Positions 1 through 64,000 of a DNA stretch of 64,000 bases are shown piece by piece. Source of the DNA: Rhodospirillales bacterium. Lineage in GTDB: Bacteria; Pseudomonadota; Alphaproteobacteria; CACIAM-22H2. How positions within the stretch are numbered: the stretch's first letter is position 1; every line of letters begins with the position of its first letter. Made by a program: the position numbers and the translations under genes. The stretch is taken from contig JAEUKY010000332.1 in assembly GCA_016794005.1 (NCBI GenBank), positions 5,029-69,028 on the forward strand. The letters run 5' to 3'. A model generated the notes under the pieces. That model searched no databases and had not been told where the DNA came from. It worked only from the letters and a program-made list of their open reading frames with translations.

Positions 1-950
1 TGCTGGGCTATGTCGCGTGCGGCGCGTTCGTCTGCGCCGAACTGGGCGCGCACGGGCGACGCCGTGTTGCCGAAACGCTCATCGTCACGGCCGTCGCCGT
101 GCTGGCCGTCTACAGCCTCGAGCGCCTGCTTGTGGCATTCGAGGTCATGGACCATCACATGACGACGAATTTCCAGGGCTACTCGGGCAACCGGAACACC
201 TTCTCGTTCCAGATACTCGTCGGGCTCTGCTTCGCGATCGCCTATGCCGAGGCGCGCCGCCGCGCGCGTTCGCTCGCCGGATGGACGGTGCTTGCCGGCG
301 CCCTGGTCCTCGGCCTCTGGCAAACCGGATCGATCGCCGGCCTGCTTGCGGGCGGGCTCGTCGTTGCACTGGCGGCCTGCTTCCGTCCGGCGCAGCGACC
401 GTTTCTCGCGCGCACGGCCGCCGTGGCACTTGCGTTTGCCGTGGCGTGGTGGGCCATCCCGACATATTTGGCACCGGCACGCAGCGCGAAGGTCGCGACC
501 GAGAAGGGTGCGATCTTCGACCCGAGCGAAGTCCTTGCCGGAACCTCGACAGAGGGGCGCCTTCGCAGCGTCGAGGTCGGCCTCGACCTGTTCATGCGGA
601 GCCCGCTTGTCGGTGCCGGGCTCGGAGCCGTCGCGCGGCAAGGCCTCGGGATCGACGGAGCGATCCTGGTCGTGCACTCGACGCCTGTCTGGATCCTCGC
701 CGAATTCGGGCTCGCGGGCGCTGTCGTCGTCGCTTCACTCCCGGTCTGGCTCGTTTGGCGCCGGCGGATGCGACCACCCGATCCGCGCGAGACCGCAGCG
801 ACTGCGGTGGCGCTTCTGCTCGCCTTCTTCGGGGTCTTCTCGCTCGTGCACGACGTCGCTTACCAGCGCATCTGGTGGCTGGCGATGGGGATCGTGACGG
901 CGTCCGCCGTCCGGTTCGCAGACGGAGGCAGGCATGCCGCGGATACGTGA
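1..950 (+). CDS. O-antigen ligase/polymerase-like (Wzy_C-type) polytopic membrane protein, 5' end cut by the window edge
   Basis: Frame 3 is open from nt 3 into ORF 99..950, so the gene begins upstream of the window. The translation is a series of hydrophobic helices (LVLGLWQTGSIAGLLAGGLVVALAA, VWILAEFGLAGAVVVASLPVWLV, AVALLLAFFGVFSLV). The family call rests on overall resemblance only. Confidence 0.5.
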   Translation, partial: LGYVACGAFVCAELGAHGRRRVAETLIVTAVAVLAVYSLERLLVAFEVMDHHMTTNFQGYSGNRNTFSFQILVGLCFAIAYAEARRRARSLAGWTVLAGALVLGLWQTGSIAGLLAGGLVVALAACFRPAQRPFLARTAAVALAFAVAWWAIPTYLAPARSAKVATEKGAIFDPSEVLAGTSTEGRLRSVEVGLDLFMRSPLVGAGLGAVARQGLGIDGAILVVHSTPVWILAEFGLAGAVVVASLPVWLVWRRRMRPPDPRETAATAVALLLAFFGVFSLVHDVAYQRIWWLAMGIVTASAVRFADGGRHAADT

Positions 951-2031
951 GGTTCTTCTCGGCCTCGCCTCCGCCGCTATCGCGACAGGACTGCTGCTCG
1001 GTTCCGTCGAGATGATCCTCCGCTTCCTGCCCGTACGTTCGGCAATGTTGGCCTTGCCAGTCGATGCCGCCACGCCGATCTTCCGGTTGAGCCCGGGTCG
1101 CGAGTTCGACTATTCGCGCGGCTGGGATTTCGACATGGCGAATCGCGGCCGCGTCAATAACGCCGGCTTCGTGAGCGATGTCGAGTACGACCGTGTCGAT
1201 CGCCGGCCGCTCGTCGCGGTCGTGGGTGACTCGTTCGTCGAGGCGTTGATGGTTCCTTATGCCGAGACGCTTCAGGCCCGGCTTGCGGCGATCGTCGGAC
1301 CGGCACGGCGCGTCTATTCCTTCGCGGCATCCGGTGCGCCTTTTTCGCAGTATCTCGTCTGGGCCGAGCACGCGGTCCGCGACTACGGCGCCGACGGTCT
1401 GGTGGTGGTCGTCGTCGGCAACGACTACGCCGAAAGCGTCGTCGCGCACGGCATCAAGCCCGGCTTCCACCAGTATGCGCGCGGATACGACGGCCGCCTG
1501 ACGCTGCAGCGCAACGATTACCAGCCTTCCGCGATGCGCGCGATCGCCGCACGGTCAGCCCTGTTCCGATATGTCTGGCTTAACCTGCAGCTTCCCGATG
1601 CCGTGGCCGCGATCCGCCGGCTCGTGTCGCCGCCTGTGCAGTATGCCGGATTCGAGTCCGCAGCCGTATCGCCGGTCATCGAGACAGATTCGCTCGAGGC
1701 GATCGAGGTGTTTCTCGCCGACCTTGCGACGCGGACCGGATTGGTACCCGGCCGGATCGCGTTCCTGGTCGATGGATTCCGGTATCCCGAAGCCGCGGCC
1801 GGAGCGGGCGACAGCTATTTCGCGCGCCTGCGCACCGCATTCATCGCGCGCGCGCGCGCGGCAGGCTTTACCGCCGTCGATATGGATGAAACCTTCTTCC
1901 CGCTCCATGCTCGGGATGGTCGGCGGTTCGAGTTTCCGAAAGACGGCCATTGGTCGGGCATCGGGCACGAAGCCGCTGCCAAGGCTCTGATGGAATCTGG
2001 CTTTCTCGAGCGCCTGCGCGGCATCGACTGA
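934..2031 (+). CDS. SGNH/GDSL-type hydrolase (glycan O-acyl esterase/transferase-like) with an N-terminal membrane anchor
   Basis: 365-aa ORF with an N-terminal hydrophobic anchor (LLGLASAAIATGLLLGSV). It has VAVVGDSFVE (block I GDS), VVVVGNDY (block III-like) and a C-terminal KDGHWSGIGHEAAAKAL block-V-like motif. The ATG overlaps the upstream gene by 17 nt. Confidence 0.6.
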   Translation: MPRIREVLLGLASAAIATGLLLGSVEMILRFLPVRSAMLALPVDAATPIFRLSPGREFDYSRGWDFDMANRGRVNNAGFVSDVEYDRVDRRPLVAVVGDSFVEALMVPYAETLQARLAAIVGPARRVYSFAASGAPFSQYLVWAEHAVRDYGADGLVVVVVGNDYAESVVAHGIKPGFHQYARGYDGRLTLQRNDYQPSAMRAIAARSALFRYVWLNLQLPDAVAAIRRLVSPPVQYAGFESAAVSPVIETDSLEAIEVFLADLATRTGLVPGRIAFLVDGFRYPEAAAGAGDSYFARLRTAFIARARAAGFTAVDMDETFFPLHARDGRRFEFPKDGHWSGIGHEAAAKALMESGFLERLRGID

Positions 2032-2034
2032 AGC

Positions 2035-3270
2035 CTAGCCGGGCGTGCCGGTCGAGCGCTCCGCCCCGCGGCCGACGATCGTGGCCAGCGTGCCGATGAT
2101 CCACAGCGACGAATACCACCAACCCTGCCACAGCCCGTAGCTGATGCAGGCGACGAAGACTGCCGTCAGGAAAGTCGGCATGACCGCCACGCGGCGTGCC
2201 AGCGATCCGCCCGTGCGTAGCGCCAGTGCCGCGGCGATTGCTGCAGCGAGAATCGCGCCGACCGCGCCGAGCTCCAGCCAGTACTGCAGCGGCGCGTTGT
2301 GCGGATGCAACGGCAGCAGTTCGGTAAACTCGCGCAGGGTGTTGTGGGCGTTAGGGATATTTCGCGAAGCCTCCATGCCCCAGCCGATGAAGGGACGCTC
2401 GGCGATACGCTCAGCGACAAAGCCCCAGATCGCCGCCCGGTGGTAGACCGAGACGGTAATGTCGTGACGCTGCGCCAGTTCCGCCAATACCGGAAGCCGC
2501 GCGACGAACGGCGCGGCCATGAACATGGCGACGATACCGATAGCGGACAGGCGTACCCCGAGCCGGCTGCCCAAGCCCACCGCCGCGACGGCGCCGCCGG
2601 CCGCGACGACGAGCCCCATGGCCGAGGCAAGACTCTCGCCGACGACGAAGACGGCCAGACACGCCGCCGCGATAGCTGCGGCTGCCGCCGGTCCGTGCCG
2701 CCGCCAGCCGACCGAGATCGCGAGCGGAAGCAGAATCGAAAGGATGGTCTTCGAACGGTTGAGGAAGGATTCGATGGCGGCACGCGGGCCGATGAACTGG
2801 ACGAAGAGGGAACTGCCGTTCCCGAAGACCATCTGACTGGCGATTTCTGCGCAGAGGATCGCGAGTCCTGCCGCGTAGCCGGCAAGGAAGAAGCGCTCCG
2901 CCTGTTCGATCTCCGCCGAATCGAGCGCAAGCGCGTGCGAAACGATCGCAAGGCCGGCATAGACCGCAAGAACGAGCCGCGTCAGCGTAAAAGCGGCAAG
3001 CGCCGGGTCGGGTGCCCAGAGCATCGTGACGTATCCCCACGCGAGCAGGCCGACCATCGGCAGCGCCACGACCTTCGGGATACCGGAAAGCCGCCGGGCG
3101 GACGGGTCGCCGGCGATGACCGCCAGCCCCATGACGATGAAAAGGACGGCCAAGCCGTTCGGCGCGGTCGCTGCAACCGGTCCGACAAGTCCAAGGGACC
3201 ATAGAAAAACCCGCCGCGCGACAGGCTGCGCCGAATTGCGCGCCGCTTCGGTCTTCAGGGAAGCTTCCAT
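2035..3270 (-). CDS. O-antigen ligase / O-antigen polymerase family (Wzy_C) membrane protein
   Basis: 411-aa ORF with many hydrophobic segments. LPLHPHNAPLQYWLELGAVGAILAA resembles the conserved His-containing loop and following helix of Wzy_C/WaaL proteins. Confidence 0.7.
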   Translation of the reverse strand: MEASLKTEAARNSAQPVARRVFLWSLGLVGPVAATAPNGLAVLFIVMGLAVIAGDPSARRLSGIPKVVALPMVGLLAWGYVTMLWAPDPALAAFTLTRLVLAVYAGLAIVSHALALDSAEIEQAERFFLAGYAAGLAILCAEIASQMVFGNGSSLFVQFIGPRAAIESFLNRSKTILSILLPLAISVGWRRHGPAAAAAIAAACLAVFVVGESLASAMGLVVAAGGAVAAVGLGSRLGVRLSAIGIVAMFMAAPFVARLPVLAELAQRHDITVSVYHRAAIWGFVAERIAERPFIGWGMEASRNIPNAHNTLREFTELLPLHPHNAPLQYWLELGAVGAILAAAIAAALALRTGGSLARRVAVMPTFLTAVFVACISYGLWQGWWYSSLWIIGTLATIVGRGAERSTGTPG

Positions 3271-3402
3271 CTGACGAAATTTCCGCTCGGTAGGAATGGC
3301 GGCGGATGCTAGTGGAGGGCATTCCCGCCGTCCAGTCGTGCTTTGTCAGTAATCCCGACAGCGTGTAAGAACGGTGAGTCTATCCCTTTTCCGGTTCGGT
3401 CC

Positions 3403-4503
3403 ATGTCGATCAAGAACGTTCTCGTTATCTGCGCCGTCGTCGCTGCGACCGTCGTTGCCGGCGAGCTTGGCGCGCGGATCTGGCTGTGGACGCCCAGCAC
3501 GCTCGGCGCCGAGCCGGCCGGCGACAGGCTCGGCAACTCCCGCTATGCCTTCGCGCCCGACGTGCCGGGCGATCTCGTCCCCGGTCAGGATGGCCATTGG
3601 GTCGTGTGGTGGCGCCGCCCCTACCACGTGGTCACGAACAGTCAGGGTTTTCGTTCGCTCGAGGAGCCGCAACCGGGCTTCCGGCAGATCGTGGCGCTCG
3701 GCGATTCGCAGACCTTCGGTCCCTACGTCGCGACCGAAGACACGTGGCCTGCCTGGGTCCAGTCGGAACTCCGCCGGCAGAAGCTGCTTGGCAGGGTCCA
3801 GGTTCATAACGGCGGCGTTTCCGGTTACACGCTCGCCGACGAGCTCGCGTGGCTTCGCGAGAAGGGGATTGCCCTCAAGCCGGACATGGTCTTGCTTGGC
3901 GTCTTCGAGAACGACATTCTCGACTATCGCCGCATCACGACCGGTCGCGGGCTTCGCCCGGTCTCGTCCACGGACGGCCTCGGCGCGATCGCGACCCTCG
4001 CACGCGAACTGCGTACCGGCTTCCTTCGCGATCTCGCGCTCTACGCGCTTGCTGCCCAACTGCGGCGTCAGTGGGAAATGCGTGCGGCCAACATCGATAT
4101 CGTGCGCGGCGAGGGCGATGCCGCGCGCGAGCGGCCGGAAGTCGAAGCAGCCAGACTGAGACAATACACCGAACTCTACGAGCGAGATTTCCGCGAGTTC
4201 GTGCGCCTGGCGAAAGAATCTGGCATTGCCGTGGCCGTCGTCGCCATTCCGTCGCCGAGCGTGCTTGCGGAAGGTCAGACGGCTGAGGTCGGCCCGCTCG
4301 CCGGTCGTCTCAGTCAGGAACTCGGGGTGCCGTTCCTCGACCTGATGCCGACCTTCGCGGCCGTCGAAGATTCGGCGCAGAGATACTATCTTCTCCATTG
4401 GTCCGTCGAGCTCAACGCGCTGACGGGTAATGGCCATCTGTCGCGCGAGGGGCATTACGAGATCGGTCGCCGTGTTGCGGAGTGGCTCGCTTGGCTCGGC
4501 TAG
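3403..4503 (+). CDS. SGNH/GDSL-type hydrolase with an N-terminal membrane anchor
   Basis: IVALGDSQTFG (block I), GGVSGYT (block II), GVFENDI (block III) and GNGHLSREGHYEIG (block-V-like). The start is placed at the ATG before the anchor MSIKNVLVICAVVAATVVAG. The ORF-track start 3343 remains possible. Confidence 0.65.
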   Translation: MSIKNVLVICAVVAATVVAGELGARIWLWTPSTLGAEPAGDRLGNSRYAFAPDVPGDLVPGQDGHWVVWWRRPYHVVTNSQGFRSLEEPQPGFRQIVALGDSQTFGPYVATEDTWPAWVQSELRRQKLLGRVQVHNGGVSGYTLADELAWLREKGIALKPDMVLLGVFENDILDYRRITTGRGLRPVSSTDGLGAIATLARELRTGFLRDLALYALAAQLRRQWEMRAANIDIVRGEGDAARERPEVEAARLRQYTELYERDFREFVRLAKESGIAVAVVAIPSPSVLAEGQTAEVGPLAGRLSQELGVPFLDLMPTFAAVEDSAQRYYLLHWSVELNALTGNGHLSREGHYEIGRRVAEWLAWLG

Positions 4504-5630
4504 CGAGCCGCAACCACGTTGCCGAATAGTTCGATCTGCCGCGCGACGACTTTTGCTTCGTCGTAGAGGTCGCGTGCCCGGACGAGTCCCGCTTCGCCCA
4601 TCCGCTGCCGCAGTACCGGGTCGTCCGCAAGCCGGCCGAGTGCGGCTGCGAGCGCCGCTGGATCGGCGATTGGCACGAGCAGTCCGGTCTTGCCGTCGAC
4701 GATCTCCTCGCGGCTGCCGCGGATGTCGGTCGCGACGACGGGAAGCCCACTCAGCATGGCTTCGATGATCGAGCGTGGCATCCCTTCGCGATGGGAAGGC
4801 AGGACAAAGATATCGGCGGCGCGCATCAGGTCCGGGACGTCCTGGCGGTAGCCGAGAAGGCGTACCCGCGCCGCAAGGACCGGGTCGACGCGCACGGCGT
4901 CGATTGCGGCGTCGATCGGTCCGGCATGGTCGGATGCCAGGCGTTCGCCGGCAATCCACAACTCGGCATCGATCGCGCGCATCGCCGCCAGCAGTTCGGG
5001 ATAACCCTTCTCGGCGACGAGGCGGCCGACCATCAGGATCACCGGCCGGTCAGGCGGCGTTCCGATCTCCGCGCGCACGCGCGCCTTGTCGCCGCCGCCG
5101 GGCCGGAAGCGCGCCGGATCCGAGCCGTTGCCGATCGCGTGGATCGGCCCGCGTGCGAGGCGGAGGCGGCGCGCGCTTGTCGCATCCTCTTCGGCCTGCG
5201 TCATCAGCAGGTCGGTGACGCGTCCGGCTGCCCATTCCAGCCCGACATGCGCGGCGCGCAACGGCCAGGGCATGCGGTCGTGGAAGTAGAAGCCATGCGC
5301 CGTATACACGATCCGCGGCACGCTCGCCCGCCAGGCGGCGAATCGGCCGGCGAGTGCCGCGACCGGCGTGTGGAAATGGACGACGTCGAACCGTTCCTCC
5401 CGCAGCGCCGCGAGGATCGCGCGATGCGTACGCCATAGCGCGAACGGATTCGCCGAGCGACGGATGTCGATGCCGATCACGCGGAAGCCTTCGGCCTCGA
5501 CCTTTCCGGCGAGCTCGCCGCGCGTGCAGGCACCGACGACGTCGTGCCCGGCTTCGCGCAGGCCGCGCATCAGCGGCAGCAGGAAGTGGTAGAGCGTGAA
5601 GTCCACGGCGCAGAGCTGAAGGATCTTCAT
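4500..5630 (-). CDS. Glycosyltransferase family 4 (GT-B)
   Basis: 376-aa ORF with N-terminus MKILQLCAVDFTLYHF. The C-terminal half has FVLPSHREGMPRSIIEAMLSGLPVVATD, an E-x7-E GT4 signature. Confidence 0.85.
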   Translation of the reverse strand: MKILQLCAVDFTLYHFLLPLMRGLREAGHDVVGACTRGELAGKVEAEGFRVIGIDIRRSANPFALWRTHRAILAALREERFDVVHFHTPVAALAGRFAAWRASVPRIVYTAHGFYFHDRMPWPLRAAHVGLEWAAGRVTDLLMTQAEEDATSARRLRLARGPIHAIGNGSDPARFRPGGGDKARVRAEIGTPPDRPVILMVGRLVAEKGYPELLAAMRAIDAELWIAGERLASDHAGPIDAAIDAVRVDPVLAARVRLLGYRQDVPDLMRAADIFVLPSHREGMPRSIIEAMLSGLPVVATDIRGSREEIVDGKTGLLVPIADPAALAAALGRLADDPVLRQRMGEAGLVRARDLYDEAKVVARQIELFGNVVAAR

Positions 5631-5643
5631 GCGCAGGTTTACC

Positions 5644-7575
5644 TCACGCCCAGCGCTTGCGCCATGCCTGAAACATCAGCACGGTCCACAGCCTGTAGGT
5701 CCGGTCCGCGCCGCCCAGATGGGCGCGCCACGCGTGTGCGACCGGGGCCGGATCGAGGATTCCGTCTGCAACGATGGCTGCGGGTGCGAGCAGGTCTTCG
5801 GCCCATTCGCGCAACGGTCCGCGCAGCCATTCGCCGACCGGAACCGCGAAGCCCATCTTGGGCCGTTCGAACAGGTCGCGCGGGACGTATCGCGACAGGA
5901 CTTCGCGCAGGATCCGCTTGCCCTTGCCGCCGTCGACCTTGAGTTCCGGCGGCAGCGTCCACGCATGCTCGACGACGCGATGGTCGAGGAAGGGATTTCG
6001 CGCCTCGAGAGCCACCGCCATCGTCGCGCGATCAACCTTCGTCAGCACGTCGTCCGGCAGGTAGCCAAGCGTGTCGAGAAGCTGCATGCGCGGGCCGAAC
6101 TCCGGAATCGCCCCCGCGATGCCGGGGTCGTCGGCCGGTCCTGGAGCTTCGCGCGCGCCGGGGACCAGCATGGCCGGATCGGGCCACTGACTCACCAGCT
6201 CGCGATAGAGTGCGTGCGCATCGTCCGCTTCCAGCAGTGCCGCAAGTTTCGCCGCCTTCTCGGCCGGCCGCACCGGTCGCCGCGCGGCCGGGAGCGGCCG
6301 CAGGAGCGCCTCGAGGATTCCGGCCGGTGCTGCACGCAGCGCGCATGCGGCAACCCGGCGCAGCCCGTGCGGCAGACGAACGAGCCGTTCGAGCCGGCTT
6401 GCCCAGACATGCCGGTTGTAGCCCGCGAAGACCTCGTCGCCGCCGTCGCCGGAAAGCGCCACCTTCACATGCGCGCGCGTCATCCGCGCGACGAGGTAGG
6501 TCGGGATCTGCGAAGCGTCGGCGAAGGGTTCGTCGTAAATCTCGGGCAGGTTCTGGATGACGTCGCGCGCGTGCGACGGGTCGACGTGCAGTTCCGTGTG
6601 GTCGGTGCCGAGATGGGCAGCGACGGCTGCAGCGTGACGCGCCTCGTCATAGTCGGTGCGGTCGTAGCCGATCGTGAAAGTGCGCACCGGGCGGCTGCTC
6701 TGCGCCTGCATCAGCGCCACGACCGTCGACGAATCGATGCCGCCGGACAGGAAGGCGCCAAGCGGCACGTCGGCGACCATGCGTCTTGCGACGGCGTCGA
6801 GCAGCAGCTTGTCGAGCGTCTCGACGGTGCTTCCGGGATCGGCGGGGGCGTTCCAGGACGCTCGGCCGCGCTCGGCTACCGCACGGGCGGACCAGTAGGT
6901 CTCCGTCGAAGGTTCGCTTCCTTCGCGCCACACAAGCAGCGTGCCCGGCAGCAGTTTGCGAGACTCCTTGTAGATGGTCGCTGCGCCGGGCACGTTCGCG
7001 TGCCGGAAGTACGAGACAAGCGCATCCCGGTCGATCGACGGGGCGAATCCGGGTGCGGCGCGCAGCGCCTTCAGTTCCGAACCGAAGACGAGGCGCGTTC
7101 CGTCGCAGGCGTAGTAGAGCGGCTTGACGCCCAGCCGGTCGCGCACGAGCCAGAGCGAGCGCTCTTTCCGGTCCCAGAGCGCTATCGCGAACATGCCGAC
7201 GAGCCGCGCCAGCGTTTCGCGCACGCCCCAGCGCGCGATCCCCTCGATCATCACCTCGGTGTCGGATGTGCCACGGAACTGCACGCCGACCCGTACAAGT
7301 TCGGCGCGCAGATCGCTGAAATTGAAGATCTCGCCGTTGTAGGTGACGACCCAACGCCCGTCGGAAGAGTGCATCGGCTGCACGCCGGTCGGCGAAAGGT
7401 CCACGATCGCGAGGCGGCGGTGTGCGAGCGCAATGCCGGCGGCCGCATCTGTCCAGATTCCGTCGCCGTCCGGCCCGCGATGCGCGAGCACGTCGTTCAT
7501 CAAGCGCACCGCGGCGACGAGTGGCTCGTCGGCGAGCCTCGAGCGGCGGTCGAGCAATCCGGTGATGCCACACAT
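5644..7575 (-). CDS. asnB: Asparagine synthase (glutamine-hydrolysing) family amidotransferase, glycan-cluster paralog
   Basis: The start is trimmed to MCGITG (nucleophile Cys directly after Met; cat at 7573-7575 on the plus strand). It has the PP-loop LSGGIDSSTVVALM and is 643 aa after trimming ORF 5644..7677. Confidence 0.85.
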   Translation of the reverse strand: MCGITGLLDRRSRLADEPLVAAVRLMNDVLAHRGPDGDGIWTDAAAGIALAHRRLAIVDLSPTGVQPMHSSDGRWVVTYNGEIFNFSDLRAELVRVGVQFRGTSDTEVMIEGIARWGVRETLARLVGMFAIALWDRKERSLWLVRDRLGVKPLYYACDGTRLVFGSELKALRAAPGFAPSIDRDALVSYFRHANVPGAATIYKESRKLLPGTLLVWREGSEPSTETYWSARAVAERGRASWNAPADPGSTVETLDKLLLDAVARRMVADVPLGAFLSGGIDSSTVVALMQAQSSRPVRTFTIGYDRTDYDEARHAAAVAAHLGTDHTELHVDPSHARDVIQNLPEIYDEPFADASQIPTYLVARMTRAHVKVALSGDGGDEVFAGYNRHVWASRLERLVRLPHGLRRVAACALRAAPAGILEALLRPLPAARRPVRPAEKAAKLAALLEADDAHALYRELVSQWPDPAMLVPGAREAPGPADDPGIAGAIPEFGPRMQLLDTLGYLPDDVLTKVDRATMAVALEARNPFLDHRVVEHAWTLPPELKVDGGKGKRILREVLSRYVPRDLFERPKMGFAVPVGEWLRGPLREWAEDLLAPAAIVADGILDPAPVAHAWRAHLGGADRTYRLWTVLMFQAWRKRWA

Positions 7576-7619
7576 GAGGGATCGGGATTCCCGCTTCAGA
7601 ACCGGCCAGTCAAGCTTCA

Positions 7620-7636
7620 CGTTCATGACATGAACG
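7620..7636. promoter_or_regulatory. Perfect 8-1-8 palindrome CGTTCATG-A-CATGAACG (contains GTTC-N7-GAAC); candidate operator
   Basis: Read directly from the sequence. It lies 45 nt upstream of the asnB start codon (minus strand), in the AT-rich divergent intergenic region 7576-7758. Confidence 0.5.
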
Positions 7637-7699
7637 GCGGCGTCTGTCGACGATAAACCGCAGTTCTGGAATCTCAATAAGATATTGTTTTAATTTAAT

Positions 7700-7714
7700 G
7701 TTCAAATTCCGAAC
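7700..7714. promoter_or_regulatory. GTTC-N7-GAAC inverted repeat (GTTCaaattccGAAC); candidate operator
   Basis: Read directly. It is the second of three identically spaced GTTC-N7-GAAC sites within about 120 bp. Confidence 0.45.
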
Positions 7715-7718
7715 ACGA

Positions 7719-7750
7719 TTGACGTTCACCCAATGAACAGGGTATATACT
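7719..7750 (+). promoter_or_regulatory. Candidate sigma70-type promoter for the wHTH regulator (TTGACG-N18-TATATA), giving a near-leaderless transcript
   Basis: TTGACG lies at 7719-7724 and TATATA at 7743-7748. The ATG at 7759 has no Shine-Dalgarno-like sequence in between. The third GTTC-N7-GAAC site (7724-7738) overlaps the -35 element and spacer. Confidence 0.4.
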
Positions 7751-7758
7751 CAATTTCG

Positions 7759-8436
7759 ATGAATGAGACTCCGTCCACGAAATTCGATCGCGAGTCGTCC
7801 GAGTTGCTGCTCGGCGTCCTGTCGGTGGTCGAGCGCAATTCGAGCGTCACCCAGCGCGGCATGTCGAACCAGTTGGGAATCGCGCTCGGACTTGCAAATG
7901 CCGTACTCAAGCGTTGCGTACGCAAGGGTCTGATCAAGATTTCGACCGCCCCGCTCAACCGCTACGCCTACTACCTGACGCCGACGGGGTTCAGCGAGAA
8001 GGCGCGCCTGACGGCCGAGTACTTGCGCATCTCCTTCGATCTTTTTCGCAATGCACGGCGCCAGTACAACGAGATTTTCGAGGCCCTCGCCGCGCGCGGG
8101 CTCACGCGCATCGTACTTGTGGGGGCTTCCGAACTCGCGGAAGCGGCCCTGCTATCGGCACGCGAGACCCCGGTCGAGGTCGTCGGCTTCGTCGATACGG
8201 CGCGTGCGGGTGAAGACTATCTCGGCCTGCCGGTTGCCGGCTCGCTTGCCGCCTTCAGGGGCCAGTTCGACGCGGTCGCGATGTGCGACGTGCGCGATCC
8301 GCAGATGAACTATATCGCGGCACTCGACGAGGCGGCCGCTCTCCAGATCGATCCGCGGCGCGTTGTCGGCCCCGCGATCCTGCGTCTGCGGCCGCCGGCA
8401 CCGACCGAGGTCGCGGAACTGGCTGGTGGGTCGTGA
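7759..8436 (+). CDS. Winged-helix (MarR/EPS-associated type) transcriptional regulator fused to a C-terminal Rossmann-like domain
   Basis: The N-terminal ~110 aa (LLLGVLSVVERNSSVTQRGMSNQLGIALGLANAVLKRCVRKGLIKI...YYLTPTGFSEKARLTAEYL) resemble EPS-associated MarR-type wHTH proteins. The C-terminal part (RIVLVGASELAEAALL...VVGFVDT...YLGLPVAGSL) resembles the nucleotide-binding-like N-domain of polyprenyl-phosphate sugar transferases. Confidence 0.6.
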   Translation: MNETPSTKFDRESSELLLGVLSVVERNSSVTQRGMSNQLGIALGLANAVLKRCVRKGLIKISTAPLNRYAYYLTPTGFSEKARLTAEYLRISFDLFRNARRQYNEIFEALAARGLTRIVLVGASELAEAALLSARETPVEVVGFVDTARAGEDYLGLPVAGSLAAFRGQFDAVAMCDVRDPQMNYIAALDEAAALQIDPRRVVGPAILRLRPPAPTEVAELAGGS

Positions 8437-8936
8437 GCGGCTGGTTCGTCGTCCATACCCAGCCTTCTTCGGAACTGAGGGCGGAGGCCAATCTCCGCCG
8501 CCAGGGCTACGAGACCTATCTGCCCCTATACCGGCGGCGTCGCTCGCACGCCCGGCGCATCGAATTCGTCGATCGGCCGCTGTTTCCCCGTTACCTATTC
8601 GTCCGCTTCGATCCGTCGGCCGACCGCTGGCGCCCGATCCTCGGAACGTTCGGTGTCTGCGGGCTGGTGCGGTTCGGTGACGTTCCGGTCCCGGTTCCGG
8701 CAGGGATCGTCGATGCCCTGCGCGCCAGCGAAGCGGCGCGGACGTTCGACGATCCGGTCTCGCCGATGCGCAATCTCGGCGTCGGCGCGCAGGTCCGCGT
8801 CATCGCTGGCCCCTTTGCCGATCTGGTCGGCAAGTTCAAGGCTCTCGCAGACATGGAGCGGGTCGTCGTCCTGCTCGACCTGCTGGGGCGCGAAGTATCC
8901 GTCCGTCTGTCCGAGAGGGCGGTCGCGGTGGCCTAG
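8433..8936 (+). CDS. NusG-paralog transcription antiterminator (RfaH/NusG-SP-like)
   Basis: The GTG start overlaps the upstream TGA (GTGA). The N-terminus is NGN-like (WFVVHTQPSSELRAEANLRRQGYETYLPL...RPLFPRYLFVRF) and the C-terminus is KOW-like (GAQVRVIAGPFADLVGKF). Length is 167 aa. Confidence 0.7.
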   Translation: MSGWFVVHTQPSSELRAEANLRRQGYETYLPLYRRRRSHARRIEFVDRPLFPRYLFVRFDPSADRWRPILGTFGVCGLVRFGDVPVPVPAGIVDALRASEAARTFDDPVSPMRNLGVGAQVRVIAGPFADLVGKFKALADMERVVVLLDLLGREVSVRLSERAVAVA

Positions 8937-9007
8937 GCCGCCGGCCCCGAAAGGGCGGGCGTTTCGCGAAGATATCGAAAAGCCGGGCGACATGCGGTCA
9001 CCCGGAG

Positions 9008-9019
9008 TGCGGTAGCCTG
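9008..9019 (+). promoter_or_regulatory. ops-like element TGCGGTAGCCTG (10/12 match to enterobacterial GGCGGTAGCGTG) in the operon leader
   Basis: It sits on the sense strand, about 70 nt after the RfaH-like stop and about 50 nt before the GTG start at 9073. Positional support only; a chance match is not excluded. Confidence 0.4.
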
Positions 9020-9072
9020 CCCGGATTTCGCCAGCAGATCCGCTTCACGTCAGAACGGAAAGTCCCGTCCAG

Positions 9073-10197
9073 GTGCAGTTCATCGACCTTCAGTCCCAGC
9101 GCGCGCGTCTGGGTACCGCTCTCGAGGACGCGATCCTGCGCGTCGTGCGCAGCGGCCAGTACATTCTCGGTCCCGAAGTCGCCACGCTCGAGCGTCAACT
9201 CGAAGCATTCTGCGGTGCGCGTCACGCGCTGACCGTCGCCAACGGCACCGATGCGCTTGCGCTCGCGTTGATGGCGTTCGGTGTGAAGGCCGGCGACGCC
9301 GTACTTGTCCCGTCGTTCACCTTCGCGGCGACCGGCGAAGTCGTCGTCTGGTTCGGCGCGACGCCGATCTTCGTCGACTGCCTGCCGGACACCTTCAACA
9401 TCGATCCGGCCAGCATCGAAGCGGGCATCGCGACCGCGAAGCGGCTCGGCCTGCGGCCCATCGGCGTCATCCCGGTCGATCTTTTCGGACTGCCGGCGGA
9501 TTACGACGCGATCGAAGCGATCTGCGCTGCGAACGCCATGTGGATTCTTGCCGATACCGCGCAGGGCTTCGGTGCTACCTACAAGGGACGGCGCACCGGC
9601 TCGATCGGACGGGTCGCGGCGACGTCGTTCTTTCCGGCGAAGCCGCTCGGCTGCTACGGCGACGGCGGCGCCATCTTCTTCGAAGACGATGCGCTGCTCG
9701 AACCACTCCTCTCGCTCCGCGTGCACGGCCAGGGCGTCGATCGCTATGACAACGTCCGGATCGGCATGAACGGCCGAATGGACACAATCCAGGCGGCCGT
9801 CCTGATCGAGAAGCTCAAGATCTTCCCGGACGAAATCGCCGCGCGCAACCGGATCGCGGAGCGCTATTCCGCAGCGCTTGAAAAGCACGTGATCGTTCCG
9901 CGCATACCGACCGGCCTGACGAGCGTCTGGGCCCAGTACACGATCCGCGTGCCTGACGGAAGGCGCGATGCGGTTGCCGCGAAACTCAAGGAGGCGGGTA
10001 TCCCGTCTGCGATCTACTACGTCAAGCCGATGCACAGGCAGACCGCGTACTCGGAATATCCGGTCGCCGCGAACGGGTTGCCGGTAAGCGACGTGCTCGC
10101 AGGCGAGGTGTTGAGCCTGCCGATGCATCCGTATCTGTCCGAAGCCGATCAGGATCGCATCGCGTCGACCGTGCGCGCGGCGCTCGAGGCGCGATAG
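9073..10197 (+). CDS. DegT/DnrJ/EryC1-family PLP-dependent sugar aminotransferase, WbpE-like
   Basis: MQFIDLQSQ...GQYILGPEVATLERQLEAFCGARHALTVANGTDAL and SFFPAKPLGCYGDGGAIF closely resemble WbpE-type 3-oxo-sugar aminotransferases. The start codon is GTG, with GGAAAG about 10 nt upstream. Confidence 0.85.
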   Translation: MQFIDLQSQRARLGTALEDAILRVVRSGQYILGPEVATLERQLEAFCGARHALTVANGTDALALALMAFGVKAGDAVLVPSFTFAATGEVVVWFGATPIFVDCLPDTFNIDPASIEAGIATAKRLGLRPIGVIPVDLFGLPADYDAIEAICAANAMWILADTAQGFGATYKGRRTGSIGRVAATSFFPAKPLGCYGDGGAIFFEDDALLEPLLSLRVHGQGVDRYDNVRIGMNGRMDTIQAAVLIEKLKIFPDEIAARNRIAERYSAALEKHVIVPRIPTGLTSVWAQYTIRVPDGRRDAVAAKLKEAGIPSAIYYVKPMHRQTAYSEYPVAANGLPVSDVLAGEVLSLPMHPYLSEADQDRIASTVRAALEAR

Positions 10198-10208
10198 GGA
10201 TCAACGCA

Positions 10209-11252
10209 ATGACCGCACTTACAAGGCCGTTCGACAAGCCGTTCCACGATCTGCGCGGCGCGTCGATCCTGATAACCGGCGGTACGGGTTCGTTCGGCCG
10301 CGCGTTCGTCGCGCGCCTACTCGCCCTTCCGACGCCGCCCGATCGTATCGTGATCTTCTCGCGCGACGAGCAGAAGCAGGAAACGATGGCGCGCGAATGG
10401 TCGGGGCGCCCCGACCTGTACGACCGCCTGCGCTTCTTCATCGGCGATGTCCGCGACGCCCAGCGGCTCGAACTCGCCATGCGCGGGGTCGACCACGTGG
10501 TCCACGCGGCGGCCCTCAAGATCGTGCCGATCGCCGAGTACAACCCGTTCGAATGCGTCCTCACGAATGTCCATGGTGCCGAGAACGTCGTCAAGGCGGC
10601 GCTGCGCAACCAGGTGCGCAAGGTGATCGCGCTGTCGACCGACAAGGCCGCCAATCCAGCCAATCTCTACGGTGCGACGAAGCTGGCGTCCGACAAGATC
10701 ATGGTCGCGGCGAACAATCTGTCCGGCGATCTGGGCACGCAGTTCTCGGTCGTCCGGTACGGCAACGTCATCGGCAGCCGCGGTTCCGTCGTGCCGCTCT
10801 TCCGCTCGCTGATCGCGTCGGGCGCCAAGAGCTTGCCGATCACCGACCCGCGCATGACGCGCTTCCTCATCACACTCGAGCAGGGTGTCGCGTTCGTGCT
10901 GTCCAGTTTCGGAACGATGCGGGGCGGCGAGATCTTCGTGCCGAGGATTCCGTCGATGAAGATGGTCGATCTGGCGCGCGCACTGGCCCCTGGTCTGCCG
11001 CACGAGAATGTCGGCATCCGTCCCGGCGAGAAGCTGCACGAAGTGATGATCACCGAGGACGATGCCCGCATGACGCTCTCATTGGGCGACCGCTTTGCGA
11101 TCTGCCCGGCAAACCGGAACTGGACCGATGCGCACCTGCGCGCGCTCGGTGGAATGCCGGTCGACGAAATGTTCCGCTATGGCTCGGACAACAACGACGA
11201 ATGGCTCGATGCGGCCGGCCTCCTCGCGATCGTCGGAGGGTCGAAACCTTGA
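10209..11252 (+). CDS. pseB: UDP-N-acetylglucosamine 4,6-dehydratase (inverting), PseB/FlaA1 type
   Basis: ILITGGTGSFG, FFIGDVRD, VVHAAALKIVPIAEYNPFECVLTNVHGAENV and STDKAANPANLYGATKLASDK are typical of PseB. Confidence 0.9.
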   Translation: MTALTRPFDKPFHDLRGASILITGGTGSFGRAFVARLLALPTPPDRIVIFSRDEQKQETMAREWSGRPDLYDRLRFFIGDVRDAQRLELAMRGVDHVVHAAALKIVPIAEYNPFECVLTNVHGAENVVKAALRNQVRKVIALSTDKAANPANLYGATKLASDKIMVAANNLSGDLGTQFSVVRYGNVIGSRGSVVPLFRSLIASGAKSLPITDPRMTRFLITLEQGVAFVLSSFGTMRGGEIFVPRIPSMKMVDLARALAPGLPHENVGIRPGEKLHEVMITEDDARMTLSLGDRFAICPANRNWTDAHLRALGGMPVDEMFRYGSDNNDEWLDAAGLLAIVGGSKP

Positions 11253-12433
11253 GTGCAGGCATCCTTCCCTACGGCCGGCAGACGATCGAGGACGACGACG
11301 TCGCGGCGATCGCGGCCGCGATGCGGGGCGACTTCCTCACGACCGGGCCGACCGTCGCGAAGTTCGAAGCCGCCTTCGCGACGGCGACCGGTGCGGCACA
11401 TGCCGTCGCGTCGAATTCCGGAACCGCAGCGCTCCATCTGGCGGCACTCGCTCTCGATCTCGGTCCCGGGGATGCGGCCATCGTTCCGAGCGTCACGTTC
11501 CTTGCGACCGCGAATGCGGTGCGCATGACGGGCGCCGACGTCGCGTTCGCCGATGTCGATCCAGAGACCGGCCTGCTGCGGCCGGCCGACATGCTCGATG
11601 CGCTTGCGCGCGCCCGCGCGCGCGGCTGGCGCGTGCGGGCAGCGTTCCCGGTCCATCTCAACGGCCGGATCTGCGACATGCCGGCCCTTGCCGAGGCCGC
11701 ACGGCCGCACGGCATGGCACTCGTCGAGGATGCGTGCCATGCGCTCGGTGCTGCCGATGTCGGGGCCTGCCGGCACTCCTTCGCCGCAGTGTTCTCGACC
11801 CATGCGGTCAAGGCGATCGCGACGGGCGAGGGTGGTGTCACGACGACGGCCGACCGGCAGGCCGCACGCAGGATGGCAGCGCTTCGCTCGCACGGCATGG
11901 AGCGTGACCCGACGGCTTTCGTCGACCGTGCGGCGGCCTTCGACGACAACGTGCCAAACCCCTGGTACTACGAGATGCCGGAAATCGGCTGGAACTACCG
12001 ACTTCCGGATGTGCTCTGCGCGCTGGGCCTGAGCCAGTTGCCTAAGCTCGCGCGCTTCCAGGCGCGCCGGCAAGCGATCGCGGCACTGTACGATCGGCTG
12101 CTGGCACCGCTCGCACCGATGCTGCGCCCGGTGCCGCGCGAAGGGGCGGCGCACGGCCTGCACCTCTTCGCCGTGCTCGTCGACTTCGCGGCACTCGGAA
12201 CCACGCGCCGCCGGTTCGTGGAAGCGCTGCGCGCGGACGGCATCGGCACGCAGGTCCATTACAAGCCCGTCCATACGCAGCCCTATTACGTCGAGCGCTA
12301 CGGCACGCTGACCCTGCCGGGTGCGGACGCATACTACGCGCGCTGTCTGTCGATCCCGTTCTATCCGACACTGTCGGACGCGGATGTCGAGCGCGTGGCC
12401 AACTCGCTCGCCCGGCTCGTGGCGGCCCGGTGA
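11249..12433 (+). CDS. pseC: UDP-4-amino-4,6-dideoxy-N-acetyl-beta-L-altrosamine transaminase, PseC type
   Basis: A TTG start overlaps the pseB TGA. ILPYGRQTIEDDDVAAI...LTTGPTVAKFEAAFA...SNSGTAALHLA...HAVKAIATGEGG follows the PseC N-terminal and Lys-region pattern. The upstream part of ORF 10397..12433 overlaps pseB and was trimmed. Confidence 0.85.
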   Translation: MSAGILPYGRQTIEDDDVAAIAAAMRGDFLTTGPTVAKFEAAFATATGAAHAVASNSGTAALHLAALALDLGPGDAAIVPSVTFLATANAVRMTGADVAFADVDPETGLLRPADMLDALARARARGWRVRAAFPVHLNGRICDMPALAEAARPHGMALVEDACHALGAADVGACRHSFAAVFSTHAVKAIATGEGGVTTTADRQAARRMAALRSHGMERDPTAFVDRAAAFDDNVPNPWYYEMPEIGWNYRLPDVLCALGLSQLPKLARFQARRQAIAALYDRLLAPLAPMLRPVPREGAAHGLHLFAVLVDFAALGTTRRRFVEALRADGIGTQVHYKPVHTQPYYVERYGTLTLPGADAYYARCLSIPFYPTLSDADVERVANSLARLVAAR

Positions 12434-13152
12434 AGACCGCCGTCGTCGTCCAGGCAAGGGTCGGGTCGAGCCGACTGCCCGGTAAGGTCCTGAAGCCGCT
12501 CGGTCCGAGAACCGTGCTGGAAGAAGTGCTGCGCCGCTGCGCCGCCGTGCCGGGTGCGGGCATCGTCGTCTGCGCGATACCCGACGGCGCCGCCGCCGAA
12601 CCCATAGCACGTCTCGCGCAGGCCGCCGGTGCTGTCGTCGTGCGTGGTCCTGAAGCCGACGTGCGCGCGCGCTACTTGCTTGCGGCAGATGCCGTCGGTG
12701 CCGACATTGTCCTGCGCGTGACGTCCGACTGCCCGTTGATCGATCCGGAGCTTTGTGCGGCGGTCCTAGCGACGCGCGCGGCGGCGGGTGCCGATTACTG
12801 CGCCAACAACATGCCGCCGTCGTTCCCGCACGGACTCGACTGCGAGGCCTTCACGACGCCGGCACTGCGACGAGCGGTTGCGTCCGACGGATCCGATGAC
12901 GATCGCGAACACGTCACTCCGTGGCTGCGCCGTTCCGAAGGAATCTCGCGCGCAGCGCTCGTCGGTCCCGGCGGCGCGTTCGCCGGACAGCGCTGGACGC
13001 TTGACTGGCCCGAAGATCTCGATTTCCTGCGCGCCGCAGTCGATCTCGCCGGCGAACGCGATCACTTCGTCCCGTGGTTCGATCTCGCGGCGCGCCTCGC
13101 CGCACGCCCGGACCTGCTTGCGATCAATTCCGTGCGCCAGCAGGCGCGCTGA
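12430..13152 (+). CDS. SpsF/FlmC-type cytidylyltransferase-fold protein (candidate CMP-nonulosonate synthetase)
   Basis: The GTG start overlaps the pseC TGA. VVVQARVGSSRLPGKVLKPL and RVTSDCPLIDPE match the SpsF-like nucleotidyltransferase pattern. Confidence 0.7.
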   Translation: MKTAVVVQARVGSSRLPGKVLKPLGPRTVLEEVLRRCAAVPGAGIVVCAIPDGAAAEPIARLAQAAGAVVVRGPEADVRARYLLAADAVGADIVLRVTSDCPLIDPELCAAVLATRAAAGADYCANNMPPSFPHGLDCEAFTTPALRRAVASDGSDDDREHVTPWLRRSEGISRAALVGPGGAFAGQRWTLDWPEDLDFLRAAVDLAGERDHFVPWFDLAARLAARPDLLAINSVRQQAR

Positions 13153-13165
13153 TTTACGACTTTCC

Positions 13166-13171
13166 AAGGAG
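13166..13171 (+). promoter_or_regulatory. Consensus Shine-Dalgarno AAGGAG 8 nt upstream of the radical SAM gene start
   Basis: Read directly. It lies in the largest intergenic gap (27 nt) of the 23-gene run. Confidence 0.6.
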
Positions 13172-13179
13172 TCCACCCG

Positions 13180-14274
13180 ATGGCCAAACAAGCCGAATCT
13201 GAGTCCGCTGTGGTCGACACGCCCGATCGTCATGTGCCGGAATACATGGCCTCACACGGCCAGGAGACGGTCGAGCAGAAGCTGCTGCGCAACCAGGTGC
13301 CGAAGTTTGGACAGAAATTCGCAGACTATCGCGCGGAGTATTTGCGCAGCCTGAACTACGACAAGGAGGATTACGTCGCAGGCTTCCCGATCACCCTCAA
13401 CATCGAGCTGGTCAACCGCTGCAATCTCTCCTGTATCATGTGCTACACGATCAATCACAAGGGCGAGAAGCACACGCTGTCGCTCGATCAGATGCGAGGG
13501 ATGGCCAAAGAAATCAAGGCCCACAATCTTCCCGCGATGATCGTCGGGTTGGGTTCGGAAGCGCTGCTCTACAAGGATTTCAAGAACGTCCTCGACATCT
13601 GCCTCGAAGCGGGCGTGATGGACCTGATCCTGTACACCAACGGTGTGCTGCTGACGCGCGAAACGTCGGAGTACCTCGTCCGTTCCGGCATTTCGCGCAT
13701 CCACGTCTCTCTCGACGCCGCGACACCGGAAACCTACGTCAAGATTCGCGGTAAGCCGGAACTCGACCGCATCGAGAAGAATATCGAGACGTTTCTCGAA
13801 GTGCGCAAGTCGCTGGGCTCGGAGTTGCCGATTCTGCGCGTCGCGTTCTGCGTCCAAGCGGAAAACCTCCACGAGCGCGAGGCTTTCCGAAAGAAATGGG
13901 AAGGTAAGGCTGATCGCGTCGACTTCCAGCTCATGGCCCCCGAAAAGCACGTCGACGATGTCAAGAATGCGACGCCTGACCTCGCCAAGAAGGTCGGCTT
14001 TTTCCACAAGGAGCTGCTCGACAAGCCGTGGTGCTCGATGCCGTTCAACTCGCTCAGTGTCTGGGCGGACGGTGGAGTGACGCCGTGCTGCTCGTTCATG
14101 GGCAAGAACCTGACGCTCGGCAACATCAAGGAAAGCTCCCTCGAGGAGATCTGGCGCGGCGAGAAGATTGAAAAACTCCGCAACGAGTTCCGCACTGGGA
14201 AGCTGAATCCGTCGTGCGAGCTCTGCATCTCGGGTCGCGATCTCGACTCTTTCCGCAAGCAGCTCGAGGACTGA
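13180..14274 (+). CDS. Radical SAM enzyme with a C-terminal SPASM/twitch-like Cys-rich domain
   Basis: It has a CNLSCIMC (C-x3-C-x2-C) cluster motif after ITLNIELVNR. The C-terminal Cys cluster is WCSMPF...TPCCSF...NPSCELC. G+C is visibly lower than in neighbours (hand counts of 34/60 and 32/60 on lines 13441 and 13501). Confidence 0.85.
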   Translation: MAKQAESESAVVDTPDRHVPEYMASHGQETVEQKLLRNQVPKFGQKFADYRAEYLRSLNYDKEDYVAGFPITLNIELVNRCNLSCIMCYTINHKGEKHTLSLDQMRGMAKEIKAHNLPAMIVGLGSEALLYKDFKNVLDICLEAGVMDLILYTNGVLLTRETSEYLVRSGISRIHVSLDAATPETYVKIRGKPELDRIEKNIETFLEVRKSLGSELPILRVAFCVQAENLHEREAFRKKWEGKADRVDFQLMAPEKHVDDVKNATPDLAKKVGFFHKELLDKPWCSMPFNSLSVWADGGVTPCCSFMGKNLTLGNIKESSLEEIWRGEKIEKLRNEFRTGKLNPSCELCISGRDLDSFRKQLED

Positions 14275-14278
14275 CGCG

Positions 14279-15955
14279 TTGGATCTCGGTCGCGAAATCC
14301 TCCGGGTACGGCGCTTCGCGGGCGAGACGCTCGACCGTTTGCGCGCACTGGGGCCGGCCGCGCGTGCTCGCGCGGCGCGCGTGCAGCGCCTGCGCGATGC
14401 TGGTGACGGACTGATGCGTACACTGTCCGACGGCGCCGTACCCGGCGGCCGCGCGGCGGTCGCCGGGCGCGTGCTTGTGGACGGCACCTGGGACAACGCG
14501 AATTACTGGTTCCGCTTCGCCATGGTCCGCCGCGCGCTCGGCCTCTCTGGCGTCACGATGACCGGTCTCGTCGGCGCGTTCCGCCGTGGGGAAGTCGCTG
14601 CGACGTTCGAGCGTTTTGGCGTGGACGCGCGGATTGATCTGCAGGCGCTATCCCGCATTGAGCCACGCCACCGCACCGCCGCGCGTACGCTACTCGCGCG
14701 CGTGCGAACGGCCGAGGATATCCTGCGGGCCGAGCTTCCTGGTGGGATGCCTGGAGAAATCTTCTATGACGGCGTGTTGAAGCGGCAACGCCGTGGGACC
14801 GCCGATCTCGCCGATCCACTGCTTCCCGACCATGTCGCCGAACAGTTCGCGAGTATAGATGCCGCCGTCCGCGTCCTGGACGAAGTCCGGCCAGATCTCC
14901 TTCTGCTGACACACGGACTCAATTTCTCGTATGGATCGCTTGCATGGGAAGGTATCCGGCGCGGCATCCCGGTGCTGCTGCTCTATGGCGACTTCGGGAC
15001 GACGCGCTTCGTGCGCCTGTTCTCGCGTGGTGACCTGTTCGTCTTCCCGTCACGTCCGAGCCGAGCGGAACTTGCAGGTCTTGCACCGGCAACGCGCGTG
15101 GCGCTGGAGCGTGTGGGTGCCGAGCAGCTCGAGCTTCGCCGCCGCGGCAGGACGAACGATATCGGCGGGCGATACGCCTATCGCGCTGGCGGCAGCGCAC
15201 TGTCGAAGGCCGAGATATGTCGGCGCTACGGATGGGATCCGGCGAAGCCGATCGTGGGCGTCTATGCCTCGAACCCGTTCGATTATCCGCATTGCACGGG
15301 CATGTACCATTTTCGCGACTTCGTCGAATGGAACCGCGAGACGGTCGCCGCTGCGGCACGCAATCCGCATGCGAACTTCCTCTGCAAGCCGCACCCGATC
15401 GACCGCCGATACGGCCTCAAGTACGGGGAAGGTCTTGCCGATGCGGTGATGGCTGTCGCGTCGGCGCATGTCCGGTTGGCGGACGAGGCGTGGTCGGGTG
15501 CTGAGCTGATGCGCTGCCTCGACGGCGCGGTCACGCATCACGGCAGCGTCGGGTTCGAAGCCGCCGCGATGGGCATTCCGGTCATGACCACGGATTGCGC
15601 CTGGTACGACGAGGTCGGCTTCGTCGCGCGTCCGGCCAGCAAGGCCGCGTATCTCGACAAGCTCGCTAGCGAATGGTGGCGCGACTGGCCGACGCAGGAA
15701 GCGATCTCGCTCGCGAATCTTGCCGCTGGGCTTTATTACGGCGTGCCCGATTGGCAGGGGGGCTACATTTTCCGCGACGACTCGGATCAGGATGCGATCT
15801 ACGAGACGCTGCCAGCCTTCATCGCGGATCACGGGGTTGCGATCGAACGCGAGATCGCGACGATCCGCGACTGGTACGATGCGGCGCATCCGTTCTTCCA
15901 CATGTTCAAGATGTTTCGCAGCAGCGGCTTTGGCATCGGCAATGCGACGGATTGA
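14279..15955 (+). CDS. Hypothetical protein; putative GT-B HP-motif transferase (KpsS/KpsC capsule-synthesis-like)
   Basis: 558-aa ORF with a TTG start at 14279 (an ATG alternative lies at 14414). NFLCKPHPIDR (KPHP at 15386-15397) is followed by VTHHGSVGFEAAAMGIPVMTTDCAWYDEVGFV. This resembles the HP motif and nucleotide-binding helix of capsule ulosonic-acid transferases. Assignment is by eye. Confidence 0.4.
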   Translation: MDLGREILRVRRFAGETLDRLRALGPAARARAARVQRLRDAGDGLMRTLSDGAVPGGRAAVAGRVLVDGTWDNANYWFRFAMVRRALGLSGVTMTGLVGAFRRGEVAATFERFGVDARIDLQALSRIEPRHRTAARTLLARVRTAEDILRAELPGGMPGEIFYDGVLKRQRRGTADLADPLLPDHVAEQFASIDAAVRVLDEVRPDLLLLTHGLNFSYGSLAWEGIRRGIPVLLLYGDFGTTRFVRLFSRGDLFVFPSRPSRAELAGLAPATRVALERVGAEQLELRRRGRTNDIGGRYAYRAGGSALSKAEICRRYGWDPAKPIVGVYASNPFDYPHCTGMYHFRDFVEWNRETVAAAARNPHANFLCKPHPIDRRYGLKYGEGLADAVMAVASAHVRLADEAWSGAELMRCLDGAVTHHGSVGFEAAAMGIPVMTTDCAWYDEVGFVARPASKAAYLDKLASEWWRDWPTQEAISLANLAAGLYYGVPDWQGGYIFRDDSDQDAIYETLPAFIADHGVAIEREIATIRDWYDAAHPFFHMFKMFRSSGFGIGNATD

Positions 15956-15968
15956 GGCCGACACTGCG

Positions 15969-16976
15969 ATGATCCCCGCATCCGCCAGCATTGCCCGTCT
16001 CCATGGTCCGGGCGATCTTCGTTTCGAAGACGAAGCGCTGCCTGCCGCGCCGGGGACGGGAGAGATCCTTGCGCGGACGCTCTGGTCCACGATCTCGCCC
16101 GGGACGGAGCTTGCGGCGTTCCAGGGTCTGCCGCCCCTGCGGCCTGGCCGCGTCTACCCGCGCCTCGTCGGCTACTGCAACGTCGCAGAGATTCTCGCGA
16201 TCGGCGTTGGCGTCGAAAGGCTTGTACCGGGTATGCGCGTGTTGACATGGCAGAGCCATCGTAGCGCTTTCATCGTGCCGGTCGCGGACGTACTGGCCAT
16301 CCTGCCGCCGGATGCTGATGCACGCGCAGCCAGTGCGGCCTATCTTTTCCATCTTGGTCTCGATGCCGTCCACCGGACCGGCATATCGCTTGGCCACAGG
16401 GTCGCGGTGCTTGGGATGGGGGTGCTCGGGCTTGGCGCTGCGGCGATGGCAGCACGGGCGGGCGCCGATGTTTCCGCGATCACCGCACGGCCGGAGATCG
16501 CAGGGATTGCGCGCGCGATGGGTGCCTGTGCCGTCGTCGGACCGGACGAAGCCGTCGCCGCGGCGCAGGCGACGGATGTCGGCGGTTTCGACAATGTCGT
16601 TTCGACGAGCAACCGGTGGCCGGACTGGGAGCTCGCCTTGCGTCTGGCGCGCAAAGGCGGAACGGTTTCTGTTCTCGGGTTTCCCGGCAGGGGCGAGCCG
16701 CCGTCGCCGTCCAATCCGCTTGCCTCGCAGTATTTCTACGACAAGCAGCTTCGCCTCGTCGCCTGCGGTCAGCCGGTCGAGCGCGATGCGCCGCCGGACG
16801 AGATTCGGTTCACGCTCAAACGCAACATGGCGGATATCGTCGGGCGCATCGCGCGCGGCGACCTGCCGGCCGGCCGCCTACTGACGGGCGAGTATCCCGC
16901 CGCGTCGCTTGCCGACGCATATCGGGCCCTTGCAGCGCGCCGCCCCGGCGACGTGACCTCCGTGCTCGCATGGTGA
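15969..16976 (+). CDS. Medium-chain dehydrogenase/reductase (zinc-type alcohol dehydrogenase-like) family oxidoreductase
   Basis: ISPGTELAAF, GYCNVAEIL and the Rossmann motif VAVLGMGVLGLGAAAMA are present. The start is taken at ATG 15969 (GAGG about 11 nt upstream). ATG 15942, which overlaps the upstream gene, is also possible. Confidence 0.6.
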   Translation: MIPASASIARLHGPGDLRFEDEALPAAPGTGEILARTLWSTISPGTELAAFQGLPPLRPGRVYPRLVGYCNVAEILAIGVGVERLVPGMRVLTWQSHRSAFIVPVADVLAILPPDADARAASAAYLFHLGLDAVHRTGISLGHRVAVLGMGVLGLGAAAMAARAGADVSAITARPEIAGIARAMGACAVVGPDEAVAAAQATDVGGFDNVVSTSNRWPDWELALRLARKGGTVSVLGFPGRGEPPSPSNPLASQYFYDKQLRLVACGQPVERDAPPDEIRFTLKRNMADIVGRIARGDLPAGRLLTGEYPAASLADAYRALAARRPGDVTSVLAW

Positions 16977-18052
16977 ATGCCGGATTGACGGCGGTCGTCG
17001 TCGGCTGCGGGGCCATGGGTGCATTCACGCGGCCTGGCACGCGCAGCGCGCTGCCACCGGGCTGGCTACCGCTCGCACACGCCGAAGCCGTCGTCGCGAC
17101 ACCCGGCCTCGTACTCATCGGCGTATGCGACAGCGATGCCGCCGTGTGCGAACGGGCATCGGCGCATTACGGCGTACCGGCCTTCGCCGACCACCGGGCG
17201 ATGCTGGCAGAACTGCGGCCTGCGATCGCATGCGTGGCGACGCGCACCGAGCCGCGGGTACGGACGCTCGTCGATTGTGCGAAGGCGGGCGTCAGGGGCA
17301 TGCATGCCGAGAAGCCGCTCAGCCGCTCGATGGAAGATGCACGGTGCGTCGCTGCGGCACTTGTGCAGGCAGGTGCTTCGTTCACCTACGGCGCGCTTCG
17401 TCGCTACCATGCAACCTATCTGCGCGCGGCGGCTCTGGTCGCCGACGGCGCCATCGGCGATCTGCGACAAATCGTCGTCGGGTTCGGGCGCCGGACAGCG
17501 ATGTGGACGCATGCACACTCGCTCGACGCGATGCTGTTCTTCGCCGGTGCGCCGGTGCGCATCGTGCAGGCGCGGATCGCCGTCGATCCCGGGTCCGTCT
17601 GCGAGACCGACGGCATTCCGACGATCGATGCCGATCCGACAATCGAGACCGGCTATGTCGCCTTCGAGAACGGCGTGAGCGGCCAGATCACGCAGCTTGA
17701 CGGATTCGACATCCTGCTTGCCGGCAGCTCCGGCACGCTGCGGATCGCGGCTGACGGCACGCGGATCGATCTTGACCGGACAGGCCCATCGACTGGGGGC
17801 TATTTCACCGCTACGACGAGCGAACCGGCCCTCTCGAGTCAACCGGGCGGAACGGCGCTTGCGCTTGGCCGGCTGTGCGGTTTCGTCGCGTCCGGCAAGC
17901 CGGACCAGACCGCACTCGATGCCGCAGTCGATGGCCAGCGCGCATTGTTCGCGATGCTTCTTTCGGGTTTGCGTGGCGGAATCGAGGTCGCACCCGGCGA
18001 CGTTCCCGACACGATGACCGTTACCGGACGGTCCGGCAACCTGTTCGCGTGA
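16970..18052 (+). CDS. Gfo/Idh/MocA family NAD(P)-dependent sugar oxidoreductase
   Basis: The ATG overlaps the upstream stop (ATGGTGA). It has the N-terminal Rossmann motif AVVVGCGAMGAF and the MHAEKPLS (EKP) motif. The upstream part of ORF 16616..18052 was trimmed. Confidence 0.7.
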   Translation: MVNAGLTAVVVGCGAMGAFTRPGTRSALPPGWLPLAHAEAVVATPGLVLIGVCDSDAAVCERASAHYGVPAFADHRAMLAELRPAIACVATRTEPRVRTLVDCAKAGVRGMHAEKPLSRSMEDARCVAAALVQAGASFTYGALRRYHATYLRAAALVADGAIGDLRQIVVGFGRRTAMWTHAHSLDAMLFFAGAPVRIVQARIAVDPGSVCETDGIPTIDADPTIETGYVAFENGVSGQITQLDGFDILLAGSSGTLRIAADGTRIDLDRTGPSTGGYFTATTSEPALSSQPGGTALALGRLCGFVASGKPDQTALDAAVDGQRALFAMLLSGLRGGIEVAPGDVPDTMTVTGRSGNLFA

Positions 18053-18068
18053 AGGACCGGCAGTACCG

Positions 18069-19478
18069 ATGAGCGTGACGCTCCATTGCGACGCAGGCCC
18101 GGGGATCGGGCTCGGGCACGTGTTGCGCAGTGCCGCACTCGGGGCGGAGTTCGTCCGCACCGGACGTCGTGCGCGCTTGCGCGTGCCGGTCGGTGCGGCG
18201 GTCGGTGTGCCCGATCGAGTGCGGCGTGTCCTACCTGTCGAAGAAGAGGGAATCCCCGCGCCAGCTACCGATATAGCAGTCATCGATTCCTACCGACCGA
18301 CGATGCACACGGTCGACGGGAAGGCGCGTCTGATCGCACTCCACGACGGAGATGGACCCTTGCCAGTCGCTGGCTTTCTGGTGAATGCCGCTGCCACCGA
18401 AAGCGACTATGCCAGCCGTACGACGGCTTCGTGCCGGCTTCTTCTCGGACCCCGCTACGCGTCAGTCGACGCAGCATTCGCCATCCGGCGTGCCGGAGCT
18501 CTGGCCGCGCGCACTTCGTGCGAGGTGCGAAGGGTCCTCGTTTCGTTCGGCGGCGACGATGCGGCCAACGCCACCGGACGCTCGCTCGACGCGCTCGAGG
18601 GGCGATCGGTCGAGATCGACGTCGCGCTCGGATCGGGCGCACGTCACGTTCGCGATATCGCCGCCCGCGCTTCGGCGCGCGTTCGTGTTCATATCGATAC
18701 GCCCGAGATGCCCGCCTTGATGGCGGATGCGGACATCGCGGTCGGAGCGGCTGGTTCGACGGCATGGGAGCGTTGCACTTTGGGACTGCCGACATTGATC
18801 GCGCGCCTTGCGGCAAACCAGAATGGCGTTGCGGACATGCTCGTTGGCGCCGGTGCCGCGGCCGACATCCGGTCGGTCGATGCCGGCTTCGAAACGCGTC
18901 TTGCCGCGGCATTCGACCGCGTGGCAGGAGATCGCGCGCTGCTGGTCTCGATGGCGGCGCAGGCGGCCGCCCTGTGCGATGGGCGCGGGACCAAGCGGAT
19001 CGTTCTTGCCGCCGTCGGCGACGAGACGGATCGGATGGGCCGCCGGATCCGCTTGCGTGCCGTCGAAGCCGCCGATGCGGCGTGGTTTCTCAATCTCCAG
19101 TCGCGGCCGGAGACACGCCGCTACGCACGCAATCCGGCCGTTCCGACGCCCGACGAACATCGGCTGTGGTTTGCGCGGATGCTCGCCAACGCCGCACATA
19201 CGCTGGCGGTAGTCGAGTGTGCGGACGTTCCGGCGGGCTTCGTGCGTCTCGATCCGACTTCTGCGGAAGAGATGCGCTTTGAAGTCTCGATCGCCGTTGA
19301 TCCGGCGTTTCACGGCAAGGGCGTCGGTTCGACCGCATTGCGACTGACGCGCGCCTGCGCGCGCGATGCGGTGCTGGAAGCCGAAGTGCATGAAGACAAT
19401 CGCGCATCCCGAGCGCTGTTCGCAGGCTGCGGCTACCGACCCACCGGGCCGGGCCGCCTGGAAAGCAGGCCCACATGA
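18069..19478 (+). CDS. pseG: Bifunctional PseG (UDP-2,4-diacetamido-2,4,6-trideoxy-beta-L-altropyranose hydrolase) / GNAT N-acetyltransferase (PseH-like) fusion
   Basis: The N-terminus VTLHCDAGPGIGLGHVLRSAALGAEF is PseG-like. The C-terminal ~150 aa (IRLRAVEAADAAWFLNLQ...VDPAFHGKGVGSTAL...NRASRALFAGCGY) are GNAT-like. Confidence 0.8.
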   Translation: MSVTLHCDAGPGIGLGHVLRSAALGAEFVRTGRRARLRVPVGAAVGVPDRVRRVLPVEEEGIPAPATDIAVIDSYRPTMHTVDGKARLIALHDGDGPLPVAGFLVNAAATESDYASRTTASCRLLLGPRYASVDAAFAIRRAGALAARTSCEVRRVLVSFGGDDAANATGRSLDALEGRSVEIDVALGSGARHVRDIAARASARVRVHIDTPEMPALMADADIAVGAAGSTAWERCTLGLPTLIARLAANQNGVADMLVGAGAAADIRSVDAGFETRLAAAFDRVAGDRALLVSMAAQAAALCDGRGTKRIVLAAVGDETDRMGRRIRLRAVEAADAAWFLNLQSRPETRRYARNPAVPTPDEHRLWFARMLANAAHTLAVVECADVPAGFVRLDPTSAEEMRFEVSIAVDPAFHGKGVGSTALRLTRACARDAVLEAEVHEDNRASRALFAGCGYRPTGPGRLESRPT

Positions 19479-20518
19479 CCTTCGCCATCAATGGACGCCG
19501 GATCGGCCCCGAGGCGCCGCCCTACGTCATCGCCGAGCTTTCGGGCAACCACAACGGTTCGCTCGACCGCGCGATCGCTCTGCTCGATGCGGCGCACGAG
19601 GCGGGTGCGGACGCGGTCAAGCTGCAGACTTATACCGCCGACACGCTGACGATCGATCATGACGGACCCGATTTCACCGTGCGCGGTGGCTTGTGGGACG
19701 GATCCACGCTCTACCAGCTCTACCGTCAGGCCCATACGCCGTGGGAATGGCACGAAGCGCTGTTCGCGCGCGGGCGCGAACTCGGCATCACCGTATTCTC
19801 GACGCCGTTCGATGCGACCGCGATCGATCTGCTCGAGCGTCTCGGGGCACCGGCCTACAAGATCGCTTCGTTCGAGGCCGTCGACCTTCCGCTCATCCGC
19901 CGCGTCGCATGCTGCGGCAAGCCGATGATCGTCTCGACCGGAATCAGCGACCTCGCCGAGATCGCCGCTGCGGTCGAAGCAGCCCGCAGCGCAGGCGCCA
20001 CTGATCTGGCGCTGCTGCATTGCGTGAGCGCCTATCCAGCACCACCAGAAGACATGAATCTGCGGACAATAGCGCATCTCGGTGCGACATTTGGCGCCGT
20101 GCCGGGCCTTTCGGACCATACGCTGGGCACGGCGGTCACCGTCGCGGCGGTGGCGCTGGGTGCCTGCGTGATCGAGAAGCACGTCACGCTTCGCAGGGCC
20201 GACGGCGGACCGGATTCCGCATTCTCGCTCGAACCCGAAGAATTCGCAGCACTGGTACGCGACGTGCGGACGGCGCACGCGGCCCTGGGGCGCGTCTCCT
20301 ATGAGCGCGAGCCCAGCGAACGCGGCATGGCGACGTTCCGACGTTCGCTCTATGCGATCGCCGACATCGCGGCAGGCGAGATTCTCACGGAAGCGAATGT
20401 CCGCTCGATCCGTCCGGGTTTTGGCCTGGCGCCCAAGCACTTCGACGCGGTTGTCGGCCGGCGCGCACGCCGGTCGATCGCGCGCGGGACCGCACTCGCG
20501 TGGAGCCTGATCGAGTGA
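19475..20518 (+). CDS. pseI: Pseudaminic acid synthase
   Basis: The start overlaps the upstream stop (ATGA). YVIAELSGNHNGSLDRAIALLDAAHEAGADAVKLQTYTADTLT, KIASFE and LLHCVSAYPAPPEDMNLRTI are typical of PseI/NeuB-family synthases. Confidence 0.9.
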   Translation: MTFAINGRRIGPEAPPYVIAELSGNHNGSLDRAIALLDAAHEAGADAVKLQTYTADTLTIDHDGPDFTVRGGLWDGSTLYQLYRQAHTPWEWHEALFARGRELGITVFSTPFDATAIDLLERLGAPAYKIASFEAVDLPLIRRVACCGKPMIVSTGISDLAEIAAAVEAARSAGATDLALLHCVSAYPAPPEDMNLRTIAHLGATFGAVPGLSDHTLGTAVTVAAVALGACVIEKHVTLRRADGGPDSAFSLEPEEFAALVRDVRTAHAALGRVSYEREPSERGMATFRRSLYAIADIAAGEILTEANVRSIRPGFGLAPKHFDAVVGRRARRSIARGTALAWSLIE

Positions 20519-21246
20519 AGACGGTCGCGACCATCGAGGCGCGCATGACCTCCATGCGGTTGCCCGGCAAGGTGCTCGCCGACGCCGAGGGCGCTCCGAT
20601 GCTCTCGCGGATGATCGACCGACTCTTCCGCGTATCCGGACTCGACGGCGTTGTCGTCGCGACGACGACGAACGCAACCGATGATCCCATCGCCGCTCTC
20701 GCGTCGGAAAAGGGTGTCGGATGCTGGCGCGGCAGCGAGGACGATGTTCTCTCGCGCGTCCTCGAAGCGGCCACGGATGCCGGAGCCGACGTCATCGTCG
20801 AACTGACGGGCGACTGTCCGCTGATCGATCCGGCGATCGTGTCGCAGACGATACGCCACTACTTCTCGACGGGCGCAGATTATGTCTCGAATGTGCTGAC
20901 GCGCAGCTATCCGATCGGCATGGACACGCAGGTATTCTCGCGTCGCATCCTTGCGGACGTGGCAAGTCGTACCGATGATGCGATTGACCATGAGCATGTG
21001 AGCCTTTACATCTACCGCCATCCGGAAATCTACAGCCTTTCCGGCATTGTGGCACCCGCCGGGCTCCACCGTCCTGATGTCCGGCTCACGCTCGATACAC
21101 CCGAAGATCTGGCACTGATCCGCGCCGTGTTTGCGGCTCTGTTGCCACGCGGGATCGATTTCGGCCTTGCCGAGATACTCGCATATCTTGACGCCAATCC
21201 GGTGGTCGCCGCGCTCAACCGGAGCGTGGTGCATCGTCATGTCTGA
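20515..21246 (+). CDS. SpsF/FlmC-type cytidylyltransferase-fold protein, second copy
   Basis: The GTG start overlaps the pseI TGA. ATIEARMTSMRLPGKVL and ELTGDCPLIDPA parallel the gene at 12430. Confidence 0.7.
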   Translation: MKTVATIEARMTSMRLPGKVLADAEGAPMLSRMIDRLFRVSGLDGVVVATTTNATDDPIAALASEKGVGCWRGSEDDVLSRVLEAATDAGADVIVELTGDCPLIDPAIVSQTIRHYFSTGADYVSNVLTRSYPIGMDTQVFSRRILADVASRTDDAIDHEHVSLYIYRHPEIYSLSGIVAPAGLHRPDVRLTLDTPEDLALIRAVFAALLPRGIDFGLAEILAYLDANPVVAALNRSVVHRHV

Positions 21247-22234
21247 ACGGTTGCGTGCGATCGTGCTGGGATGCGGGCGGATCGCGGGTGGGCTCAACCG
21301 GTCGTCAGACGACGCCATGGTTCTGACGCACGCGTTAGCCTACCGCCGCAATCCGCGTTTCACGCTTGTCGCCTGTATCGAAACGGATGCGCATGTACGC
21401 GCGGATTTCGCTGCGCGCTGGGCGCTCGAGAGCGCCTATGTCTCTCTCGACGAGGCATTTGCGAACGGCGCCGTTTACGATGTCGCCAGCGTCTGCGTGC
21501 CGACGGCGGCGCACGTGGCCACACTCGATCGGCTTTTGGATATGCCCGTGCGTGCGGTTTTCGCCGAAAAGCCGCTTGGCGGCGATCCGGCGGCCGCTCG
21601 ACGGATCGTTGAGCGCTTCCGGCGGGCCGGAAAGCCGCTGGCGGTTGCCTATCTTCGGCGCTGGGATCCGGCGATGATGGCGCTGCGCGCGGAGATCGCT
21701 GAAGGGAGATGGGGCGCGTGGCGCGGCGGTGCCGCATTCTACGGCCGCGGCGTCGTCAACAACGGATCCCATGCGATCGACCTGCTGCGGTTCCTGACTG
21801 GCGAGGAGTTCCGGATCGCTGCCACAGCGGGTGCCCGTGCCGACGGCGTTCCGGACGATCCGAGCATCGATGCGATACTGGAGGCGGGCGGCGGGCAACG
21901 CGTTCATCTCGTCGCCTGCGACGGGCGCGACTACGCGTTCTTCGAGATGACACTCGCGTTCGCGCACGGCATCGTCGCGATCGAGGACGGCGGCTTACGC
22001 GTCGTACGCCGCGCGGTGGCGGCGAGCGAACATTTCTTCGGAGTTGATGTTCCCGGGGCAGGTTACGGCGCGTCCACGGGGTATGGCGACGCGTTCGTGC
22101 ATGCGCTTGACGACATCGCGGGTTGCCTCGAACACGGTGGCGAACCGAAGAGCAGCGGGGCGAGCGCGCTCGCCTCGATCGAATTGGCCTGCGCGCTGCG
22201 TGCGGCGGCAACCGAAGCGGAGTCGATCAAGTGA
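21239..22234 (+). CDS. Gfo/Idh/MocA family oxidoreductase (WbpB-like position upstream of an aminotransferase)
   Basis: The ATG overlaps the upstream gene by 8 nt. It has AIVLGCGRIAGG and VFAEKPLGG motifs. Confidence 0.7.
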   Translation: MSERLRAIVLGCGRIAGGLNRSSDDAMVLTHALAYRRNPRFTLVACIETDAHVRADFAARWALESAYVSLDEAFANGAVYDVASVCVPTAAHVATLDRLLDMPVRAVFAEKPLGGDPAAARRIVERFRRAGKPLAVAYLRRWDPAMMALRAEIAEGRWGAWRGGAAFYGRGVVNNGSHAIDLLRFLTGEEFRIAATAGARADGVPDDPSIDAILEAGGGQRVHLVACDGRDYAFFEMTLAFAHGIVAIEDGGLRVVRRAVAASEHFFGVDVPGAGYGASTGYGDAFVHALDDIAGCLEHGGEPKSSGASALASIELACALRAAATEAESIK

Positions 22235-23556
22235 GCGAACTGGCCCTCCTGGGCGGCAAGCCCGTGCGTACAGAGCCCTTTCCGGCCTACCGGTTCATCG
22301 GCGAGGAAGAGAAGGCGGCGGCTATACGAGTCCTCGACTCCGGAATCCTGTCGAGGTTTCTCGGCACATGGCATCCGGATTTCTTCGGCGGACCGGAAGT
22401 GCAGGCGTTCGAGCGGGATTGGGCAGCATCCGCAGGCGTACGGCACGGTGTCTCAATGAATTCGGCGACATCCGGCCTTTATGCCGCGGTCGGTGCCGTG
22501 GGAGCGGGCCCTGGCGACGAAGTGATCGTTTCGCCCTATACGATGATCGCGTCGGCGACGGCAGCGATCGTCTTCAATGCCGTTCCGGTCTTCGCCGACA
22601 TCGATCCGGAGACCTACACCCTCTCCGCCGAGACGATCGAAGCCCGCATCACGTCGCGCACGAAGGCGATCATCGTCGTGCATATCTTCGGCCAGTCCGC
22701 CGACATGGATCCGATCATGGCGCTGGCGCGCCGGCACGGCATCCGGGTGATCGAGGACTGTGCTCAAGCCCCCTTCGCGACCTATAAGGGCCGCTCCGTC
22801 GGGTCGTTGGGCGACATCGGCGTTTTCAGCCTCAACTACCACAAGCATATCCATACCGGCGAAGGGGCAATGTGCACGACCGATGACGACGAACTCGCAG
22901 AGCGGCTGCAACTCATCCGGAATCATGCCGAGGCGGTCGTCGAGAAGAAGGGTGTGACGAATCTCGTCAACATGGTCGGTTTCAATTTCCGGCTTGGCGA
23001 GATCGAGGCGGCGATCGGTCGCGCGCAGTTGCGCAAGGGTCCGGCACTCGTCCAGACGCGCAGGGAGAACGTGCGCTATCTCGAAGCCAAGCTTGCAGGC
23101 ATCCCGGGGCTCGCCATGCCCAAAGTCGGCTCCGGCGGCGATCACGTGTACTATGTGCATGCGCTCGACTATTCCGAGGCGACAACCGGCGTATCGCGCG
23201 ACACGTTCGTCCAAGCAGTGAAGGCCGAGCTGCCGCCGACGGGCTTGCGCGAGCACGAGGGGCCGCTTATGGGGGCTGGCTATGTGCGCCCACTATATAT
23301 GGCCCCGATGTTCCGCCAGATGGTCGGCTACGGGACGAAGCAGTGCCCGTTCCGCTGCCCACATTACGAAGGTACGCCGAACTATTCCAACGGCATCTGC
23401 CCAAACGCGGAAGCGGCGCATTTCGGTCGCGTCATCACGCACGAAATGATGCGACCGCCGATGACCCGACGCGACATCGACGATGTCGCCGCCGCGTTCC
23501 ACAAGGTTGCGGAAAACTTGCACCGCCTGTCAGATCGCGCAGCGTCGAAGGCATAG
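22231..23556 (+). CDS. DegT/DnrJ/EryC1-family PLP-dependent aminotransferase (long form)
   Basis: The GTG start overlaps the upstream TGA. LALLGGKPVR, MNSATSGLYAAV, VIEDCAQA and SLNYHKHIHTGEGA (Lys region) are present. Length is 441 aa. Confidence 0.8.
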   Translation: MSELALLGGKPVRTEPFPAYRFIGEEEKAAAIRVLDSGILSRFLGTWHPDFFGGPEVQAFERDWAASAGVRHGVSMNSATSGLYAAVGAVGAGPGDEVIVSPYTMIASATAAIVFNAVPVFADIDPETYTLSAETIEARITSRTKAIIVVHIFGQSADMDPIMALARRHGIRVIEDCAQAPFATYKGRSVGSLGDIGVFSLNYHKHIHTGEGAMCTTDDDELAERLQLIRNHAEAVVEKKGVTNLVNMVGFNFRLGEIEAAIGRAQLRKGPALVQTRRENVRYLEAKLAGIPGLAMPKVGSGGDHVYYVHALDYSEATTGVSRDTFVQAVKAELPPTGLREHEGPLMGAGYVRPLYMAPMFRQMVGYGTKQCPFRCPHYEGTPNYSNGICPNAEAAHFGRVITHEMMRPPMTRRDIDDVAAAFHKVAENLHRLSDRAASKA

Positions 23557-23558
23557 CC

Positions 23559-24542
23559 GTGGCGACCGCCCTGTTCTTTGCGCGCGATCCTGGCCCGACC
23601 AACCAGATAGCGGCCGCATGGCATCTGTGCGGCGAAGCGGGTCCTTTGGTGCCGGAGGGCGCGGAGAAGTTCCGTGCCGATCTGGCGCCGTTCGCGGCGG
23701 AGCGTCTGGCGCTTGCCCGCGGACCTGCCGTTGCCGCGCTGGCGCGCGCGGGTATCGCAAGCGAAAGCGTCGCGGACGCATTCGGCGCGCCGGGTCCGCG
23801 CGCCGCGCGCGAGGCTGCAGCCGTCTCATTCCTGCGGGCCCGAGGCGTGGGTGTGGTCGTGACAGGCACGAGCGACGTCGACGAGGATCTGGATCGTATC
23901 CTTTGGGCGGCGGCCCGTTCTGCCGGCATCGAGAGTCACGTATTCCTCGATCACCCTGCCAATCTTGCGGCGCGCTTTCGCGACGCGGGCGGCGAACTCT
24001 TGCTTCCGGACAAGCTCTATGCGCCGGACGAGGGATATCGCGCGGCACTTGCGGCGGCGAGCGTGGATTTTCCAGACCTTCGCATCGTCGGACCGATCCA
24101 TGAAAATCGACTTGCCGCCGGCCGCACGGCCGCATTCGCCGCACGCGGAAAACTCCGCGCGTTATGGGGTGCAACGGACTGCGATCACGTCGTGCTGTTC
24201 GCATCCGAATGTGGTCGAGAAATGGAAGCGGTCGGCCGGAAGGCGCCCTACGACGAGATCGTCGAGTTGACGAAGTATACCGAAAATCTTGCCCGAAGCG
24301 GCGCTGGCACCAGGACGATTCTCGTAGTGCGGCCACACCCGCGCGATGCTGCCGGGAAGTACGACGCCTGGAGCAAGGCCGCACCGGCAATGCTGCGGTG
24401 TGTTGTGAGTGCGGCGGGAGCGCCGGCGGAAGCAATACTCGCGGCCGATCTCGTCGTCGGAATGGACTCGACGATGCTGCGCGAGGCACGCGTCCTCGGC
24501 CGGGCGCATCTGTCGGTCGTCGGAGCGACGCTGGCGTTATGA
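23559..24542 (+). CDS. Hypothetical protein; second putative HP-motif GT-B-like protein
   Basis: The GTG start lies 2 nt after the upstream stop. ILVVRPHPRDAAG (RPHP at 24330-24341) is followed by LVVGMDSTMLREARVLGR. I recognised no other motif. Confidence 0.35.
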   Translation: MATALFFARDPGPTNQIAAAWHLCGEAGPLVPEGAEKFRADLAPFAAERLALARGPAVAALARAGIASESVADAFGAPGPRAAREAAAVSFLRARGVGVVVTGTSDVDEDLDRILWAAARSAGIESHVFLDHPANLAARFRDAGGELLLPDKLYAPDEGYRAALAAASVDFPDLRIVGPIHENRLAAGRTAAFAARGKLRALWGATDCDHVVLFASECGREMEAVGRKAPYDEIVELTKYTENLARSGAGTRTILVVRPHPRDAAGKYDAWSKAAPAMLRCVVSAAGAPAEAILAADLVVGMDSTMLREARVLGRAHLSVVGATLAL

Positions 24543-26041
24543 TCGCGAGCGGCGGCATCGACGGTTGCGTGTTTCTCGGTCGCGATCAGGCGACGGGGTT
24601 CGACGTCGGAACGGATGCCCTTCTCGACGGACTCGTGGCAATGGGTGCGGATCGCGTCGTGGCAGTTTCCAGCGCGGCCATCCGTTACGACTGGCGCGAG
24701 GCGAACGCGCGGCTGACGGCGCTCGCGCGCGAAGACATGCGCATCGTGCCAGCTGCGGCGATCCCGCTGCCGGCCTATGACGCGGGCGAAGGAATCGTTA
24801 CACGGCTTCGCGCGGAGAATTTTGCCGCGGTCGCCGTGGTCTCGGACGCAATGGGCTGGTCGCTGCAGGGTCCGGCACTCGATGCACTTGCTCGCGAATG
24901 CGCGGTCGGCGGCATGCCGCTGCTTCTGTGCGCCGCCACCGGACCGGACCTGTCCGCGGCCGAGCGGGCTGCCGCAGCCGGCGGCACTGTCCTATTGCGA
25001 TGGACACGGGCGCACGGATACTTCCGTCTCGCGGACCTGATCGCGACGGCCTACAGACATCCGAACGTGCTGGTGGATATCGGCTCGCAATCGCAGACTG
25101 GAACGATCGAACATCTCGTGGCTCGTCTCGGGCCGGAGCGGCTCTTCGTTTCTTCGGGCGCGCCAGCCGCACACGCCGGTTGTGCATGGTTCATGCTGGC
25201 GGCGGCCGATCTTGATGCGACGGCACGCGCGCAGATCGCAGGGGGAAACCTCACGCGCACGCTTGGGCTTTCGTCGACCGGTGGCTTTCGGGTACCTGTC
25301 GCTTATCGTGCGCTCGTCGATTCGCCGAAGACGGACACGCACTGGCATACCGGTCGCTGGAATCTCATCGAGACGCGCACTGACGTGTCGGATCTACAGA
25401 TCCTTGCCGAACGCGCAGGTGTCTCAGTGTTCGTTTCGTCCTCGATCCGCGCGCTCAGCGACGATCTCGAAGCCGGCAATGCCGAGACGGCTGCCCTGCT
25501 TGCGGCCGATCCGCGCGCGCGTGGCCTCATCGTCATCAACCCGCTGCGGCCCGAAGCCTCGCTCGCCGAGATCGCGCGCTATAGAAATGATCGTCGCTTC
25601 GTCGGCGTCAAGACGATCCAGGATTTCTACGGTCTCGAACTCGACGCCCCACAGTACGACGCGATTTTCGGCAAGCTCGATGCCGGCGACGAGCTGAGCG
25701 TGATGGCGCATCTACCCGGCATGGCGCGCGCGGCGCGGCGCCATCCGCATCTAAAATTCGTCGCCGCCCATGCGACATGGCGCTTCAACGATCTGATCGA
25801 ACTGCCGAATGTGTGGTTCGACATCGCGACTTCATCGCCACGTGTCGTGGAATCCGATATCGCCCGACTGGTCGCGACTGCGGGCGCGAAGCGCGTCGTC
25901 TTCTCGAGCGACGCGCCGCTCATCGATCCAGCGTGGACGCTGGGCAAGCTCGCGAGTGGGGGTTTGGCACAGGCGGATATTGTGCAGATACTCGGACCGT
26001 CGGCACGGGGTGCGTTTGCACGACTTGGGGATGGACGATGA
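24539..26041 (+). CDS. Amidohydrolase-fold (metal-dependent TIM-barrel hydrolase) protein, apparently two tandem domains
   Basis: The start overlaps the upstream stop (ATGA). The second half begins with KTDTHWHTG (D-x-H-x-H, 25334-25348), followed by VMAHLPG, AAHATW, WFDIATS and VFSSDAPL. The first half aligns loosely but has GIDGCVF in place of H-x-H. Confidence 0.5.
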   Translation: MIASGGIDGCVFLGRDQATGFDVGTDALLDGLVAMGADRVVAVSSAAIRYDWREANARLTALAREDMRIVPAAAIPLPAYDAGEGIVTRLRAENFAAVAVVSDAMGWSLQGPALDALARECAVGGMPLLLCAATGPDLSAAERAAAAGGTVLLRWTRAHGYFRLADLIATAYRHPNVLVDIGSQSQTGTIEHLVARLGPERLFVSSGAPAAHAGCAWFMLAAADLDATARAQIAGGNLTRTLGLSSTGGFRVPVAYRALVDSPKTDTHWHTGRWNLIETRTDVSDLQILAERAGVSVFVSSSIRALSDDLEAGNAETAALLAADPRARGLIVINPLRPEASLAEIARYRNDRRFVGVKTIQDFYGLELDAPQYDAIFGKLDAGDELSVMAHLPGMARAARRHPHLKFVAAHATWRFNDLIELPNVWFDIATSSPRVVESDIARLVATAGAKRVVFSSDAPLIDPAWTLGKLASGGLAQADIVQILGPSARGAFARLGDGR

Positions 26042-26589
26042 CCGAAGCGCCTTTCCTGTCGGGCGGCGGCGTTTGCCTGCGGCCGTTGTCTCCGTCCGAC
26101 GCTTCGCCGGCCTACCTCGCCTGGCTCAACGACGCGGAAGTCCTGCGTTGGCGAGGGCCGAAGGCGTTCCCTACTTCTGCGGCGCAACTCGGCGCGTGGC
26201 TCGATGGGCTGGCCTCGCGTGGCGATCTGGTTCTTGCGATCGAGATTGCCGAGACTGGTCGCCATGTCGGCAATATCGCGCTCAACACGATCCTTTGGCA
26301 TCACGGCACGGCGGAGTTGTCGATCATGATCGGCGCCCGCGATGCGTGGGGACGTGGAGTGGGGAGTGCGGCGATCGCGCTTGTTACCGCGCACGCATTC
26401 GATTCGATGGCGCTACGTCGCCTTTGGGCCGAATCGCCCAATCCGGCCTTCAACCGGACGGTCGAGAAGCTTGGCTGGCGCCGCGAAGGCGTCAAGCGGC
26501 AGGCATTCTTCAGCGAAGGCAAGCATCTCGACATCGAATGCTGGGGCCTGCTCGCATCCGAGTGGCGGGAACGGCGGATCTCGAAGTGA
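26038..26589 (+). CDS. GNAT family N-acetyltransferase (RimJ/RimL-like)
   Basis: The start overlaps the upstream stop (ATGA). VCLRPLSPSDASPAYLAWLND...GNIALN...WGRGVGSAAI...NPAFNRTVEKLGWRREG fits the GNAT pattern. Confidence 0.75.
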   Translation: MTEAPFLSGGGVCLRPLSPSDASPAYLAWLNDAEVLRWRGPKAFPTSAAQLGAWLDGLASRGDLVLAIEIAETGRHVGNIALNTILWHHGTAELSIMIGARDAWGRGVGSAAIALVTAHAFDSMALRRLWAESPNPAFNRTVEKLGWRREGVKRQAFFSEGKHLDIECWGLLASEWRERRISK

Positions 26590-27194
26590 TCGTGATCGTC
26601 GGATATGGCCGCGGCAACATCCGCTCGGTCGAGAACGCGCTGGAGCGCGTCGGATGCCGATTCCGTACGGCCGGCAACCCGCGCGAGATCGCGTCGGCCG
26701 ACAAGCTCGTCCTCCCGGGAGTGGGCGCGTTCGGCGAGTGCATGGATCTCTTGCGTGCCAAAGGATTCGAGGCGGCGATCCTCGATCATGTCGCGCGCGG
26801 GAAGCCGCTGCTGGGCATCTGCGTGGGCATGCAGATGCTGGCCGAGACGGGGCATGAGTTTGGTACGCATCGCGGTCTCGGTCTCGTGCGCGGAAAAGTC
26901 GTGCAGATCCCGCGGAAGGACAACAGCCTGCGCCTGCCGCAGGTGGGTTGGAACGAGTTGCGGCCGCGCAAGGATTGCCCGCTGCTGCGCGACCTGCCGG
27001 GCGACCGCACGGCCTATTTCGTCCATAGCTATCATCTTGCCGCGGACGAAGCGGCCGACATCTCGGCCGACGTCGAGTATGGTGGTCCGGTAACGGCGGC
27101 GGTCTCCGTGCCGCCGGTCTATGGGATGCAGTTCCATCCCGAGAAGAGCCAGGAAGTGGGTCTGCGCATTCTCTCGAACTTCGCGGCGCTCTAA
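26586..27194 (+). CDS. hisH: Glutamine amidotransferase, HisH paralog (HisH2/WbuY type) of a glycan acetamidino module
   Basis: The GTG start overlaps the upstream TGA. IVIVGYGRGNIRSVENAL, LPGVGAFG, GICVGMQML (nucleophile Cys) and QFHPEKSQ (His-Glu) are present. Confidence 0.85.
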   Translation: MIVIVGYGRGNIRSVENALERVGCRFRTAGNPREIASADKLVLPGVGAFGECMDLLRAKGFEAAILDHVARGKPLLGICVGMQMLAETGHEFGTHRGLGLVRGKVVQIPRKDNSLRLPQVGWNELRPRKDCPLLRDLPGDRTAYFVHSYHLAADEAADISADVEYGGPVTAAVSVPPVYGMQFHPEKSQEVGLRILSNFAAL

Positions 27195-27198
27195 CCGG

Positions 27199-27999
27199 AT
27201 GCTCAAGATTCGCGTCATCCCCGTCCTGTTCCTGATGAACGGTCTCATCGTCCGCTCGGAACGCTTCGAGGATTTCAAGGTAATAGGCAATCCTTTGGGC
27301 GAACTCGAACGTTACTCCGAATGGCTCGTCGACGAACTCGTCTATTCGGACATCACGCGTGATGGCGACCACGATCTACGCCGCGATGACCACAAGACGA
27401 AGAATCCTGGCGACAAGCTTGCGATCCTGCGCGCGGTTTCGGAATCGGCGCATATGCCGCTCACCTTCGGCGGCCGGATCGGTTCGCTGGAGGAGATCGA
27501 CAGCTATCTTCTGAACGGCGCCGACAAAGTGCTCGTCAACACGCTGGCCTGGCGCGAGCCCGCGACCGTGTCGCGCGCGGCCGAACGTCATGGCGCGCAG
27601 GCGATCATGGCGGGTCTCGACGTGCGCCGGGTCGACGGCCACCCGATCGTCTTCGTCGATCAGGGGCGGGAGTCGACGGGCCAGGCTCCGGACGTCTATG
27701 CCCGGAATCTCGAAAGGGCCGGCGCTGGCGAGATCCTCGTGAACTCCATCGATCGTGACGGTTGTGCCGAAGGCTACGATCTCGAGGTCGTGCGCGCGGT
27801 GGCCGACGCGGTTTCAGTGCCCGTCATCGCGTGCGGCGGAGCCGGCGATTTTTCCGATTTCCGTGCCGCAATCGACGAAGGCGGGGCAAGCGCCGTGGCA
27901 GCGGGAAACCTGTTCCATTTCACCGAGAATTCCTACAAGCGTGCGAAGACGTATCTCAAGGACCGCGCCTACGACGTGCGCTATCCCTATCCAGGCTGA
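27199..27999 (+). CDS. hisF: HisF-like cyclase-fold subunit (HisF2/WbuZ/AglZ type) of a glycan acetamidino module
   Basis: MLKIRVIPVLFLMNGLIVRSERF...VDELVYSDITRDG...TFGGRIGS...VNSIDRDG...ACGGAG fits the HisF fold. It contains an insertion relative to housekeeping HisF. Confidence 0.75.
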   Translation: MLKIRVIPVLFLMNGLIVRSERFEDFKVIGNPLGELERYSEWLVDELVYSDITRDGDHDLRRDDHKTKNPGDKLAILRAVSESAHMPLTFGGRIGSLEEIDSYLLNGADKVLVNTLAWREPATVSRAAERHGAQAIMAGLDVRRVDGHPIVFVDQGRESTGQAPDVYARNLERAGAGEILVNSIDRDGCAEGYDLEVVRAVADAVSVPVIACGGAGDFSDFRAAIDEGGASAVAAGNLFHFTENSYKRAKTYLKDRAYDVRYPYPG

Positions 28000-28012
28000 C
28001 GGAACGACAGAC

Positions 28013-29173
28013 ATGACGAATGAACAACCGCGCGTGCGACCGCCGCGTGTCATCTACTGCACGCGCTGCTGCTACCCGCTTCTCGCCGCGACGCCGATCA
28101 CGCTCGACGCCGATGGCGTGTGCTCCGGCTGCCGGACGCACGACGAGCAGAAGACGATCGACTGGAAGCGCCGCGAGCGCATGTTCCGCGAGCTGTGCGA
28201 TGATTACCGTTCGAAATCAGGAAAGAGCTACGACTGCCTGATCCCGGTCAGCGGTGGCAAGGACAGCTTCTACCAGGTCCATCTGCTGAAGAACGTCTAC
28301 AAGATGAACCCGCTTCTTGTGACGTATAACGAGAACAACGAGACGGATGTCGGCCGGCGCAACATCCAGCGTATGAAGGACGTGTTCGGCTGCGACTACA
28401 TAAACTTCACGCCGTCGGTCGACGTGCTGAAGAAGATGAACCGGATCGGCCTCCGCCGCATGGGCGACCCCGACATGCATGCCCACATGGGCATCAACTC
28501 GGTACCGATCCAGGCTGCGGTCCGCTACGGGGTGCCGCTCGTGATCTGGGGCGAGCACGGCTTCATGAATCTCGGTGGCATGCACTCGTACAAGGACCTC
28601 GTCGAGTACACGGCGCGATACCGGAAGGAGCACCTGCTGCGCGGCTTCGACTGGCCGGATTTCGTCGGCGAAGAGGGGCTCGAGGAGAAGAACCTGCTCT
28701 GGGCGAAGTACCCGGACGATTCCGAGATCGAGCGCGTGGGTGTGCGAGGCATCTTCATCTCCAACTATTTCGGCTGGAACCAGGACGACCATACGGGCCT
28801 GATGGTCCGCGAGTACGGGTTCGAAGTGAACGCGCTGCCGTTCGACCGCACCTACAAGCGTGACTCCAATCTCAACAACGTCCATGACAACGGTATCCAC
28901 GACTACATGAAGTACGTGAAATTCGGCTATGGCCGCTGCACGGATCATGTATGCCGCGACATCCGCAGCGGCGCGATGACCCGCGCTCAGGGCATCGATC
29001 TGGTCCGCCAGTACGATCATGTCGTACCGGGCGATCTGCCGCGCTGGCTCGCCTATGTCGGCATGACGCGCGTCGAGTTCGACGCGATCGCCGACACGTT
29101 CCGCGATCCGCGCGTCTGGGTGAAGAACGAGTACGGCCACTGGATCAAGGACAACATCTGGAACCACAACTGA
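28013..29173 (+). CDS. N-acetyl sugar amidotransferase (WbpG/WbuX/PseA/LfnA family, PP-loop ATPase)
   Basis: It has an N-terminal Cys ribbon (CTRCCYP...CSGC) and the PP-loop CLIPVSGGKDSFY. G+C is low relative to neighbours (hand counts of 30/60 and 33/60 on lines 28261 and 28321). The upstream part of ORF 27755..29173 was trimmed. Confidence 0.85.
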   Translation: MTNEQPRVRPPRVIYCTRCCYPLLAATPITLDADGVCSGCRTHDEQKTIDWKRRERMFRELCDDYRSKSGKSYDCLIPVSGGKDSFYQVHLLKNVYKMNPLLVTYNENNETDVGRRNIQRMKDVFGCDYINFTPSVDVLKKMNRIGLRRMGDPDMHAHMGINSVPIQAAVRYGVPLVIWGEHGFMNLGGMHSYKDLVEYTARYRKEHLLRGFDWPDFVGEEGLEEKNLLWAKYPDDSEIERVGVRGIFISNYFGWNQDDHTGLMVREYGFEVNALPFDRTYKRDSNLNNVHDNGIHDYMKYVKFGYGRCTDHVCRDIRSGAMTRAQGIDLVRQYDHVVPGDLPRWLAYVGMTRVEFDAIADTFRDPRVWVKNEYGHWIKDNIWNHN

Positions 29174-29174
29174 C

Positions 29175-29846
29175 ATGCGCACCGCGCTGCTCTTCCAGGA
29201 CGGAAACTTCGTCGGTCGCGAGTATTTCATGCGCCTCACGGCAGCGGGCCTGGCGCCTGATGTCGTTGCTGCGGTGGGCCGAATGAAGCCCGAGAGTCGC
29301 GAGCGCGAGATCGAACGGACCGGCGGTCTTTGGAACCCTCCCGAGATTCCTGCAGCAGCCGTGCGGAAGTTCGAATCGCTCAAGAATGGCGCGCTCTGGG
29401 ACATGCTGCGTGCGGAGAATATAGACTTGGGGCTTCAGGGCGGAGTCGGCATCCTGACGGCCGACATGCTCGCGGTGCCGCGTATCGGCTTCCTCAATGT
29501 CCATCCCGGACGGTTGCCGGGCTATCGCGGCAACATGTGCCCCGAGCGTGCGGTGCTGAATGGCGACGCGGTTTTCGCGACGGCCCATCTGATCGACGAA
29601 GGGATCGATACCGGTCCCGTCGTCGCCGAACGGGAGTATCCGTTCCGGCTTGAGGGCGGCTATGCGGCGTTCCGTGCGGGGATCTACGCGCACTGCGCCG
29701 CGGTTCTGGGCGAGGCGATCCGCCGGCTGCAGAGGGCCACCGATCCGCGCAATGTCGCGATTCCGCAGGATTCCGCCGGCGCGCGCTACTGGCCGCCGTT
29801 GAGCGACGAGGAATTCCGGCAGATGCGCGCGAAATTCGGGGAATAG
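29175..29846 (+). CDS. Formyltransferase-domain protein (candidate sugar N-formyltransferase)
   Basis: FLNVHPGRLPGYRG (N-x-H motif) and TAHLIDEGIDTGPVV (catalytic Asp region) match the Formyl_trans_N pattern. Confidence 0.7.
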   Translation: MRTALLFQDGNFVGREYFMRLTAAGLAPDVVAAVGRMKPESREREIERTGGLWNPPEIPAAAVRKFESLKNGALWDMLRAENIDLGLQGGVGILTADMLAVPRIGFLNVHPGRLPGYRGNMCPERAVLNGDAVFATAHLIDEGIDTGPVVAEREYPFRLEGGYAAFRAGIYAHCAAVLGEAIRRLQRATDPRNVAIPQDSAGARYWPPLSDEEFRQMRAKFGE

Positions 29847-29850
29847 GCCG

Positions 29851-30675
29851 ATGGCAGGAAATGCGATCAAAGTCGACGTGACGTCCGGTTCGCCCGAGCG
29901 CTTCGGTTACGAGTGGAACCATTACGACGAGCTCAATGCGGATTACGAGGAGCAGTTCCGCCGCTGGACACGCCCGCTTTCCGTCGACGACTGGCGCGAT
30001 CGGACGTTCCTCGACGTCGGTTGCGGCATGGGCCGCAACAGCCTGTGGCCGATGCGCTACGGCGCGCGCGAAGGCCTCTCGATCGACGTCGATGCCCGTT
30101 CGCTGGCGGCGGCGCGGCGGACGCTGGCGGATTGGCCTGCGTCTCGCGTCGAGGAACGCAGCGCCTACGAGATCGGCGAGGTGGACCGGTTCGACATCGC
30201 GTTCTCGATCGGCGTCATCCACCATCTCGAGCATCCCGCACTGGCGCTCGCCCAGATGGCCCGCGCGACGCGGCCGGGCGGGCGGGTGCTGATCTGGGTC
30301 TACGGGCGCGAGAACAACGGCTGGATCGTGCATCTGCTGTCGCCGATGCGGCGCCTGCTCTTCAGCTGGCTGCCGATCGGCCTCGTGCACCATCTCTCGC
30401 TCTATCCGACGGCGCTGCTATGGCTTGCCCTGCGGATTGGGATGGGCCGGATCGAGTATTTCCGCCTTATACGGAAGTTCTCCTTCCGGCACGTGCGCTC
30501 GATCGTGTTCGACCAGATGCTGCCCAAGATCGCCAACTACTGGACGCGGGCCGAGGTCGAGGCACTGATGCGCGATGCGGGTCTCGAGGCAATCGAGCTC
30601 CATTGGATCAACGAGATGTCGTGGACGGCGATCGGCCGCAAGCCGGCTGTCGCCCATGCGCAGGGGGCGGCATGA
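29851..30675 (+). CDS. Class I SAM-dependent methyltransferase
   Basis: FLDVGCGMGRNS (motif I), FDIAFSIGVIHHLEHP and RPGGRVLIWVY are present. Confidence 0.75.
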   Translation: MAGNAIKVDVTSGSPERFGYEWNHYDELNADYEEQFRRWTRPLSVDDWRDRTFLDVGCGMGRNSLWPMRYGAREGLSIDVDARSLAAARRTLADWPASRVEERSAYEIGEVDRFDIAFSIGVIHHLEHPALALAQMARATRPGGRVLIWVYGRENNGWIVHLLSPMRRLLFSWLPIGLVHHLSLYPTALLWLALRIGMGRIEYFRLIRKFSFRHVRSIVFDQMLPKIANYWTRAEVEALMRDAGLEAIELHWINEMSWTAIGRKPAVAHAQGAA

Positions 30676-31667
30676 ATCCGACCGAAACGACGAAGGATAC
30701 CGGACCGCGCATTTCGATCGTGGTGCCGGTCTTCAACGAGGAGGGCAACGTCGAGCTGCTGTGTGCACGCACGGTAGCGGCGATGGAGAGCTTCGGCGTG
30801 CCGTGGGAGATGATCGTCGTCGACGACGGCAGCCGCGACCGGACCTTGCGTCACCTTACCGCCGCAGCCGCGCAGGAACCGCGCATCCGTGTGATCTCGC
30901 TGCGTCGCAACTGCGGCCAGACCGCGGCAATGGCCGCAGGCATTGATCATGCGCAGGGCGAGGTCATCGTGCCGATGGACGGCGACCTGCAGAACGATCC
31001 GGGCGACATCCGTCGACTCGTCGAGAAGCTCGACGAAGGCTACGACGTCGTTTCCGGCTGGCGGCGGGACCGCAAGGACGCCGCGATCAGGCGCAATTTC
31101 GTCAGCCGCGTGGCGAACCGGCTCATCAGCTGGATCAGCGGCGTGCGCCTGCACGACTATGGCTGTTCGCTGAAGGCCTATCGCCGCGACGTGCTGCAGC
31201 ACGTGCGCCTCTACGGCGAGATGCACCGGTTCATACCGATCTATGCGAGCTGGTACGGCAGCAGGGTGACCGAGCTCGAGGTAGCGCATCACCCGCGGGT
31301 CTCCGGGAATTCGAAGTACGGCCTCGAGCGCATCTTCAAGGTGCTGCTCGACCTGATGATGGTGCAGTTTCTGGCGCGCTACCAGACCAAGCCGCTCTAC
31401 GTCTTCGGATTCATGGCGCTGACGATGTTCGCGGGCGCGTTCGTGGCCGGAACGGTGGCGCTGGTGCTGAAGCTGTTCTGGTCGATCTCGTTCATCCTGA
31501 CGCCGCTGCCACTGCTCGTCGTGATGTTCTTCGTGACCGGCGTCATCTGCATGCTGATGGGCATCCTCGCCGAGATGCTGATGCGCGTCTATTTCGAGTC
31601 CCAGGGCAAGGCGATCTACGATATCGCCGAACTCGTCAATTTCAGCGACCGGGAACCGCGCGTCTGA
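30672..31667 (+). CDS. GT2 polyprenyl-phosphate glycosyltransferase (ArnC/GtrB/Dpm1-like) with C-terminal TM helices
   Basis: The start overlaps the upstream stop (ATGA). ISIVVPVFNEE, VVDDGSRD, PMDGDLQNDP (DxD) and two C-terminal hydrophobic helices (FMALTMFAGAFVAGTVALV, LPLLVVMFFVTGVICMLMGIL) are present. Confidence 0.85.
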   Translation: MNPTETTKDTGPRISIVVPVFNEEGNVELLCARTVAAMESFGVPWEMIVVDDGSRDRTLRHLTAAAAQEPRIRVISLRRNCGQTAAMAAGIDHAQGEVIVPMDGDLQNDPGDIRRLVEKLDEGYDVVSGWRRDRKDAAIRRNFVSRVANRLISWISGVRLHDYGCSLKAYRRDVLQHVRLYGEMHRFIPIYASWYGSRVTELEVAHHPRVSGNSKYGLERIFKVLLDLMMVQFLARYQTKPLYVFGFMALTMFAGAFVAGTVALVLKLFWSISFILTPLPLLVVMFFVTGVICMLMGILAEMLMRVYFESQGKAIYDIAELVNFSDREPRV

Positions 31668-33556
31668 TGTGTGGAATCGCCGGATTCGCGGGCGGTATCG
31701 GCGCGACCGAAGCGCCGGCGGTGCTGCGCGCGATGACGGCCGCGATCGCGCATCGCGGGCCGGACGGCGACGGATTCTGGTCGGATCCCGCGGCGGGCGT
31801 GCATCTGGGGCATCTGCGCCTGGCGATCATCGACCGGTCGGGCGGCTATCAGCCGATGTGGGATGCCGGCGAGACGGTCGGCGTCGTCTTCAACGGCGAG
31901 ATATACAACCATCGCGAACTCCGTGCCGAGCTTGAGACAGCCGGCCACCGGTTCCGGTCGGCTGGTTCCGACACCGAGGTGCTGATCCACGGCTGGCGCG
32001 AATGGGGCGAAGGCCTGTTCGCGCGGCTCAACGGAATGTTCGCCTTCGCGCTCTTCGACCGACGCACGGCGGAACTGGTCCTCGCGCGCGACCGGTTCGG
32101 CGAGAAGCCGCTTTACTGGCACGCGCGCGACGGGTTCGTCGCGTTCGCCAGCGAACTGACGGCACTTGTGGCGCATCCCGCCGTGCCCCGGGTTGCCGAT
32201 CGTCGCGCGCTCGCGAAGTTCCTCGCGCACGGATTCTTTCCGGCGCCGAACACGGCACTCAAGGACGTGCGCAAGCTGCCTGCGGGCCACTTCCTGCGAA
32301 TTCCCGTTGCGGGTCGGACGGACCCGACGCCGCGTGCTTATTGGCGCTTCGAGGTGCGTCCGGACGGCGCGCTGGCGCAGCGGCCTGCCGACGACCTTGC
32401 GGCCGAACTGCGCGACCTGCTCGGCCGTGCCGTCCGCCGGCGTCTCGAAAGCGAGGTACCGCTCGGATTCCTGCTTTCGGGCGGCGTGGACAGTTCGGCG
32501 GTCGTGGCGCTGGCGGCGGGTACGCCCGGGCTTCGGCAACCGCAGACCTTCGCGATGGGCTTCGCCGAACCTTCCTACGACGAAAGCGGATGGGCGCGTG
32601 CCGTCGCGGCGGCGGTTGGCAGCAAGCATGCCGAGGAGATCTGCGACCTTGCGGCCGCGCGTGACGAGCTGCCGGGACTGCTCGCGCGCCTCGACGAGCC
32701 GATCGCCGATCCGTCGATCCTGCCGACCTACCAGGTCTGCCGGCACGCGCGCCGGAGCGTGACGGTCGCGCTGTCCGGCGACGGCGGCGACGAGCTGTTC
32801 GCAGGATACGACACGTTCCGCGCGCTCGGTCCGGCCCGGCTCTACCGCACGCTGGTGCCGCGCGGGCTCGATCCGCTGTTCGCCGCGGCCGCCGGCATGC
32901 TGCCGCGCAGCGACGCGAACATGAGTTTCGATTTCAAGATGCGGCGCGCGTTGCGCGGTGCCGCGTTCCCGGCCGAGCTGTGGAACCCGGTCTGGCTCGG
33001 CCCGCTTGGCCCGGACGAGATATCCGACATGATGTCGGCGCCGGCGGACCCGGAGGATCTCTATGCCGAGGCGCTGGCGGCCTGGCGGGGGTCGGAGGCA
33101 GAGGGCACGACGGATCGGACGCTCGAGTTCTATACGCGCTTCTATCTGTCCGACGGCATCCTCGCGAAGACCGATCGGGCGTCGATGCTGAACTCGCTGG
33201 AGCTGCGTGCACCATTCCTCGATCCGGACGTCGCCGATTTCGCGGCCCGGCTGCCGGCCTCCCTCAAGCTGCGCGGCGGGACCGGAAAGTGGCTGCTGAA
33301 GCATGCGCTGCGCGGAATCATTCCGGACGACGTGCTTGCGCGGCCTAAGAAGGGCTTCGGGATTCCGGTTGCGGCCTGGCTGCGCGACCTGACGCCTCCC
33401 GCATCGGACGGTTCCGCCGAAGACGCATGGTTCGCACGGCTCTGGCACGAACATGGCGCCGGCCGCCGGGATGGACGCAACGCGCTCTTCGCGTGGCTGT
33501 CGATGCGCTACTGCCCCGTTCTGGCGCGGCAGGCCGCCGCATCGGAAGCCGCGTGA
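31667..33556 (+). CDS. asnB: Asparagine synthase (glutamine-hydrolysing) family amidotransferase, second paralog
   Basis: MCGIAGF N-terminus, LSGGVDSSAVVALA PP-loop, 629 aa. The ATG shares one nt with the upstream TGA (TGATG). Confidence 0.85.
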   Translation: MCGIAGFAGGIGATEAPAVLRAMTAAIAHRGPDGDGFWSDPAAGVHLGHLRLAIIDRSGGYQPMWDAGETVGVVFNGEIYNHRELRAELETAGHRFRSAGSDTEVLIHGWREWGEGLFARLNGMFAFALFDRRTAELVLARDRFGEKPLYWHARDGFVAFASELTALVAHPAVPRVADRRALAKFLAHGFFPAPNTALKDVRKLPAGHFLRIPVAGRTDPTPRAYWRFEVRPDGALAQRPADDLAAELRDLLGRAVRRRLESEVPLGFLLSGGVDSSAVVALAAGTPGLRQPQTFAMGFAEPSYDESGWARAVAAAVGSKHAEEICDLAAARDELPGLLARLDEPIADPSILPTYQVCRHARRSVTVALSGDGGDELFAGYDTFRALGPARLYRTLVPRGLDPLFAAAAGMLPRSDANMSFDFKMRRALRGAAFPAELWNPVWLGPLGPDEISDMMSAPADPEDLYAEALAAWRGSEAEGTTDRTLEFYTRFYLSDGILAKTDRASMLNSLELRAPFLDPDVADFAARLPASLKLRGGTGKWLLKHALRGIIPDDVLARPKKGFGIPVAAWLRDLTPPASDGSAEDAWFARLWHEHGAGRRDGRNALFAWLSMRYCPVLARQAAASEAA

Positions 33557-35241
33557 AGATCGTAGATCCGCACCGGCGGGCCAAATCCGCTTCGCCCGAA
33601 CCACGTCCAGCTTGGTTCCCGGAATATGAGCGTGCGGCGCATGTCGAGGTCGTAGTCGGCGTCCGGAGCGCTCGCGAACTCGGCAACGACCGTGCCGCAC
33701 GCGGTGAAGTCGGGATACCAATCCGGTGCGCGCCAGTCGCGCAAGGTCGCGAGAACGGCATAGCGCCAACCCTGGGCGCGCAGGAACGCGACGGGGCCGA
33801 TGCCGGCCTTGCGCCACGCAGCGGCGTTGATCTGGTCGAGATCGACATAGGCGACGGGCGGCGGCAGCCGGACCGGGGTCGTCCGGTCGCCGAGTGCCGC
33901 GATCTGACGGTCGCGGTTACGCAGCGCGCCGGGATCGACGGCGGCGATTGCGGCGACGGCGCCGGGCGTGTTGCGGAACCAGATGCCGGGCGCGTGGACG
34001 CCCACGCCCGCCCGCGCCTCGGGCGTCGCCTCGACCCAGCGCCGGGCGGCAAGTCGCGTGTCGGGAGCGGCCATCAACAGTGTGAGCTGAATCGTACAGG
34101 CAGCTGGATAGGCGAGAAGGACCGCTGCAGAGACGGCGACAGCCCGGGGATTGGCGATCTGGCCGAGCAAGGCGGCAAGAGCGAGTGCGAGGATCGGGAC
34201 CTGCGGAAGCGCGTAACGCTCTTCCTTGGGCATGAAGACGTAGAGGAACGCGGCATAGCACAGGACGAAGACGAGGGCGCAAACGGCGATGGCCCGGCGC
34301 TCGCGCCAGCATGCGAGCGTGGCGACGAGAGCGGCAAGCCCGCCCGCTGCGAGAACGGGGTTCGACCAGAGATACGCACGCAGGAAGAACCATGCGTTCG
34401 CGAAAAAGCCTTCGATCGTCTTGGGCTGCGAGACCGGGAGAATGGCCTTGGCGCCGACAAGGCGTTCGATCGCCGGGATGTGCGCGAGCGCGAAAACCGC
34501 GATAAGCGCGCCGGCGATGACGAGAGTTTCGACGGCGGCGCGGTCGACAAGCCCGAAGAGGCGACGCATGCGGATCGCCTGCGCCACGTGCGCGGCGAGC
34601 AATGCCCCCAATCCGAGCCCGCCGATATAGCTTGCGCCGAAGCCAAGCCCGCCGAGCAGGGCGGCCCAGCGGTAGTCGGCGAGCCTTCCGTCGCGCAGGA
34701 CGCGCAGCGAGAACAGGATCGTCGCGCAGATGAAGAAGACCGTCGCCGACCAGTGCCGTGCGGTCGCCGACATCATCAGGTGCGTCGGGTCGACGACGAC
34801 GAGTGCCGCCGCAAAGAGTGCGGCAGGCGTGCCGAAGCGGAGTTCGCGTCCGATCCCGAACACGACAGCCACGGTGGCGACGCCGAACGCGACACTGACC
34901 GTGCGGGCGGCGTACCAGTAGAACTCGGGCGAGAACGACAGTGCGAGCGCCATGTCGGCGAGCGAGACGAAGCCGTTGGACATCCAGAGGGCTGCGGCGA
35001 CGGGAACGATCGCGGCCGCGTAGAGCCACGCGACGAGCGGCGGGTAGTAAAGCGTCTCGGCGAGGAGCGGCGACAGCGTCGGAACCGGATTGCGCAGCTC
35101 GATCATCCGAAGCGCGCCGCCGATCATCACTTCCTCGTCCGAGGCGAGCGGCAGCGGCAGTCCGGCCGTAGCCGCGGCGAGGCGGATCAATGTCGCGACA
35201 ACGAGCAGTGTCGCGAGTGCCTGGATCGAGTTACGCGTCAC
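33508..35241 (-). CDS. GT-C fold polytopic membrane glycosyltransferase (GT39/GT83, ArnT/PMT-like)
   Basis: The GTG start at 35241 overlaps the upstream TGA (GTGA). There are at least 10 hydrophobic segments. SDEE in the first loop after TM1 (LPLPLASDEEVMIGG) resembles the GT-C acidic motif, and a soluble C-terminal domain follows. The upstream part of ORF 33508..35484 overlaps the methyltransferase gene and was trimmed. Confidence 0.55.
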   Translation of the reverse strand: MTRNSIQALATLLVVATLIRLAAATAGLPLPLASDEEVMIGGALRMIELRNPVPTLSPLLAETLYYPPLVAWLYAAAIVPVAAALWMSNGFVSLADMALALSFSPEFYWYAARTVSVAFGVATVAVVFGIGRELRFGTPAALFAAALVVVDPTHLMMSATARHWSATVFFICATILFSLRVLRDGRLADYRWAALLGGLGFGASYIGGLGLGALLAAHVAQAIRMRRLFGLVDRAAVETLVIAGALIAVFALAHIPAIERLVGAKAILPVSQPKTIEGFFANAWFFLRAYLWSNPVLAAGGLAALVATLACWRERRAIAVCALVFVLCYAAFLYVFMPKEERYALPQVPILALALAALLGQIANPRAVAVSAAVLLAYPAACTIQLTLLMAAPDTRLAARRWVEATPEARAGVGVHAPGIWFRNTPGAVAAIAAVDPGALRNRDRQIAALGDRTTPVRLPPPVAYVDLDQINAAAWRKAGIGPVAFLRAQGWRYAVLATLRDWRAPDWYPDFTACGTVVAEFASAPDADYDLDMRRTLIFREPSWTWFGRSGFGPPVRIYDLHAASDAAACRARTGQ

Positions 35242-36176
35242 GGCCGGCGTGCCCGGGCGATGACCGAAAGTCCGGCCCGCCGGAGGCCCGGGAGCCGTGT
35301 CGTCCAGTCGTCGATCCGGGTGGCAAGCCGCGCGATGGCGCGGATGCCGGGAATGAAGCGGAAAAGCCGGTTGAAGACGAGGACGTCGCTGTTCATGAGC
35401 AGGCAGAAACCGAAGAAGCCGTATGTGCGCCAGCGCTCCAGCCTGAGGCCGGCGCGTTCGAGCGGCGGTGCCGTCTCGCGCCACAGGAGCGGGCGCTCGG
35501 TCTCGTGGTCGAGATGCGGCGATATCCTGTAGATCACGGCGCGGATCGCGCGCCAGAGCCAGAAGTCGCTCACCGGTTCGCGGAATACGAAGCAGCCGCC
35601 CGGTTTCAGGATGCGCGCGATCTCGCCGAAAAGGGCGTCGCGGTCGTTGACGTGATGGATCCCGCCGAGCATCAGAACGGTATCGAACGTGGAATCGGCG
35701 ATGGACAGCCTTGTGGCGTCGCCCTGGACGAACAGGTGACGCGACATGCCGGGGCGCCCGGCCGCGGCGGCGAGCATGTTCGCGGAGATGTCGACCCCCA
35801 CGCCGGTCCGGATGCGGTCGCCGAGCAAAGCGAGGCCGTCGGCCTGGCCGCAGCAGATTTCCGCGACGGTATCGAGCGAACAGCCCTCCAGCGCTTCGAA
35901 CAGCGCGCGGTCGAGATAGGCCGAGTATTCCTGAGTATGCGGGTAACCGAGATTTTCGAGGTAAAGCGGCGCAAGCTGGTCGTAGTGGGCCTGCTGGCGC
36001 GCCGCATCGACCGGCAGGCTGCAGGCGCCCATCAGCACGATGCCCGCCTCGTTGATGGGATAGATGTGGCTTCCGTCCGCGGTCGCCAGCGCCCGTCCGC
36101 GCAACTCGACAGGAAGCCCCGTCTCGGGGCAGCGGAGCATGGCGAATCGGTCGTCGTGGCCGGGTGCTTCGGACAT
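35238..36176 (-). CDS. Class I SAM-dependent methyltransferase with an N-terminal Trm112-like mini-domain
   Basis: MLRCPETGLPVEL, then VAEICCGQADG, GVDISANML, FDTVLMLGGIHHV and LKPGGCFVF. The start is taken at MSEAPG (36176); 36227 is possible. Confidence 0.7.
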   Translation of the reverse strand: MSEAPGHDDRFAMLRCPETGLPVELRGRALATADGSHIYPINEAGIVLMGACSLPVDAARQQAHYDQLAPLYLENLGYPHTQEYSAYLDRALFEALEGCSLDTVAEICCGQADGLALLGDRIRTGVGVDISANMLAAAAGRPGMSRHLFVQGDATRLSIADSTFDTVLMLGGIHHVNDRDALFGEIARILKPGGCFVFREPVSDFWLWRAIRAVIYRISPHLDHETERPLLWRETAPPLERAGLRLERWRTYGFFGFCLLMNSDVLVFNRLFRFIPGIRAIARLATRIDDWTTRLPGLRRAGLSVIARARRP

Positions 36177-36369
36177 CTTTCTCGATCGGACGGGAAGGCC
36201 CCGCAGCAGCAATCTCATCGGGGGCAACGGGCGCTCCTCAATAGTCGCAAGGCCCGTTCCGGGTCAAGGCGGCCCTCGGCCGGAACGCGACAAAATGCTC
36301 CCCGGACAGTCCTTTACGGGGTCCGAGGCCTATGTTACTGCGGCCTTCGATCCGGGGCGCCGATTGTGG

Positions 36370-36399
36370 TGAACGCGCGTCGCGTTCCTTGGACTGAAC
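36370..36399. promoter_or_regulatory. Inverted-repeat cluster upstream of the FkbM-type gene: TGAACGCG-cgt-CGCGTTC plus GTTC-N8-GAAC
   Basis: GAACGCG (36371-36377) and CGCGTTC (36381-36387) form 7-bp arms. GTTC at 36384-36387 pairs with GAAC at 36396-36399 at N8 spacing. TGAACG occurs at 36370, 36395 and 36414. Confidence 0.35.
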
Positions 36400-36409
36400 G
36401 GAAAAATCG

Positions 36410-37153
36410 ATGCTGAACGCACTGCGGAACATGATCCGGGCGGCGCTTCCGAAGGTCACGGTGACCGTTCGCCAGCCTGACCGGAATTTCATCAAGCGAT
36501 ATGTCTGCGCCAAGATCCGCCCGGACGGGATAATGGTCGATATCGGCGCCGGCACGGGCACAGGCCCGGAAAGCTTCATCGCGGAAACCGGCCTCTCGCC
36601 GGCGAACTGCGTGTTGATAGAGGCGTGCCCGAGCAATTTCGTGCATCTGGCGGAACGCTGCGGTGGGGCACGGCTGCTTAACGTGGCGATTTCCGACCGC
36701 GACGGGACGGTCCCGTTCCATGTCGCCGACGACCCGAAATGGGAAGGCTCGTCGAAGTCGAACACGATCGTCGACGGCGTCATGGATGCGAAGTACGCAG
36801 GCCGGACGCGGACGATCGAGGTGCCCTCGGTGTCGCTCGCATCGCTCTTTGCGCAGCAGAACCTCGATCAGGTCGAGCTGCTAATGATCAATTGCGAGGG
36901 TGCCGAGTACTTCATCTTCCGCAACGGCATCGACTGCCTCGCGAACACGCGTTTCGTCTGGCTCGAGTTCCACGGCTATTCGCGCGCCTTGAACAGGTTC
37001 ATCGACGAAAAGCGGCGGATTTTCGACCTTTTCGAAGCGGCGGGCTTCACGCGCGTCGCGGGCATGCGGCGCGAAGACATCGCCGATTCGTTCGTGCACA
37101 CAATGGTTCTGTTTGAACGTCTCGGTACAGTCGCCGCCGGCAAGGCCGCCTGA
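36410..37153 (+). CDS. FkbM family methyltransferase
   Basis: MVDIGAGTGTG, NVAISDRDGTVPFHV and LMINCEGAEYFIF are typical FkbM-family blocks. Confidence 0.7.
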   Translation: MLNALRNMIRAALPKVTVTVRQPDRNFIKRYVCAKIRPDGIMVDIGAGTGTGPESFIAETGLSPANCVLIEACPSNFVHLAERCGGARLLNVAISDRDGTVPFHVADDPKWEGSSKSNTIVDGVMDAKYAGRTRTIEVPSVSLASLFAQQNLDQVELLMINCEGAEYFIFRNGIDCLANTRFVWLEFHGYSRALNRFIDEKRRIFDLFEAAGFTRVAGMRREDIADSFVHTMVLFERLGTVAAGKAA

Positions 37154-37161
37154 CGGGAGGC

Positions 37162-38103
37162 ATGGACATGCTTGCTCAGATAAAAAGCCTTGCAGGCGAT
37201 TGGCTCCAGATGCGCGCCATCCGGACGCACGGCTCGCGCGTGGGCTGGAAGATTGCCGGACGCTACACTGACTATTGGAAGAAGGCACAGCGCGATTGTC
37301 CGCGTGCGATGCCGGTCAATCCGGTCATCCGTACCGCAGTCGAACGTTTCCGTGCCGATCGCGTCATGTCCTACCACCTTCCCGAAGCGGCAGGAATCGC
37401 CCGCCGTATCGCACGCAAGCTCGACGAGCGCGAGGCTGCCGGCGAGCGCCTCTGGATCGATCGCGTCGATCTCAACAGCAACGCCAACTACGCCGGCGAC
37501 CTTTGGCTGGACTTTCCCGAGGTGAAGGAAATCCTGCAGGGTCCGCTCGGGCCGTTTCTCGAAGGCTACTTCGGCTCGGCCTACAAGATCTTCTTCGCGA
37601 CGATGTATCTCTCGGTGCACGAGCCGGCCGGCCCCAAAACATCGTCACTTTGGCATTCCGACAGCGGCCCCGGCACCTGCGTCAACGTCATGTTCCACAT
37701 CGACGATACAGTGATCGAGGACGGCACGACCGAAGTGCTTCCCTGGGGCAGCGCTCTTGAGATCTTCGCGCGCGAGCGCCCCGAGATACGCCGAAGGGCG
37801 GCCCGCGAGGGGCGCGAGCTCACCGGAGACTTCCGGCGCGAGTTGCAGTACCGCTGGTACGACGAGGTCATCTCGCAGCTTTATGCCGACCGAATCGTGC
37901 AGGCGACCGGACCCGCGGGCCTGATTTCGGCATTCGCGAACAATACAATCCACCGCGGCGGCTATCCGCAGCCCGGTCACCGCCGCCGCGTCATTATCTT
38001 CCATGCCTATCCGTCGGACCGGCCGACCAACTGGGCTCTTTACGACGAACGCGGCATCAAGAAATCCGGATCGTATCCAGCCGATCCTGCCGCCGAGTTC
38101 TGA
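37162..38103 (+). CDS. Putative Fe(II)/2-oxoglutarate-dependent dioxygenase (PhyH-like)
   Basis: LWHSDSG (H-x-D at 37654-37662) and a distal NNTIHRGGYP (His/Arg) match the facial-triad spacing of PhyH-type oxygenases. Motif-level inference only. Confidence 0.45.
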   Translation: MDMLAQIKSLAGDWLQMRAIRTHGSRVGWKIAGRYTDYWKKAQRDCPRAMPVNPVIRTAVERFRADRVMSYHLPEAAGIARRIARKLDEREAAGERLWIDRVDLNSNANYAGDLWLDFPEVKEILQGPLGPFLEGYFGSAYKIFFATMYLSVHEPAGPKTSSLWHSDSGPGTCVNVMFHIDDTVIEDGTTEVLPWGSALEIFARERPEIRRRAAREGRELTGDFRRELQYRWYDEVISQLYADRIVQATGPAGLISAFANNTIHRGGYPQPGHRRRVIIFHAYPSDRPTNWALYDERGIKKSGSYPADPAAEF

Positions 38104-38105
38104 AA

Positions 38106-38881
38106 ATGCGCAAAATCTTCAACGCGATCGTCCTGCATCTGGCGAAGGCGATATTCTCGCCCGCCGCACCTGCCGTACCGGTACCGTCGCCGTTGCGTTA
38201 TCTCGTCTCCCAGCGCCGGATATTCGATCTCGTGTCGCTCGTCATGCAGGTGCGCTGGCTCGGCGGCGTGCGCCAGCTCGCCACTGCCGAGCCCGGCAGC
38301 GATCCTCATCTCGCGGCCGTACACAACTACAATGCCGGCGTCACCGCCGGAAAAATCATCACGTCGACGCGGCGGCCCGAAACGATCTATCGGATCGCGG
38401 GCCTGCTCGCCCGTCCGCTCGGGCGCGACCGACTGCTGATCGTCGGCCCGCGCAACGTTCAGGAACTTCTCGTCGCCTGGATCCACGGCTTCGCATGGCG
38501 GAACGTCGAGGCGATAGATCTCTATTCGACGCACCCGCGGATCCGCACGATGGACATGCACCGGCTTGAGTATCCGGACGGTTCGTTTGGCGTCGTGACG
38601 ATGGTCAACACGCTCGGATATGCGAGCGACATCCCTGCGGTCGTCGCGGGTGTGGCGCGCATACTTTCGCCTGGCGGACGGTTCTGCTTCAGTCATGCGC
38701 ACGTGCCGCAAAGCGATACGTTCGCCGGTGACCTCGTCCCCATCAAAACCGTCCTGAACGCGTGCCGACAGGCGGGCCTTCGGACCTACTTCCACCAGAT
38801 AGAAGACAAGACCAACAGCCGCGGCCTCCGGCAGTTGTCCCACTATGTCGGCGTAGAAAAGGCAACGGAGGCGACGATCTC

Positions 38882-38885
<4 letters not shown>
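38106..38885 (+). CDS. Putative SAM-dependent methyltransferase (degenerate class I)
   Basis: LLIVGPRNVQEL, YPDGSFGVVTMVNTLGY and ILSPGGRFCF resemble motifs I and post-I-III of type-11 methyltransferases. Motif I is atypical. Confidence 0.45.
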
Positions 38886-40735
<1,850 letters not shown>

Positions 40736-40749
40736 GGAAAGGGCTCTCC

Positions 40750-41766
40750 ATGCTTGAAAAATTTGAGATCGGTGGCCGCGAGGTAGGTGGAAACGCACCG
40801 CTGCTGTTCATCGCCGAAGCCGGCGTGAGCCACTTCGGCGACATGGACCTTGCCGAGCAGCTCGTCGACCTCGCAGCCGACGCGGGTGCCGACGTATTCA
40901 AGACCCAGTTCTTCGACGTTGATATGCTGTTCGCGAAGTCCGCGTCGGCGTGGCGCGACCGGCTGCGCCCGCGCAATCTGACCTTCGATCAGGCCCGTGC
41001 ACTCAAGGATCGCTGCGACCGTCGCGGCATTCTATTCATGTCGACGGCACACGACGAAAGCCGGCTGCGCTGGCTTGCGGATCTCGACGTCCCGGCAATA
41101 AAGGTCGGCTCGGGCGAACGCAACAATACCGGCTTTCTCGAGAAGCTAGCTCGTCTGGGCAAGCCGATGATCGTTTCGACCGGGATGTATCGCGAGGCCG
41201 ACGTCGTCGAGGCGGTCGAGGCCTGCCGTCGTGGCGGATGCGAGCGCGTGGCGCTGCTCCATTGCGTGACGAGCTACCCCGCTCCGGCGGCCGACATCAA
41301 CCTGCGCGCGATGGACCGGATGCGGCAGATCTTTCCCGGCCCGGTCGGTTATTCCGACCATACGGAAGACCATCTTGCGGTACATGCCGCGGCCGCACGC
41401 GGCGCCAAGATCATCGAGAAGCACATCACGATCCTGCGCAACGTGCCCAACGCCCAGGACTGGAAGGTCTCCGCCGGACCCGAGGATCTCGCCAAACTCG
41501 TCGCCGATCTGCGCAGAGTCGAAGCTCTTCTAGGCTCGGGCCGCAAGGAACCTGCGGCGAGCGAGGCGGCGGGCCAGGACTGGGCGCTGAAGGCTCTCGT
41601 CGCCCGACGCAACCTGCCAGCGGGCCACGTCGTCGAAGAAGCCGATATTGTTGCCAAGCGGCCCTCACGCGGCATTCCGCCCAATCGCATCGCCGAAGTG
41701 ATCGGCAAGCGGCTGCCGGCAGCGCTTGCCGCCGACGACCCCTTGCCTGAAGCGTTGATCGGCTGA
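40750..41766 (+). CDS. neuB: NeuB-family nonulosonic acid synthase (N-acetylneuraminate/legionaminate synthase-like)
   Basis: LFIAEAGVSHFGDMDLAEQLVDLAADAGADVFKTQ, IKVGSGE, LLHCVTSYPAPAADINLRAM and a C-terminal SAF-like domain are present. This is a second paralog besides pseI. Confidence 0.8.
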   Translation: MLEKFEIGGREVGGNAPLLFIAEAGVSHFGDMDLAEQLVDLAADAGADVFKTQFFDVDMLFAKSASAWRDRLRPRNLTFDQARALKDRCDRRGILFMSTAHDESRLRWLADLDVPAIKVGSGERNNTGFLEKLARLGKPMIVSTGMYREADVVEAVEACRRGGCERVALLHCVTSYPAPAADINLRAMDRMRQIFPGPVGYSDHTEDHLAVHAAAARGAKIIEKHITILRNVPNAQDWKVSAGPEDLAKLVADLRRVEALLGSGRKEPAASEAAGQDWALKALVARRNLPAGHVVEEADIVAKRPSRGIPPNRIAEVIGKRLPAALAADDPLPEALIG

Positions 41767-41771
41767 CGACG

Positions 41772-42926
41772 ATGCGGAAGGTCGCCATCGCGCTGACAAC
41801 GCGCGGAAACTACGGGAAGATGCTGTCGACGATGCGCGCGATCCGCGCGCGGCCGGATCTCGAACTGCGTCTGATCGTCGGTGGCGGCATCCTGCGCAAT
41901 TCCTTCGGCGATTTCGTGCCGGTCGTGGAAGCGGACGGATTCAAGGTCGATCGCAAGGTTGATTATCTCGAAGGCATGTCCGGCGACGCCGATACGATGC
42001 TGCGCTCGGCCGCGCGTGCGGTTGATGGATTCGGGGCCGTACTGGCGGAACTCGCCCCCGACGTCGTTGTCGTCATCGCCGATCGTTACGAAGCCCTGTC
42101 GATCGCTTTCGCGGCGACATGCCGTTCGATCCCGATCGCGCATCTGGAGGGCGGCGAGATGTCCGGCTCGATTGACGACCGGATCCGGCACGCGATTACG
42201 ATGCTCGCGCAGATCCACCTGCCCGCAAGCCGGTCGGCAGCCGCGCGTCTCGTCGCGATGGGTGAGCGGCGCGAGAGCGTCCATCTCGTGGGCTCGCCGT
42301 CGTTCGATATCATCGGGGCCCTCGACCTTGCCGATCTAGCGCCGCTCGACGCCTTTCAGGCGGTCAACGGCAGTGGGCCGGCGATCGACCATCGCGCGCC
42401 CTTCGTTCTCGTGAGCCAGCACCCCGTGGTCGAGGAAGAAGCACAGGCCGAAGCTCAGACCGTCGAGACGGCTGCCGCCGTGGCGGCGGTCGGCCTGCCG
42501 GTCGTTTGGGTGCAGCCCAACATGGATGCAGGCAGTGTAGGCGTGCGCCGCGCGCTCGCGCGCAGTGCCGCACTTCCCGGTGCGCCGCCGATGCATGTCT
42601 ACGCCTCGCTGCCGCTACCGCTTTATGCGCGCGCGATGAAGGCCTGCCGCTGCATGCTCGGCAACAGTTCAAGCGGAATCCGCGAAGCGGCGTTTCTCGG
42701 TGTGCCGGTCGTGAACGTCGGCACGCGCCAGCGCGGGCGCGAACGTGGTCGCAATGTCGTCGATGTCGGCTATGTCCGCTCCGAGATGGAGGCGGCGATC
42801 CGCCGCCAGCTCGCGCACGGAGCCTACGCGCCCGACGATCTCTATGGCAACGGCCGTTCGGGCGAGCGCATCGCCGAGGTACTCGCAAGCGCACCGCTCG
42901 AACTCGCCAAATGGGGTGCGACGTGA
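41772..42926 (+). CDS. neuC: UDP-N-acetylglucosamine 2-epimerase (hydrolysing), NeuC/LegG type
   Basis: VAIALTTRGNYGKM, VVVIADRYEALS and IAHLEGGEMSGSIDDRIRHAITMLAQIHL are present. Confidence 0.85.
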   Translation: MRKVAIALTTRGNYGKMLSTMRAIRARPDLELRLIVGGGILRNSFGDFVPVVEADGFKVDRKVDYLEGMSGDADTMLRSAARAVDGFGAVLAELAPDVVVVIADRYEALSIAFAATCRSIPIAHLEGGEMSGSIDDRIRHAITMLAQIHLPASRSAAARLVAMGERRESVHLVGSPSFDIIGALDLADLAPLDAFQAVNGSGPAIDHRAPFVLVSQHPVVEEEAQAEAQTVETAAAVAAVGLPVVWVQPNMDAGSVGVRRALARSAALPGAPPMHVYASLPLPLYARAMKACRCMLGNSSSGIREAAFLGVPVVNVGTRQRGRERGRNVVDVGYVRSEMEAAIRRQLAHGAYAPDDLYGNGRSGERIAEVLASAPLELAKWGAT

Positions 42927-43627
42927 GTGCCACCAGATTCCTGGCGATCGTACCCGCGCGCGGCGGGTCGAAGGGCGTGCCGAGAAAGAACCTGCGTATG
43001 GTCGGCGGACGTAGTCTTCTCGCGCGTGCGATCGGGGCCGTACGCGAATCCAGTGCCGCGGACGCAATCGTCGTATCGACGGACGACATCGAGATTGCCG
43101 CCGCAGCACGCACGGCGGGCGCACAGGTCCCGTTCATGCGTTCCGCCGACCTCGCAAGCGACACTGCGACGACGACCGATGTCGTCCGCCATGCGCTTGC
43201 GCAGTGGACGCAGACGACCGGTGCGCCGCCCGAGTGGTTCGTGCTTGCCGAACCAACGAACCCATTCCGGCGGCCGACGACGGTCGCTGCAGCGGTCGCG
43301 CGCGCGCGGGCAGGTGGTGTAGCCAGCGTCATCGCCGTGTGCCCGCTCGAACGCAAGCCGCAGTACATCTTCGCCAAGACGGGTGGCCTCCTTGAGCGCT
43401 ACGTCAAGGAACCTTCCGAGGAATTCGAGCGACGTCAGGATATGGTGCATCTGTGCCGCCTGTCGAACGTCGTCTGGGTCGTCCGGACGGCCGATTTCCT
43501 AGTGCACGGCAAGCTGCTGCTGCCACCGGTCGGATATGTCGAAGTCGACGCCATCGAGGCAATCAACATTGACGATCCTGTCGATCTCGATTTTGCAGAT
43601 TTCCTCGCGCGCCGCGACGGCGCGTGA
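42923..43627 (+). CDS. neuA: Acylneuraminate (CMP-nonulosonate) cytidylyltransferase, NeuA/LegF/PseF family
   Basis: The GTG start overlaps the upstream TGA. LAIVPARGGSKGVPRKNL is the family N-terminal signature, followed by TDD and EPTNPFR. Confidence 0.8.
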   Translation: MSATRFLAIVPARGGSKGVPRKNLRMVGGRSLLARAIGAVRESSAADAIVVSTDDIEIAAAARTAGAQVPFMRSADLASDTATTTDVVRHALAQWTQTTGAPPEWFVLAEPTNPFRRPTTVAAAVARARAGGVASVIAVCPLERKPQYIFAKTGGLLERYVKEPSEEFERRQDMVHLCRLSNVVWVVRTADFLVHGKLLLPPVGYVEVDAIEAINIDDPVDLDFADFLARRDGA

Positions 43628-44700
43628 CTCCAACCCCGCTGGGAGCCCGGAAAGACATGCGCACGAAGTATTTCGAATCCCGTAACGTGCCCGTGAAGCT
43701 CGACTACGACGATGTCTATCTTGGACCGCAGCGCGATCCGGACGGCGTGGTACGCGATCCCTATGCTGAGCGCACCCGCAAGCTCGAGGATCTCGCGCAG
43801 GAAATTGCCTTCGTCAATTCGCTGCCGCCCGGACGGATCCTCGACGTTGGCTGCGGTCTCGGCTTCTTCCTCTCCGGCGTCGTGGCGGACTGGGAAAAGC
43901 ATGGACAGGAAGTCTCGAAGCCCTGCACCGATTATGCGGCGCAGTTCTGCAACACGTTCCGCGGCACGCTTGAGGAGGCGCGCTATCCGGACGACCATTT
44001 CGACGTCGTTGTCTCGATGTCGGTCGTCGAGCACATTCCTGATCCGATGCCGACGATGCGCGAGATGTGGCGCGTCCTGAAGCCGGGTGGCAAGCTGGTC
44101 CTGCGCACGCCGAATTTCGATAGCGGCGTGGCACGCCGGTTCGGCGAACGCTATCGGCTCCTGCAGACGCCTGGCCACGTGACGCTGTTCTCGGATACGT
44201 CGCTCCGGGCGGCCCTGCACGACATCGGTTTCACGGTCGATCGCTGCGAATACCCGTTCTTCGAGACGCGGCATTTCACGATGGAGAATTTTGGCCGGTT
44301 GTTCGATACCTCCAAGGTCAGTCCGGCGTTCTACGGGAACCACATGTGCTTCTATGCGACCAAGCCCCAGACACCTGGACCGGTGGCCTGGGGGCGGCCG
44401 CTGCTGGCCGCGCTCGACGAATGGCTCGGCGTGAATGCTACCGCCATCGAAGCGGCTGCGCGCGCAATTGTCGTGGCGAAGGGCCCGAAAGCAGAGGCGA
44501 TGATGCCGGCGCTTGCGGCACGTGCGGCCGAACTCGCGTCGGCGGCGGGCGGTGGAGCGGGAGCCGGTGCGCCTGCGCGTCTGTCGGCCGGGCGCATCGA
44601 CATCCCGGGGACCGCCACGCTTGAACCGCCCGGCGGCGAAGCCGGGTTCGATTTCGCGCTTGCCGCGCTGCGCGCGGCCTGTGCGGCCGTCCGTGTCTGA
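43624..44700 (+). CDS. Class I SAM-dependent methyltransferase with an Ala/Gly-rich C-terminal extension
   Basis: ILDVGCGLGFF, FDVVVSMSVVEHIPDP and LKPGGKLVLRTPN are present. GTG 43624 overlaps the upstream TGA, and ATG 43657 is an alternative start. Confidence 0.75.
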   Translation: MTPTPLGARKDMRTKYFESRNVPVKLDYDDVYLGPQRDPDGVVRDPYAERTRKLEDLAQEIAFVNSLPPGRILDVGCGLGFFLSGVVADWEKHGQEVSKPCTDYAAQFCNTFRGTLEEARYPDDHFDVVVSMSVVEHIPDPMPTMREMWRVLKPGGKLVLRTPNFDSGVARRFGERYRLLQTPGHVTLFSDTSLRAALHDIGFTVDRCEYPFFETRHFTMENFGRLFDTSKVSPAFYGNHMCFYATKPQTPGPVAWGRPLLAALDEWLGVNATAIEAAARAIVVAKGPKAEAMMPALAARAAELASAAGGGAGAGAPARLSAGRIDIPGTATLEPPGGEAGFDFALAALRAACAAVRV

Positions 44701-44748
44701 GGCCCGACTGCGGAAACAACGGAACAGATCAGAGACTGGAGACAAGAC

Positions 44749-45909
44749 ATGCGCGTGATGATCCTCGGCGGCGACGGCTATCTCGGTTGGCCCACGGCAA
44801 TGCATTTCTCGGCACGTGGCGACGATGTCTATGTCGTCGACAACTTCGCCAAGCGCCAGTGGGAAATGGAGTCGGGCATCGAGCCTCTGCTTCCGATCCC
44901 GCCGCTGCACCGTCGCGTGCGCGCTTGGAAAGAGGTAACAGGCAAGGATATCAGGATTGAGGTTGGTGACCTGTGTAATCACCGCTTCGTCTACATGCTC
45001 ATCGAGCGCTACCGTCCCGAGACGATAATACATTACGGTGAGCAGCCTTCCGCGCCCTATTCGATGCAGTCGCGCACTACGGCAGTCTATTCGCAGGTCA
45101 ACAACGTCGTCGGAAACCTCAACGTCCTCTTCGCGATGAAGCGCTTCGCACCCGAAGCACATCTCGTGAAGCTCGGCACAATGGGCGAGTACGGCACGCC
45201 GAACATCGATATCGAGGAAGGCTGGATCGAGATCGAGCACAATGGCCGCAAGGACCGCATGCTCTATCCCAAGAAGCCCGGCAGCTTCTATCACCTGTCG
45301 AAGGTACACGATTCGGCGAACGTCGAGTTCGCGTGCCGCATCTGGGGCTTCCGCGCCACCGATCTCAACCAGGGCGTGGTCTATGGTATCGACACCGACC
45401 AGACCGTCCAGGGGCCGGACCTGCGCACGTCGTTCCATTACGATGACGTCTTCGGAACCGTGCTGAATCGCTTCCTCGTTCAGGCGGCCGTCGGCGAAAA
45501 GCTGACGGTGTACGGCAAGGGCGGGCAGACGCGCGGATTCCTCAACATCCGCGACACGATCGCCTGCGTGGCGCTGGCGGCCGACAATCCCGCGAAGGCC
45601 GGCGAGTTCCGGGTGTTCAATCAGTTCACCGAACAGTTCTCGGTGCGCGAACTCGCCGACAAGGTCGCCGCGGCCGGCCGGCGTGCGGGTCTCGACACGC
45701 AGATCACTTCGCTACCCAATCCGCGCGTCGAGATGGAGGAGCACTACTACAATGCCAAGCACACGGCCCTGCTCGATCTCGGACTCAAGCCGCACCTGCT
45801 GACGGACGAAGCGCTCGACAAGATGCTCGCCGTCGTCCGCGCGAACTGCGGCCATGTCGAGAAATCGAGCTTCATCCCGCGCATCCGCTGGGACGCCGCC
45901 AAGAAGTAG
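44749..45909 (+). CDS. sqdB: UDP-sulfoquinovose synthase (SQD1/SqdB)
   Basis: Long stretches match the SQD1 pattern: ILGGDGYLGWPTA, HYGEQPSAPYSM, LVKLGTMGEYGTPNIDIEEGW, SFYHLSKVHDS, RATDLNQGVVYG, TVYGKGGQTRGFLNIRDT, EFRVFNQFTEQFSV and NPRVEMEEHYYNAKHT. Confidence 0.9.
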   Translation: MRVMILGGDGYLGWPTAMHFSARGDDVYVVDNFAKRQWEMESGIEPLLPIPPLHRRVRAWKEVTGKDIRIEVGDLCNHRFVYMLIERYRPETIIHYGEQPSAPYSMQSRTTAVYSQVNNVVGNLNVLFAMKRFAPEAHLVKLGTMGEYGTPNIDIEEGWIEIEHNGRKDRMLYPKKPGSFYHLSKVHDSANVEFACRIWGFRATDLNQGVVYGIDTDQTVQGPDLRTSFHYDDVFGTVLNRFLVQAAVGEKLTVYGKGGQTRGFLNIRDTIACVALAADNPAKAGEFRVFNQFTEQFSVRELADKVAAAGRRAGLDTQITSLPNPRVEMEEHYYNAKHTALLDLGLKPHLLTDEALDKMLAVVRANCGHVEKSSFIPRIRWDAAKK

Positions 45910-45914
45910 AGCCG

Positions 45915-47330
45915 ATGACCGAAGGTATCGACGCGCCACCGCTCAAGCGGCGGCCCAAGGCGCTCGTCTTCATCGACTACGACGCTCTGGTCCGCCATTT
46001 TGTGATGAGCGGCGCGTTCGTCGATCTCGAGAAGGCGTTCGACGTCACATATATCGCGCACGACGACCCGGGGCAGCTGAAGAAGGGGCTGACGGTCAAC
46101 CTGCGTGAATTCGGCTGCGCTCGCGTGCGAACCTGCGTCGTTTCACGCCAGCGCATGGGCCTCTGGTATTTTCTCTACATCGTCAATGTGCTCCGCCAGC
46201 ACCGGGGAACCTCCGCCTACGGCCATCGCCGGATGCTGGCCGTTGATCAGGTCGGTGAACGGCGCGTACGCCAGTTTGAGCTTCTTGGTATGCCGGTGAT
46301 TTTCCACCTGTTCCGAGCCGCCTTCATGGCGTGGATGGGCGTCGATGCGGCAGTGGCGCAGCTGCTCGACGAAGAACGTCCGGACGTGGTGGTGCAGCCG
46401 TCGTTCCTGACGGGACCGTTCGTCAACGAGCTCCTGCGTGCAACGCGCGTGCGCGGGATTCCCTACCTGCTGCTGATGAACAGTTGGGACAATCCGGCCG
46501 TGAAGGCCGTGGCGACGGGCGACCCGGACCGTCTCGTCGTCTGGGGCGAGCAGTCGCGACGCCAAGCGATCGAGTACATGGGCGTCGATCCTGCACGGAT
46601 CGTCGCATTCGGCGCTGCGCAGTTCGACGTTTACCGCACGCCGCCGCGCGAGACGCGTGTCGATCTGGCGGCGGAATTCGGCGTGCCCATGGATCGGACG
46701 ATCGTCCTCTATGCGGGATCGGGCGCCGGCTGGCACGAGAGCGCCTATCTCGAGCAGCTCGATGCGATGACCGTTCCCGGCGGCGTCCTCGAGAATTGCC
46801 ACATTCTCTATCGCCCGCATCCGTGGCGCGGCCCGCTCGGGGCCGGCGAGCGCGACTTCTTTGAGATGGGTTTGCGCAACGTGACGATGGACCCGAACAT
46901 GAAGGAGCACTATCTGCGCCAGATCCGCGAGATCGGCGGCCGCGGCATGTATCTCGCCGACTATTCGATCACGAACCGGCTCCTGACGCTCGTCGAAGCG
47001 GTGATTTCGCCACTGTCGACGATCCTGCTGGAAGCGGCGATGAAGGGCCGGCCGCTCCTGATCTTCGCTCCCCCGCGCGACCTGAAGCTCGACGTCGACA
47101 AGAACCAGCCTCATTTCCGCGATTTCGTGACATGGCCCGAGATCAATCGCTGTTTCAACGACGACAGTTTTGAGGACGCGTGCGCATCGCTTCGCCGCCA
47201 GATCGGCGATCCCCGGATCGCTTCAGCGCTGCGCGAGCGCTCGCGCGACTTCGTGGTTTGCGACGGTCCGACCTATTCAGAGCGTTTGGCGGCCGAGGCG
47301 ATGGCTCTCGTCGCGGAGCGGGCGGCATGA
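45915..47330 (+). CDS. Hypothetical protein; third putative HP-motif GT-B-like transferase
   Basis: 471 aa. ILYRPHPWRGPLG (RPHP at 46812-46823) is followed by VISPLSTILLEAAMKGRPLLIFAP. An N-terminal Rossmann-like beta strand (ALVFIDYDAL) is present. I recognised no closer family. Confidence 0.35.
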   Translation: MTEGIDAPPLKRRPKALVFIDYDALVRHFVMSGAFVDLEKAFDVTYIAHDDPGQLKKGLTVNLREFGCARVRTCVVSRQRMGLWYFLYIVNVLRQHRGTSAYGHRRMLAVDQVGERRVRQFELLGMPVIFHLFRAAFMAWMGVDAAVAQLLDEERPDVVVQPSFLTGPFVNELLRATRVRGIPYLLLMNSWDNPAVKAVATGDPDRLVVWGEQSRRQAIEYMGVDPARIVAFGAAQFDVYRTPPRETRVDLAAEFGVPMDRTIVLYAGSGAGWHESAYLEQLDAMTVPGGVLENCHILYRPHPWRGPLGAGERDFFEMGLRNVTMDPNMKEHYLRQIREIGGRGMYLADYSITNRLLTLVEAVISPLSTILLEAAMKGRPLLIFAPPRDLKLDVDKNQPHFRDFVTWPEINRCFNDDSFEDACASLRRQIGDPRIASALRERSRDFVVCDGPTYSERLAAEAMALVAERAA

Positions 47331-48481
47331 CCGGACTTCGCCACCTCTTCCTCTATCCCGGCGAGAGTCGGCGTCGACGGCTCGCCGAGCTCGATAGCGG
47401 TGCGGTTCCGCGCGATTTCTTCTACGGCTATCTGGCACTTGAAGCTGCCGGCCGCACCTGCGAGATCGGCGACACGCGGACCAATCCGCGTGGCCTGCTC
47501 GCGCGGATGGAACTGCGTTGGGAACAGCTGCGTAACCGCTTTCTCGTCTTCGGCATGACTCGCCAGCGCGTGCGTGCCCTAGAGCCGGTCTTCGCGCGCG
47601 CCGACATCGCGCTGAGTTTCACCGACGCGTTCAGCCTGTCGATGGGCTACTGGCGGCCGCGGAGTGGATCGTATCTCGCCGGCGGCTTCCACGGTCTCGC
47701 CGACGTGCATATGCGTGCCCGACCCTGGGCGCGCCCATTGATCCGCCGGCTCATCGGTCGAGCGCTGCACGGTCTCGACCATATGTTTTTCTTCGGTGAC
47801 GTCGATCGCCGCCAGGCGATCGAAATGTACGACCTCGACGCGGCGAAGACGTCGCTATTCCTGTTCGGTGTTGACACAGATTTCTGGATCCCGCCCGAGG
47901 CCATCACGGAAGAACCGCTGGTGTTCGCCGTGGGCTCCGATCCACAGCGCGACTACGCGACGCTCGTGGCGGCGCCTACGGCGGCGAAGATGCGCATCCT
48001 GACGAGCTTGCCGGTCGACGTCCCCGCCGACGGGCGCGTCGAACTCGTGCGCGGCAACCTGTACGGCTCGCCGATTACTGATCTTGTTCTGCGCGATCTC
48101 TACCGTTCGGCCGCGGTCGTTGCCGTTCCGCTCCACGACGTCTACCAGCCCAGCGGCTATTCCGTGACCCTGCAGGCCATGGCCTGCGGCCGCCCGGTCG
48201 TGCTGACGCGCAACCGCGGCCTTTGGGACCCGGAGGTCTTCCGTTCGGGCGAGAACTGCCTGCTCGTACCACCCGGCGATCCTGCGGCGTTCGGTGCGGC
48301 GATCGAGCGCCTGATGGCAGATTCGGCCCTTCGTCGCAGGATTGGCGAAGCCGCGCGTGCGGATGCCGTCCGTCATTTCGGCCTGGCGCGGATGGACCGC
48401 GCAATTTTGGCGCTCGCCGACCGCCTGGCCGCAGAGAAAGCCGCATCGATGCGCGGCCAGCCCCGGGAACAAACGAAATGA
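47327..48481 (+). CDS. GT-B glycosyltransferase (GT1/GT4-like)
   Basis: The start overlaps the upstream stop (ATGA). VFAVGSDPQRDY, VVAVPLHDVYQPSGYSVTLQAMACGRPVVLT and LLVPPGDPAAFGAAI give the C-terminal GT-B nucleotide-sugar domain pattern, with Gln replacing Glu in the E-x7-E region. Confidence 0.65.
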   Translation: MTGLRHLFLYPGESRRRRLAELDSGAVPRDFFYGYLALEAAGRTCEIGDTRTNPRGLLARMELRWEQLRNRFLVFGMTRQRVRALEPVFARADIALSFTDAFSLSMGYWRPRSGSYLAGGFHGLADVHMRARPWARPLIRRLIGRALHGLDHMFFFGDVDRRQAIEMYDLDAAKTSLFLFGVDTDFWIPPEAITEEPLVFAVGSDPQRDYATLVAAPTAAKMRILTSLPVDVPADGRVELVRGNLYGSPITDLVLRDLYRSAAVVAVPLHDVYQPSGYSVTLQAMACGRPVVLTRNRGLWDPEVFRSGENCLLVPPGDPAAFGAAIERLMADSALRRRIGEAARADAVRHFGLARMDRAILALADRLAAEKAASMRGQPREQTK

Positions 48482-49251
48482 TCCGACGACTCGCCGCTCT
48501 CCTTCCTCCCGCACTGCGCGAAGAGCTGCGCACTCTGGTGCGCGGCCCGCGCAAGGAAGGCGAAGAATGGCTGCCCTACCGCACCGCGCTGTTCGACGAG
48601 CTTGTCGCACTGGCGGGTGCGGGGCATTTTGCCGGCAAACGGATCCTCGAGATCGGTCCGCGGGACGGGCTTGACTCGCGCAGGCTGGCGGGGCTCAGGC
48701 CCGCGGAACTCGTGATGCTGGATTTACCCGAAAAGGGAACGGTCAACCGGGAATGGCTCGCCGGTATCGACTGCCCGAAGCGCTATATCGAGGCGAACTA
48801 CCTCTACATGGAAGCGCCCGCCCGCGCGGCTCTCGGACGTTTCGATCTCGTGTGGTTTACCGGCGTGCTCTATCACAATGCCGAGCAACTCCGGATGTTG
48901 CGCCTGCTGTTCCGCCAGCTCGTGCCGGACGGATGGCTGGTGCTCGAAAGCTCGACGCTACGCGGGCCCAAGGCGCTGCGGGACGGCGCTTTCGTCCAGA
49001 TCCACTGGCCGCAGACCTTCCGCGATACCGGGACGATCACGCATCTGCCCAGTGCGGGTGCGGTCCGAGCGTGGCTCGACATGGCCGGCTTCGGCCCGAT
49101 CCACGATAGCAGCTGCTTCCGCAAAACGAATCCCGAACTCGTCGGTCTGCGCTATGCGGCGATCGCGTGGCGTGGGGCCGACGATGCGGGTGGCGCCTAC
49201 TACGCCAAGAGCGGATTGAATCCGGATTACCGACTCGGCGACGCGACTTGA
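48478..49251 (+). CDS. SAM-dependent methyltransferase-like protein (CmoB/DUF1698-like)
   Basis: The start overlaps the upstream stop (ATGA). ILEIGPRDGLDS, FDLVWFTGVLYHNAEQ and LVPDGWLVLES are present. Confidence 0.55.
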   Translation: MIRRLAALLPPALREELRTLVRGPRKEGEEWLPYRTALFDELVALAGAGHFAGKRILEIGPRDGLDSRRLAGLRPAELVMLDLPEKGTVNREWLAGIDCPKRYIEANYLYMEAPARAALGRFDLVWFTGVLYHNAEQLRMLRLLFRQLVPDGWLVLESSTLRGPKALRDGAFVQIHWPQTFRDTGTITHLPSAGAVRAWLDMAGFGPIHDSSCFRKTNPELVGLRYAAIAWRGADDAGGAYYAKSGLNPDYRLGDAT

Positions 49252-49267
49252 CTGCAGGACAGCAGAA

Positions 49268-50296
49268 ATGAAAGTCGCACTCGGCCATCGACTGATGGAA
49301 GGGCCGTGGGGCGGGGGCAACATGTTCGCCCACGCGCTCGCCGACGGGCTCGAGCGTGCCGGGCATGCGGTGCGTTTCGATCTTGCCGACCGCGACATCG
49401 ACGCGATCGTGCTGACCGACCCGCGGTGGCGCAATCCAGCGTCTGCCTTCGGGCCGGGTGCCATCCTGCGGTATCTCTGGCTGCGCAATCCCGACGCGAT
49501 CGTCATCCACCGAATCAACGAATGTGATCTGCGCAAGGGTACGCGGCATGTCGACGCGATGCTGGCGCGCGCGAACTACTGCGCCGACGTAACCGCGTTT
49601 GTCGGCAAATGGCTGACCGAACTACCCGTCTGGCGCGCGAACCGGCGTACGCCTTTCAAGATCCTGCGCAACGGCGCCGACGACGCGATGTTCAATGGTT
49701 CCGGCCAGATTCCGTGGGACGGCACGGGCCCGTTGCGACTCGTGACGCACCACTGGGGCTTCAACGCGATGAAGGGCTTCGACGTCTATTCGGCGATCGA
49801 TGCGCTTCTCGACGCGCCCGAGTGGCGCGCGCGGCTTGCCTTCACTTACGTCGGCAATCTGCCTGCCGGTTTCCGCTTCCGCAATGCATCCTACGTGCCG
49901 CCACTGTCCGGCAAGGCGCTTGCCGACGAACTGCGGCGGCACCATGCCTACGTCACCGCGTCGCAGTTCGAACCCGGCGGCAACCACCAGAACGAGGGGG
50001 CCTGCTGCGGCCTGCCGCTTCTCTACCGCAATAGCGGCTGCCTTCCGGAGTACTGCGCGGGCTTCGGCGAGGTGTTCGACGGCCCGGGTGACTTCGTCGC
50101 GGCGTTCGGGCGGCTGACAGCAGGCTACGCGGCCGCGCACGCGAAGATGCCCGCCTATCCGTGGACCGCACGTCGGATGTGCACGGACTGGCTAGCTGCT
50201 TTCGACGAGATTCTGGCCCGCCGCCGCGAGATTGTCGCCGCGCGTCGCCTGTGGCGTTCGCCCGCGGCCTTCCTTCGCGCGCAAGTGGCGGCGTGA
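49268..50296 (+). CDS. GT-B glycosyltransferase (GT4-like)
   Basis: VTASQFEPGGNHQNEGACCGLPLL contains an E-x7-E motif. The N-terminus MKVALGHRLMEGPWGGGNMF is typical of GT4-like N-domains. Confidence 0.65.
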   Translation: MKVALGHRLMEGPWGGGNMFAHALADGLERAGHAVRFDLADRDIDAIVLTDPRWRNPASAFGPGAILRYLWLRNPDAIVIHRINECDLRKGTRHVDAMLARANYCADVTAFVGKWLTELPVWRANRRTPFKILRNGADDAMFNGSGQIPWDGTGPLRLVTHHWGFNAMKGFDVYSAIDALLDAPEWRARLAFTYVGNLPAGFRFRNASYVPPLSGKALADELRRHHAYVTASQFEPGGNHQNEGACCGLPLLYRNSGCLPEYCAGFGEVFDGPGDFVAAFGRLTAGYAAAHAKMPAYPWTARRMCTDWLAAFDEILARRREIVAARRLWRSPAAFLRAQVAA

Positions 50297-51393
50297 AAGC
50301 GCTTCTTCGCGAATGCGGGCGTACGCTGCTCGCGCAGGCCGGACGCCTGCCGGGTCTGCGGCTGTCGCCCTGTCCAGTGACGTTCGTCGTCGAGCGCAAC
50401 GACTGGTCCATCCGCTGGGACGGCCTCTACATCACGCGTGGGATCGAAGCGCTGAGGCCTGGCACGGCGCGCATCTCGGAGAGCCCGTGGCGGAGTGCCG
50501 GACCAGTCGTGCATTTCGGTTCCCACTTCTTGTGGAACGCGTGGAGCGCCCATCTCCCGATCGGGCCCGCCTATGTCGTGACCTACTTCCACGGAAAGCC
50601 GGACGACGGTCCGGACGCGGCGCGCGACGTCGAAGCCTTCCTTGCGCGCCTGGATCGGGTCGCCTGCGTCGTGACGGCGGCCTCGCTCATGGAGCGACGT
50701 CTCGTCGAATGGGGCGTTCCGAAGGAACGCGTCGTGCGGATACCGATCGGGGTCGACACGCGCCACTTTGTGCCAGCAGATGTCGCACGACGGGCTGCCG
50801 CGCGCGAGTCCTTCGGCATCCCAGATGACGCGATCGCGGTCGGTTCCTTCCAGAAGGACGGCGTGGGCTGGGGCGATGGGAACGAGCCCAAGCTCATCAA
50901 GGGGCCGGACATCTTCGTGGCGGCGATGGCGGCGCTGCGCGCACGCGGCTTGCCGGTGATGGCGCTGTTGACGGGGCCTGCGCGCGGCTACGTCAAGGCC
51001 GGACTCGCGGCGGCCGGCGTCCCATTTCGCCATGTCTTCCTTGACGACTATATGAAGATCGCGGACGCCTACGCGGCACTCGACCTCTATCTGATGACCT
51101 CGCGGGAGGAAGGCGGACCCAAGGCGATCCCGGAAAGCTTCGCCTCCGGCGTTCCGATCGTCGCGGCGGATTGCGGCATGGCATCCGACATGATCCGCGA
51201 TGGCGTCAACGGTGCCCTCGTGCCGGTCGGCGATGTCGGGGCATTCGTGGCGCGGGCGGCCGATGCGCTGGCGAATCCGGCGCATGCGCGCGCATGGACC
51301 GTCGCCGCGCACGCAGACATCGCGGCCTACGACTGGTCGGCTATCTCTGTAGCCCACTGGGAGAAAATCTACTCACCGCTGCTGCGTGGCTGA
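50293..51393 (+). CDS. Glycosyltransferase family 4
   Basis: The GTG start overlaps the upstream TGA. LMTSREEGGPKAIPESFASGVPIVA (E-x7-E) and NGALVPVGD are present. Confidence 0.8.
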   Translation: MKALLRECGRTLLAQAGRLPGLRLSPCPVTFVVERNDWSIRWDGLYITRGIEALRPGTARISESPWRSAGPVVHFGSHFLWNAWSAHLPIGPAYVVTYFHGKPDDGPDAARDVEAFLARLDRVACVVTAASLMERRLVEWGVPKERVVRIPIGVDTRHFVPADVARRAAARESFGIPDDAIAVGSFQKDGVGWGDGNEPKLIKGPDIFVAAMAALRARGLPVMALLTGPARGYVKAGLAAAGVPFRHVFLDDYMKIADAYAALDLYLMTSREEGGPKAIPESFASGVPIVAADCGMASDMIRDGVNGALVPVGDVGAFVARAADALANPAHARAWTVAAHADIAAYDWSAISVAHWEKIYSPLLRG

Positions 51394-52398
51394 CTAGCCG
51401 TGAAGCGGACGTCTGTCCTCTTCGGGTAAACCGCGGAACCAGTCGGTCATCCGGACGAGCCCGTCCCGAAGACCGATTTTCGGCGCCACTTCGCCGATGA
51501 TAGAACGTAGGCGAGTCGAATTTGCCGATTTTACGAAACGCCCTTCGGGCCTCGTCGTGTCGAACACGGTACGCACATTTGCGCCGGTTGCCGCGAGGAT
51601 CGCCGTGACAAGATCGGCCATCGAGATGGTGTCCTCGAAGCCGACATTGACGGTCTGGCCGGCAGCATTTGCCTCCACCAGACGGCGCAGGATCGTCGCG
51701 CAGTCCTTGGCGTGCATGTAGTTACGCCGCTGTCGTCCGCTACCCCAGATGACGACCGGATCCATACCGCTCATGACCTTGTGGACGAGCATCGGAATCG
51801 CCTGACTATTGGTACCGCGCCAGCGATAGCGCTCGCCATAGATGTTGACCGGTCGCGCGATCGCGACCGGCACGCCGGCGACCTGCGAAAGCATCGTGAA
51901 CTTGGTTTCCATGAAGCGCTTCGCCCAGCCATACCCGCTGTTCACGCGCTCCGGCTCGCCGTCATAGACCGGCAATTCGGGAAACGTGTCCGGCCCATCG
52001 TCACGATGCACGCAGGATGACGAAACGGTCAGCACGAACTCCGGCGGTCGGGCGGCCAGGGCTTCAACCATGTTGTTCGTCACGCGCTCGTTGTGCAGGC
52101 ATATCTCCAGATGGCGCTTTGCGCCATAGCCGACGCCGAAAGCGCGGCTGGCCAAGTGGAATACGATCTGCGCGCCGTCGAGGCAACGCGCGGCCACGCC
52201 GGGCGCTTCAAGATCGCCCTCGCGCAATTCGATCCGTCCCGAGACCGCGGCGAGATGCGCCGGCGATCCGGTCGAAAAATCGTCCACGACGACGACTCGC
52301 GCGTCGAGAGCCAGCAGATCTTCGACCAGAAACGACCCAATCAAGCCGGCACCGCCGGTGACGGCTACGGTCTTGCCGCCCAAACTGAGCATCGACAT
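51394..52398 (-). CDS. NAD-dependent epimerase/dehydratase (extended SDR)
   Basis: The start is placed at MSMLSL, preceded by AAGGAA. VAVTGGAGLIGSFLV (Rossmann) and SGYGWAKRF (YxxxK) are present. The stop abuts the convergent GT4 stop with zero intergenic nt. Confidence 0.8.
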   Translation of the reverse strand: MSMLSLGGKTVAVTGGAGLIGSFLVEDLLALDARVVVVDDFSTGSPAHLAAVSGRIELREGDLEAPGVAARCLDGAQIVFHLASRAFGVGYGAKRHLEICLHNERVTNNMVEALAARPPEFVLTVSSSCVHRDDGPDTFPELPVYDGEPERVNSGYGWAKRFMETKFTMLSQVAGVPVAIARPVNIYGERYRWRGTNSQAIPMLVHKVMSGMDPVVIWGSGRQRRNYMHAKDCATILRRLVEANAAGQTVNVGFEDTISMADLVTAILAATGANVRTVFDTTRPEGRFVKSANSTRLRSIIGEVAPKIGLRDGLVRMTDWFRGLPEEDRRPLHG

Positions 52399-52536
52399 GG
52401 GTTCCTTCGGCCGCGTGCGTACGTGCGGCAATGTGCAACGAAACCTGCGAATAACGGCGCCTGTAGCTTGCGTCAAGTCCTACTTGACCAATCGTCCGCC
52501 GTGGTCGAATAAACGGGTCGTCCGGCTTCGCCGGCA

Positions 52537-53358
52537 ATGACAGCGAGCATTTCCATGCGCAAAGACTACATGGTCGTCGAGGCCAAGAGTGCCGCCCAGG
52601 GCGAAGCCGCGTTCGTCGCTGACCATTGGACCAACGTCTGGCGGCAGGAGGGTGGGCCCAAGGCGGCAACCAGCCGCGTACTGCGCCAGGAAGAGTTCCG
52701 CATCATGCAGCGCTACCTGCCGCGGCTGCCCCAGGGTGCACGTCTGCTCGACGGCGGCTGCGGTCTGGGAGAATGGACGGCGTATTTCACGCGTCAAGGG
52801 TACCCGACCGTCGGGCTCGACCTGTCCGCCGAAACGATTGCCCAGCTGCGGATTGTGTTTCCCGACCAGGAATTCCATGTCGGCGACATCCGCGATACCG
52901 GCTTTGCCGACGACACGTTCGACGGCTATTTCTCGTGGGGCACGTTCGAGCATTTCGAAGACGGCATCGACGGCTGCGTGCGCGAGGCATGGCGCATTCT
53001 GAAGCCTGGCGGCTATCTGTTCGTACGAATTCCCTTCGACAATCTGCGCCATGCATTTGCTGCCGCCTTCGCGCGGTCGGTAGCGGCGAAGCACGATTCG
53101 GTTTCCACGCGTTTCTACCAATGGCGGTTCACGCGTGGCGAGCTCCAGCAGGCGCTTACGCGCAACGGGTTCGAGGTCGCGGAGATACGGCTGGTCGCCA
53201 AGCGCCAAGGCGTTCTGCGGTTTCTATCCGTAAATTTCGGATTGCACTGGAGCTGGAAGTTCAGCCGTTATCTGGCCGGCGCCATTGCGCCATTCGTATG
53301 GTCGGGCCTCATCGCGCACAACGTCATGGCCGTGGCGCGCAAGCCCCAAGTTTCATGA
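52537..53358 (+). CDS. Class I SAM-dependent methyltransferase
   Basis: LLDGGCGLGEW, GLDLSAETI, FDGYFSWGTFEHF and LKPGGYLFVRIP are present. Confidence 0.8.
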   Translation: MTASISMRKDYMVVEAKSAAQGEAAFVADHWTNVWRQEGGPKAATSRVLRQEEFRIMQRYLPRLPQGARLLDGGCGLGEWTAYFTRQGYPTVGLDLSAETIAQLRIVFPDQEFHVGDIRDTGFADDTFDGYFSWGTFEHFEDGIDGCVREAWRILKPGGYLFVRIPFDNLRHAFAAAFARSVAAKHDSVSTRFYQWRFTRGELQQALTRNGFEVAEIRLVAKRQGVLRFLSVNFGLHWSWKFSRYLAGAIAPFVWSGLIAHNVMAVARKPQVS

Positions 53359-54452
53359 CTGACGAGCGGCGCAGAATAACGCGCGTCAAGAAACTGGCGC
53401 GCCTCTCGTACGGCATTGCCTTGGGCGCCAGCGCAGTCATCACGGCGCCGTTCTCCGGTCGCCGGGGTGCACCGCGCGTATACTACGGCGGCGCTCTCGT
53501 CGGCGATGTCGGCGGGCCGCTCGTCAAGGTCCGTCGCCTGATCGAGTATTTCCCCGAGCACCAGATTGACTACAACCTCGTATATGCACTCAGCAATGCG
53601 CCGTACCTTCCGGACTTTGCGCTCGCGCTGCTGCGGCTTCGCGGCATTCCGATCGTGCACAACCAGAATGGCCTGTTCTATCCGGCGTGGTATCGCGGCG
53701 ATTGGCGCGGCGAGAATGCGCGAATGGCCCGCACGTACAGGCAGGCGGCGCACGTATTCTGGCAGAGCGAGTTCTGCCGCCGCGGCGCCGATCTCTTTCT
53801 TGGGCCACGCGAAGGGCCGGGCGAGGTGCTCTACAATGCCGTCGACACGTCGCGATTCACGCCTGCTCCCGCGATTCCCGACGGGCCGGTCGTGTTCCTG
53901 ATGACGGGCAAGATGGATGCCCATCTCTACTATCGAATCGAGAATGCTATTCGTGGCTTCGCCAATGTCGTCGCCGGAGGCCTCGACGCGCGGCTGCGAC
54001 TTGCCGGATGGGCTGCGCCGACAGTCGAGGAACGCGCGCGCTCCCTCGCCGAAGCGCTCGGCATTGCGGATCGCCTCGAGTTCAAGGGCCGGTATACGCA
54101 GGCGATCGCGCCTGACATCTATCGCGCCGCGCATATATATATTTCGACCAAACACAACGATGCCTGCCCAAACGCGGTGATTGAAGCGATGGCCTGTGGT
54201 TTGCCGGTCGTGTTCTCGGCCAGCGGTGGCGTGCCGGAGCTTGTCGGCGATGCCGGGATCGGCGTGAAGGTGCCCGAATCCTGGGACGAACCGCAGGTTC
54301 CTGATGAGATTGTGCTCGCGCAGGCAATGCACGACGTCGCGGCCGACAGAGGCAGATTTGGCGCTGCGGCTCGCGAGCGGGCCGCAGCGCATTTCGACAT
54401 AGGCCATTGGATCGCGCGCCATCGAACCGTCTTCGAAAGCCTGACGCGATGA
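53355..54452 (+). CDS. Glycosyltransferase family 4-like (GT-B)
   Basis: The start overlaps the upstream stop (ATGA). VVFLMTGKMD, IYISTKHNDACPNAVIEAMACGLPVVFSASGG and the surrounding C-terminal GT-B pattern are present. Confidence 0.7.
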   Translation: MTDERRRITRVKKLARLSYGIALGASAVITAPFSGRRGAPRVYYGGALVGDVGGPLVKVRRLIEYFPEHQIDYNLVYALSNAPYLPDFALALLRLRGIPIVHNQNGLFYPAWYRGDWRGENARMARTYRQAAHVFWQSEFCRRGADLFLGPREGPGEVLYNAVDTSRFTPAPAIPDGPVVFLMTGKMDAHLYYRIENAIRGFANVVAGGLDARLRLAGWAAPTVEERARSLAEALGIADRLEFKGRYTQAIAPDIYRAAHIYISTKHNDACPNAVIEAMACGLPVVFSASGGVPELVGDAGIGVKVPESWDEPQVPDEIVLAQAMHDVAADRGRFGAAARERAAAHFDIGHWIARHRTVFESLTR

Positions 54453-55222
54453 AGGCCCTATTTCTCAGATTGGCCGATGTCGCTGCGGCGATCTGGGGCG
54501 TGCTGCCGGCCCGCCTGCGCAGAGCCTTGGCGCTCGGTCTTTTCGTTCTCGAAGGGCGCGCCGGTGACCCCCGGACCGGCTTGCGCAATCTCTTCGCGAT
54601 CGAGGATGCACTAGACCTCGCGATCAACGAGCGCGCGACAGCCCTGGGGCGGGGCGAGCATCCCAAGCATCGCCTGACGCGCTATCACGACTTCTTCGTC
54701 GAGCGGATACCCGACGGTTCGTGCGTGCTGGATGTCGGCTGCGGCTACGGAGCGGTGGCACGCTCGATCGCGCGCGCTCGGCCGTCCGCGACGGTCCTGG
54801 GCGTCGAACTCGACAAAAGCCGTCTTTCGGCGGCGCAGGCAGCGGACAACCCGCCCAATCTTTCCTTCGCGCGCGCCGATGCGACGGTCTCGCTGCCCGC
54901 CGGGCCCTGGAACGTCGTGGTCCTCTCGAACGTGCTCGAACACATCGAGAATCGCGTCGGCTTCCTCAAGGCGCTCGTCGCGACGGCACGGCCGGCCACG
55001 ATCCTAGTTCGCGTACCGCTGTTCGAGCGCGACTGGAAGCTGGCCATGCGGCGCGAGGTCGGTGCGAACTGGATGTCGGACCCCGAGCATTTTATCGAAC
55101 ACACGCGGGCGGAATTCGCGGCCGAGATGGCGTCGGCGGGCCTTTCGGTCGTCGAACGGGTGACGCTGTGGGGCGAGATCTGGGCGCAGTGTAGGCCCGA
55201 TGCGGGTGCTGACGATGCCTAG
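54449..55222 (+). CDS. Class I SAM-dependent methyltransferase
   Basis: The start overlaps the upstream stop (ATGA). VLDVGCGYGAVA, GVELDKSRL and VVVLSNVLEHIENR are present. Confidence 0.75.
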   Translation: MKALFLRLADVAAAIWGVLPARLRRALALGLFVLEGRAGDPRTGLRNLFAIEDALDLAINERATALGRGEHPKHRLTRYHDFFVERIPDGSCVLDVGCGYGAVARSIARARPSATVLGVELDKSRLSAAQAADNPPNLSFARADATVSLPAGPWNVVVLSNVLEHIENRVGFLKALVATARPATILVRVPLFERDWKLAMRREVGANWMSDPEHFIEHTRAEFAAEMASAGLSVVERVTLWGEIWAQCRPDAGADDA

Positions 55223-56087
55223 GGTAAGCGTCGTTATCCCTTGCTACAACGCGCACCGCTATCTTACCGAGGTCTTGGCGAGCGTGCGGGCGCAGAGCTT
55301 CGGAGACTACGAGATCATCGTCGTCGACGATGGATCAACCGATCCGGCGACGGCGGCGTTTCTCGAATCGATCGGCGGCGGCGTGCGTCTCGTGCGCAAG
55401 CCGAATGGCGGCCTGTCGTCGGCGCGGAACGCAGGCTTCGCGGCTGCTCGTGGCACCTATGTGCTGCCGCTCGACGCCGACGACGAGATCGCTCCCGACA
55501 TGCTCGCCCTGACGGTTGCTGCACTCGACGCTTCGCCGGACGCAGGCTACGCCTACGCGCAGATCGAGGTTTTCGGCGATGAGCGCGGCGTCGTGCGCAA
55601 GACGTGGAACCTGTTCGAGCAGCTTGCGACGAACCAGCTGCCCTACTGCCTGCTGATGCGGAGGACGGTCTGGACGCAGGCGGGCGGCTACGACGAGACG
55701 ATGCGCGAAGGCTACGAGGACTGGGAATTCAACATCCGCATCTCCAAGCTCGGTGTTCGCGGCATCCAGGTCGAATCGCCCCTGTTCCGGTACCGCCGCC
55801 AGTCGACCGGCATGTTGCAGAGCGTGTCGCAACGGCGCCATGCGGCGCTGTGGCGGCGCATCCGCGCAAAACACGCGGACATCTACTCGTTCGGCGCGCT
55901 TCTCGATCTCTGGCGCAGGTGGCGCGGCCACCCGTCGACCCATCCGCTGGCGCTCGTCTGGGGCCTCCTGCTGGCGACCGCAGTCCTTCCCGACGCGGCA
56001 TTCAATCGGCTATTCTTGGCGCTGCACCGGCTCGGCGCCACGTCGCGCGCCGCCGCCGGAATGCAGGCCGGAACCGGCCGCGTCTAG
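55215..56087 (+). CDS. Glycosyltransferase family 2
   Basis: VSVVIPCYNAHRYL, IIVVDDGSTD and LPLDADDE (DxD) are present. The start is taken at MPRVSVV (55215); ATG 55200 is possible. Confidence 0.85.
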   Translation: MPRVSVVIPCYNAHRYLTEVLASVRAQSFGDYEIIVVDDGSTDPATAAFLESIGGGVRLVRKPNGGLSSARNAGFAAARGTYVLPLDADDEIAPDMLALTVAALDASPDAGYAYAQIEVFGDERGVVRKTWNLFEQLATNQLPYCLLMRRTVWTQAGGYDETMREGYEDWEFNIRISKLGVRGIQVESPLFRYRRQSTGMLQSVSQRRHAALWRRIRAKHADIYSFGALLDLWRRWRGHPSTHPLALVWGLLLATAVLPDAAFNRLFLALHRLGATSRAAAGMQAGTGRV

Positions 56088-56089
56088 GA

Positions 56090-56614
56090 GTGCGAGAATT
56101 GTCCAGCTTCCACCGCCGCCTCACCGCGATGTTCTTCTGCGCGACGCTGCTTGCCGGATGCGGGTTCCAGCCGCTGCTCGGCCGGCAAACGGGCGCCTCG
56201 GTAACCGACAATCTCGCTGCGATTCGCGTCGCGCCGATCCCCGACCGTTCCGGCCAGCTCCTGCGAAACGCGCTGCTCGACAGTCTCACGCCGCGGGGTG
56301 CTGCGGCGGTCGCCGCGCAATACACGCTGTCGATACGCCTGCAGGAGCCTCGCCAGACGATCGCGCTGCGTCGCGACGACGTGATCAGCCGGAGCAGTTA
56401 TTCGGCGGTTGCGATGTTCGATCTTGTTGACCGGCAAGGCCGCAAGATCGCGGCGGGTACCAGTACGTTCACGACGGACTACGAAATCACCGTGTCCGAA
56501 TACGCGACCCGGGCGAGTCTGGAAGATGCGCGCGGCCGCGTCCTGGTGCTGATCGCCGAGGATATCCGAAACCAACTCGCACTCGCACTCAAGCGCCCGG
56601 CGTCGGGCGGCTGA
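56090..56614 (+). CDS. lptE: LPS-assembly lipoprotein LptE
   Basis: The GTG start lies 2 nt after the GT2 stop. The signal peptide has the lipobox TLLAGCGFQPLLG, matching the LptE N-terminal pattern (GCGF-PL-G). It is about 174 aa and lies convergent with lptD. Confidence 0.7.
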   Translation: MRELSSFHRRLTAMFFCATLLAGCGFQPLLGRQTGASVTDNLAAIRVAPIPDRSGQLLRNALLDSLTPRGAAAVAAQYTLSIRLQEPRQTIALRRDDVISRSSYSAVAMFDLVDRQGRKIAAGTSTFTTDYEITVSEYATRASLEDARGRVLVLIAEDIRNQLALALKRPASGG

Positions 56615-56620
56615 TCCGGG

Positions 56621-58813
56621 TCAGAATCCGCGGAGCGAAAGCTCGCCGAGATTCTTCAGCGCGATCCTGAACAGCAATGCCGTGTCGGGCGGAATCTCGG
56701 CCCGGCCGATGTTGCGGCGGGTCAGGTCGAGCCCCCATACGAAGCAGTCGTCCTCGTAGATGAGCGTTCCGCCGGCCACGAGGATGCCGTCGTCGGCGCC
56801 GAGCTGCTGGATGACGCGCCCCTGGAAGCGCCAGTACTCCGAGACGACGGCCGTCACCGCATGGCCGAGCTGGTTGATCGAGGCCTGCGCGGTCGGCTGC
56901 AGGGCGCGATCGATGCGCACGTGCGAGAGCGAGTAGCGCAGCGCCGCCGGTCCGAGCGACATCGAGCTGACCGATCGCAGCAGTTCGCGGTTGGCGCTGT
57001 CGACCTGGAAGCGGTACGTCGCCGAAACCCACGTATGCGGGGCCGCGTTGATGCGGCCGACGAAATCCGAGAACCGGGAATCGATCCCCGAGCCCGCGCT
57101 TGCGGCGGACTCCGTCCGCGTGCGGAACTGCTGGCCGAGGAATACCGAGAAACGCTGGCCGTACACGTTCGAGTATTCCGTGTTGGCGCCGTAGACCGAC
57201 CGTACGCCGCTCTCGAGGCGATCGAAGCCGGAGAAGCGGTTCCGCCGGAACAGGTTCGTATCGTCGAACGTGAATCCGAGGCTGTCCTCGTTGGGCAGGT
57301 AGGCCTGGTTGCCCATGTTCGGCGCGACGTAGACCGCGGCGATGGGTTCGACGAGCATTCGGCCCGACGGCATCTGCCGGACGAGCGGATAGCGCCAGCC
57401 GATCGAGACCTCCGGCATCACGCGCGCGTTCGTGCCGTCTTCTTCCGGACGGAATTCGCGCGTCGTCGAGCCGATGCGGCTCGCGTGGAACAGGTCGCCT
57501 TGAACGGACGCGCCGAGCGAATAGACCTCGCCGCTGTTGGTCGTGTAGGGCAGGAGCCAGCTCGCGACCATCGAGCCGCGCTGCGCGCGCAGACCCTGGC
57601 TGCGGTAGATCGACGCCGAATTGGCCTCGAACGCGAAGCGCCCGCCGGAAGCTCCCGGTTCGCCATACCAGCTGTACTCCGCCGCAGGCAGGACGAGCGG
57701 CGCGGTCGACATGCTGTCTTCCGGGCGCAGGCCCTGGTAGCTGAAGGCGTTCAGGGCGGCGAATCCGCGATCGCGGAAGCCTTCGGTATAGAGCCGGCTT
57801 TCGAGCACGTTCTGGTCGAGGAACGCGAAACGCTGGCGCAGGCGGTAGCGGTCGATGAAGGTCTTGTCCGTCGCGCGCGAACCGTCGAAACCCCATCGCC
57901 AGTCGTTGTCGATATCGAAATTGCCGCGGCCGCTGATGTAGCCGCGATGGTCGCCGAAGCCCTCGCCCTCGCGTCGCGTATTCATGAACGCGCCGCGATA
58001 CTCGATCTGGCCGTTGCGGGCGCGCTCGCGGTATTCGCCGGTCAGCATCGGATAGTCGTTCGACAGGGCGATCGGGGTGATCGTCGCGTCGGCCGACGGG
58101 CCGATCACCCAGTAGTAAGGGACGCCGACCATCGTCCCGACTTGCGACGAAGAGCTGACATCCGGCATCAGGAAGCCGGACTTTCGTTTCTCCGAGCCGT
58201 CCGGGTGCGACATGTAGGGCGTATACGCGACGGGTACGCCGCCGAACTCGATCCAGGCGTTCTTGTAGGTGACTTCCTTTTCGGCCTGGTCGTGCGTGAT
58301 GCGTTCGGCGCGGATCTGCCAGATCGGCGCGCGCGTCGGGTTGTCGGCGCAAGGCTGGCAGGGGCTGTAGGTCGCGCGCCGCATGACCGTGCGCGTGCCG
58401 TCCGAACGCCGCGCGGTCACGGCTGCGAAGCGCGACTGGTCGGCCATCAGCGCGCGGAAGTTCTGCGCGATGCCGTCGCGGAAATCGCCCGTCAGCTCGA
58501 GGAAATCCGAAAAGACGACGGTGCCGTCGGCGTCGACCAGACCGACATTTCCCGTGGCGGTGATGACGCCGGACCGGCGGTTATAGGAAAGCGAGTCCGA
58601 CTTCAGCAGCATCTCGCCTTGCGTCACCTCCACTTTTCCGGTCGCGGTCACGATCCCGAACTCTTCGTCGGACGTGACTTCGTCGGCGGAAATCATCGAC
58701 GGCAGGTCGGGCTTGGGCTGCGCGCCGGCGGACTCCGGCACCGCCGCCGCCAGAACGACGGCGACGACGCCGAAGACGGCGCAAATTACCCGGATGATTG
58801 GTGGCGTCGGCAT
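56621..58813 (-). CDS. lptD: LPS-assembly outer-membrane protein LptD (OstA)
   Basis: 730 aa with signal peptide MPTPPIIRVICAVFGVVAVVLAAAVPESAGA. It has an OstA_N-like N-domain (ADEVTSDEEFGIVTATGKVEVTQGEMLLKSDSLSYN) and a long beta-barrel region ending in an aromatic residue (RGF). Confidence 0.9.
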   Translation of the reverse strand: MPTPPIIRVICAVFGVVAVVLAAAVPESAGAQPKPDLPSMISADEVTSDEEFGIVTATGKVEVTQGEMLLKSDSLSYNRRSGVITATGNVGLVDADGTVVFSDFLELTGDFRDGIAQNFRALMADQSRFAAVTARRSDGTRTVMRRATYSPCQPCADNPTRAPIWQIRAERITHDQAEKEVTYKNAWIEFGGVPVAYTPYMSHPDGSEKRKSGFLMPDVSSSSQVGTMVGVPYYWVIGPSADATITPIALSNDYPMLTGEYRERARNGQIEYRGAFMNTRREGEGFGDHRGYISGRGNFDIDNDWRWGFDGSRATDKTFIDRYRLRQRFAFLDQNVLESRLYTEGFRDRGFAALNAFSYQGLRPEDSMSTAPLVLPAAEYSWYGEPGASGGRFAFEANSASIYRSQGLRAQRGSMVASWLLPYTTNSGEVYSLGASVQGDLFHASRIGSTTREFRPEEDGTNARVMPEVSIGWRYPLVRQMPSGRMLVEPIAAVYVAPNMGNQAYLPNEDSLGFTFDDTNLFRRNRFSGFDRLESGVRSVYGANTEYSNVYGQRFSVFLGQQFRTRTESAASAGSGIDSRFSDFVGRINAAPHTWVSATYRFQVDSANRELLRSVSSMSLGPAALRYSLSHVRIDRALQPTAQASINQLGHAVTAVVSEYWRFQGRVIQQLGADDGILVAGGTLIYEDDCFVWGLDLTRRNIGRAEIPPDTALLFRIALKNLGELSLRGF

Positions 58814-58966
58814 CGGTCGGCGAGGTCGAAATCTCTATTTTTCTCAAGATTTTCAGATACTTAGAAGAATATTCGGCTCATTATAGCGACGGGCAGGCGG
58901 AAAGCCATCTGATAAATGCCGTGCGGCGGTGCTGCGGGCATTCATCCGCCGGAACCAACCTGCTAT

Positions 58967-59680
58967 ATGGACACCCGATTCACACGACTTGCCGGACCGC
59001 CCGAATTGCAGCTTCCCCTTCGCCTTTCACCGTCGATCCTGGCGGCCGATTTCGCCGATCTCGGCAACGAGGTCCGGGCGATTTCGGCGGCGGGCGCGGA
59101 TTACATCCACGTCGACGTGATGGATGGGCATTTCGTTCCGAATCTGACCATCGGGCCGGCCGTCGTCAGGGCCCTGCGGCCGCACACCGACAGGCCGTTC
59201 GACGTGCATCTGATGATCTCGCCTGTCGATCCCTATGTCGCGGCCTTCGCCGAAGCCGGTGCGGACATCATCACCGTGCATCCGGAAGCGGGGCCGCACG
59301 TGCATCGCACGCTGCAGCTCGTGCGCGGCCTCGGCAAGCGCGCGGGGATCGCGATCAATCCGGGCACGCCGGTCGAGTCCGTTTTCCCGCTGCTGCCCGA
59401 CGCTGATCTCGTCCTCGTCATGTCCGTCAATCCGGGCTTCGGCGGGCAAGGCTTCATTCCGGGCGCGCTCGACAAGATCGCCGCCCTGCGCGCGCGCATC
59501 GACGCCCTCTGCGCCGGAACGGAGCGGCGCATCGATCTCGAGGTCGACGGCGGCATCAATCCGCAGACCGCCGCGCGCGTGCGCGCGGCCGGCGCCGACG
59601 TCCTCGTCGCGGGAACGGCCGCGTTCGCGGGCGGGCGCCCGCGCTACGAAGCCAATCTGCGCGCGCTGCGCGGGGCCTAG
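58967..59680 (+). CDS. rpe: Ribulose-phosphate 3-epimerase
   Basis: SPSILAADFADLGNEV...GADYIHVDVMDGHFVPNLTIGP, VHLM, MSVNPGFGGQGF and EVDGGIN are present. The start is trimmed to MDTRF (58967). Confidence 0.9.
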   Translation: MDTRFTRLAGPPELQLPLRLSPSILAADFADLGNEVRAISAAGADYIHVDVMDGHFVPNLTIGPAVVRALRPHTDRPFDVHLMISPVDPYVAAFAEAGADIITVHPEAGPHVHRTLQLVRGLGKRAGIAINPGTPVESVFPLLPDADLVLVMSVNPGFGGQGFIPGALDKIAALRARIDALCAGTERRIDLEVDGGINPQTAARVRAAGADVLVAGTAAFAGGRPRYEANLRALRGA

Positions 59681-59683
59681 CAG

Positions 59684-61318
59684 ATGGTCAGGCGCAGGCG
59701 GCGATCGCGCTGGTCCGATTTCTGGCGCTCGACGCCTTTCTACGGTTTTCTTCTGAAGGGCCGCACGCCGGCGCGTCTGGCGCGTCTGGTGCCCGCACCG
59801 CTCGCGGGATCGGCGGCGCGCGGCGAGTCCATCGTTGGCGGCATGTTGGCATGCGCCGGACGCGGACTTCCGGCCGAACGGCCTGACTGGTTCGCGGCCG
59901 GCATTTCCGACGCCGCGCTCGACGAGCTGAACGCCTTCGAATGGCTCGACGATCTGGCTGCCTGCGGTACGGAAGCCGCGCAATCGCGCGCCCGCGCGCT
60001 GGTCGAGGACTGGATCTACGCGAATCCCGGGTGGCGGCCGGGCGCGTGGGATCCGGCGACGACCGGCCGGCGGCTCGCCGCATGGCTCGCGCACGCGCCG
60101 TTTCTTTCGCGCGGCGAGGGCGACAGGTTCGGTCCGATGTTCCTCGAATCCGCGGCGCGTCAGGCTCGCCATCTCGCGCGCGCGGCGCCTTCCGCCCCGG
60201 CGGGCGTCGCGCGGCTCGCCGCATTGTGCGGACTCGTCTACGCGCAGGCCTGCGGCCTCGTCTCCGGCCGCGATATCGTCGCGACGGCGCAGCGCCTTGG
60301 GATCGAGGCGCGCCGGCAGCTGCTCGACGACGGATTCCACGCGGCACGCGGCGGCGGCGCCCAGTTCGAGGCCCTGACGCTGCTGACGGCCGCGCGCGGC
60401 GCGCTGGAGATCTGCGACGCCGCCGCGCCTGCCGACCTCAATTCCGCGATCGACGCGCTGGTCCCGGCCGTCCGGTTCTTCCGCCACGGCGACGGCGGAT
60501 TCGCGCTTTTCGAGAACACCAACTCGGGCGATCCGCGCCGCATCGACGCGGTCCTTGCCCGCGCGGGCTCCGCCGAACCCGCTCCCGCCAGCGCCCGCGC
60601 CGCCGGATTCGAGCGGGTCGCGGTCGACAGGCTGCTGCTGATCGCGGACTGCGGAGCGCCGCCCGGACCCGGCTTCGACGCGTCCGCGCACGCCGGCGCG
60701 CTTTCGTTCGAGCTGTCGAGCGGCCGCGATCGCATCGTCGTCAATTGCGGCGCCGGTCCCGGCGACAGTTCGGACTGGTCGCTCGCGCTGCGCGCCACGC
60801 CCGCGCATTCGACGCTTACGCTCGAGGACACGAGCTCGAGCGAGCCGATACCGGACGGCCTGACCCGGCGCGTGCCGCATGTGGAAGGCCATCGCGACGA
60901 GGTCGACGGCAACACCTGGCTCGAGATGAAGCACGACGGCTACGCGCGCGATTTCGGCTTCACGCATGTCCGGCGCATCTTCGTCGCGAACGACGGCCGC
61001 GACGTGCGCGGCGAAGACTCGCTCGTTCCCGTCGAAGGCGGGCGGGTCTCGGCAAGCGCCCGTTTCGCGGTCCGTTTCCATCTCGCGCCCGATCTTCAGG
61101 CGTCGATCGTGCAGAACGGGGCGGCGGCGCTGCTGCGTACCCCCAGCGGCCAGGCGTGGCGCCTGCAGGCGGCCGGCGCAGCGCTCGAGATCGGCGAAAG
61201 CGTTTCCTTCGCCGCGCGCGGAATGGCGCGTCGCAGCGAACAGATCGTCGCGGCCGGGACGGCCGACGCGCGGGGAATCTCGGTGAAATGGGCCTTCAAG
61301 CGAGTATCGGACCGGTGA
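59684..61318 (+). CDS. Heparinase II/III-like family protein (conserved alphaproteobacterial protein of unknown role)
   Basis: 544 aa. FEWLDDLAA, WDPATTGRRLAAWL, RFFRHGDGGFALFEN and HAGALSFELS resemble the heparinase II/III-like N and C regions. Its position after rpe is typical of alphaproteobacteria. Confidence 0.65.
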   Translation: MVRRRRRSRWSDFWRSTPFYGFLLKGRTPARLARLVPAPLAGSAARGESIVGGMLACAGRGLPAERPDWFAAGISDAALDELNAFEWLDDLAACGTEAAQSRARALVEDWIYANPGWRPGAWDPATTGRRLAAWLAHAPFLSRGEGDRFGPMFLESAARQARHLARAAPSAPAGVARLAALCGLVYAQACGLVSGRDIVATAQRLGIEARRQLLDDGFHAARGGGAQFEALTLLTAARGALEICDAAAPADLNSAIDALVPAVRFFRHGDGGFALFENTNSGDPRRIDAVLARAGSAEPAPASARAAGFERVAVDRLLLIADCGAPPGPGFDASAHAGALSFELSSGRDRIVVNCGAGPGDSSDWSLALRATPAHSTLTLEDTSSSEPIPDGLTRRVPHVEGHRDEVDGNTWLEMKHDGYARDFGFTHVRRIFVANDGRDVRGEDSLVPVEGGRVSASARFAVRFHLAPDLQASIVQNGAAALLRTPSGQAWRLQAAGAALEIGESVSFAARGMARRSEQIVAAGTADARGISVKWAFKRVSDR

Positions 61319-62307
61319 CCGGAGCTTCGGTCCTCGTCACCGGCGGCGCGGGCTTCGTCGGCGCGCATGTCTGCCGCGCGCTCGCGGGCGCCGGGTTCGT
61401 TCCGGTCGCCTACGACGATCTCAGCGCCGGGCATCGCGAGTTCGCGAAGTGGGGCCCGTTCGTCCGCGCGAAGATCGAAGACGCAGCCGCACTCGACGCG
61501 GCGATCGCCGCGCACGGCGTCGTCGCGTGCGTGCATCTGGCCGGATCGATCGAGGTCGGCCTGTCGGTGCGCGAGCCGGTGCGATTCTGGCAGAACAACG
61601 TTTCGGGCACGCTCGTTCTTCTCGACCGGCTGCGCGCGGCGAAAGTCGGCGCGTTCGTCTTCTCGTCGACCGCGGCGGTCTATGGCGAGCCCGAAACCGT
61701 GCCGATGGCCGAAAGCCATCCCAAGCGGCCGACCAATCCCTACGGCGAAACGAAGCTCGCGGTCGAAGCGGTGTTGGCGGCCGAAGCGCGTTCGCGCGGC
61801 CTGGCCTGGATCGCGTTCCGCTACTTCAACGCCGCCGGTTCCGCATGGGCCGACGGCATCGGCGAAGACCATTCGCCGGAAAGCCACCTGATCCCGCTCG
61901 CCTGCCAGGCGGCGATGGGCACGCGTCCGCCGCTGACGATTTTCGGCGACGACTATCCCACGCCCGACGGCACGGCCCTGCGCGATTATATCCACGTGGT
62001 CGATCTGGGGGCCGCACACGTGCTGGGCATCCGGCGTGCCCTCGCGGGCAGGATCGGCGCACCCTTCAATCTCGGCACCGGCACCGGCTATTCGGTGCGC
62101 CAGGTCGTCGACACGGTCGGCCGCATCGCGGGACGGCCGGTGCCGCATTCGTTCGGCGCGCGCCGGGCGGGGGACAGCCCGGCGCTGGTCGCCGATCCGT
62201 CGTCGGCGATGCGCGAACTGGGCTGGCAGCCGAAATCCTCAGCACTCGACACGATCGTCGCCGACGCGTGGGCCTGGCATAGCAGGCGCCACACGCCTAA
62301 AGCCTGA
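61315..62307 (+). CDS. galE: UDP-glucose 4-epimerase
   Basis: The GTG start overlaps the upstream TGA. VLVTGGAGFVGAHV, FSSTAAVYGEP, NPYGETKLAVE (YxxxK), RYFNAAG and DYPTPDGTALRDYIHVVDL are present. The long upstream part of ORF 59941..62307 was trimmed. Confidence 0.85.
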   Translation: MTGASVLVTGGAGFVGAHVCRALAGAGFVPVAYDDLSAGHREFAKWGPFVRAKIEDAAALDAAIAAHGVVACVHLAGSIEVGLSVREPVRFWQNNVSGTLVLLDRLRAAKVGAFVFSSTAAVYGEPETVPMAESHPKRPTNPYGETKLAVEAVLAAEARSRGLAWIAFRYFNAAGSAWADGIGEDHSPESHLIPLACQAAMGTRPPLTIFGDDYPTPDGTALRDYIHVVDLGAAHVLGIRRALAGRIGAPFNLGTGTGYSVRQVVDTVGRIAGRPVPHSFGARRAGDSPALVADPSSAMRELGWQPKSSALDTIVADAWAWHSRRHTPKA

Positions 62308-63328
62308 GATAAGCCTCGATCTGCCGGCGCGTGACCGCCGCCATGTCGCCGCCCTTGCGCCATTCGGCATACCAGGCGGCCGTCCATTCGACGGCGGGCG
62401 CGAAATCGAGCTTCGGCTTCCAGCCCAGCTCGTCGCGCGCGCGCTCGGCCGATAGGGTCAGGTACGGCGCTTCGGGCGGGATCTCGGCGTTCTCCAGCGT
62501 CCAGCCGGGCTTGCCGGCGAAATGCCGGCCGAACGCGTCGACCAGATCGGCGACGGTGCGCTTCTCGGTTGCCTCGGGCCCGAAATTGAAGGCGTCGTCG
62601 ATCGGGCGTGCGGCCAGCATCAGATAGCCCGCCAGCGGATCGAGCACGTGCTGCCACGGCCGCACGGCGTTGGGCCGGCGCAGGACCAGCGGCTTGCCGG
62701 CTTCCAGTGCCCGCACCGCGTCGGGCAACACGCGGTACGCCGCCCAGTCGCCGCCGCCGATCACGTTGCCGGCGCGCGCGGTCGCAAGCGGCACCTTGCC
62801 GGCGAAGTAGCTTGCCCGGAAGCTGTCGACGACGATCTCGCACGCCGCCTTGCTGGCGGAATAGGGATCGTGCCCGCCCAGCCGGTCGCCTTCCGCGAAC
62901 GCGCGCCCGCCGCCGTCGTTGGCGTAGACCTTGTCGCTGGTGACGACGACGATGCGCGAAACGCCGCCGGCCTTCCGGCACGCGTCGAGCACGCTTGCTG
63001 TGCCGGTCACGTTGGTCGAGAACGTGTCGACCGGATCGTCGAGCGAGGGCAGCACCAGCGGCTGCGCCGCCATATGGATGACGGTCTCCGGCGCGAACTC
63101 GGCGACGATCCGCGCAAGACGCGCGGCGTCGCGGATGTCGCAGATCTCGTGGCGCACGCAGCGTCTGGCGCCGTCGATCAGCGCGAAGAGCGACGGCTTC
63201 GTGGGCGGCTCCAGCGAAATGCCGCACACCTTGGCGCCCAGCATCTCGAGCCAGACGAGCAGCCACGCCCCCTTGAATCCGGTATGTCCGGTCAGAAGAA
63301 CGCGCTTGCCCGCGAAGGAGTCGGCCAT
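62297..63328 (-). CDS. rfbG: CDP-glucose 4,6-dehydratase
   Basis: FAGKRVLLTGHTGFKGAWLLVWLEMLGAKVCGISLEPPTKPSLF, HMAAQPLV, TSDKVY, DPYSASKAACE and RAGNVIGGGDW fit the RfbG pattern. The 3' end overlaps galE by 11 nt (convergent). Confidence 0.85.
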   Translation of the reverse strand: MADSFAGKRVLLTGHTGFKGAWLLVWLEMLGAKVCGISLEPPTKPSLFALIDGARRCVRHEICDIRDAARLARIVAEFAPETVIHMAAQPLVLPSLDDPVDTFSTNVTGTASVLDACRKAGGVSRIVVVTSDKVYANDGGGRAFAEGDRLGGHDPYSASKAACEIVVDSFRASYFAGKVPLATARAGNVIGGGDWAAYRVLPDAVRALEAGKPLVLRRPNAVRPWQHVLDPLAGYLMLAARPIDDAFNFGPEATEKRTVADLVDAFGRHFAGKPGWTLENAEIPPEAPYLTLSAERARDELGWKPKLDFAPAVEWTAAWYAEWRKGGDMAAVTRRQIEAYLRL

Positions 63329-63360
63329 GGGCGGACCCTATCGCGCGACGCGGGGCGCGC

Positions 63361-64000
63361 TCAAGCCCGCCGCACCAGGCGCGCCGCGTAGAATCCGTCC
63401 ATCCCGCCGGCCTCGGCCCAGTGGCAGGGCAGCGTGACGAGATCGCCGTCGCCGGACACGAGCGCCGCGTCGCCGCCGATCTCGGCCGGATCCACCTTCC
63501 GGCGCGCGAACGCCTTGTCGCGCGCAAGGAACGCGGCGACGCGGCTGCGGCCCTCGCGCGGGTCGAGCGAGCACACGGCATAGACGAGCGTGCCGCCCGG
63601 CGCCGTCATCGCCGCCGCGGCGTCGAGCAGGCGGTCCTGCACGCCGACCAGCTTGTCGGCGTCGGCCGGCGACTTCAGGTACGCGATCTCGGGATGTCGG
63701 CGCAGCGTGCCGCTGGCCGTACAGGGCGCGTCGAGCAGCACGTGCCCGACCGGGGCTTCCGGCTTCCACACGGCGACGTCGGCGGCCACGCACGCCGCCG
63801 TCAGGCCCGTGCGCGCGAGATTCTCGCGCAACCGGCCGAGCCGTGCGGCCGACTGATCGACCGCCACGACTCGGGCCCCTGCGGCCGCCAGCTGGAGCGT
63901 CTTGCCGCCGGGTGCGGCGCAAAGATCGAGCACGTCCTTGCCCGACACGTCGCCGAGCAGGCGGGCGGGCAGGGCGGCGGCGGCATCCTGCACCCACCAT
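63361..64000 (-). CDS. rsmB: 16S rRNA (cytosine-C5)-methyltransferase RsmB/Sun family, N-terminus outside the window
   Basis: The frame is open to the window edge (..WWVQDAAAALPA). DLCAAPGGKT (SAM motif I), LLDAPCTASGTLRRHPE (catalytic Cys) and YAVCSL (second Cys) are present. Confidence 0.8.
   Translation of the reverse strand, partial: WWVQDAAAALPARLLGDVSGKDVLDLCAAPGGKTLQLAAAGARVVAVDQSAARLGRLRENLARTGLTAACVAADVAVWKPEAPVGHVLLDAPCTASGTLRRHPEIAYLKSPADADKLVGVQDRLLDAAAAMTAPGGTLVYAVCSLDPREGRSRVAAFLARDKAFARRKVDPAEIGGDAALVSGDGDLVTLPCHWAEAGGMDGFYAARLVRRA

Follow-up and report, generated by a model that had tools for sequence, protein, structure and literature searches.

The 64-kb stretch of DNA analyzed here, referred to below as the window, contains an intergenic gap of exactly 183 nt (7576-7758) that separates a gene for an AsnB-type glutamine amidotransferase from the gene for a wHTH regulator, which is followed by a gene for an RfaH-like protein, an ops-like element and a co-directional glycan cluster. 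The features of this locus are as follows.

4500-5630, leftward: GT4 gene beyond asnB
5644-7575, minus strand: AsnB-type glutamine amidotransferase gene, with a product starting MCGITG at 7575
7621-7635, no strand: site 1, GTTC-N7-GAAC, GTTCATGACATGAAC, with a perfect 8-1-8 palindrome, CGTTCATG-A-CATGAACG, around it (7620-7636)
7650-7677, minus strand: weak leftward promoter candidate TTGAGA-16-TATCGT, from a consensus scan only and of low confidence
7700-7714, no strand: site 2, GTTCAAATTCCGAAC, with one mismatch to GTTCA-N5-TGAAC
7719-7748, plus strand: proposed sigma-70-type promoter of the regulator-rfaH operon, with -35 TTGACG (7719-7724), an 18-nt spacer and -10 TATATA (7743-7748)
7724-7738, no strand: site 3, GTTCACCCAATGAAC, the candidate promoter-embedded operator, at about -31 to -17
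7759-8436, plus strand: regulator gene (225 aa), encoding an N-terminal wHTH domain (residues ~16-100), a long helix and a C-terminal CoA-binding-type Rossmann-like domain (~115-210)
8433-8936, plus strand: RfaH-like NusG paralogue, whose GTG start (8433-8435) overlaps the regulator stop codon TGA (8434-8436)
9008-9019, plus strand: ops-like element TGCGGTAGCCTG in the gap between rfaH and DegT, within the conserved block GTCACCCGGAGTGCGGTAGCCTG (8997-9019)

The gap has a G+C content of 44.8% and holds the G+C minimum of the window (39% in 150 nt, with 49% for the next lowest stretch). The initial annotation had singled out this AT-rich region and located in it the three GTTC-N7-GAAC repeats and the 8-1-8 palindrome, all of which we find at the same positions, although the G+C content that it assumed (~68%) is above the measured window mean of 66.1%. 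Its estimate of fewer than one chance site in 64 kb compares with 1.03 core matches expected, and its view that the clustering is not random was borne out. Five core matches are present in the window, a number that none of 100 shuffles reached, and the three within the gap compare with a mean of 0.005 over 20,000 dinucleotide-preserving shuffles of the gap itself. AT-rich DNA does make GTTC and GAAC commoner, yet not one of the 20,000 composition-matched shuffles contained even two sites, and about 250 independent loci from genomes and metagenomes have kept the motif; the reading as chance matches favoured by the composition of the gap is refuted by these two results and has a probability close to nil. 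The remaining two core matches in the window (24598 and 31439) lie within ORFs and lack the extended GTTCA/TGAAC consensus. With one mismatch to GTTCA-N5-TGAAC allowed, sites 1-3 are the only matches in the 64 kb, and the two-mismatch matches are all either coding or without the flanks. The three repeats are real and far from random.

The asnB start codon is 45 nt away from site 1, whose centre lies 103 nt from that of site 3; site 2 is 24 nt upstream of site 3, its centre near -48 of the proposed promoter. Two other readings of the palindromes were rejected: RNA hairpins, because site 3 precedes the probable transcription start, the N5 centre lacks self-complementarity in relatives and 4-5-bp arms are too weak, and restriction or methylation sites, because the sites are limited to the promoters of one gene family. 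An Rfam search of 7400-9200 gave no match, so no known RNA motif explains this region.

As the initial annotation had noticed, site 3 overlaps a TTGACG-N18-TATATA promoter candidate that ends just ahead of the regulator gene, with the ATG (7759) 10 nt past the -10 hexamer. The palindrome of site 3 fills the 18-nt spacer between -35 and -10, and this geometry is fixed across relatives, with the consensus TTGAC-GTTCAyggCGTGAAC-GcGgTA. The arrangement TTGAC-GTTCA-N5-TGAAC-N4-TA was found at 63 sites in the genome loci and the window; in 62 aligned modules, the T, T, G, A and C of the -35 element are each conserved in 60-62, and the T and A of the -10 element in 60 and 59, respectively. The conserved form, TTGACG-N18-TAnnnn, falls within the 16-18 nt expected between sigma-70-type hexamers. 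A simple consensus promoter scan had omitted TTGACG/TATATA, as fits its demand for T at position 6 of the -10 hexamer, where TATATA ends in A. The near-leaderless transcript predicted earlier is consistent with the window and its close relatives L001-L003, in which 9-10 nt separate the -10 element from the ATG and there is no Shine-Dalgarno sequence, but it is not a family trait, since the leaders of most relatives are 20-140 nt long.

The whole 30-nt block is conserved as a unit, with TTGAC and TA at fixed distances, which would also be expected if the block were simply an unusual promoter (e.g., one read by an alternative sigma factor) with an incidental dyad and neither repressor nor activator. 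We consider this highly improbable, as distal copies of the site retain both GTTCA/TGAAC arms without the TTGAC and TA flanks, making the palindrome itself the conserved unit, and as both arms show full and equal conservation, for which a one-way promoter element would have no need. Site 1, too, lacks these flanks and hence is no TTGAC/TA-type promoter in its own right, and yet it forms a perfect 17-nt palindrome. In addition, TTGACG with GnTA fits the housekeeping promoter type of Alphaproteobacteria, given for Caulobacter as TTGaCgS / GCtANAWC. Upstream partners of the spacer site are variable: 75 of 175 unique promoter modules carry a second site 21-29 nt upstream, 24 nt being the second commonest spacing, and because the tandem spacing varies in this way, no single cooperative geometry holds.

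The motif was followed in the genome loci with their flanks, in metagenome contigs, in the 64-kb window, and in 100 kb of plasmid pTAD1, and it is linked near-obligately to one regulator family. Beyond this DNA, there may be distant members of the regulon or sites unconnected with glycan genes. Among 65 genome loci encoding homologues of the regulator (36-70% identity), 63 carry the core motif just upstream of the homologue gene, generally at ~25-200 nt, with two further off (170-197 and 286 nt), and the motif is nearly absent from the rest of these loci. A 64th locus (L059) has a one-mismatch copy upstream of the regulator gene; L065, also counted among the 65, is not a true homologue. These loci span several alphaproteobacterial orders, together with loci labelled Binataceae and Acidobacteria; L008 (Tagaea sp., OZ245864.1) and L053 (OY970069.1) belong to complete genomes. 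Perfect GTTCA-N5-TGAAC sites occur at 3.9 per kb upstream of the regulator genes and at 0.005 per kb across 390 kb of flanking DNA, a ~770-fold difference. A motif-first scan of metagenomes with the pattern TTGACGTTCA-N5-TGAAC-N4-TA gave 124 occurrences, nine of them at contig ends; a regulator homologue begins within 400 nt downstream in 94 of the 115 informative cases. The remaining 21 include at least 15 that stand before glycan or cassette genes (RfaH, AsnB, DegT, Gfo/Idh/MocA, carbamoyltransferase, cytidylyltransferase, FkbM, GT1, PhyH, and B12-radical-SAM) or share a contig with a regulator gene. The same module is present in a cultured relative, Chelatococcus daeguensis TAD1 (regulator WP_063188699.1), on pTAD1; in the 100 kb of this 535-kb plasmid that were scanned, the regulator pair was accompanied by two isolated one-mismatch sites and nothing more. 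L003 has a duplicate of the module ahead of a gene inserted there, which shows that the module is portable. The reading of the sites as putative operators of the adjacent 225-aa wHTH protein, as the initial annotation had proposed, is strongly supported by this linkage and by the near-invariant TTGAC and TA at fixed distances. Since the third site lies within the regulator's own promoter, autoregulation is predicted, and comparative genomics strongly supports this part of the proposal too.

Four single-domain MarR_EPS genes on Roseobacter plasmids are preceded by GCGTTCA-N4-TGAACG, which has the same half-site with a spacer shorter by 1 nt, although this is a small sample of covariation because the four examples come from related plasmids. 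Co-occurrence alone does not identify the binder, and another trans-acting factor, either global or LexA-like, could bind the palindromes with the wHTH gene as one of its targets. The GTTC-N7 spacing does resemble the LexA box of Alphaproteobacteria, which is a direct repeat, GTTC-N7-GTTC. All of the sites here are inverted rather than direct repeats, however, and GTTC-N7-GTTC does not occur in the 64-kb window, and the SOS box was rejected on these grounds. A separate factor of any kind appears improbable given the linkage to one gene family across orders, even phyla, and plasmids, the change in site spacing with the architecture of the adjacent regulator, and the nature of the non-regulator targets, which are glycan or cassette genes (at least 15 of 21), often on a regulator-bearing contig.

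The regulator family comprises at least 2736 database matches at E ≤ 1e-5, and its members share invariant residues in the wHTH region, in keeping with the invariant half-site. The wHTH nature of the protein had been recognized earlier; the second, sensor-like domain had been missed. Its best NCBIfam match is TIGR04176 (MarR_EPS), at 61 bits versus a cut-off of 88 (E 9e-17) and over residues 16-102 only. The generic wHTH model PF13412 passes (27.9 vs 21.9 bits), while the Pfam MarR models PF01047 and PF12802 are not reached, the latter scoring 18.3 bits against a gathering score of 27. In the full-length AlphaFold model, the wHTH domain has low confidence (pLDDT 50-60), and only the C-terminal domain is usable, after re-modelling, when this extra domain is modelled confidently. 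A PDB sequence search with the family profile gave no meaningful match. Because structural comparison of the C-terminal domain gave marginal matches (E 6e-4 to 2e-2, TM ~0.55-0.59) and the domain's glycine-rich nucleotide motif is degenerate (V-G-A-S-E-L-A), a ligand is not assured, and the domain may serve oligomerisation only.

Neither the motif nor the regulator family is described in the papers that our literature search found, and the search yielded no experimental work on MarR_EPS or on the group of the window regulator. The two groups share a homologous wHTH domain (47% identity over 75 residues to a Sulfitobacter plasmid protein), a position at the head of polysaccharide clusters, a CGTTCA half-site upstream, and an ops-like element nearby. 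However, MarR_EPS proteins are single-domain and about 105-120 aa long (112-122 aa on the plasmids), whereas the window regulator has 225 aa and an extra Rossmann-like domain; the operator spacer is N4 for the former and N5 for the latter, and the ops element of the four plasmid examples precedes the regulator gene, within its leader, rather than following rfaH. A classical autorepressor of the MarR family is E. coli MarR acting on marO. Such autorepressors resemble the proposed system in their dimeric wHTH fold, short palindromic operators with at least two sites over their own -35/-10 region, a divergent neighbour, and relief by ligand. Unlike them, the window regulator does not reach the Pfam MarR models, would sense through a separate C-terminal domain rather than the cleft between dimerisation and DNA-binding lobes, and is encoded together with an antiterminator.

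The redox-sensing Rex repressors have the same order of domains, an N-terminal wHTH followed by a C-terminal CoA-binding-type Rossmann domain in ~210-225 aa, and palindromic operators rich in TTCAC/GTGAA, and fold comparison picks out, among others, RSP of the Rex family (3wg9; TM 0.57-0.59, E 0.017), a likeness at the level of the fold group only. By contrast, the window regulator has no PF06971 match, no PDB sequence match and a degenerate version of the NAD(H)-binding GxGxxG motif, and its context is glycan synthesis rather than respiration or fermentation. The Rex box is TTGTGAA-N4-TTCACAA; the half-sites of the window sites, GTTCAy-N3-rTGAAC, are in the opposite orientation. The nucleotide-sensing "DUF" (PF13727, CoA_binding_3) of WbaP and other large phosphoglycosyl transferases belongs to the same fold group (WbaP 8t53_A, TM 0.59) and likewise occurs in glycan pathways, and some members of the regulator family have weak PF13727 and PF02629 matches, but the similarity is marginal (structure E 6.5e-3; Pfam E at best 0.005-0.013), and the domain in the window is fused to a DNA-binding domain, not a membrane enzyme. 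In WbaP, this domain has UMP, UDP, and UDP-sugar as ligands and provides the dimer interface (PMC10942596).

Directly beyond the regulator gene lie the RfaH paralogue and the ops-like element, both of which the initial annotation had overlooked. The overlap of the rfaH start with the regulator stop codon points to one operon with translational coupling, and an RfaH paralogue directly follows the regulator in ~45 of the 65 genome loci and in most metagenome matches. Its NGN domain (PF02357) passes (70 vs 22 bits), but the RfaH equivalog model TIGR01955 scores 123.2 bits against a cut-off of 144.5, and we therefore refer to it as an RfaH-like paralogue rather than a curated equivalog. The ops consensus is a 12-mer, GGCGGTAGnnTG, on the non-template strand upstream of RfaH targets; TGCGGTAGCCTG agrees with it at 9 of 10 specified positions, on that strand and ahead of the first biosynthetic gene, DegT, at 9073. 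The block GTCACCCGrACTGCGGTAGCATGG follows the regulator or rfaH on the same strand in more than 40 of the 65 loci. RNAalifold found no covariation for a hairpin upstream of ops, only the invariant block. A co-directional nonulosonic-acid glycan cluster of ~25 kb extends beyond ops, and because no other promoter-like site was found between the regulator promoter and ops, the regulator promoter probably drives these genes too. The comparison indicates that a putative regulator-rfaH-ops control cassette stands at the front of sugar-coat gene clusters in numerous uncultured Alphaproteobacteria; its range extends from Rhodospirillales to the loci labelled Binataceae and Acidobacteria, plus plasmids.

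Specialised NusG paralogues whose genes lie within the operons they act on, such as UpxY (Bacteroides), TaA (Myxococcus), and LoaP (Bacillus) present a similar picture, with an RfaH-like gene opening a long polysaccharide operon and a recruitment element downstream, although the UpxY systems use UpxZ trans-inhibitors rather than an autoregulated wHTH protein. The one pertinent finding of the literature search is that an RfaH cluster, CL4, adjoins an HTH regulator at the COG level, according to the part of PMC7593976 that deals with it; the partner regulator, operator, promoter geometry, and ops position that are defined here and travel together do not appear in that part of the article.

We think it likely that the repeats are operators of a dimer of the adjacent two-domain regulator in a circuit of autorepression, ligand relief, and RfaH/ops read-through. 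A dimer would bind each palindrome through (C)GTTCAy half-sites whose centres are 10 bp apart, one helical turn, so that the recognition helices would enter successive major grooves on one face. At site 3, the regulator would exclude RNA polymerase and thus repress its own gene; binding is inferred from sequence comparison, and repression only from the position of the site. A second dimer at site 2, the predicted upstream partner operator 24 nt away, would stabilise binding at site 3, as might one at site 1 (103 nt). The TTGACG/TATATA promoter would drive the regulator and the overlapping rfaH, and probably the glycan genes further on. A small molecule at the C-terminal CoA-binding-type Rossmann-like domain would free the regulator from DNA, and after the onset of transcription the RfaH paralogue, translated from the regulator mRNA, would be recruited at ops and carry polymerase through the long operon.

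The same protein and sites could also serve an activator or a dual regulator, in which case autoregulation would be positive and the glycan operon would come on in a switch-like manner, either by MerR-type realignment of -35 and -10 across the spacer or by a dimer at -48 that recruits RNA polymerase. The promoter could depend on an activator, because its spacer is slightly long (18 rather than 17 nt) and only TA, the first two bases of the -10 element, is conserved. In 43% of the modules there is an upstream site with its centre around -48 to -55, where activators typically bind, and some MarR-type exopolysaccharide regulators do activate, including ExpG/WggR of Sinorhizobium meliloti. We nevertheless regard activation as unlikely. 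MerR promoters have 19-20-nt spacers with the dyad centred in the spacer, whereas here the dyad centre is at ~-24, shifted toward the -35 element and overlapping its last base, and since the -35 is a near-perfect TTGACG, sigma-factor recognition should need no help. Moreover, 57% of the modules have the spacer site only, and the site of the short MarR_EPS relatives lies directly behind a TATATG-like box, a position that would block transcription.

The operator set may have asnB as a second target, with site 1 predicted to be a distal or auxiliary operator that would act near it. The initial annotation had both divergent units under control of the sites, a proposal that is supported only in part. 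In favour of this, a site equivalent in position to site 1 is kept by asnB in the alignment of L001, L002, and L003, and AsnB recurs as a target, its genes elsewhere (on other contigs) lying directly behind the module or within the operon. On the other hand, no conserved leftward promoter was found: the 7650-7677 candidate, which would set site 1 at ~+8 to +22 of the asnB transcript, is not kept in the L001-L003 alignment. The divergent asnB arrangement is itself conserved only in the closest relatives (L001-L010).

Outside enteric bacteria and Bacteroides, little is known about the regulation of surface-glycan clusters, which produce O-antigens, capsules, and nonulosonic-acid glycans. For this locus, sequence alone yields an operator consensus, (C)GTTCAy-N3-rTGAAC(G), with its exact place inside the promoter, and a candidate cognate regulator family (at least 2736 database matches at E ≤ 1e-5) that has no solved relative and is now tied to an RfaH-like gene and the accompanying ops site. 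The module also offers a compact regulated promoter part. Overall, these features provide a testable model for how many Alphaproteobacteria may switch on long glycan operons, and cultured strains such as Chelatococcus daeguensis TAD1 and Caenispirillum bisanense JCM 14346 are suited to a direct test. More speculatively, and with rather less than even probability, the family may be a new class of one-component sensors that read a nucleotide/nucleotide-sugar or CoA/NAD-type pool and adjust operon transcription to it, and the module a self-contained and horizontally mobile "ignition cassette" of repressor, antiterminator, and recruitment site for any surface-glycan cluster. If the C-terminal domain does sense a nucleotide-sugar, precursor supply would be linked to transcription of the pathway.

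The three GTTC-N7-GAAC inverted repeats described in the initial annotation are present in the window, part of a metagenome-assembled Rhodospirillales genome, at 7621-7635 (site 1), 7700-7714 (site 2) and 7724-7738 (site 3), and site 1 does lie inside a perfect palindrome, CGTTCATG-A-CATGAACG, at 7620-7636. The sequence that carries them, 7576-7758, is the exact intergenic gap between an AsnB-type amidotransferase gene, which starts (MCGITG) at 7575 on the minus strand, and the 225-aa open reading frame of the putative regulator, which starts at 7759 on the plus strand. As had been noted, this AT-rich gap has the lowest G+C content of the window (39% in 150 nt, next lowest 49%), where the mean is 66.1%; the second-lowest stretch, at about 58771-58920 (48.7% in 150 nt), lies close to where the 58916-59680 ORF begins. 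Chance, already considered very improbable, is ruled out as the origin of the three repeats, as dinucleotide-preserving shuffles of the gap (n = 20,000) contained a mean of 0.005 sites and never two. Across the whole window, five core matches were observed against 1.03 expected, and the remaining two, at 24598 in an amidohydrolase ORF and at 31439 in a GT2 ORF, are without the A and T of the extended consensus. An Rfam search of the region around the sites gave no match. The inverted arms, and the lack of any direct repeat in the window, exclude a LexA box.

The regulator begins with a winged helix-turn-helix (wHTH) domain (PF13412, above threshold), and its best NCBIfam match is TIGR04176 ‘MarR_EPS’, which it reaches with 61 bits, below the cut-off of 88. 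Modeled alone, the approximately 120 residues beyond the wHTH were confidently predicted to form a Rossmann-like domain (pLDDT 92.5), whose top structural neighbors are the CoA-binding-domain proteins 1iuk and succinyl-CoA synthetase alpha (E about 6e-4 to 1e-3), with further matches to WbaP (8t53, TM 0.59) and the Rex-family repressor RSP (3wg9, TM 0.57-0.59). A sequence search of the PDB found no similar chain. By their membership criteria, the regulator falls outside TIGR04176, the Pfam MarR models and the Rex family, from which it differs in its two-domain architecture, its own predicted operator and its putative coupling to an antiterminator. In kind, the system nonetheless reads as a classical autoregulated wHTH operator system.

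Scanning one genome per species, we found 65 loci with a relative of the regulator (36-70% identity), including one (L065) that matches the C-terminal domain only and is not a true relative. The proposal that the sites are operators of the adjacent wHTH protein is strongly supported by this comparison: the core motif is upstream of the regulator gene in 63 of the 65 loci, nearly always about 25-200 nt from its start, and is near-absent from the other 6 kb of each locus; a 64th locus, L059, has a copy with one mismatch. The density of perfect GTTCA-N5-TGAAC palindromes is 3.9 per kb over the 250 nt preceding the gene and 0.005 per kb over 390 kb of flanks. Alignment of the promoter-proximal copies by their motif gave the consensus gcTTGAC-GTTCAyggCGTGAAC-GcGgTAg, in which the T, T, G, A and C are each kept in 60-62 of 62 modules, the T at +19 in 60 and the A at +20 in 59. 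With TTGAC and TA fixed around it, the palindrome therefore fills the 18-nt spacer of a proposed TTGACG/TAnnnn promoter, and the promoter-embedded layout first proposed for site 3 recurs across the aligned relatives. TTGACG with GnTA agrees with what has been described as the housekeeping promoter type of Caulobacter. In distal copies, both arms are retained and the TTGAC and TA flanks are missing, so the repeated unit is the palindrome, not the promoter. A second site occurs 21-29 nt upstream in 75 of 175 unique modules, most commonly at 27, 24 or 28 nt (site 2 of the window belongs to the 24-nt class), while a third, 92-103 nt upstream, is rare and common to the window and L001-L003, among the closest relatives, where it adjoins the divergent asnB.

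The adjacent regulator is the predicted binder of the palindromes on three grounds: the motif-regulator linkage, which persists across orders, phyla and on plasmids; the invariance, family-wide, of wHTH-region residues, matching the invariant half-site; and a change of operator that tracks protein architecture. On Roseobacter plasmids (L187-L190), four single-domain MarR_EPS genes, whose wHTH is 47% identical to that of the window regulator, are preceded at ~85 nt by GCGTTCA-N4-TGAACG, in which the half-site is unchanged and the spacer is shorter by one nt, in a small sample (n = 4) of related plasmids.

For an assumed transcription start about 7 nt after 7748, site 3 would span about -31 to -17, with the center of site 2 near -48 and site 1 near -127. 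Because a wHTH dimer bound in the spacer and touching the -35 would exclude RNA polymerase, we favor autorepression that is lifted when a ligand binds the C-terminal domain. The WbaP domain, a related fold, binds UMP, UDP and UDP-sugars and forms a dimer interface (PMC10942596); as the similarity to it is marginal, any ligand proposed for the regulator is a guess. It is possible that the regulator is instead an activator, given the 18-nt spacer, the weakly conserved -10 and a site at -48, a typical activator position. Site 1 may repress asnB or help looping; a consensus scan and comparison of the window with L001-L003 revealed no conserved leftward promoter for asnB. In the window and L001-L003, the ATG lies just 9-10 nt beyond the -10 and no Shine-Dalgarno sequence is present, and therefore the near-leaderless mRNA suggested earlier is predicted for this clade; it does not extend to other relatives, which have leaders of 20-140 nt. 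Nothing in this mechanism is surprising in principle.

The regulator stop (TGA, 8434-8436) overlaps the GTG start (8433-8435) of an RfaH-like NusG paralogue in a shared GTGA (8433-8436), an overlap suggesting that translation of a transcription factor is coupled to that of an antiterminator. The paralogue scores 123 bits against TIGR01955 (cut-off 144.5), with its NGN domain above threshold. Relevant features of the window are as follows.

Features of the regulator locus and glycan cluster
5644-7575, minus strand: AsnB-type amidotransferase, divergent
8997-9019, plus strand: conserved 23-nt block holding the ops-like element
9008-9019, plus strand: ops-like element TGCGGTAGCCTG, in the gap between rfaH and DegT
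31667-33556, plus strand: AsnB-type amidotransferase, in the operon

The element at 9008-9019 fits 9 of 10 specified positions of what we take to be the E. coli ops consensus, GGCGGTAGnnTG. More than 40 of the 65 loci have the block GTCACCCGrACTGCGGTAGCATGG downstream of the regulator or rfaH, in the same orientation; in it RNAalifold detected invariance only and no covariation. In about 45 of the 65, the gene immediately downstream of the regulator is the RfaH paralogue. The conserved unit therefore runs from the promoter with its embedded operator through regulator, RfaH paralogue and ops to the glycan genes. The interval from rfaH to ops yielded no promoter-like site, which fits read-through from the operator-controlled promoter without proving it. 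Downstream of the rfaH stop and ahead of ops are two G+C-rich inverted repeats (8941-8965 and 8983-9005), one of them scored as terminator-like on the minus strand, and many relatives also have a hairpin directly 3' of the rfaH stop; candidate roles are an attenuator, a processing site or none. In L187-L190, an ops-like GGTGCGGTAGCC(G/A)TGG (GGTGCGGCAGCCATGG, one mismatch, in L190) occurs ~45 nt after the palindrome, within the regulator gene's own leader, with no adjoining rfaH gene. One RfaH cluster adjoining an HTH regulator was reported previously (Wang et al., 2020; PMC7593976); in the portion of that article available to us, no description of operator, promoter or ops placement was found.

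Rightward of rfaH lies a long nonulosonic-acid glycan cluster, ~25 kb and co-directional (9073-33556, plus strand), with genes almost all on the plus strand to about 33.5 kb. It encodes DegT, PseB, PseC, a radical-SAM/SPASM protein, a Gfo/Idh/MocA oxidoreductase, GNAT, NeuB and a CMP-sugar cytidylyltransferase, followed further along by a second DegT, a formyltransferase, methyltransferases, GT2 and the second AsnB, whose ATG shares sequence with the stop codon of the GT2 gene before it. Leftward are AsnB, GT4 and a Wzy-type polymerase or ligase.

To avoid circularity, the DNA pattern alone, TTGACGTTCA-N5-TGAAC-N4-TA (17 specified bases), was also scanned against a metagenome collection, giving at least 124 occurrences on at least 120 contigs. 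Among the 124 matches listed, 94 have a regulator homolog (39-71% identity) within 400 nt downstream on the same strand, nine are at a contig end and 21 have no regulator behind them. At least 15 of these 21 precede glycan or cassette genes or share their contig with a regulator gene; the genes behind them include those for RfaH, AsnB, DegT, Gfo/Idh/MocA oxidoreductases, carbamoyltransferase, cytidylyltransferase, FkbM methyltransferase, GT1, PhyH dioxygenase and a B12-radical-SAM enzyme. In L003 (800-2743), a second full promoter with two operators (sites 820 and 844) precedes a 594-aa ORF without a Pfam match, an insertion that separates asnB from the regulator. A cultured strain, Chelatococcus daeguensis TAD1, has the module on plasmid pTAD1 (L186; NZ_CP018096.1, 424928-425717), heading a GDP-fucose (gmd-fcl) and ABC-transporter glycan cluster where rfaH is absent. 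A lone site elsewhere on pTAD1 (L191, 41979-41993; GTTCATTACATGAAT, one mismatch), in an AT-rich gap between genes for a methyltransferase and an ABC-transporter substrate-binding protein (putative iron-uptake operon), is probably the box of a different regulator.

Overall, the comparative evidence for the operator model is unusually clean. Cultured strains allow a direct test of the model, and C. daeguensis TAD1 offers a practical experimental system. The motif-first associations and the L003 duplicate identify the element as a regulated promoter that is portable and reserved for these glycan clusters, with this regulator family as its near-obligate companion.

Follow-up and report, generated by a model that had tools for sequence, protein, structure and literature searches.

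A conserved hairpin-ops element beside an RfaH-like NusG paralog is a probable loading and pause site at the head of an alphaproteobacterial glycan operon

We analysed a 64,000-nucleotide stretch of a Rhodospirillales genome (hereafter the window) in which a probable promoter with operator palindromes is followed, all on the plus strand, by a MarR-like regulator gene, a gene for an RfaH-like NusG paralog, a hairpin-ops site and 23 glycan genes. Based on Pfam scans and a frame-specific coding score, these 23 co-directional genes form a 24.5-kb operon for a nonulosonic-acid-containing glycan (9073-33556, plus strand), with gene calls resting on the codon-usage frame score. The first gene after the site, which starts with GTG at 9073, encodes a DegT aminotransferase, one of three in the operon; the other products comprise a PseB-like dehydratase, two cytidylyltransferases, a radical SAM/SPASM protein, an ADH, two Gfo/Idh/MocA proteins, a GNAT protein, NeuB, an amidohydrolase, a HisH/HisF-like pair, a formyltransferase, a methyltransferase, a GT2 glycosyltransferase and an AsnB-like protein. 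The first-pass annotation had described a 24-kb, 23-gene run without room for internal promoters, and this description held, since gaps between the genes were no longer than 27 nt and eleven 4-nt overlaps were present. The 136-nt gap that carries the element was the sole gap exceeding 27 nt in the 25-gene array. The operon ends convergently with minus-strand genes, and an extension beyond 33556 was rejected because two such genes (33508-36227) break the plus-strand run. The glycan cluster also has a lower GC content.

The regulator gene (7759-8436, plus strand) encodes a MarR-like winged-helix protein of 225 amino acids, with an N-terminal wHTH (Pfam HTH_24, E = 1.8e-6) and a C-terminal domain of ~120 amino acids. 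Against the TIGR04176 MarR_EPS model the protein scored 61 bits, under the cut-off of 88, with the match confined to the wHTH (residues 16-102). In about 88 of 110 loci, the paralog gene is immediately preceded by a homologue of this regulator gene in the same orientation. The region preceding the regulator gene (7700-7748, plus strand) reads as a probable promoter and operator of the cassette, with a -35-like TTGACG (7719-7724), a -10-like GTATAT/TATATA (7742-7748), a palindrome in the spacer between them (GTTCA-CCCAA-TGAAC, 7724-7738) and a second, imperfect palindrome further upstream (GTTCA-AATTC-CGAAC, 7700-7714). In 79 of the 86 distinct related loci, one to three copies of CTTGAC-GTTCA-N5-TGAAC precede the MarR-like gene.

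The gap between the paralog gene and the operon (8937-9072) yielded no -35/-10-like hexamers. This gap had been described as a 136-nt leader; its length before the GTG at 9073 stands, but the region is more likely to be an intercistronic spacer because the conserved promoter with its operator precedes the MarR-like gene. Polymerases that arrive at the site would thus probably come straight from the regulator and paralog genes, while a separate internal promoter could feed the operon. The centroid fold placed a GC-rich hairpin right after the paralog stop codon (8939-8961, plus strand), followed by TTTCG and lying outside the conserved element, and this hairpin may be a weak attenuator. Similar hairpins were seen in four related loci.

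The paralog gene (8433-8936, plus strand) encodes a specialised, RfaH-like NusG paralog of 167 amino acids, as judged with Pfam, TIGRFAM-type models, AlphaFold and Foldseek. Its GTG start (8433-8435) overlaps the TGA stop of the regulator gene (8434-8436), in agreement with the GTGA coupling noted in the first-pass annotation. Of the NGN-like and KOW-like halves that had been read in this frame, the NusG NGN domain (PF02357) scored 71.1 bits against a cut-off of 22.2, and KOW gave a weak match of 18.6 bits, under its cut-off of 22.3. By sequence, E. coli RfaH was the top PDB match (3.3e-14), ungapped over residues 3-100, and in a Foldseek search the NGN domain of the AlphaFold model superposed on RfaH and NusG NGN domains at 1.6-2.8 A. 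The paralog nevertheless scored under the cut-offs of both RfaH equivalog models (TIGR01955, 124.5 bits versus 144.5; NF006534, 78.5 versus 124), of the UpxY model (NF033644, 80.1 versus 100) and of the LoaP model (NF033641, 26.4 versus 125). In the ungapped alignment to 5ond/2oug, the residues K10, H20, R23, Q24 and R73 with which RfaH contacts ops are replaced by Q, N, R, Q and F, such that two of the five are kept, as is F56; across the family, Q24 is conserved in at least 90% of members and position 73 is hydrophobic. With the K10, H20 and R73 contacts absent, the paralog would have to read the same DNA word in another way. The beta-hairpin of its NGN domain is strongly basic (residues 32-49, YRRRRSHARR), and the charge of its KOW domain is approximately neutral.

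At the RfaH autoinhibition interface, E48 is replaced by R and I93 by V, and F130 corresponds to F135. The AlphaFold model (pLDDT 88.3) places five beta strands at residues 120-166, with pLDDT values of 82-91 there. In Foldseek, the alignments of the model with NusG and with fully recruited RfaH (8phk) covered both domains, whereas those with autoinhibited RfaH structures covered the NGN domain only. AlphaFold thus predicts a KOW beta-barrel rather than the alpha-helical, autoinhibited KOW of RfaH, and on the basis of this model the paralog is probably not autoinhibited. Since it falls under the RfaH equivalog cut-off, lacks three of the five ops contacts and has a KOW domain modelled as a beta-barrel, the paralog appears by analogy to be RfaH-like in action but not a strict RfaH orthologue.

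The ops-like site itself, TGCGGTAGCCTG, occupies 9008-9019 on the sense (plus) strand. As the first-pass annotation had reported, it matches the E. coli ops sequence GGCGGTAGCGTG at 10 of 12 positions, including the contiguous core GCGGTAGC at 9009-9016. This core is, letter for letter, the word that forms the non-template hairpin of E. coli ops, and N-T-G follows it (9009-9019 in all). That annotation also cautioned that such a match could arise by chance, and for the window alone the caution was right: 14 12-mers matched with two mismatches where 13.1 were expected, and TGCGGTAGCCTG by itself is not rarer than chance there. GCGGTAGC occurs seven times in the window against an expected 2.6.

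Conservation in related leaders had been proposed as a check, and the element passed it clearly. GCGGTAGC was located 48-102 nt (median 65) past the paralog stop codon in 55 of 105 distinct loci, with just 13 copies elsewhere in the 695 kb of those loci (binomial P = 4e-120). Among 54 distinct instances, C9 was present in all 54, T11 in 52, T1 in 47 and G12 in 44, with position 10 being free. C9, T11 and G12 are positions that the search pattern did not constrain, and they are exactly the letters that ops uses for its non-template hairpin and consensus pause; by analogy with U11 of E. coli ops, we predict that the 3' end of the paused RNA lies at T9018. A covariance model of the element (R1) matched 8979-9022 with 43.5 bits (E = 7e-11), and the extended motif occurred a single time in the 3.67-Mb assembly (genome 85% complete). 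Coincidence, which has the near-expected count of two-mismatch matches in the window on its side, is vanishingly improbable as an explanation of the site given the positional conservation, the covariance score and this single occurrence, and we rejected it.

The association between element and paralog extends across the class. The element lies 3' of the paralog gene in 19 of 30 relatives' loci irrespective of whether the next gene encodes a DegT protein, a Gfo/Idh/MocA-like protein, a glycosyltransferase or another product, and in 25 of the 30 paralog-bearing relatives the extended motif shares its contig and strand with the paralog gene and follows it at 50 nt to 10.2 kb. In a sample of 201 Alphaproteobacteria, 18 of the 19 genomes with a strong match to the hairpin-ops model (E < 1e-4) carry the paralog, compared to 41 of the 201 overall (Fisher 1.7e-13). 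Whole-genome counts of CACCC-N5-6-GCGGTAGC were no higher than those of a reversed control pattern, and only the position relative to the paralog, not the raw motif count, is informative. The linkage is also not uniform. About half of the related loci have no element within 130 nt of the paralog gene, and in some the element lies kilobases downstream, on a separate contig or divergent from the paralog: several relatives in the same genus have it 1.3-10 kb downstream, one genome has two sites 31 kb and 770 kb away from the paralog gene, in two others the site is divergent from the paralog, and one genome has a good element match without a paralog. The distant and divergent sites led us to down-weight an obligate, co-translational loading in cis. 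The 12-mer is a conserved, position-specific element that co-occurs with the paralog across Alphaproteobacteria.

Just upstream of the 12-mer lies a conserved hairpin (8983-9005, plus strand), which consists of a 5' arm at 8983-8991 (CCGGGCGAC), a loop at 8992-8996 and a 3' arm at 8997-9005 (GTCACCCGG), with eight pairs and one C x A mismatch, and which appears in MFE and centroid folds alike. Its helix score was 18.7, whereas shuffling of the 5' parts gave 10.2 +/- 3.4; the loops measured 3-10 nt, and 83% of cells were paired where slid controls had 27-52%. Both partners have changed in six pairs, and none of 500 shuffles reached the observed values. The covariation at variable loop length indicates a structure formed by a single strand. 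Within the 3' arm, TCACCCG (8998-9004) is near-invariant, its A and C letters hardly changing, beyond the needs of pairing, while their 5' partners vary. The overall fold energy of the 136-nt spacer is ordinary (z = -0.19), so that only the local hairpin is meaningful, and an Rfam scan of 7500-9300 with E up to 10 returned only noise, with no match to JUMPstart (RF01707). The layout is thus a covarying hairpin with the 3' arm TCACCCG, then A-N-T, then GCGGTAGC, then N-T-G, and this arrangement suggests that the functional element is the hairpin together with ops, ~40 nt in length (8983-9019), rather than the 12-mer.

A hairpin that covaries with a variable loop length is what an RNA structure would produce, and the element could in principle act at the RNA level only, either as a processing or stability hairpin between the regulator and biosynthetic mRNAs or as an RNA hairpin that the paralog would recognise through its KOW domain in LoaP fashion, with GCGGTAGC read as RNA. 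Recognition of a leader RNA hairpin has been proposed for LoaP (cited in PMC11685472). However, an RNA-stability element needs neither the non-template DNA hairpin word of E. coli ops nor T11 and G12, which make up the single-stranded part of the element; the 3' arm is conserved beyond the requirement for pairing; and the approximately neutral KOW domain differs from the positively charged KOW of LoaP-type proteins, the LoaP model giving only 26 bits. We consider this explanation very unlikely.

The arms GGGTGA...TCACCC also form a palindrome at the DNA level, a MarR-like gene accompanies the cassette in the great majority of loci, and in two loci the element is found just upstream of a MarR-like gene. 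These features would fit a double-stranded DNA site, namely an operator for the MarR-like protein or a promoter of the biosynthetic genes. The arms, however, stand 3-10 nt apart depending on the locus, and covariation is seen in their outer pairs; a dimeric operator would tolerate neither. The fixed-spacing GTTCA-N5-TGAAC in the promoter of the MarR-like gene is the obvious candidate operator; on these grounds GGGTGA...TCACCC was rejected as a MarR operator. Since 8937-9072 also lacks -35/-10-like hexamers, a role as a double-stranded site is very unlikely.

Relative to the predicted pause, the 3' end of the hairpin falls at -14 and TCACCCG at -21 to -15. The hairpin 8983-9005 is probably a nascent-RNA pause hairpin, and TCACCCG may additionally be read as upstream duplex DNA. 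The consensus determinants of a pause are G-10, Y-1 and G+1. With these letters and the geometry of the hairpin, RNA polymerase would pause even without any factor, and a factor that AlphaFold predicts not to be autoinhibited might load anywhere, which raises the question of whether the element is a regulatory pause independent of the paralog, for example one that synchronises ribosome loading on the first biosynthetic gene, with the paralog acting elsewhere or non-specifically. A generic pause, however, would not need the invariant loop letters G4-G5-T6-A7, and element and paralog strongly co-occur by genome and are physically linked, such that a paralog-independent pause is highly improbable.

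Our preferred reading makes 8983-9019 a composite site at which the polymerase pauses and the RfaH-like paralog encoded immediately upstream loads; the paralog would then carry RNA polymerase through the 23-gene operon. We put the probability of this reading at roughly 80%. Transcription would most likely start at the conserved promoter before the MarR-like gene, and the polymerase would cross the regulator and paralog genes and meet the site 72 nt past the paralog stop codon. There, G2...T11-G12 would set an elemental pause at about T9018, which the nascent-RNA hairpin would stabilise. The non-template strand in the open bubble would display GCGGTAGC as the small hairpin that E. coli RfaH reads, to which the NGN domain of the paralog would bind, while its basic beta-hairpin may touch the near-invariant TCACCCG duplex. 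Once loaded, the paralog would remain on RNA polymerase, shut out NusG and Rho-dependent polarity, and damp pausing through the 23 tightly coupled genes. Counting against this model are the GC-rich hairpin and TTTCG between the paralog stop and the site, which would make a separate operon promoter possible; the sub-threshold RfaH scores of a paralog without K10, H20 and R73; and the loci in which the element is not close to the paralog gene, along with the genome that has a match and no paralog.

RfaH/ops is the classic example of elongation control directed by sequence, and to our knowledge its recruitment mechanism has been defined in enterobacteria only. Bacteroides UpxY was recently shown to rely on an extended site of quite another kind. 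In the present element, the 8-nt core known from enterobacteria is combined with a pause hairpin in the style of Bacteroides and with a conserved segment upstream of it. The portable cassette of promoter with operator, MarR-like regulator, factor and site heads variable surface-glycan clusters across Alphaproteobacteria, including cultivable Bradyrhizobium and Kiloniella, among them Kiloniella laminariae DSM 19542, Bradyrhizobium altum Pear77 and B. mercantei SEMIA 6399. More speculatively, this clade could represent an extant stage between NusG and the enterobacterial RfaH with its fold switch. Its factor would be constitutively open, with a beta-barrel KOW and without autoinhibition, and would already depend on the complete GCGGTAGC non-template hairpin while lacking the K10/H20/R73 pocket. 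Specificity would come from a two-part signal ~40 nt long, in which the hairpin stabilises the pause and the strongly basic NGN beta-hairpin reads the TCACCCG duplex at -21 to -15, and would be raised further by tight MarR-type control of the factor's synthesis and by its position beside a single target. We regard this as possible but doubtful; if true, the ops word would be older than the RfaH fold switch and common to Alpha- and Gammaproteobacteria. Confirmation of the loading site would show that a protein without most of the known contact residues can read this DNA word in a second, independent way, and would allow a test of whether targeting came before autoinhibition in the evolution of RfaH. 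It would also provide annotators with a simple marker of glycan operons that are controlled by processive antitermination, and engineers with a compact part to drive long heterologous operons in alphaproteobacterial hosts.

In the literature searched, with a ranking that favored taxon names, we found neither a characterised alphaproteobacterial RfaH/ops system nor a description of this site. Wang et al. (2020, PMC7593976) assigned 18% of RfaH-like genes to Alphaproteobacteria and described RfaH-like clusters beside envelope-biogenesis genes, with their cluster CL4 being associated with an HTH regulator; in their account recruitment is known for E. coli RfaH only, and no recruitment site is defined for the alphaproteobacterial clusters.

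Among experimentally studied systems, E. coli RfaH/ops and Bacteroides UpxY/opsX come closest. The site and its paralog resemble E. coli RfaH/ops (where GGCGGTAGCGTG is part of the JUMPStart leader) in the identical 8-nt core GCGGTAGC and T11/G12, in the retention of R23, Q24 and F56, and in having a long polysaccharide operon as target. In E. coli, ops comprises 12 nt, belongs to the class II pause sites and lacks a pause hairpin, and GCGGTAGC is common to all eight E. coli ops sites (PMC11685472). In contrast, a covarying hairpin and TCACCCG precede the core here, G1 is replaced by T and position 10 is free; the protein has Q/N/F for K10/H20/R73, R for E48 and a KOW modelled as a beta-barrel rather than an autoinhibitory alpha-hairpin; it scores under the TIGR01955 cut-off, and the site has no Rfam JUMPstart match. 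Whereas rfaH is monocistronic and its product acts in trans, the paralog gene is embedded in cis beside one target.

With Bacillus LoaP, the system shares a NusG paralog encoded inside a long biosynthetic operon, and a leader hairpin is implicated in LoaP recruitment; it differs in its LoaP-model score (26 bits versus a cut-off of 125), in a KOW domain that is not strongly basic and in a conserved single-stranded word that is the DNA ops core. At the Bacteroides UpxY sites, which span ~40 bp, a non-template hairpin occurs together with a pause hairpin that NusA stabilises and that reaches positions -9 to -14, and the upstream duplex is contacted near -16 to -24 (Saba et al. 2024, PMC11685472). 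Likewise, the element described here appears multipartite over ~40 nt, with a predicted non-template hairpin whose stems are GCG..AGC, a probable pause hairpin and conserved letters in what would be the upstream duplex, and its factor has a very basic NGN beta-hairpin, is embedded in the locus and precedes a capsule/glycan operon. However, the site lies upstream of upxY in Bacteroides but downstream of the paralog gene here, a MarR-like regulator is coupled to the paralog with no UpxZ-type inhibitor evident at the locus, each genome has a single factor instead of eight, the core is the E. coli word and not YGCGNAGCR, and the NF033644 score of 80 is under the cut-off of 100. Nonetheless, as far as can be read from the DNA, both the architecture of the element and the distances of its hairpin and of TCACCCG from the predicted pause match those of UpxY/opsX.

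The NusG-family paralog (167 aa; 8433-8936, forward strand; Pfam NusG NGN 71 bits, KOW match weak) lies between a gene for a 225-aa MarR-like winged-helix protein (7759-8436, forward strand), whose TGA overlaps the GTG of the paralog ORF, and a 136-nt intergenic gap (8937-9072) that ends at a DegT aminotransferase gene starting at 9073. A MarR-like gene is directly 5' of the paralog in ~88 of 110 loci. The regulator carries an additional C-terminal domain of ~120 aa, and its residues 118-169 give a weak match (E = 1e-3) to NeuD/PglB acetyltransferases, in their N-terminal, Rossmann-like portion; this domain may sense a ligand.

The first-pass annotation had placed TGCGGTAGCCTG, resembling the 12-nt ops site that recruits RfaH in E. 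coli, at 9008-9019 and had cautioned that such a match could arise by chance. The position was confirmed, and the caution was justified within the window, where the E. coli 12-mer, with two mismatches allowed, is matched 14 times against 13.1 expected. Conservation in related leaders had been suggested as a check, and we examined it in 30 loci from relatives and 80 from public genomes spread over the Alphaproteobacteria; Bradyrhizobium, Hyphomicrobium, Kiloniella, Xanthobacteraceae and many MAGs are represented. GCGGTAGC, the 8-nt core in common with E. coli ops, is kept 48-102 nt (median 65) 3' of the paralog stop codon in 55/105 distinct loci, with only 13 other copies in the 695 kb of those loci (binomial P = 4e-120). 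These comparative data overturn the chance reading that the window counts had allowed, leaving a chance match with a low probability. The gene after the element differs among loci (DegT, Gfo/Idh/MocA-like, glycosyltransferase and others), so it is the paralog, not a particular enzyme gene, with which the element travels. Of 30 relatives that have the paralog, 25 carry the extended motif downstream of it on the same strand of the same contig, within ~100 nt in 19 and at 1.3-10.2 kb in 6. No Rfam family matched the element.

The conserved element exceeds 12 nt: all instances follow a common pattern of a hairpin, A-N-T, GCGGTAGC and N-T-G. Among letters that the search pattern did not force, C9 was present in 54/54 instances, T11 in 52/54, T1 in 47/54 and G12 in 44/54 (ops numbering), while position 10 was free. 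A consensus pause has G at -10, a pyrimidine at -1 and G at +1. Conservation of C9, T11 and G12 thus means that the word forming the E. coli non-template hairpin (ops 2-9) and the consensus pause letters, with the pause at T11, are all retained. In the window, the upstream stem pairs 8983-8991 with 8997-9005 (forward strand), and the MFE structure and the centroid structure both contain it. Helices anchored on the fixed 3' arm reached a best score of 18.7, compared with 10.2 +/- 3.4 when the 5' part was shuffled, and loop length ranged from 3 to 10 nt across instances. In a covariance-model alignment of 52 instances, which was fitted to the structure and so favours the pairing test, 83% of cells pair versus 27-52% for slid partners, and 6/10 hairpin pairs change on both sides; 0/500 shuffles reached the observed values. 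Because the loop varies in length and the outer pairs covary, a single-stranded hairpin is favored over a protein operator. We regard a DNA operator or promoter at the site as improbable; an extra promoter may lie inside the 136-nt spacer, in which a simple scan found none.

The 3' arm of the hairpin, TCACCCG, is nearly invariant: its A and C letters hardly vary, and in 8-11 of 52 instances the 5' letters facing them are mismatched. Conservation beyond the needs of pairing is the pattern expected if the duplex, or that strand, is read out, and an element working through RNA only, which would draw on the same covarying pairs, seems unlikely. If the pause 3' end is placed at T9018, the counterpart of U11 in E. 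coli, the last pair of the hairpin falls at -14 (the stem reaches -11 in other loci) and TCACCCG spans -21 to -15.

Scores against the paralog profile were bimodal in a sample of 201 alphaproteobacterial genomes, separating paralogs (at least 100 bits; present in 41/201) from housekeeping NusG (55-77 bits). The hairpin-ops model, a home-made covariance model with rough E-values, matched at E < 1e-4 in 19 genomes, 18 of which have the paralog (Fisher one-sided P = 1.7e-13). The sole exception, genome G069, has a good match (C16:275893-275936; E = 1.3e-5), and nothing in it scores above the NusG level on the paralog profile. In view of the strong co-occurrence of element and paralog, a factor-independent pause is given little weight. 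The match was directly 3' of the paralog gene in ten genomes. In genome G084, two strong sites (C1:1492752-1492796 and C1:2232973-2233017) are separated from the paralog by 31 kb and 770 kb, and in G134 (C1:1050323-1050379) and G104 (C11:6559-6603) the site is divergent, lying upstream of the paralog on the other strand; these distant and divergent layouts suggest that the factor can act in trans.

The window's own assembly, a 3.67-Mb MAG (402 contigs, 85% complete), contains one paralog and one copy of the extended motif, in the 8937-9072 spacer; given this completeness, another paralog or target site may have escaped detection. The paralog profile, which picks up housekeeping nusG in most of the sampled genomes, recovered only the paralog there; housekeeping nusG was not among the matches and probably falls in the 15% that the assembly does not cover. 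G005, a genome of the same genus, has three motif copies with identical spacer CACCCGGCGTGCGGTAGC (C2:9-26, C7:403875-403892 and C8:9554-9571), reflecting either several target operons or assembly duplication. At two loci (L042:5456-5500 and L055:7593-7637), hairpin-ops is found 3.1-3.2 kb 3' of the paralog and shortly before a MarR-like gene, which suggests tandem or rearranged cassettes.

Among NCBIfam models, the paralog is closest to RfaH (124.5 bits, below the cut-off of 144.5), and it falls below UpxY (80.1, cut-off 100) and LoaP (26.4, cut-off 125). Among solved structures, E. coli RfaH is its best sequence match (3.3e-14), better than NusG (7e-9), and RfaH residue numbering transfers directly because the alignment is ungapped over residues 3-100. 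Of the ops contacts, R23 and Q24 are kept and K10, H20 and R73 are replaced by Q, N and F; the RNA polymerase-binding residue F56 is kept, and E48 of the autoinhibition interface is R. Residues 32-49 of the NGN domain form a very basic beta-hairpin (YRRRRSHARR), with H39, A40 and R41 invariant or nearly so across the family. An AlphaFold2 model from 85 homologues (pLDDT 88.3) shows KOW as a five-stranded beta-barrel, and in Foldseek both domains align with NusG and fully recruited RfaH (8phk), whereas autoinhibited RfaH structures align through NGN only. The paralog is thus predicted to lack autoinhibition. A 2026 preprint (PMC13015549) reports a tendency for predicted-monomorphic RfaH homologues to adjoin a long operon, a trend that the modeled paralog, beside a 24.5-kb operon, would fit.

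Upstream of the MarR-like gene, CTTGAC-GTTCA-N5-TGAAC is found in 79/86 related loci in 1-3 copies, often with two or three palindromes. In the window, the region at 7700-7748 (forward strand) contains TTGACG (7719-7724), the palindrome (7724-7738), a second, imperfect palindrome upstream of it, and a -10-like GTATAT/TATATA (7742-7748). We interpret this arrangement as a sigma-70-type promoter whose spacer would hold the operator of the regulator, the GTTCA-N5-TGAAC palindrome probably being autoregulatory. Because the -10-like box lies only ~10 nt before the ATG, the mRNA may be near-leaderless. If this is the promoter, polymerases normally reaching the ops-like site started ~1.26 kb upstream, and the 136-nt "leader" would be an intercistronic spacer. 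Immediately 3' of the paralog stop is a GC-rich hairpin (8939-8961) followed by TTTCG; loci L012-L014 and L025 have similar post-stop hairpins. The window hairpin, which precedes the proposed loading site, is a possible weak attenuator.

The 23-gene run described in the first-pass annotation was borne out (9073-33556; gaps of at most 27 nt, eleven 4-nt overlaps). By Pfam, it encodes a pseudaminic/legionaminic-type nonulosonic acid pathway, tailoring enzymes and a GT2, including NeuB, two CMP-sugar-type cytidylyltransferases, PseB- and PseC-like enzymes, a HisH/HisF-like pair, a radical SAM/SPASM protein, a formyltransferase and an AsnB-like gene; this content points to a modified nonulosonic acid as product. 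ORFs without a Pfam match include 14279-15955, 23559-24542 and 28013-29173. Two minus-strand genes end the run. The AsnB-like gene (stop 33556) overlaps the convergent one (stop 33508) by ~49 nt, a stretch (33508-33556) in which no terminator-like structure was seen. Weak terminator-like hairpins in 9000-28999 number 21, versus 11.7 +/- 3.4 in shuffled sequence, with 14 on the sense strand, all inside genes; this enrichment is only suggestive. A second glycan run (36410-51393, forward strand), with FkbM and other methyltransferases and an ABC transporter, had no hairpin-ops model match. The window is a clean, single-target example of the hairpin-ops cassette.

Taken together, we favor a reading in which the paralog loads at a hairpin-stabilized ops pause and, once loaded, would suppress pausing and Rho-dependent polarity over the 24.5-kb operon; pausing, binding and antitermination at the element are all inferred. 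Wang et al. (2020, PMC7593976) reported that 18% of RfaH-like genes are alphaproteobacterial, with one cluster tied to an HTH regulator, and that recruitment was understood for E. coli RfaH only. The literature that we searched held no description of an alphaproteobacterial hairpin-ops site. Bacteroides UpxY recruitment sites are ~40-bp elements that combine a non-template DNA hairpin with a NusA-stabilized pause hairpin reaching -9 to -14, and the UpxY NGN contacts upstream duplex DNA sequence-specifically, with a footprint at -21 and lower protection upon substitutions at -18 to -16, contacts probably made by a basic beta-hairpin (Saba et al. 2024, PMC11685472). The alphaproteobacterial element joins this Bacteroides UpxY-site architecture to the exact E. 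coli ops core word.

Follow-up and report, generated by a model that had tools for sequence, protein, structure and literature searches.

Five accessory genes in a pseudaminic acid operon of a Rhodospirillales bacterium probably serve a modified nonulosonate

Exploring a 64,000-nucleotide stretch of Rhodospirillales DNA (the window), we found that its pseudaminic acid (Pse) operon carries five intact, closely spaced genes, all on the + strand, between pseB-pseC and pseG/H-pseI (12430-18052; Table 1), and that this operon probably makes and attaches a modified Pse-type nonulosonate (NulO). Judged from gene content, such a product is the most likely one because each of the extra families is strongly tied to NulO loci elsewhere. 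The initial annotation had listed the five genes with their domains, and domain searches recovered all five at the same positions; its view of them as extras beyond the six-step Pse route agrees with the NulO-linked occurrence of their families. Its proposal of a modified nonulosonate is likewise upheld as likely by these ties, short of establishing the stage of action or the product. The flanking genes had been called canonical, which applies to PseB, PseC and PseI, all above their NCBIfam cutoffs, while the PseG match lies slightly below its own.

Table 1. Genes of the Pse operon and of the second tailoring module; pse genes were called with NCBIfam equivalog cutoffs
Feature	Coordinates	Strand	Profile evidence
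pseB, UDP-GlcNAc 4,6-dehydratase (inverting)	10209..11252	+	TIGR03589 486 bits (cutoff 407.75); Polysacc_synt_2 E 1.6e-96
pseC aminotransferase	11255..12433	+	TIGR03588 443.7 bits (cutoff 423.5)
CT1, SpsF-type CTP_transf_3 cytidylyltransferase	12430..13152	+	PF02348 E 1.6e-18
Radical SAM enzyme (rSAM)	13180..14274	+	Radical_SAM E 7.6e-18; SPASM E 4.7e-15
P558, GT-B protein with HP motif	14381..15955 (alternative TTG start 14279)	+	PF05159 Capsule_synth 21.1-21.3 bits (cutoff 20)
MDR dehydrogenase, Zn-free	15969..16976 (alternative ATG start 15942)	+	ADH_zinc_N E 3.8e-12
GFO1, Gfo/Idh/MocA oxidoreductase	16970..18052	+	PF01408 (GFO_IDH_MocA) E 3.2e-11
pseG-like / GNAT (pseH-like) fusion	18069..19478	+	TIGR03590 138 bits (cutoff 153.55, slightly missed); Acetyltransf_3 E 6.6e-18
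pseI, pseudaminic acid synthase	19475..20518	+	TIGR03586 498.7 bits (cutoff 340.25)
CT2, SpsF-type cytidylyltransferase, second tailoring module	20500-21246	+	
GFO2, second tailoring module	~21236-22234	+	
DegT2 aminotransferase, second tailoring module	~22237-23556	+	

Adjacent genes of the operon overlap or are separated by fewer than 30 nt (12433/12430, 16976/16970, 19478/19475). The surrounding cluster spans ~50 kb and includes extra DegT genes, a WbuX/Y/Z amidotransferase, a formyltransferase, methyltransferases and several glycosyltransferases; a second NeuB/NeuC/cytidylyltransferase module is also present.

The CT1 gene occupies the slot after pseC, the usual place of pseF. CT1 did not match the PseF profile TIGR03584 in the NCBIfam search, and a canonical PseF was not found in the Pse operon of the window. 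Given this slot and the missing PseF, CT1 probably serves as the activating enzyme of the pathway itself (CMP-nonulosonate synthetase) and not as an add-on; the initial annotation had counted it among the extras, where it is indeed present but probably fills the PseF role. Its top PDB match is 6OEW, a 'cytidylyltransferase' (E 1.5e-21). We assign CT1 putatively to the SpsF type from the motif ARxxSxRLPGKVL and from the TIGR03584 miss. Among the loci compared, a CT1-type paralogue is confined to the window, L001 and L006, and the rSAM gene follows it in every case. Genetics in Bacillus subtilis showed SpsF to be required for legionaminic acid (Leg) transfer and dispensable for Leg synthesis, which fits a CMP-activating role (PMC7439481). 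Like CT1, this putative CMP-legionaminic acid synthetase is a short CTP_transf_3 protein whose gene stands in a NulO operon in lieu of a NeuA/PseF-type gene (PMC7439481), a comparison in which the activity of SpsF has genetic support only. The window holds three cytidylyltransferases and two NulO synthases in total, so a cytidylyltransferase other than CT1 may serve Pse; L108 seems to get by on a CT2-type enzyme alone.

Alignment of rSAM homologues revealed that C81, C85 and C88 are invariant, as are C285, C303, C304, C346 and C349. The C-terminal part thus keeps just five cysteines, too few for two auxiliary clusters, a pattern indicating that rSAM bears a single BtrN-like Twitch cluster and not a full two-cluster SPASM domain; the earlier label of a radical SAM/SPASM enzyme was right in its first half and overstated in its second. 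BtrN, a 2-deoxy-scyllo-inosamine dehydrogenase, is the best PDB profile match (E 6e-17) and shares the CxxxCxxC motif and one auxiliary [4Fe-4S] site with the cysteine spacing C-x17-CC-x41-C-x2-C, whereas overall identity is just ~16-20% and rSAM has an extra 70-residue N-terminal helical extension. In structure comparison the AF2 model (pLDDT 91.5) displayed a fold generic among Twitch/SPASM enzymes, matching the peptide-modifying SkfB and SuiB as well as BtrN; DesII, likewise a radical SAM enzyme acting on a sugar, and BtrN are among the structural or profile matches, and both share with rSAM a setting in sugar metabolism. A NeuB-family synthase was found in 31 of 45 loci whose rSAM homologue is at least 32% identical, compared with 1 of 35 below 32%, and a Maf flagellin NulO-transferase adjoins 21 of 31 close homologues. 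One Patescibacteria locus has the order Capsule_synth-PseB-PseC-rSAM-Gfo-CT-aminotransferase-NeuB. Together, the data tie this rSAM subfamily specifically to loci for nonulosonates and flagellin glycosylation, which belong to several phyla. We found no literature on the subfamily, and rSAM is the sole clearly unprecedented part of the operon.

The MDR dehydrogenase is BchC-like, carries an SxISPGTE motif, gave no ADH_N/Zn-ligand match in the domain search and has more than 600 homologues. In 62 of the 63 metagenome loci with enough sequence, the next gene downstream of MDR is of the GFO1 type; GFO1 is the obligate partner of MDR. Outside the Rossmann domain, the PDB search revealed no specific kinship of GFO1 to any solved Gfo/Idh/MocA structure. 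Long MDR-Gfo loci (n = 32) carry a PseI-type synthase in 23 cases and a WbuX amidotransferase in 21, and the pair is widespread in Pse-type clusters, with examples from Rhizobium/Agrobacterium-group bacteria, Verrucomicrobia and Citromicrobium. The same Pfam domain pair (alcohol dehydrogenase and Gfo/Idh/MocA) is present in Aeromonas flagellin-glycosylation islands, its function not given (PMC7874193).

In both the window and L108 the MDR-Gfo pair lies between pseC and pseG/H, a position equally readable as action at the hexose stage. Together with rSAM, the pair could act on the nucleotide-hexose between PseC and PseH/PseG and alter UDP-4-amino-4,6-dideoxy-L-AltNAc, for example by a DesI/DesII-like radical deamination or oxidation followed by ketoreduction, so that the hexose condensed by PseI would differ and yield a nonulosonate other than Pse. 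The rSAM gene immediately follows pseC in L031, L040 and L046, of which L031 lacks a recognizable PseG/PseH, and P0105 is a natural DegT-rSAM fusion; because of these arrangements rSAM itself may still act at the hexose stage. Its aminotransferase partners and fusions recall the BtrN/BtrS and DesI/DesII pairings, and the DesII and BtrN matches, both enzymes of amino or deoxy sugars, point the same way. However, the commonest neighbors of rSAM homologues are Maf, cytidylyltransferase and NeuB or WbuX genes, more than PseC, and the intact PseH, PseG and PseI of the window still require a 4-amino sugar. Moreover, the UDP-diamino-hexose offers a single free hydroxyl, at C3, which ends up as the ring oxygen of the NulO. 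In most of 80 metagenome loci MDR-Gfo does not follow pseC but comes later, behind pseI and the amidotransferase genes, and the characterized analogues, the Ela system (PMC13656337) and the Epa system (PMC12053666), epimerize CMP-NulO by oxidation and then re-reduction. Given this placement and these analogues, action of the pair on the 2,4-diamino-2,4,6-trideoxyhexose, as the initial annotation had it, is the less likely stage, and we consider the nucleotide-hexose reading as a whole unlikely, if the strongest of the alternatives. By analogy with ElaA/ElaC and EpaA/EpaB, MDR-Gfo most likely oxidizes and re-reduces one hydroxyl of CMP-Pse, which would epimerize it; the different stereoisomer suggested earlier is, by these precedents, a reasonable guess.

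ElaA belongs to the Gfo/Idh/MocA family and ElaC to the SDR family. ElaA/ElaB/ElaC of Acinetobacter baumannii KL49, converting CMP-Leg5,7Ac2 to CMP-8-epi-Leg (PMC13656337), combine, as here, a cytidylyltransferase, a Gfo/Idh/MocA protein and a second NAD(P) oxidoreductase in an oxidize-then-re-reduce logic, with genes that lie inside the NulO module, beside that of the cognate transferase (a putative role for P558). The second enzyme of the window is a Zn-free MDR and not an SDR, its core pathway is Pse and not Leg, and its cytidylyltransferase is of the SpsF type; GFO1 is likened to ElaA by family, and ElaA was not among the GFO1 PDB matches. The phage-encoded EpaA/EpaB, which convert Pse to 8-epi-Pse (PMC12053666), share with the window a Pse substrate (predicted here), a CTP_transf_3 domain and two oxidoreductase activities. 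In contrast to MDR and Gfo, EpaA fuses a cytidylyltransferase to an aldo/keto-reductase and EpaB is an SDR, and they are prophage-borne whereas the window pair lies within a chromosomal operon.

P558, 524-558 aa long depending on the start chosen (558 aa from the TTG), carries a K-P-H-P motif; the residues invariant among its homologues, the HP-motif histidine among them, are D130, H338 and E393. The AF2 model (pLDDT 90.9) has a GT-B fold, a weak KpsC match extends across the HP region, and PF05159 is matched by 19 of 41 diverse homologues; hhalign of P558 with PF05159-type and HP-motif proteins adjoining MDR-Gfo elsewhere gave 86-95% probability. The PF05159 match spans the nucleotide-binding half only, and in Foldseek TM-scores were low (0.2-0.4), UDP-GlcNAc 2-epimerases outranking KpsC. 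Two PF05159 proteins encoded beside NulO modules, KpsS1 (PMC4487303) and Gtr59 (PMC12887879), are NulO transferases. P558 resembles KpsS1 (GT118), Gtr59 and KpsC-KpsS (GT107) in its GT-B-like fold, the HP motif in the nucleotide-binding domain, the PF05159 match and the adjacent NulO module, and differs in being 100-150 aa longer, in forming its own family (at least 428 clusters at 50% identity) and in a borderline score to the C-terminal half of the PF05159 model alone. Thus, P558 is a divergent PF05159 (KpsC/KpsS/KpsS1/Gtr59-like) GT-B protein and probably a nonulosonate transferase rather than a pathway enzyme of the nucleotide-sugar stage. In 14 loci the gene after MDR-Gfo belongs to an unrelated ~525-aa family that is not an HP-motif GT-B.

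The ~50-kb cluster is rich in other sugar genes, and rSAM relatives in Maf islands lie near acyl-activating and acyltransferase-like genes (assigned by eye), as would be expected if the extra enzymes spared the Pse skeleton and built or modified another glycan constituent, such as an amino sugar or an unusual N-acyl substituent, with P558 as its transferase or hydrolase. Every family, however, co-occurs with Pse/NeuB genes over distant phyla, in flagellin islands, LPS-type clusters and non-flagellated Patescibacteria; tracking of these genes through such different glycan contexts argues that the NulO itself is the common substrate, and leaves another constituent a quite improbable target.

Comparison of loci revealed an identical five-gene order in a Tagaea sp. 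MAG (L006) at 63-79% amino-acid identity, so the arrangement is not due to chance. L001 carries CT1-rSAM-P558 without MDR/Gfo, followed by a methyltransferase; L004/L087 carry P558-MDR-Gfo and a 139-aa remnant in place of an intact rSAM; and L108 has only MDR-Gfo between pseC and pseG/H. The CT2-GFO2-DegT2 trio is kept in L001, L005, L006, L007, L022, L028, L049 and L108. Hence the five genes, initially viewed as a single insert, form a patchwork whose modules are also found apart. The rSAM loss in L004/L087 and the varying module content of close relatives could also mean that the inserted genes are decaying or redundant passengers and that the glycan has ordinary Pse5Ac7Ac/Am; but none of the five ORFs is disrupted and their catalytic motifs are conserved, the close coupling between neighbors suggests expression as one operon, and the L006 orthologues keep their order, making passengers very improbable.

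In the scheme we favor, assembled largely by analogy and given about even odds, PseB, PseC, PseH/G and PseI, identified by profile, would make Pse by the established pathway, and CT1 in the pseF slot would convert it to CMP-Pse. One partner of the Gfo/Idh/MocA-MDR pair would oxidize a secondary hydroxyl (C8 or C4) of the CMP-sugar and the other re-reduce the ketone from the opposite face to give an epimer, as ElaA/ElaC do on CMP-Leg and EpaA/EpaB on Pse. The Twitch-type rSAM may add a SAM-dependent radical reaction to the Pse pathway by acting on one of its intermediates, most likely oxidizing a sugar carbon in the manner of BtrN or DesII; its substrate would be either the UDP-4-amino-sugar product of PseC or the finished NulO. 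P558, by its superfamily and the habit of such transferase genes of adjoining NulO modules, would transfer the (modified) NulO to the glycan. The best explanation as a whole, to which we assign a probability of about 0.5, is that separately mobile NulO accessory modules have gathered in a Pse operon that is part of a surface-glycan cluster under RfaH control.

The pseudaminic acid (Pse) operon sits within a surface-glycan cluster of ~50 kb in the window, whose G+C content is 64-72%. It is a long co-directional operon that starts at 9073, with neighbouring genes overlapping by 4-7 nt or separated by gaps of <30 nt. Genes encoding Wzy_C-like proteins, GT4, asparagine synthase, an HTH protein and an RfaH-like antiterminator lie 5' of it, and amidotransferase, formyltransferase, methyltransferase, GT2, ABC-transporter and further GT genes lie 3' of it. 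The HTH gene and the RfaH-like gene upstream of DegT-pseB form an arrangement common to three relatives' loci, L001, L004 and L006, among which the extra DegT aminotransferase before pseB is the most conserved gene (83-84% identity); this protein is not a PseC equivalog, scoring 214 bits against a cutoff of 423.5. The gene order of the operon is matched in L006, a Tagaea sp. MAG, at 63-84% identity. The initial annotation had placed five non-canonical genes between pseB-pseC and pseG/H-pseI, and Pfam and NCBIfam models confirmed the domains named for them: a cytidylyltransferase (CT1), a radical SAM enzyme (rSAM), a GT-B-like protein (P558), an MDR dehydrogenase (MDR) and a Gfo/Idh/MocA oxidoreductase (GFO1). 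The description of the flanking genes as canonical held for PseB, PseC and PseI, which score above their cutoffs; the PseG-like fusion reached 138 bits with the PseG model TIGR03590, under the cutoff of 153.55, and carries a GNAT domain (E 6.6e-18).

Genes and modules of the window named in the analysis (nucleotide positions in the window; operon genes on the + strand)
Feature	Position	Model or remark
RfaH-like (NusG-family) antiterminator	8283-8936	HTH protein before; directly 5' of DegT-pseB operon
DegT aminotransferase, extra, before pseB	9073-10197	Pfam/NCBIfam
PseB	10209-11252	TIGR03589, 486 bits, cutoff 407.75
PseC	11255-12433	TIGR03588, 443.7 bits, cutoff 423.5
CT1, CTP_transf_3 cytidylyltransferase	12430-13152	
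rSAM, Radical_SAM + SPASM protein	13180-14274	
P558, 524-558 aa	14279/14381-15955	Borderline Capsule_synth match, KPHP motif
MDR, ADH_zinc_N	15942/15969-16976	
GFO1, GFO_IDH_MocA oxidoreductase	16970-18052	
PseG-like/GNAT fusion	18069-19478	
PseI	19475-20518	TIGR03586, 498.7 bits, cutoff 340.25
Second tailoring module (CT2, GFO2, DegT2, U399)	20500-24542	Directly after pseI
CT2, second SpsF-type cytidylyltransferase	20500-21246	
U399, conserved protein	23616-24542	
LptD	56621-58813	

The five genes had been regarded as one insert, a view that comparative genomics replaced with a mosaic. Three same-lineage relatives were compared (L001, L004/L087 and L108; PseB/PseC 65-84% identical). L001 carries CT1-rSAM-P558 followed by a 443-aa methyltransferase in place of MDR-Gfo, L004/L087 carries P558-MDR-Gfo together with a canonical PseF-type cytidylyltransferase, and L108 reads pseB-pseC-MDR-Gfo-pseG/H-pseI-CT2-Gfo2-DegT2, without CT1, rSAM and P558. 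Given these differing subsets, we concluded that the insert is composed of at least two independently moving units, CT1+rSAM and MDR+Gfo, which P558 usually, not always, accompanies. Between pseC and the P558 orthologue of L004 (9505-9924), and equally of L087, a 139-aa ORF is a remnant of rSAM, 39% identical over rSAM residues 218-263; it shows that this lineage has lost the CT1-rSAM unit.

Analysis of MDR revealed that the zinc ligands (catalytic Cys, His, Glu/Cys, GroES-like domain) are missing and that ADH_N is not matched; the equivalent positions read SxISPGTE and GYC without exception in 30 homologues, and MDR keeps the GxGxxG Rossmann motif. The family is large, with >600 matches at 45-54% identity from Verrucomicrobia to Rhizobium. 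MDR was found directly 5' of a Gfo/Idh/MocA gene within Pse clusters in 3/3 randomly picked genomic contexts, and a scan of 80 metagenome loci placed a GFO1-type gene immediately 3' of MDR in 62 of the 63 with enough sequence. The metagenome loci of at least 12 kb (n=32) also encoded a PseI-type synthase (23/32), a WbuX amidotransferase (21/32) and a DegT2-type aminotransferase (20/32), in the recurring order PseI-GFO2-DegT2-U399-WbuX-HisH-WbuZ-WbuX-MDR-GFO1. These contexts and counts therefore indicate that MDR and GFO1 form an obligate two-enzyme unit, which is a common accessory of Pse loci and not a peculiarity of the window. The rule that an HP-motif GT-B gene follows every MDR-Gfo pair holds in part only (~14/44 loci); in 14 loci the gene 3' of the pair belongs to an unrelated ~525-aa family, which (L114 11143-12729 and 13 similar loci) has no Pfam match, HP motif or similarity to P558.

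Aeromonas flagellin-glycosylation islands have been depicted with a pair labelled "alcohol dehydrogenase + Gfo/Idh/MocA oxidoreductase", for which no function was given (PMC7874193). In the Ela system, ElaA (Gfo/Idh/MocA), ElaC (SDR) and the CTP-transferase ElaB carry out C8 epimerisation of CMP-Leg5,7Ac2, a legionaminic acid (Leg), via an 8-keto intermediate (PMC13656337), and in the Epa system 8-epi-Pse is formed from Pse by EpaA, which joins CTP_transf_3 to an aldo/keto reductase, and by the SDR EpaB (PMC12053666). The set of GFO1 (carrying an EKP motif), MDR and CT1 in a nonulosonic acid (NulO) module is analogous in composition to Ela and Epa; unlike these systems, in which the reductase is an SDR or AKR, the reductase of the window is an MDR. 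To our knowledge, no NulO module other than Ela and Epa has been characterised in which two different NAD(P) oxidoreductases occur. Neither ElaA/ElaC nor any other Ela entry was among the PDB sequence matches of GFO1 and MDR, even at E <= 10; both proteins matched generic dehydrogenases only, and GFO1 had no specific match to any solved structure in this search. By analogy with Ela and Epa, GFO1 would oxidise CMP-Pse at C8 or C4 and MDR would re-reduce the product. The different stereoisomer proposed in the initial annotation is, by the same analogy, a sensible guess, an epimer. That all five enzymes act on the diamino-hexose between PseC and PseG/H, as also proposed there, is one possibility only, and this stage is the less likely one for the MDR-Gfo pair.

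The radical SAM cysteines of rSAM (C81/C85/C88, CxxxCxxC) are invariant in 40 sequences, with a PF04055 match of E 7.6e-18 that fits the partial TIM-barrel core of the superfamily, and only five further cysteines, C285, C303, C304, C346 and C349, are conserved among the 40 homologues. The seven-Cys, two-cluster SPASM motif is absent from rSAM; the Pfam SPASM model nonetheless matches. Because five C-terminal cysteines are too few for two clusters, the SPASM label of the protein gives way to a single auxiliary cluster, and the cysteine spacing is that of the single cluster of BtrN (Twitch domain). BtrN was also the best PDB match of the rSAM family profile (E 6e-17; 3.4e-10 with the Twitch domain alone). 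In the AF2 model (pLDDT 91.5) radical SAM folds head the Foldseek matches, and these neighbours are generic (SkfB, SuiB, DesII, MoaA, BlsE, BtrN and anSME) and do not discriminate the type of reaction. A BtrN-type two-electron oxidation of a secondary alcohol of an aminocyclitol or sugar may be proposed for rSAM from the BtrN profile match and the sugar/aminotransferase context.

The loci of rSAM say more about its role than these structural matches do. Where the homologue is at least 32% identical, a NeuB-family synthase was present within 10 kb in 31 of 45 genome loci and any NulO gene in 35 of 45, and below 32% identity the synthase was present in 1 of 35. A Maf flagellin NulO-transferase lies within 7 kb, often adjoining, in 21 of the 31 loci with at least 40% identity. 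In Rhodospirillales, Thalassospiraceae, Terasakiella and Magnetovibrio MAGs (L008-L036, L050), rSAM homologues belong to flagellin glycosylation islands. Their neighbours there are Maf-type transferases, flagellins and TPR proteins, along with genes of acyl-activating and acyltransferase-like type. The family is present in non-flagellated Patescibacteria too. One Patescibacteria MAG (L031, 6414-16518) has the order Capsule_synth-PseB-PseC (DegT)-rSAM-Gfo/Idh/MocA-CTP_transf_3-class III aminotransferase-DUF218-NeuB-methyltransferase; PseG or PseH was not recognisable in this locus, which may encode an alternative nonulosonate route. The rSAM gene is immediately 3' of pseC in L031, L040 and L046, and in P0105, a partial 525-aa protein of a Nanoarchaeota MAG, an N-terminal DegT-family aminotransferase is fused to an rSAM homologue (39% identity over 98% of the query). 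Together, the NeuB and NulO counts, the Patescibacteria loci, the adjacency to pseC and the DegT fusion tie rSAM to NulO biosynthesis itself and not to flagellin. As to the stage at which it acts, the position after pseC and the DegT fusion speak for the UDP-4-amino-4,6-dideoxy sugar made by PseC as a candidate substrate, in an aminotransferase and radical SAM pairing like DesI/DesII or BtrS/BtrN; the finished or CMP-activated NulO is the other candidate, to which the Maf, cytidylyltransferase, NeuB and WbuX neighbours of rSAM point. The searchable literature yielded no radical SAM enzyme linked to Pse or Leg biosynthesis.

The initial annotation called all five genes non-canonical, and for two of them, the cytidylyltransferase and the GT-B protein, the roles are probably the ordinary ones of activation and transfer. 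For P558, a word-indexed search returned 25 homologues, and an exhaustive profile search extended this to 428 clusters (50% identity) at E <= 1e-30 and to 2328 with the threshold relaxed to E <= 1e-10; most of these proteins have 520-575 aa and match over their full length, and all contexts examined were NulO clusters. Its AF2 model (pLDDT 90.9) has two Rossmann-like domains and retrieves GT-B proteins by Foldseek with probability 1.0 at low TM-scores, UDP-GlcNAc 2-epimerases and GT1 enzymes ranking above KpsC; the predicted structure thus confirms GT-B as the fold class and leaves the family unsettled. The match to PF05159 is borderline (21.1-21.3 bits, gathering cutoff 20) and covers only ~90 residues. 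Of 41 diverse relatives, 19 match the same family (best E 2.1e-7), the only one to recur among them. By hhalign, P558 aligned with the PF05159 and HP-motif proteins that come after MDR-Gfo elsewhere, at 86% and 95% probability. PF05159 contains the Kdo transferases KpsC/KpsS (GT107) and the NulO transferases KpsS1 (GT118) and Gtr59, and the genes of the latter two typically adjoin the NulO module (PMC4487303; PMC12887879). Residues D130, H338 (the histidine of the HP motif in the C-terminal Rossmann domain) and E393 of P558 are invariant among relatives at 20-43% identity, and at least 90% of the sequences have P339; the N-domain carboxylate nucleophile or base of a retaining CMP-ulosonate transfer may be D130, which stands in a Y-D context, or E393. 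With the PF05159, HP-motif and GT-B evidence and the NulO-module contexts, P558 is best read as the putative nonulosonate transferase of the module, which would place it outside the nucleotide-sugar stage. A role as a replacement of PseG is excluded, as a PseG-like gene is retained both in L004 and in the window.

CT1, probably SpsF-type as judged by a sequence motif, has as its closest solved relative 6OEW, an uncharacterised "cytidylyltransferase". Neither CT1 nor CT2 matched the PseF model TIGR03584, the KdsB model matching only weakly, and a PseF-type (TIGR03584) enzyme was not found in the Pse operon; the only NeuA/PseF-like cytidylyltransferase of the window (~42930-43627; 112 bits against a cutoff of 205.7) belongs to a NeuB/NeuC module. 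Simpler Pse clusters (L084, L086) have a NeuA/PseF-type cytidylyltransferase directly after pseC, the slot of CT1. The CT1-type paralogue (phmmer score >300) is restricted to the window, L001 and L006, and rSAM always comes after it. By genetic evidence from B. subtilis, SpsF is required for the transfer of Leg and not for its synthesis, which fits a CMP-activating role (PMC7439481). CT1 is the probable Pse-activating enzyme; with three cytidylyltransferases and two NulO synthases in the window, this assignment is not secure.

Directly after pseI, the second tailoring module consists of CT2, a Gfo-type oxidoreductase (GFO2), an aminotransferase (DegT2) and U399. The CT2 type accompanies Gfo and DegT genes repeatedly in many NulO loci, and GFO2-DegT2(-GNAT)-U399 comes after PseI in many metagenome contigs. 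The composition of GFO2/DegT2 suggests oxidation and then transamination of a NulO hydroxyl, adding another amino group; a literature search for a sugar of this kind ("triamino" nonulosonic) gave nothing relevant. U399 as a P558-like transferase was ruled out (hhalign probability 0.2%). Farther 3', a HisH/WbuZ (HisF-like)/WbuX set is found at 26589-29173 (TIGR03573, 327.7 bits); acetamidino groups are made by this N-acetyl-sugar amidotransferase system, and WbuX is directly 5' of the MDR-Gfo pair in many metagenome loci. A second nonulosonate module at ~40735-43627 encodes a NeuB-type synthase, NeuC (334 bits with TIGR03568, whose cutoff is 236) and the NeuA/PseF-like cytidylyltransferase. The region 37162-40735 encodes a 313-aa protein with a weak PhyH-like match, a methyltransferase and a fused ABC transporter. 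As this order repeats that of the genes after the P558 homologue in locus L005, it suggests ABC-transporter-dependent export of a NulO-containing glycan.

Nonulosonic acids occur on flagella, capsules and LPS and affect recognition by the immune system and phages. As far as we know, the variety described among them goes back to a small number of tailoring systems (Ela, Aci and Epa), almost only of Acinetobacter and Vibrio. A modified nonulosonate, as proposed in the initial annotation, is the most likely product of the operon. It is established that NulO can be tailored by pairs of oxidoreductases and by dedicated transferases of the PF05159 type; the enzyme families of the variant in the window are new, i.e. 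a zinc-free MDR with Gfo, an SpsF-type cytidylyltransferase and a long HP-motif GT-B protein, and the NulO-associated Twitch radical SAM subfamily is the unprecedented element. That rSAM adds an undescribed radical step and, together with MDR-Gfo and the CT2-Gfo-aminotransferase trio, leads to a chemically undescribed nonulosonate is a tentative reading, to which we give a probability of about 0.3. If true, the rSAM step would be an oxidation or epimerisation at a carbon beyond the NAD-dependent enzymes, or a DesII-like change of the 4-amino sugar of PseC, and the product would be a new stereoisomer, or a nonulosonate with further amination or deoxygenation. If this nonulosonate is real, environmental Rhodospirillales, Patescibacteria and other bacteria would widely carry it on flagella and LPS. 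Among environmental bacteria, the zinc-free MDR with Gfo/Idh/MocA is an obligate accessory of Pse clusters and is very widespread, and in several phyla the radical SAM subfamily goes with NulO loci. Should these enzymes make new Pse isomers or derivatives, the catalogue of bacterial sialic-acid-like sugars would be longer, new enzymes would be at hand for chemoenzymatic synthesis of CMP-NulO analogues, and hundreds of "hypothetical" and "zinc-binding dehydrogenase" gene families in glycan loci could be annotated.
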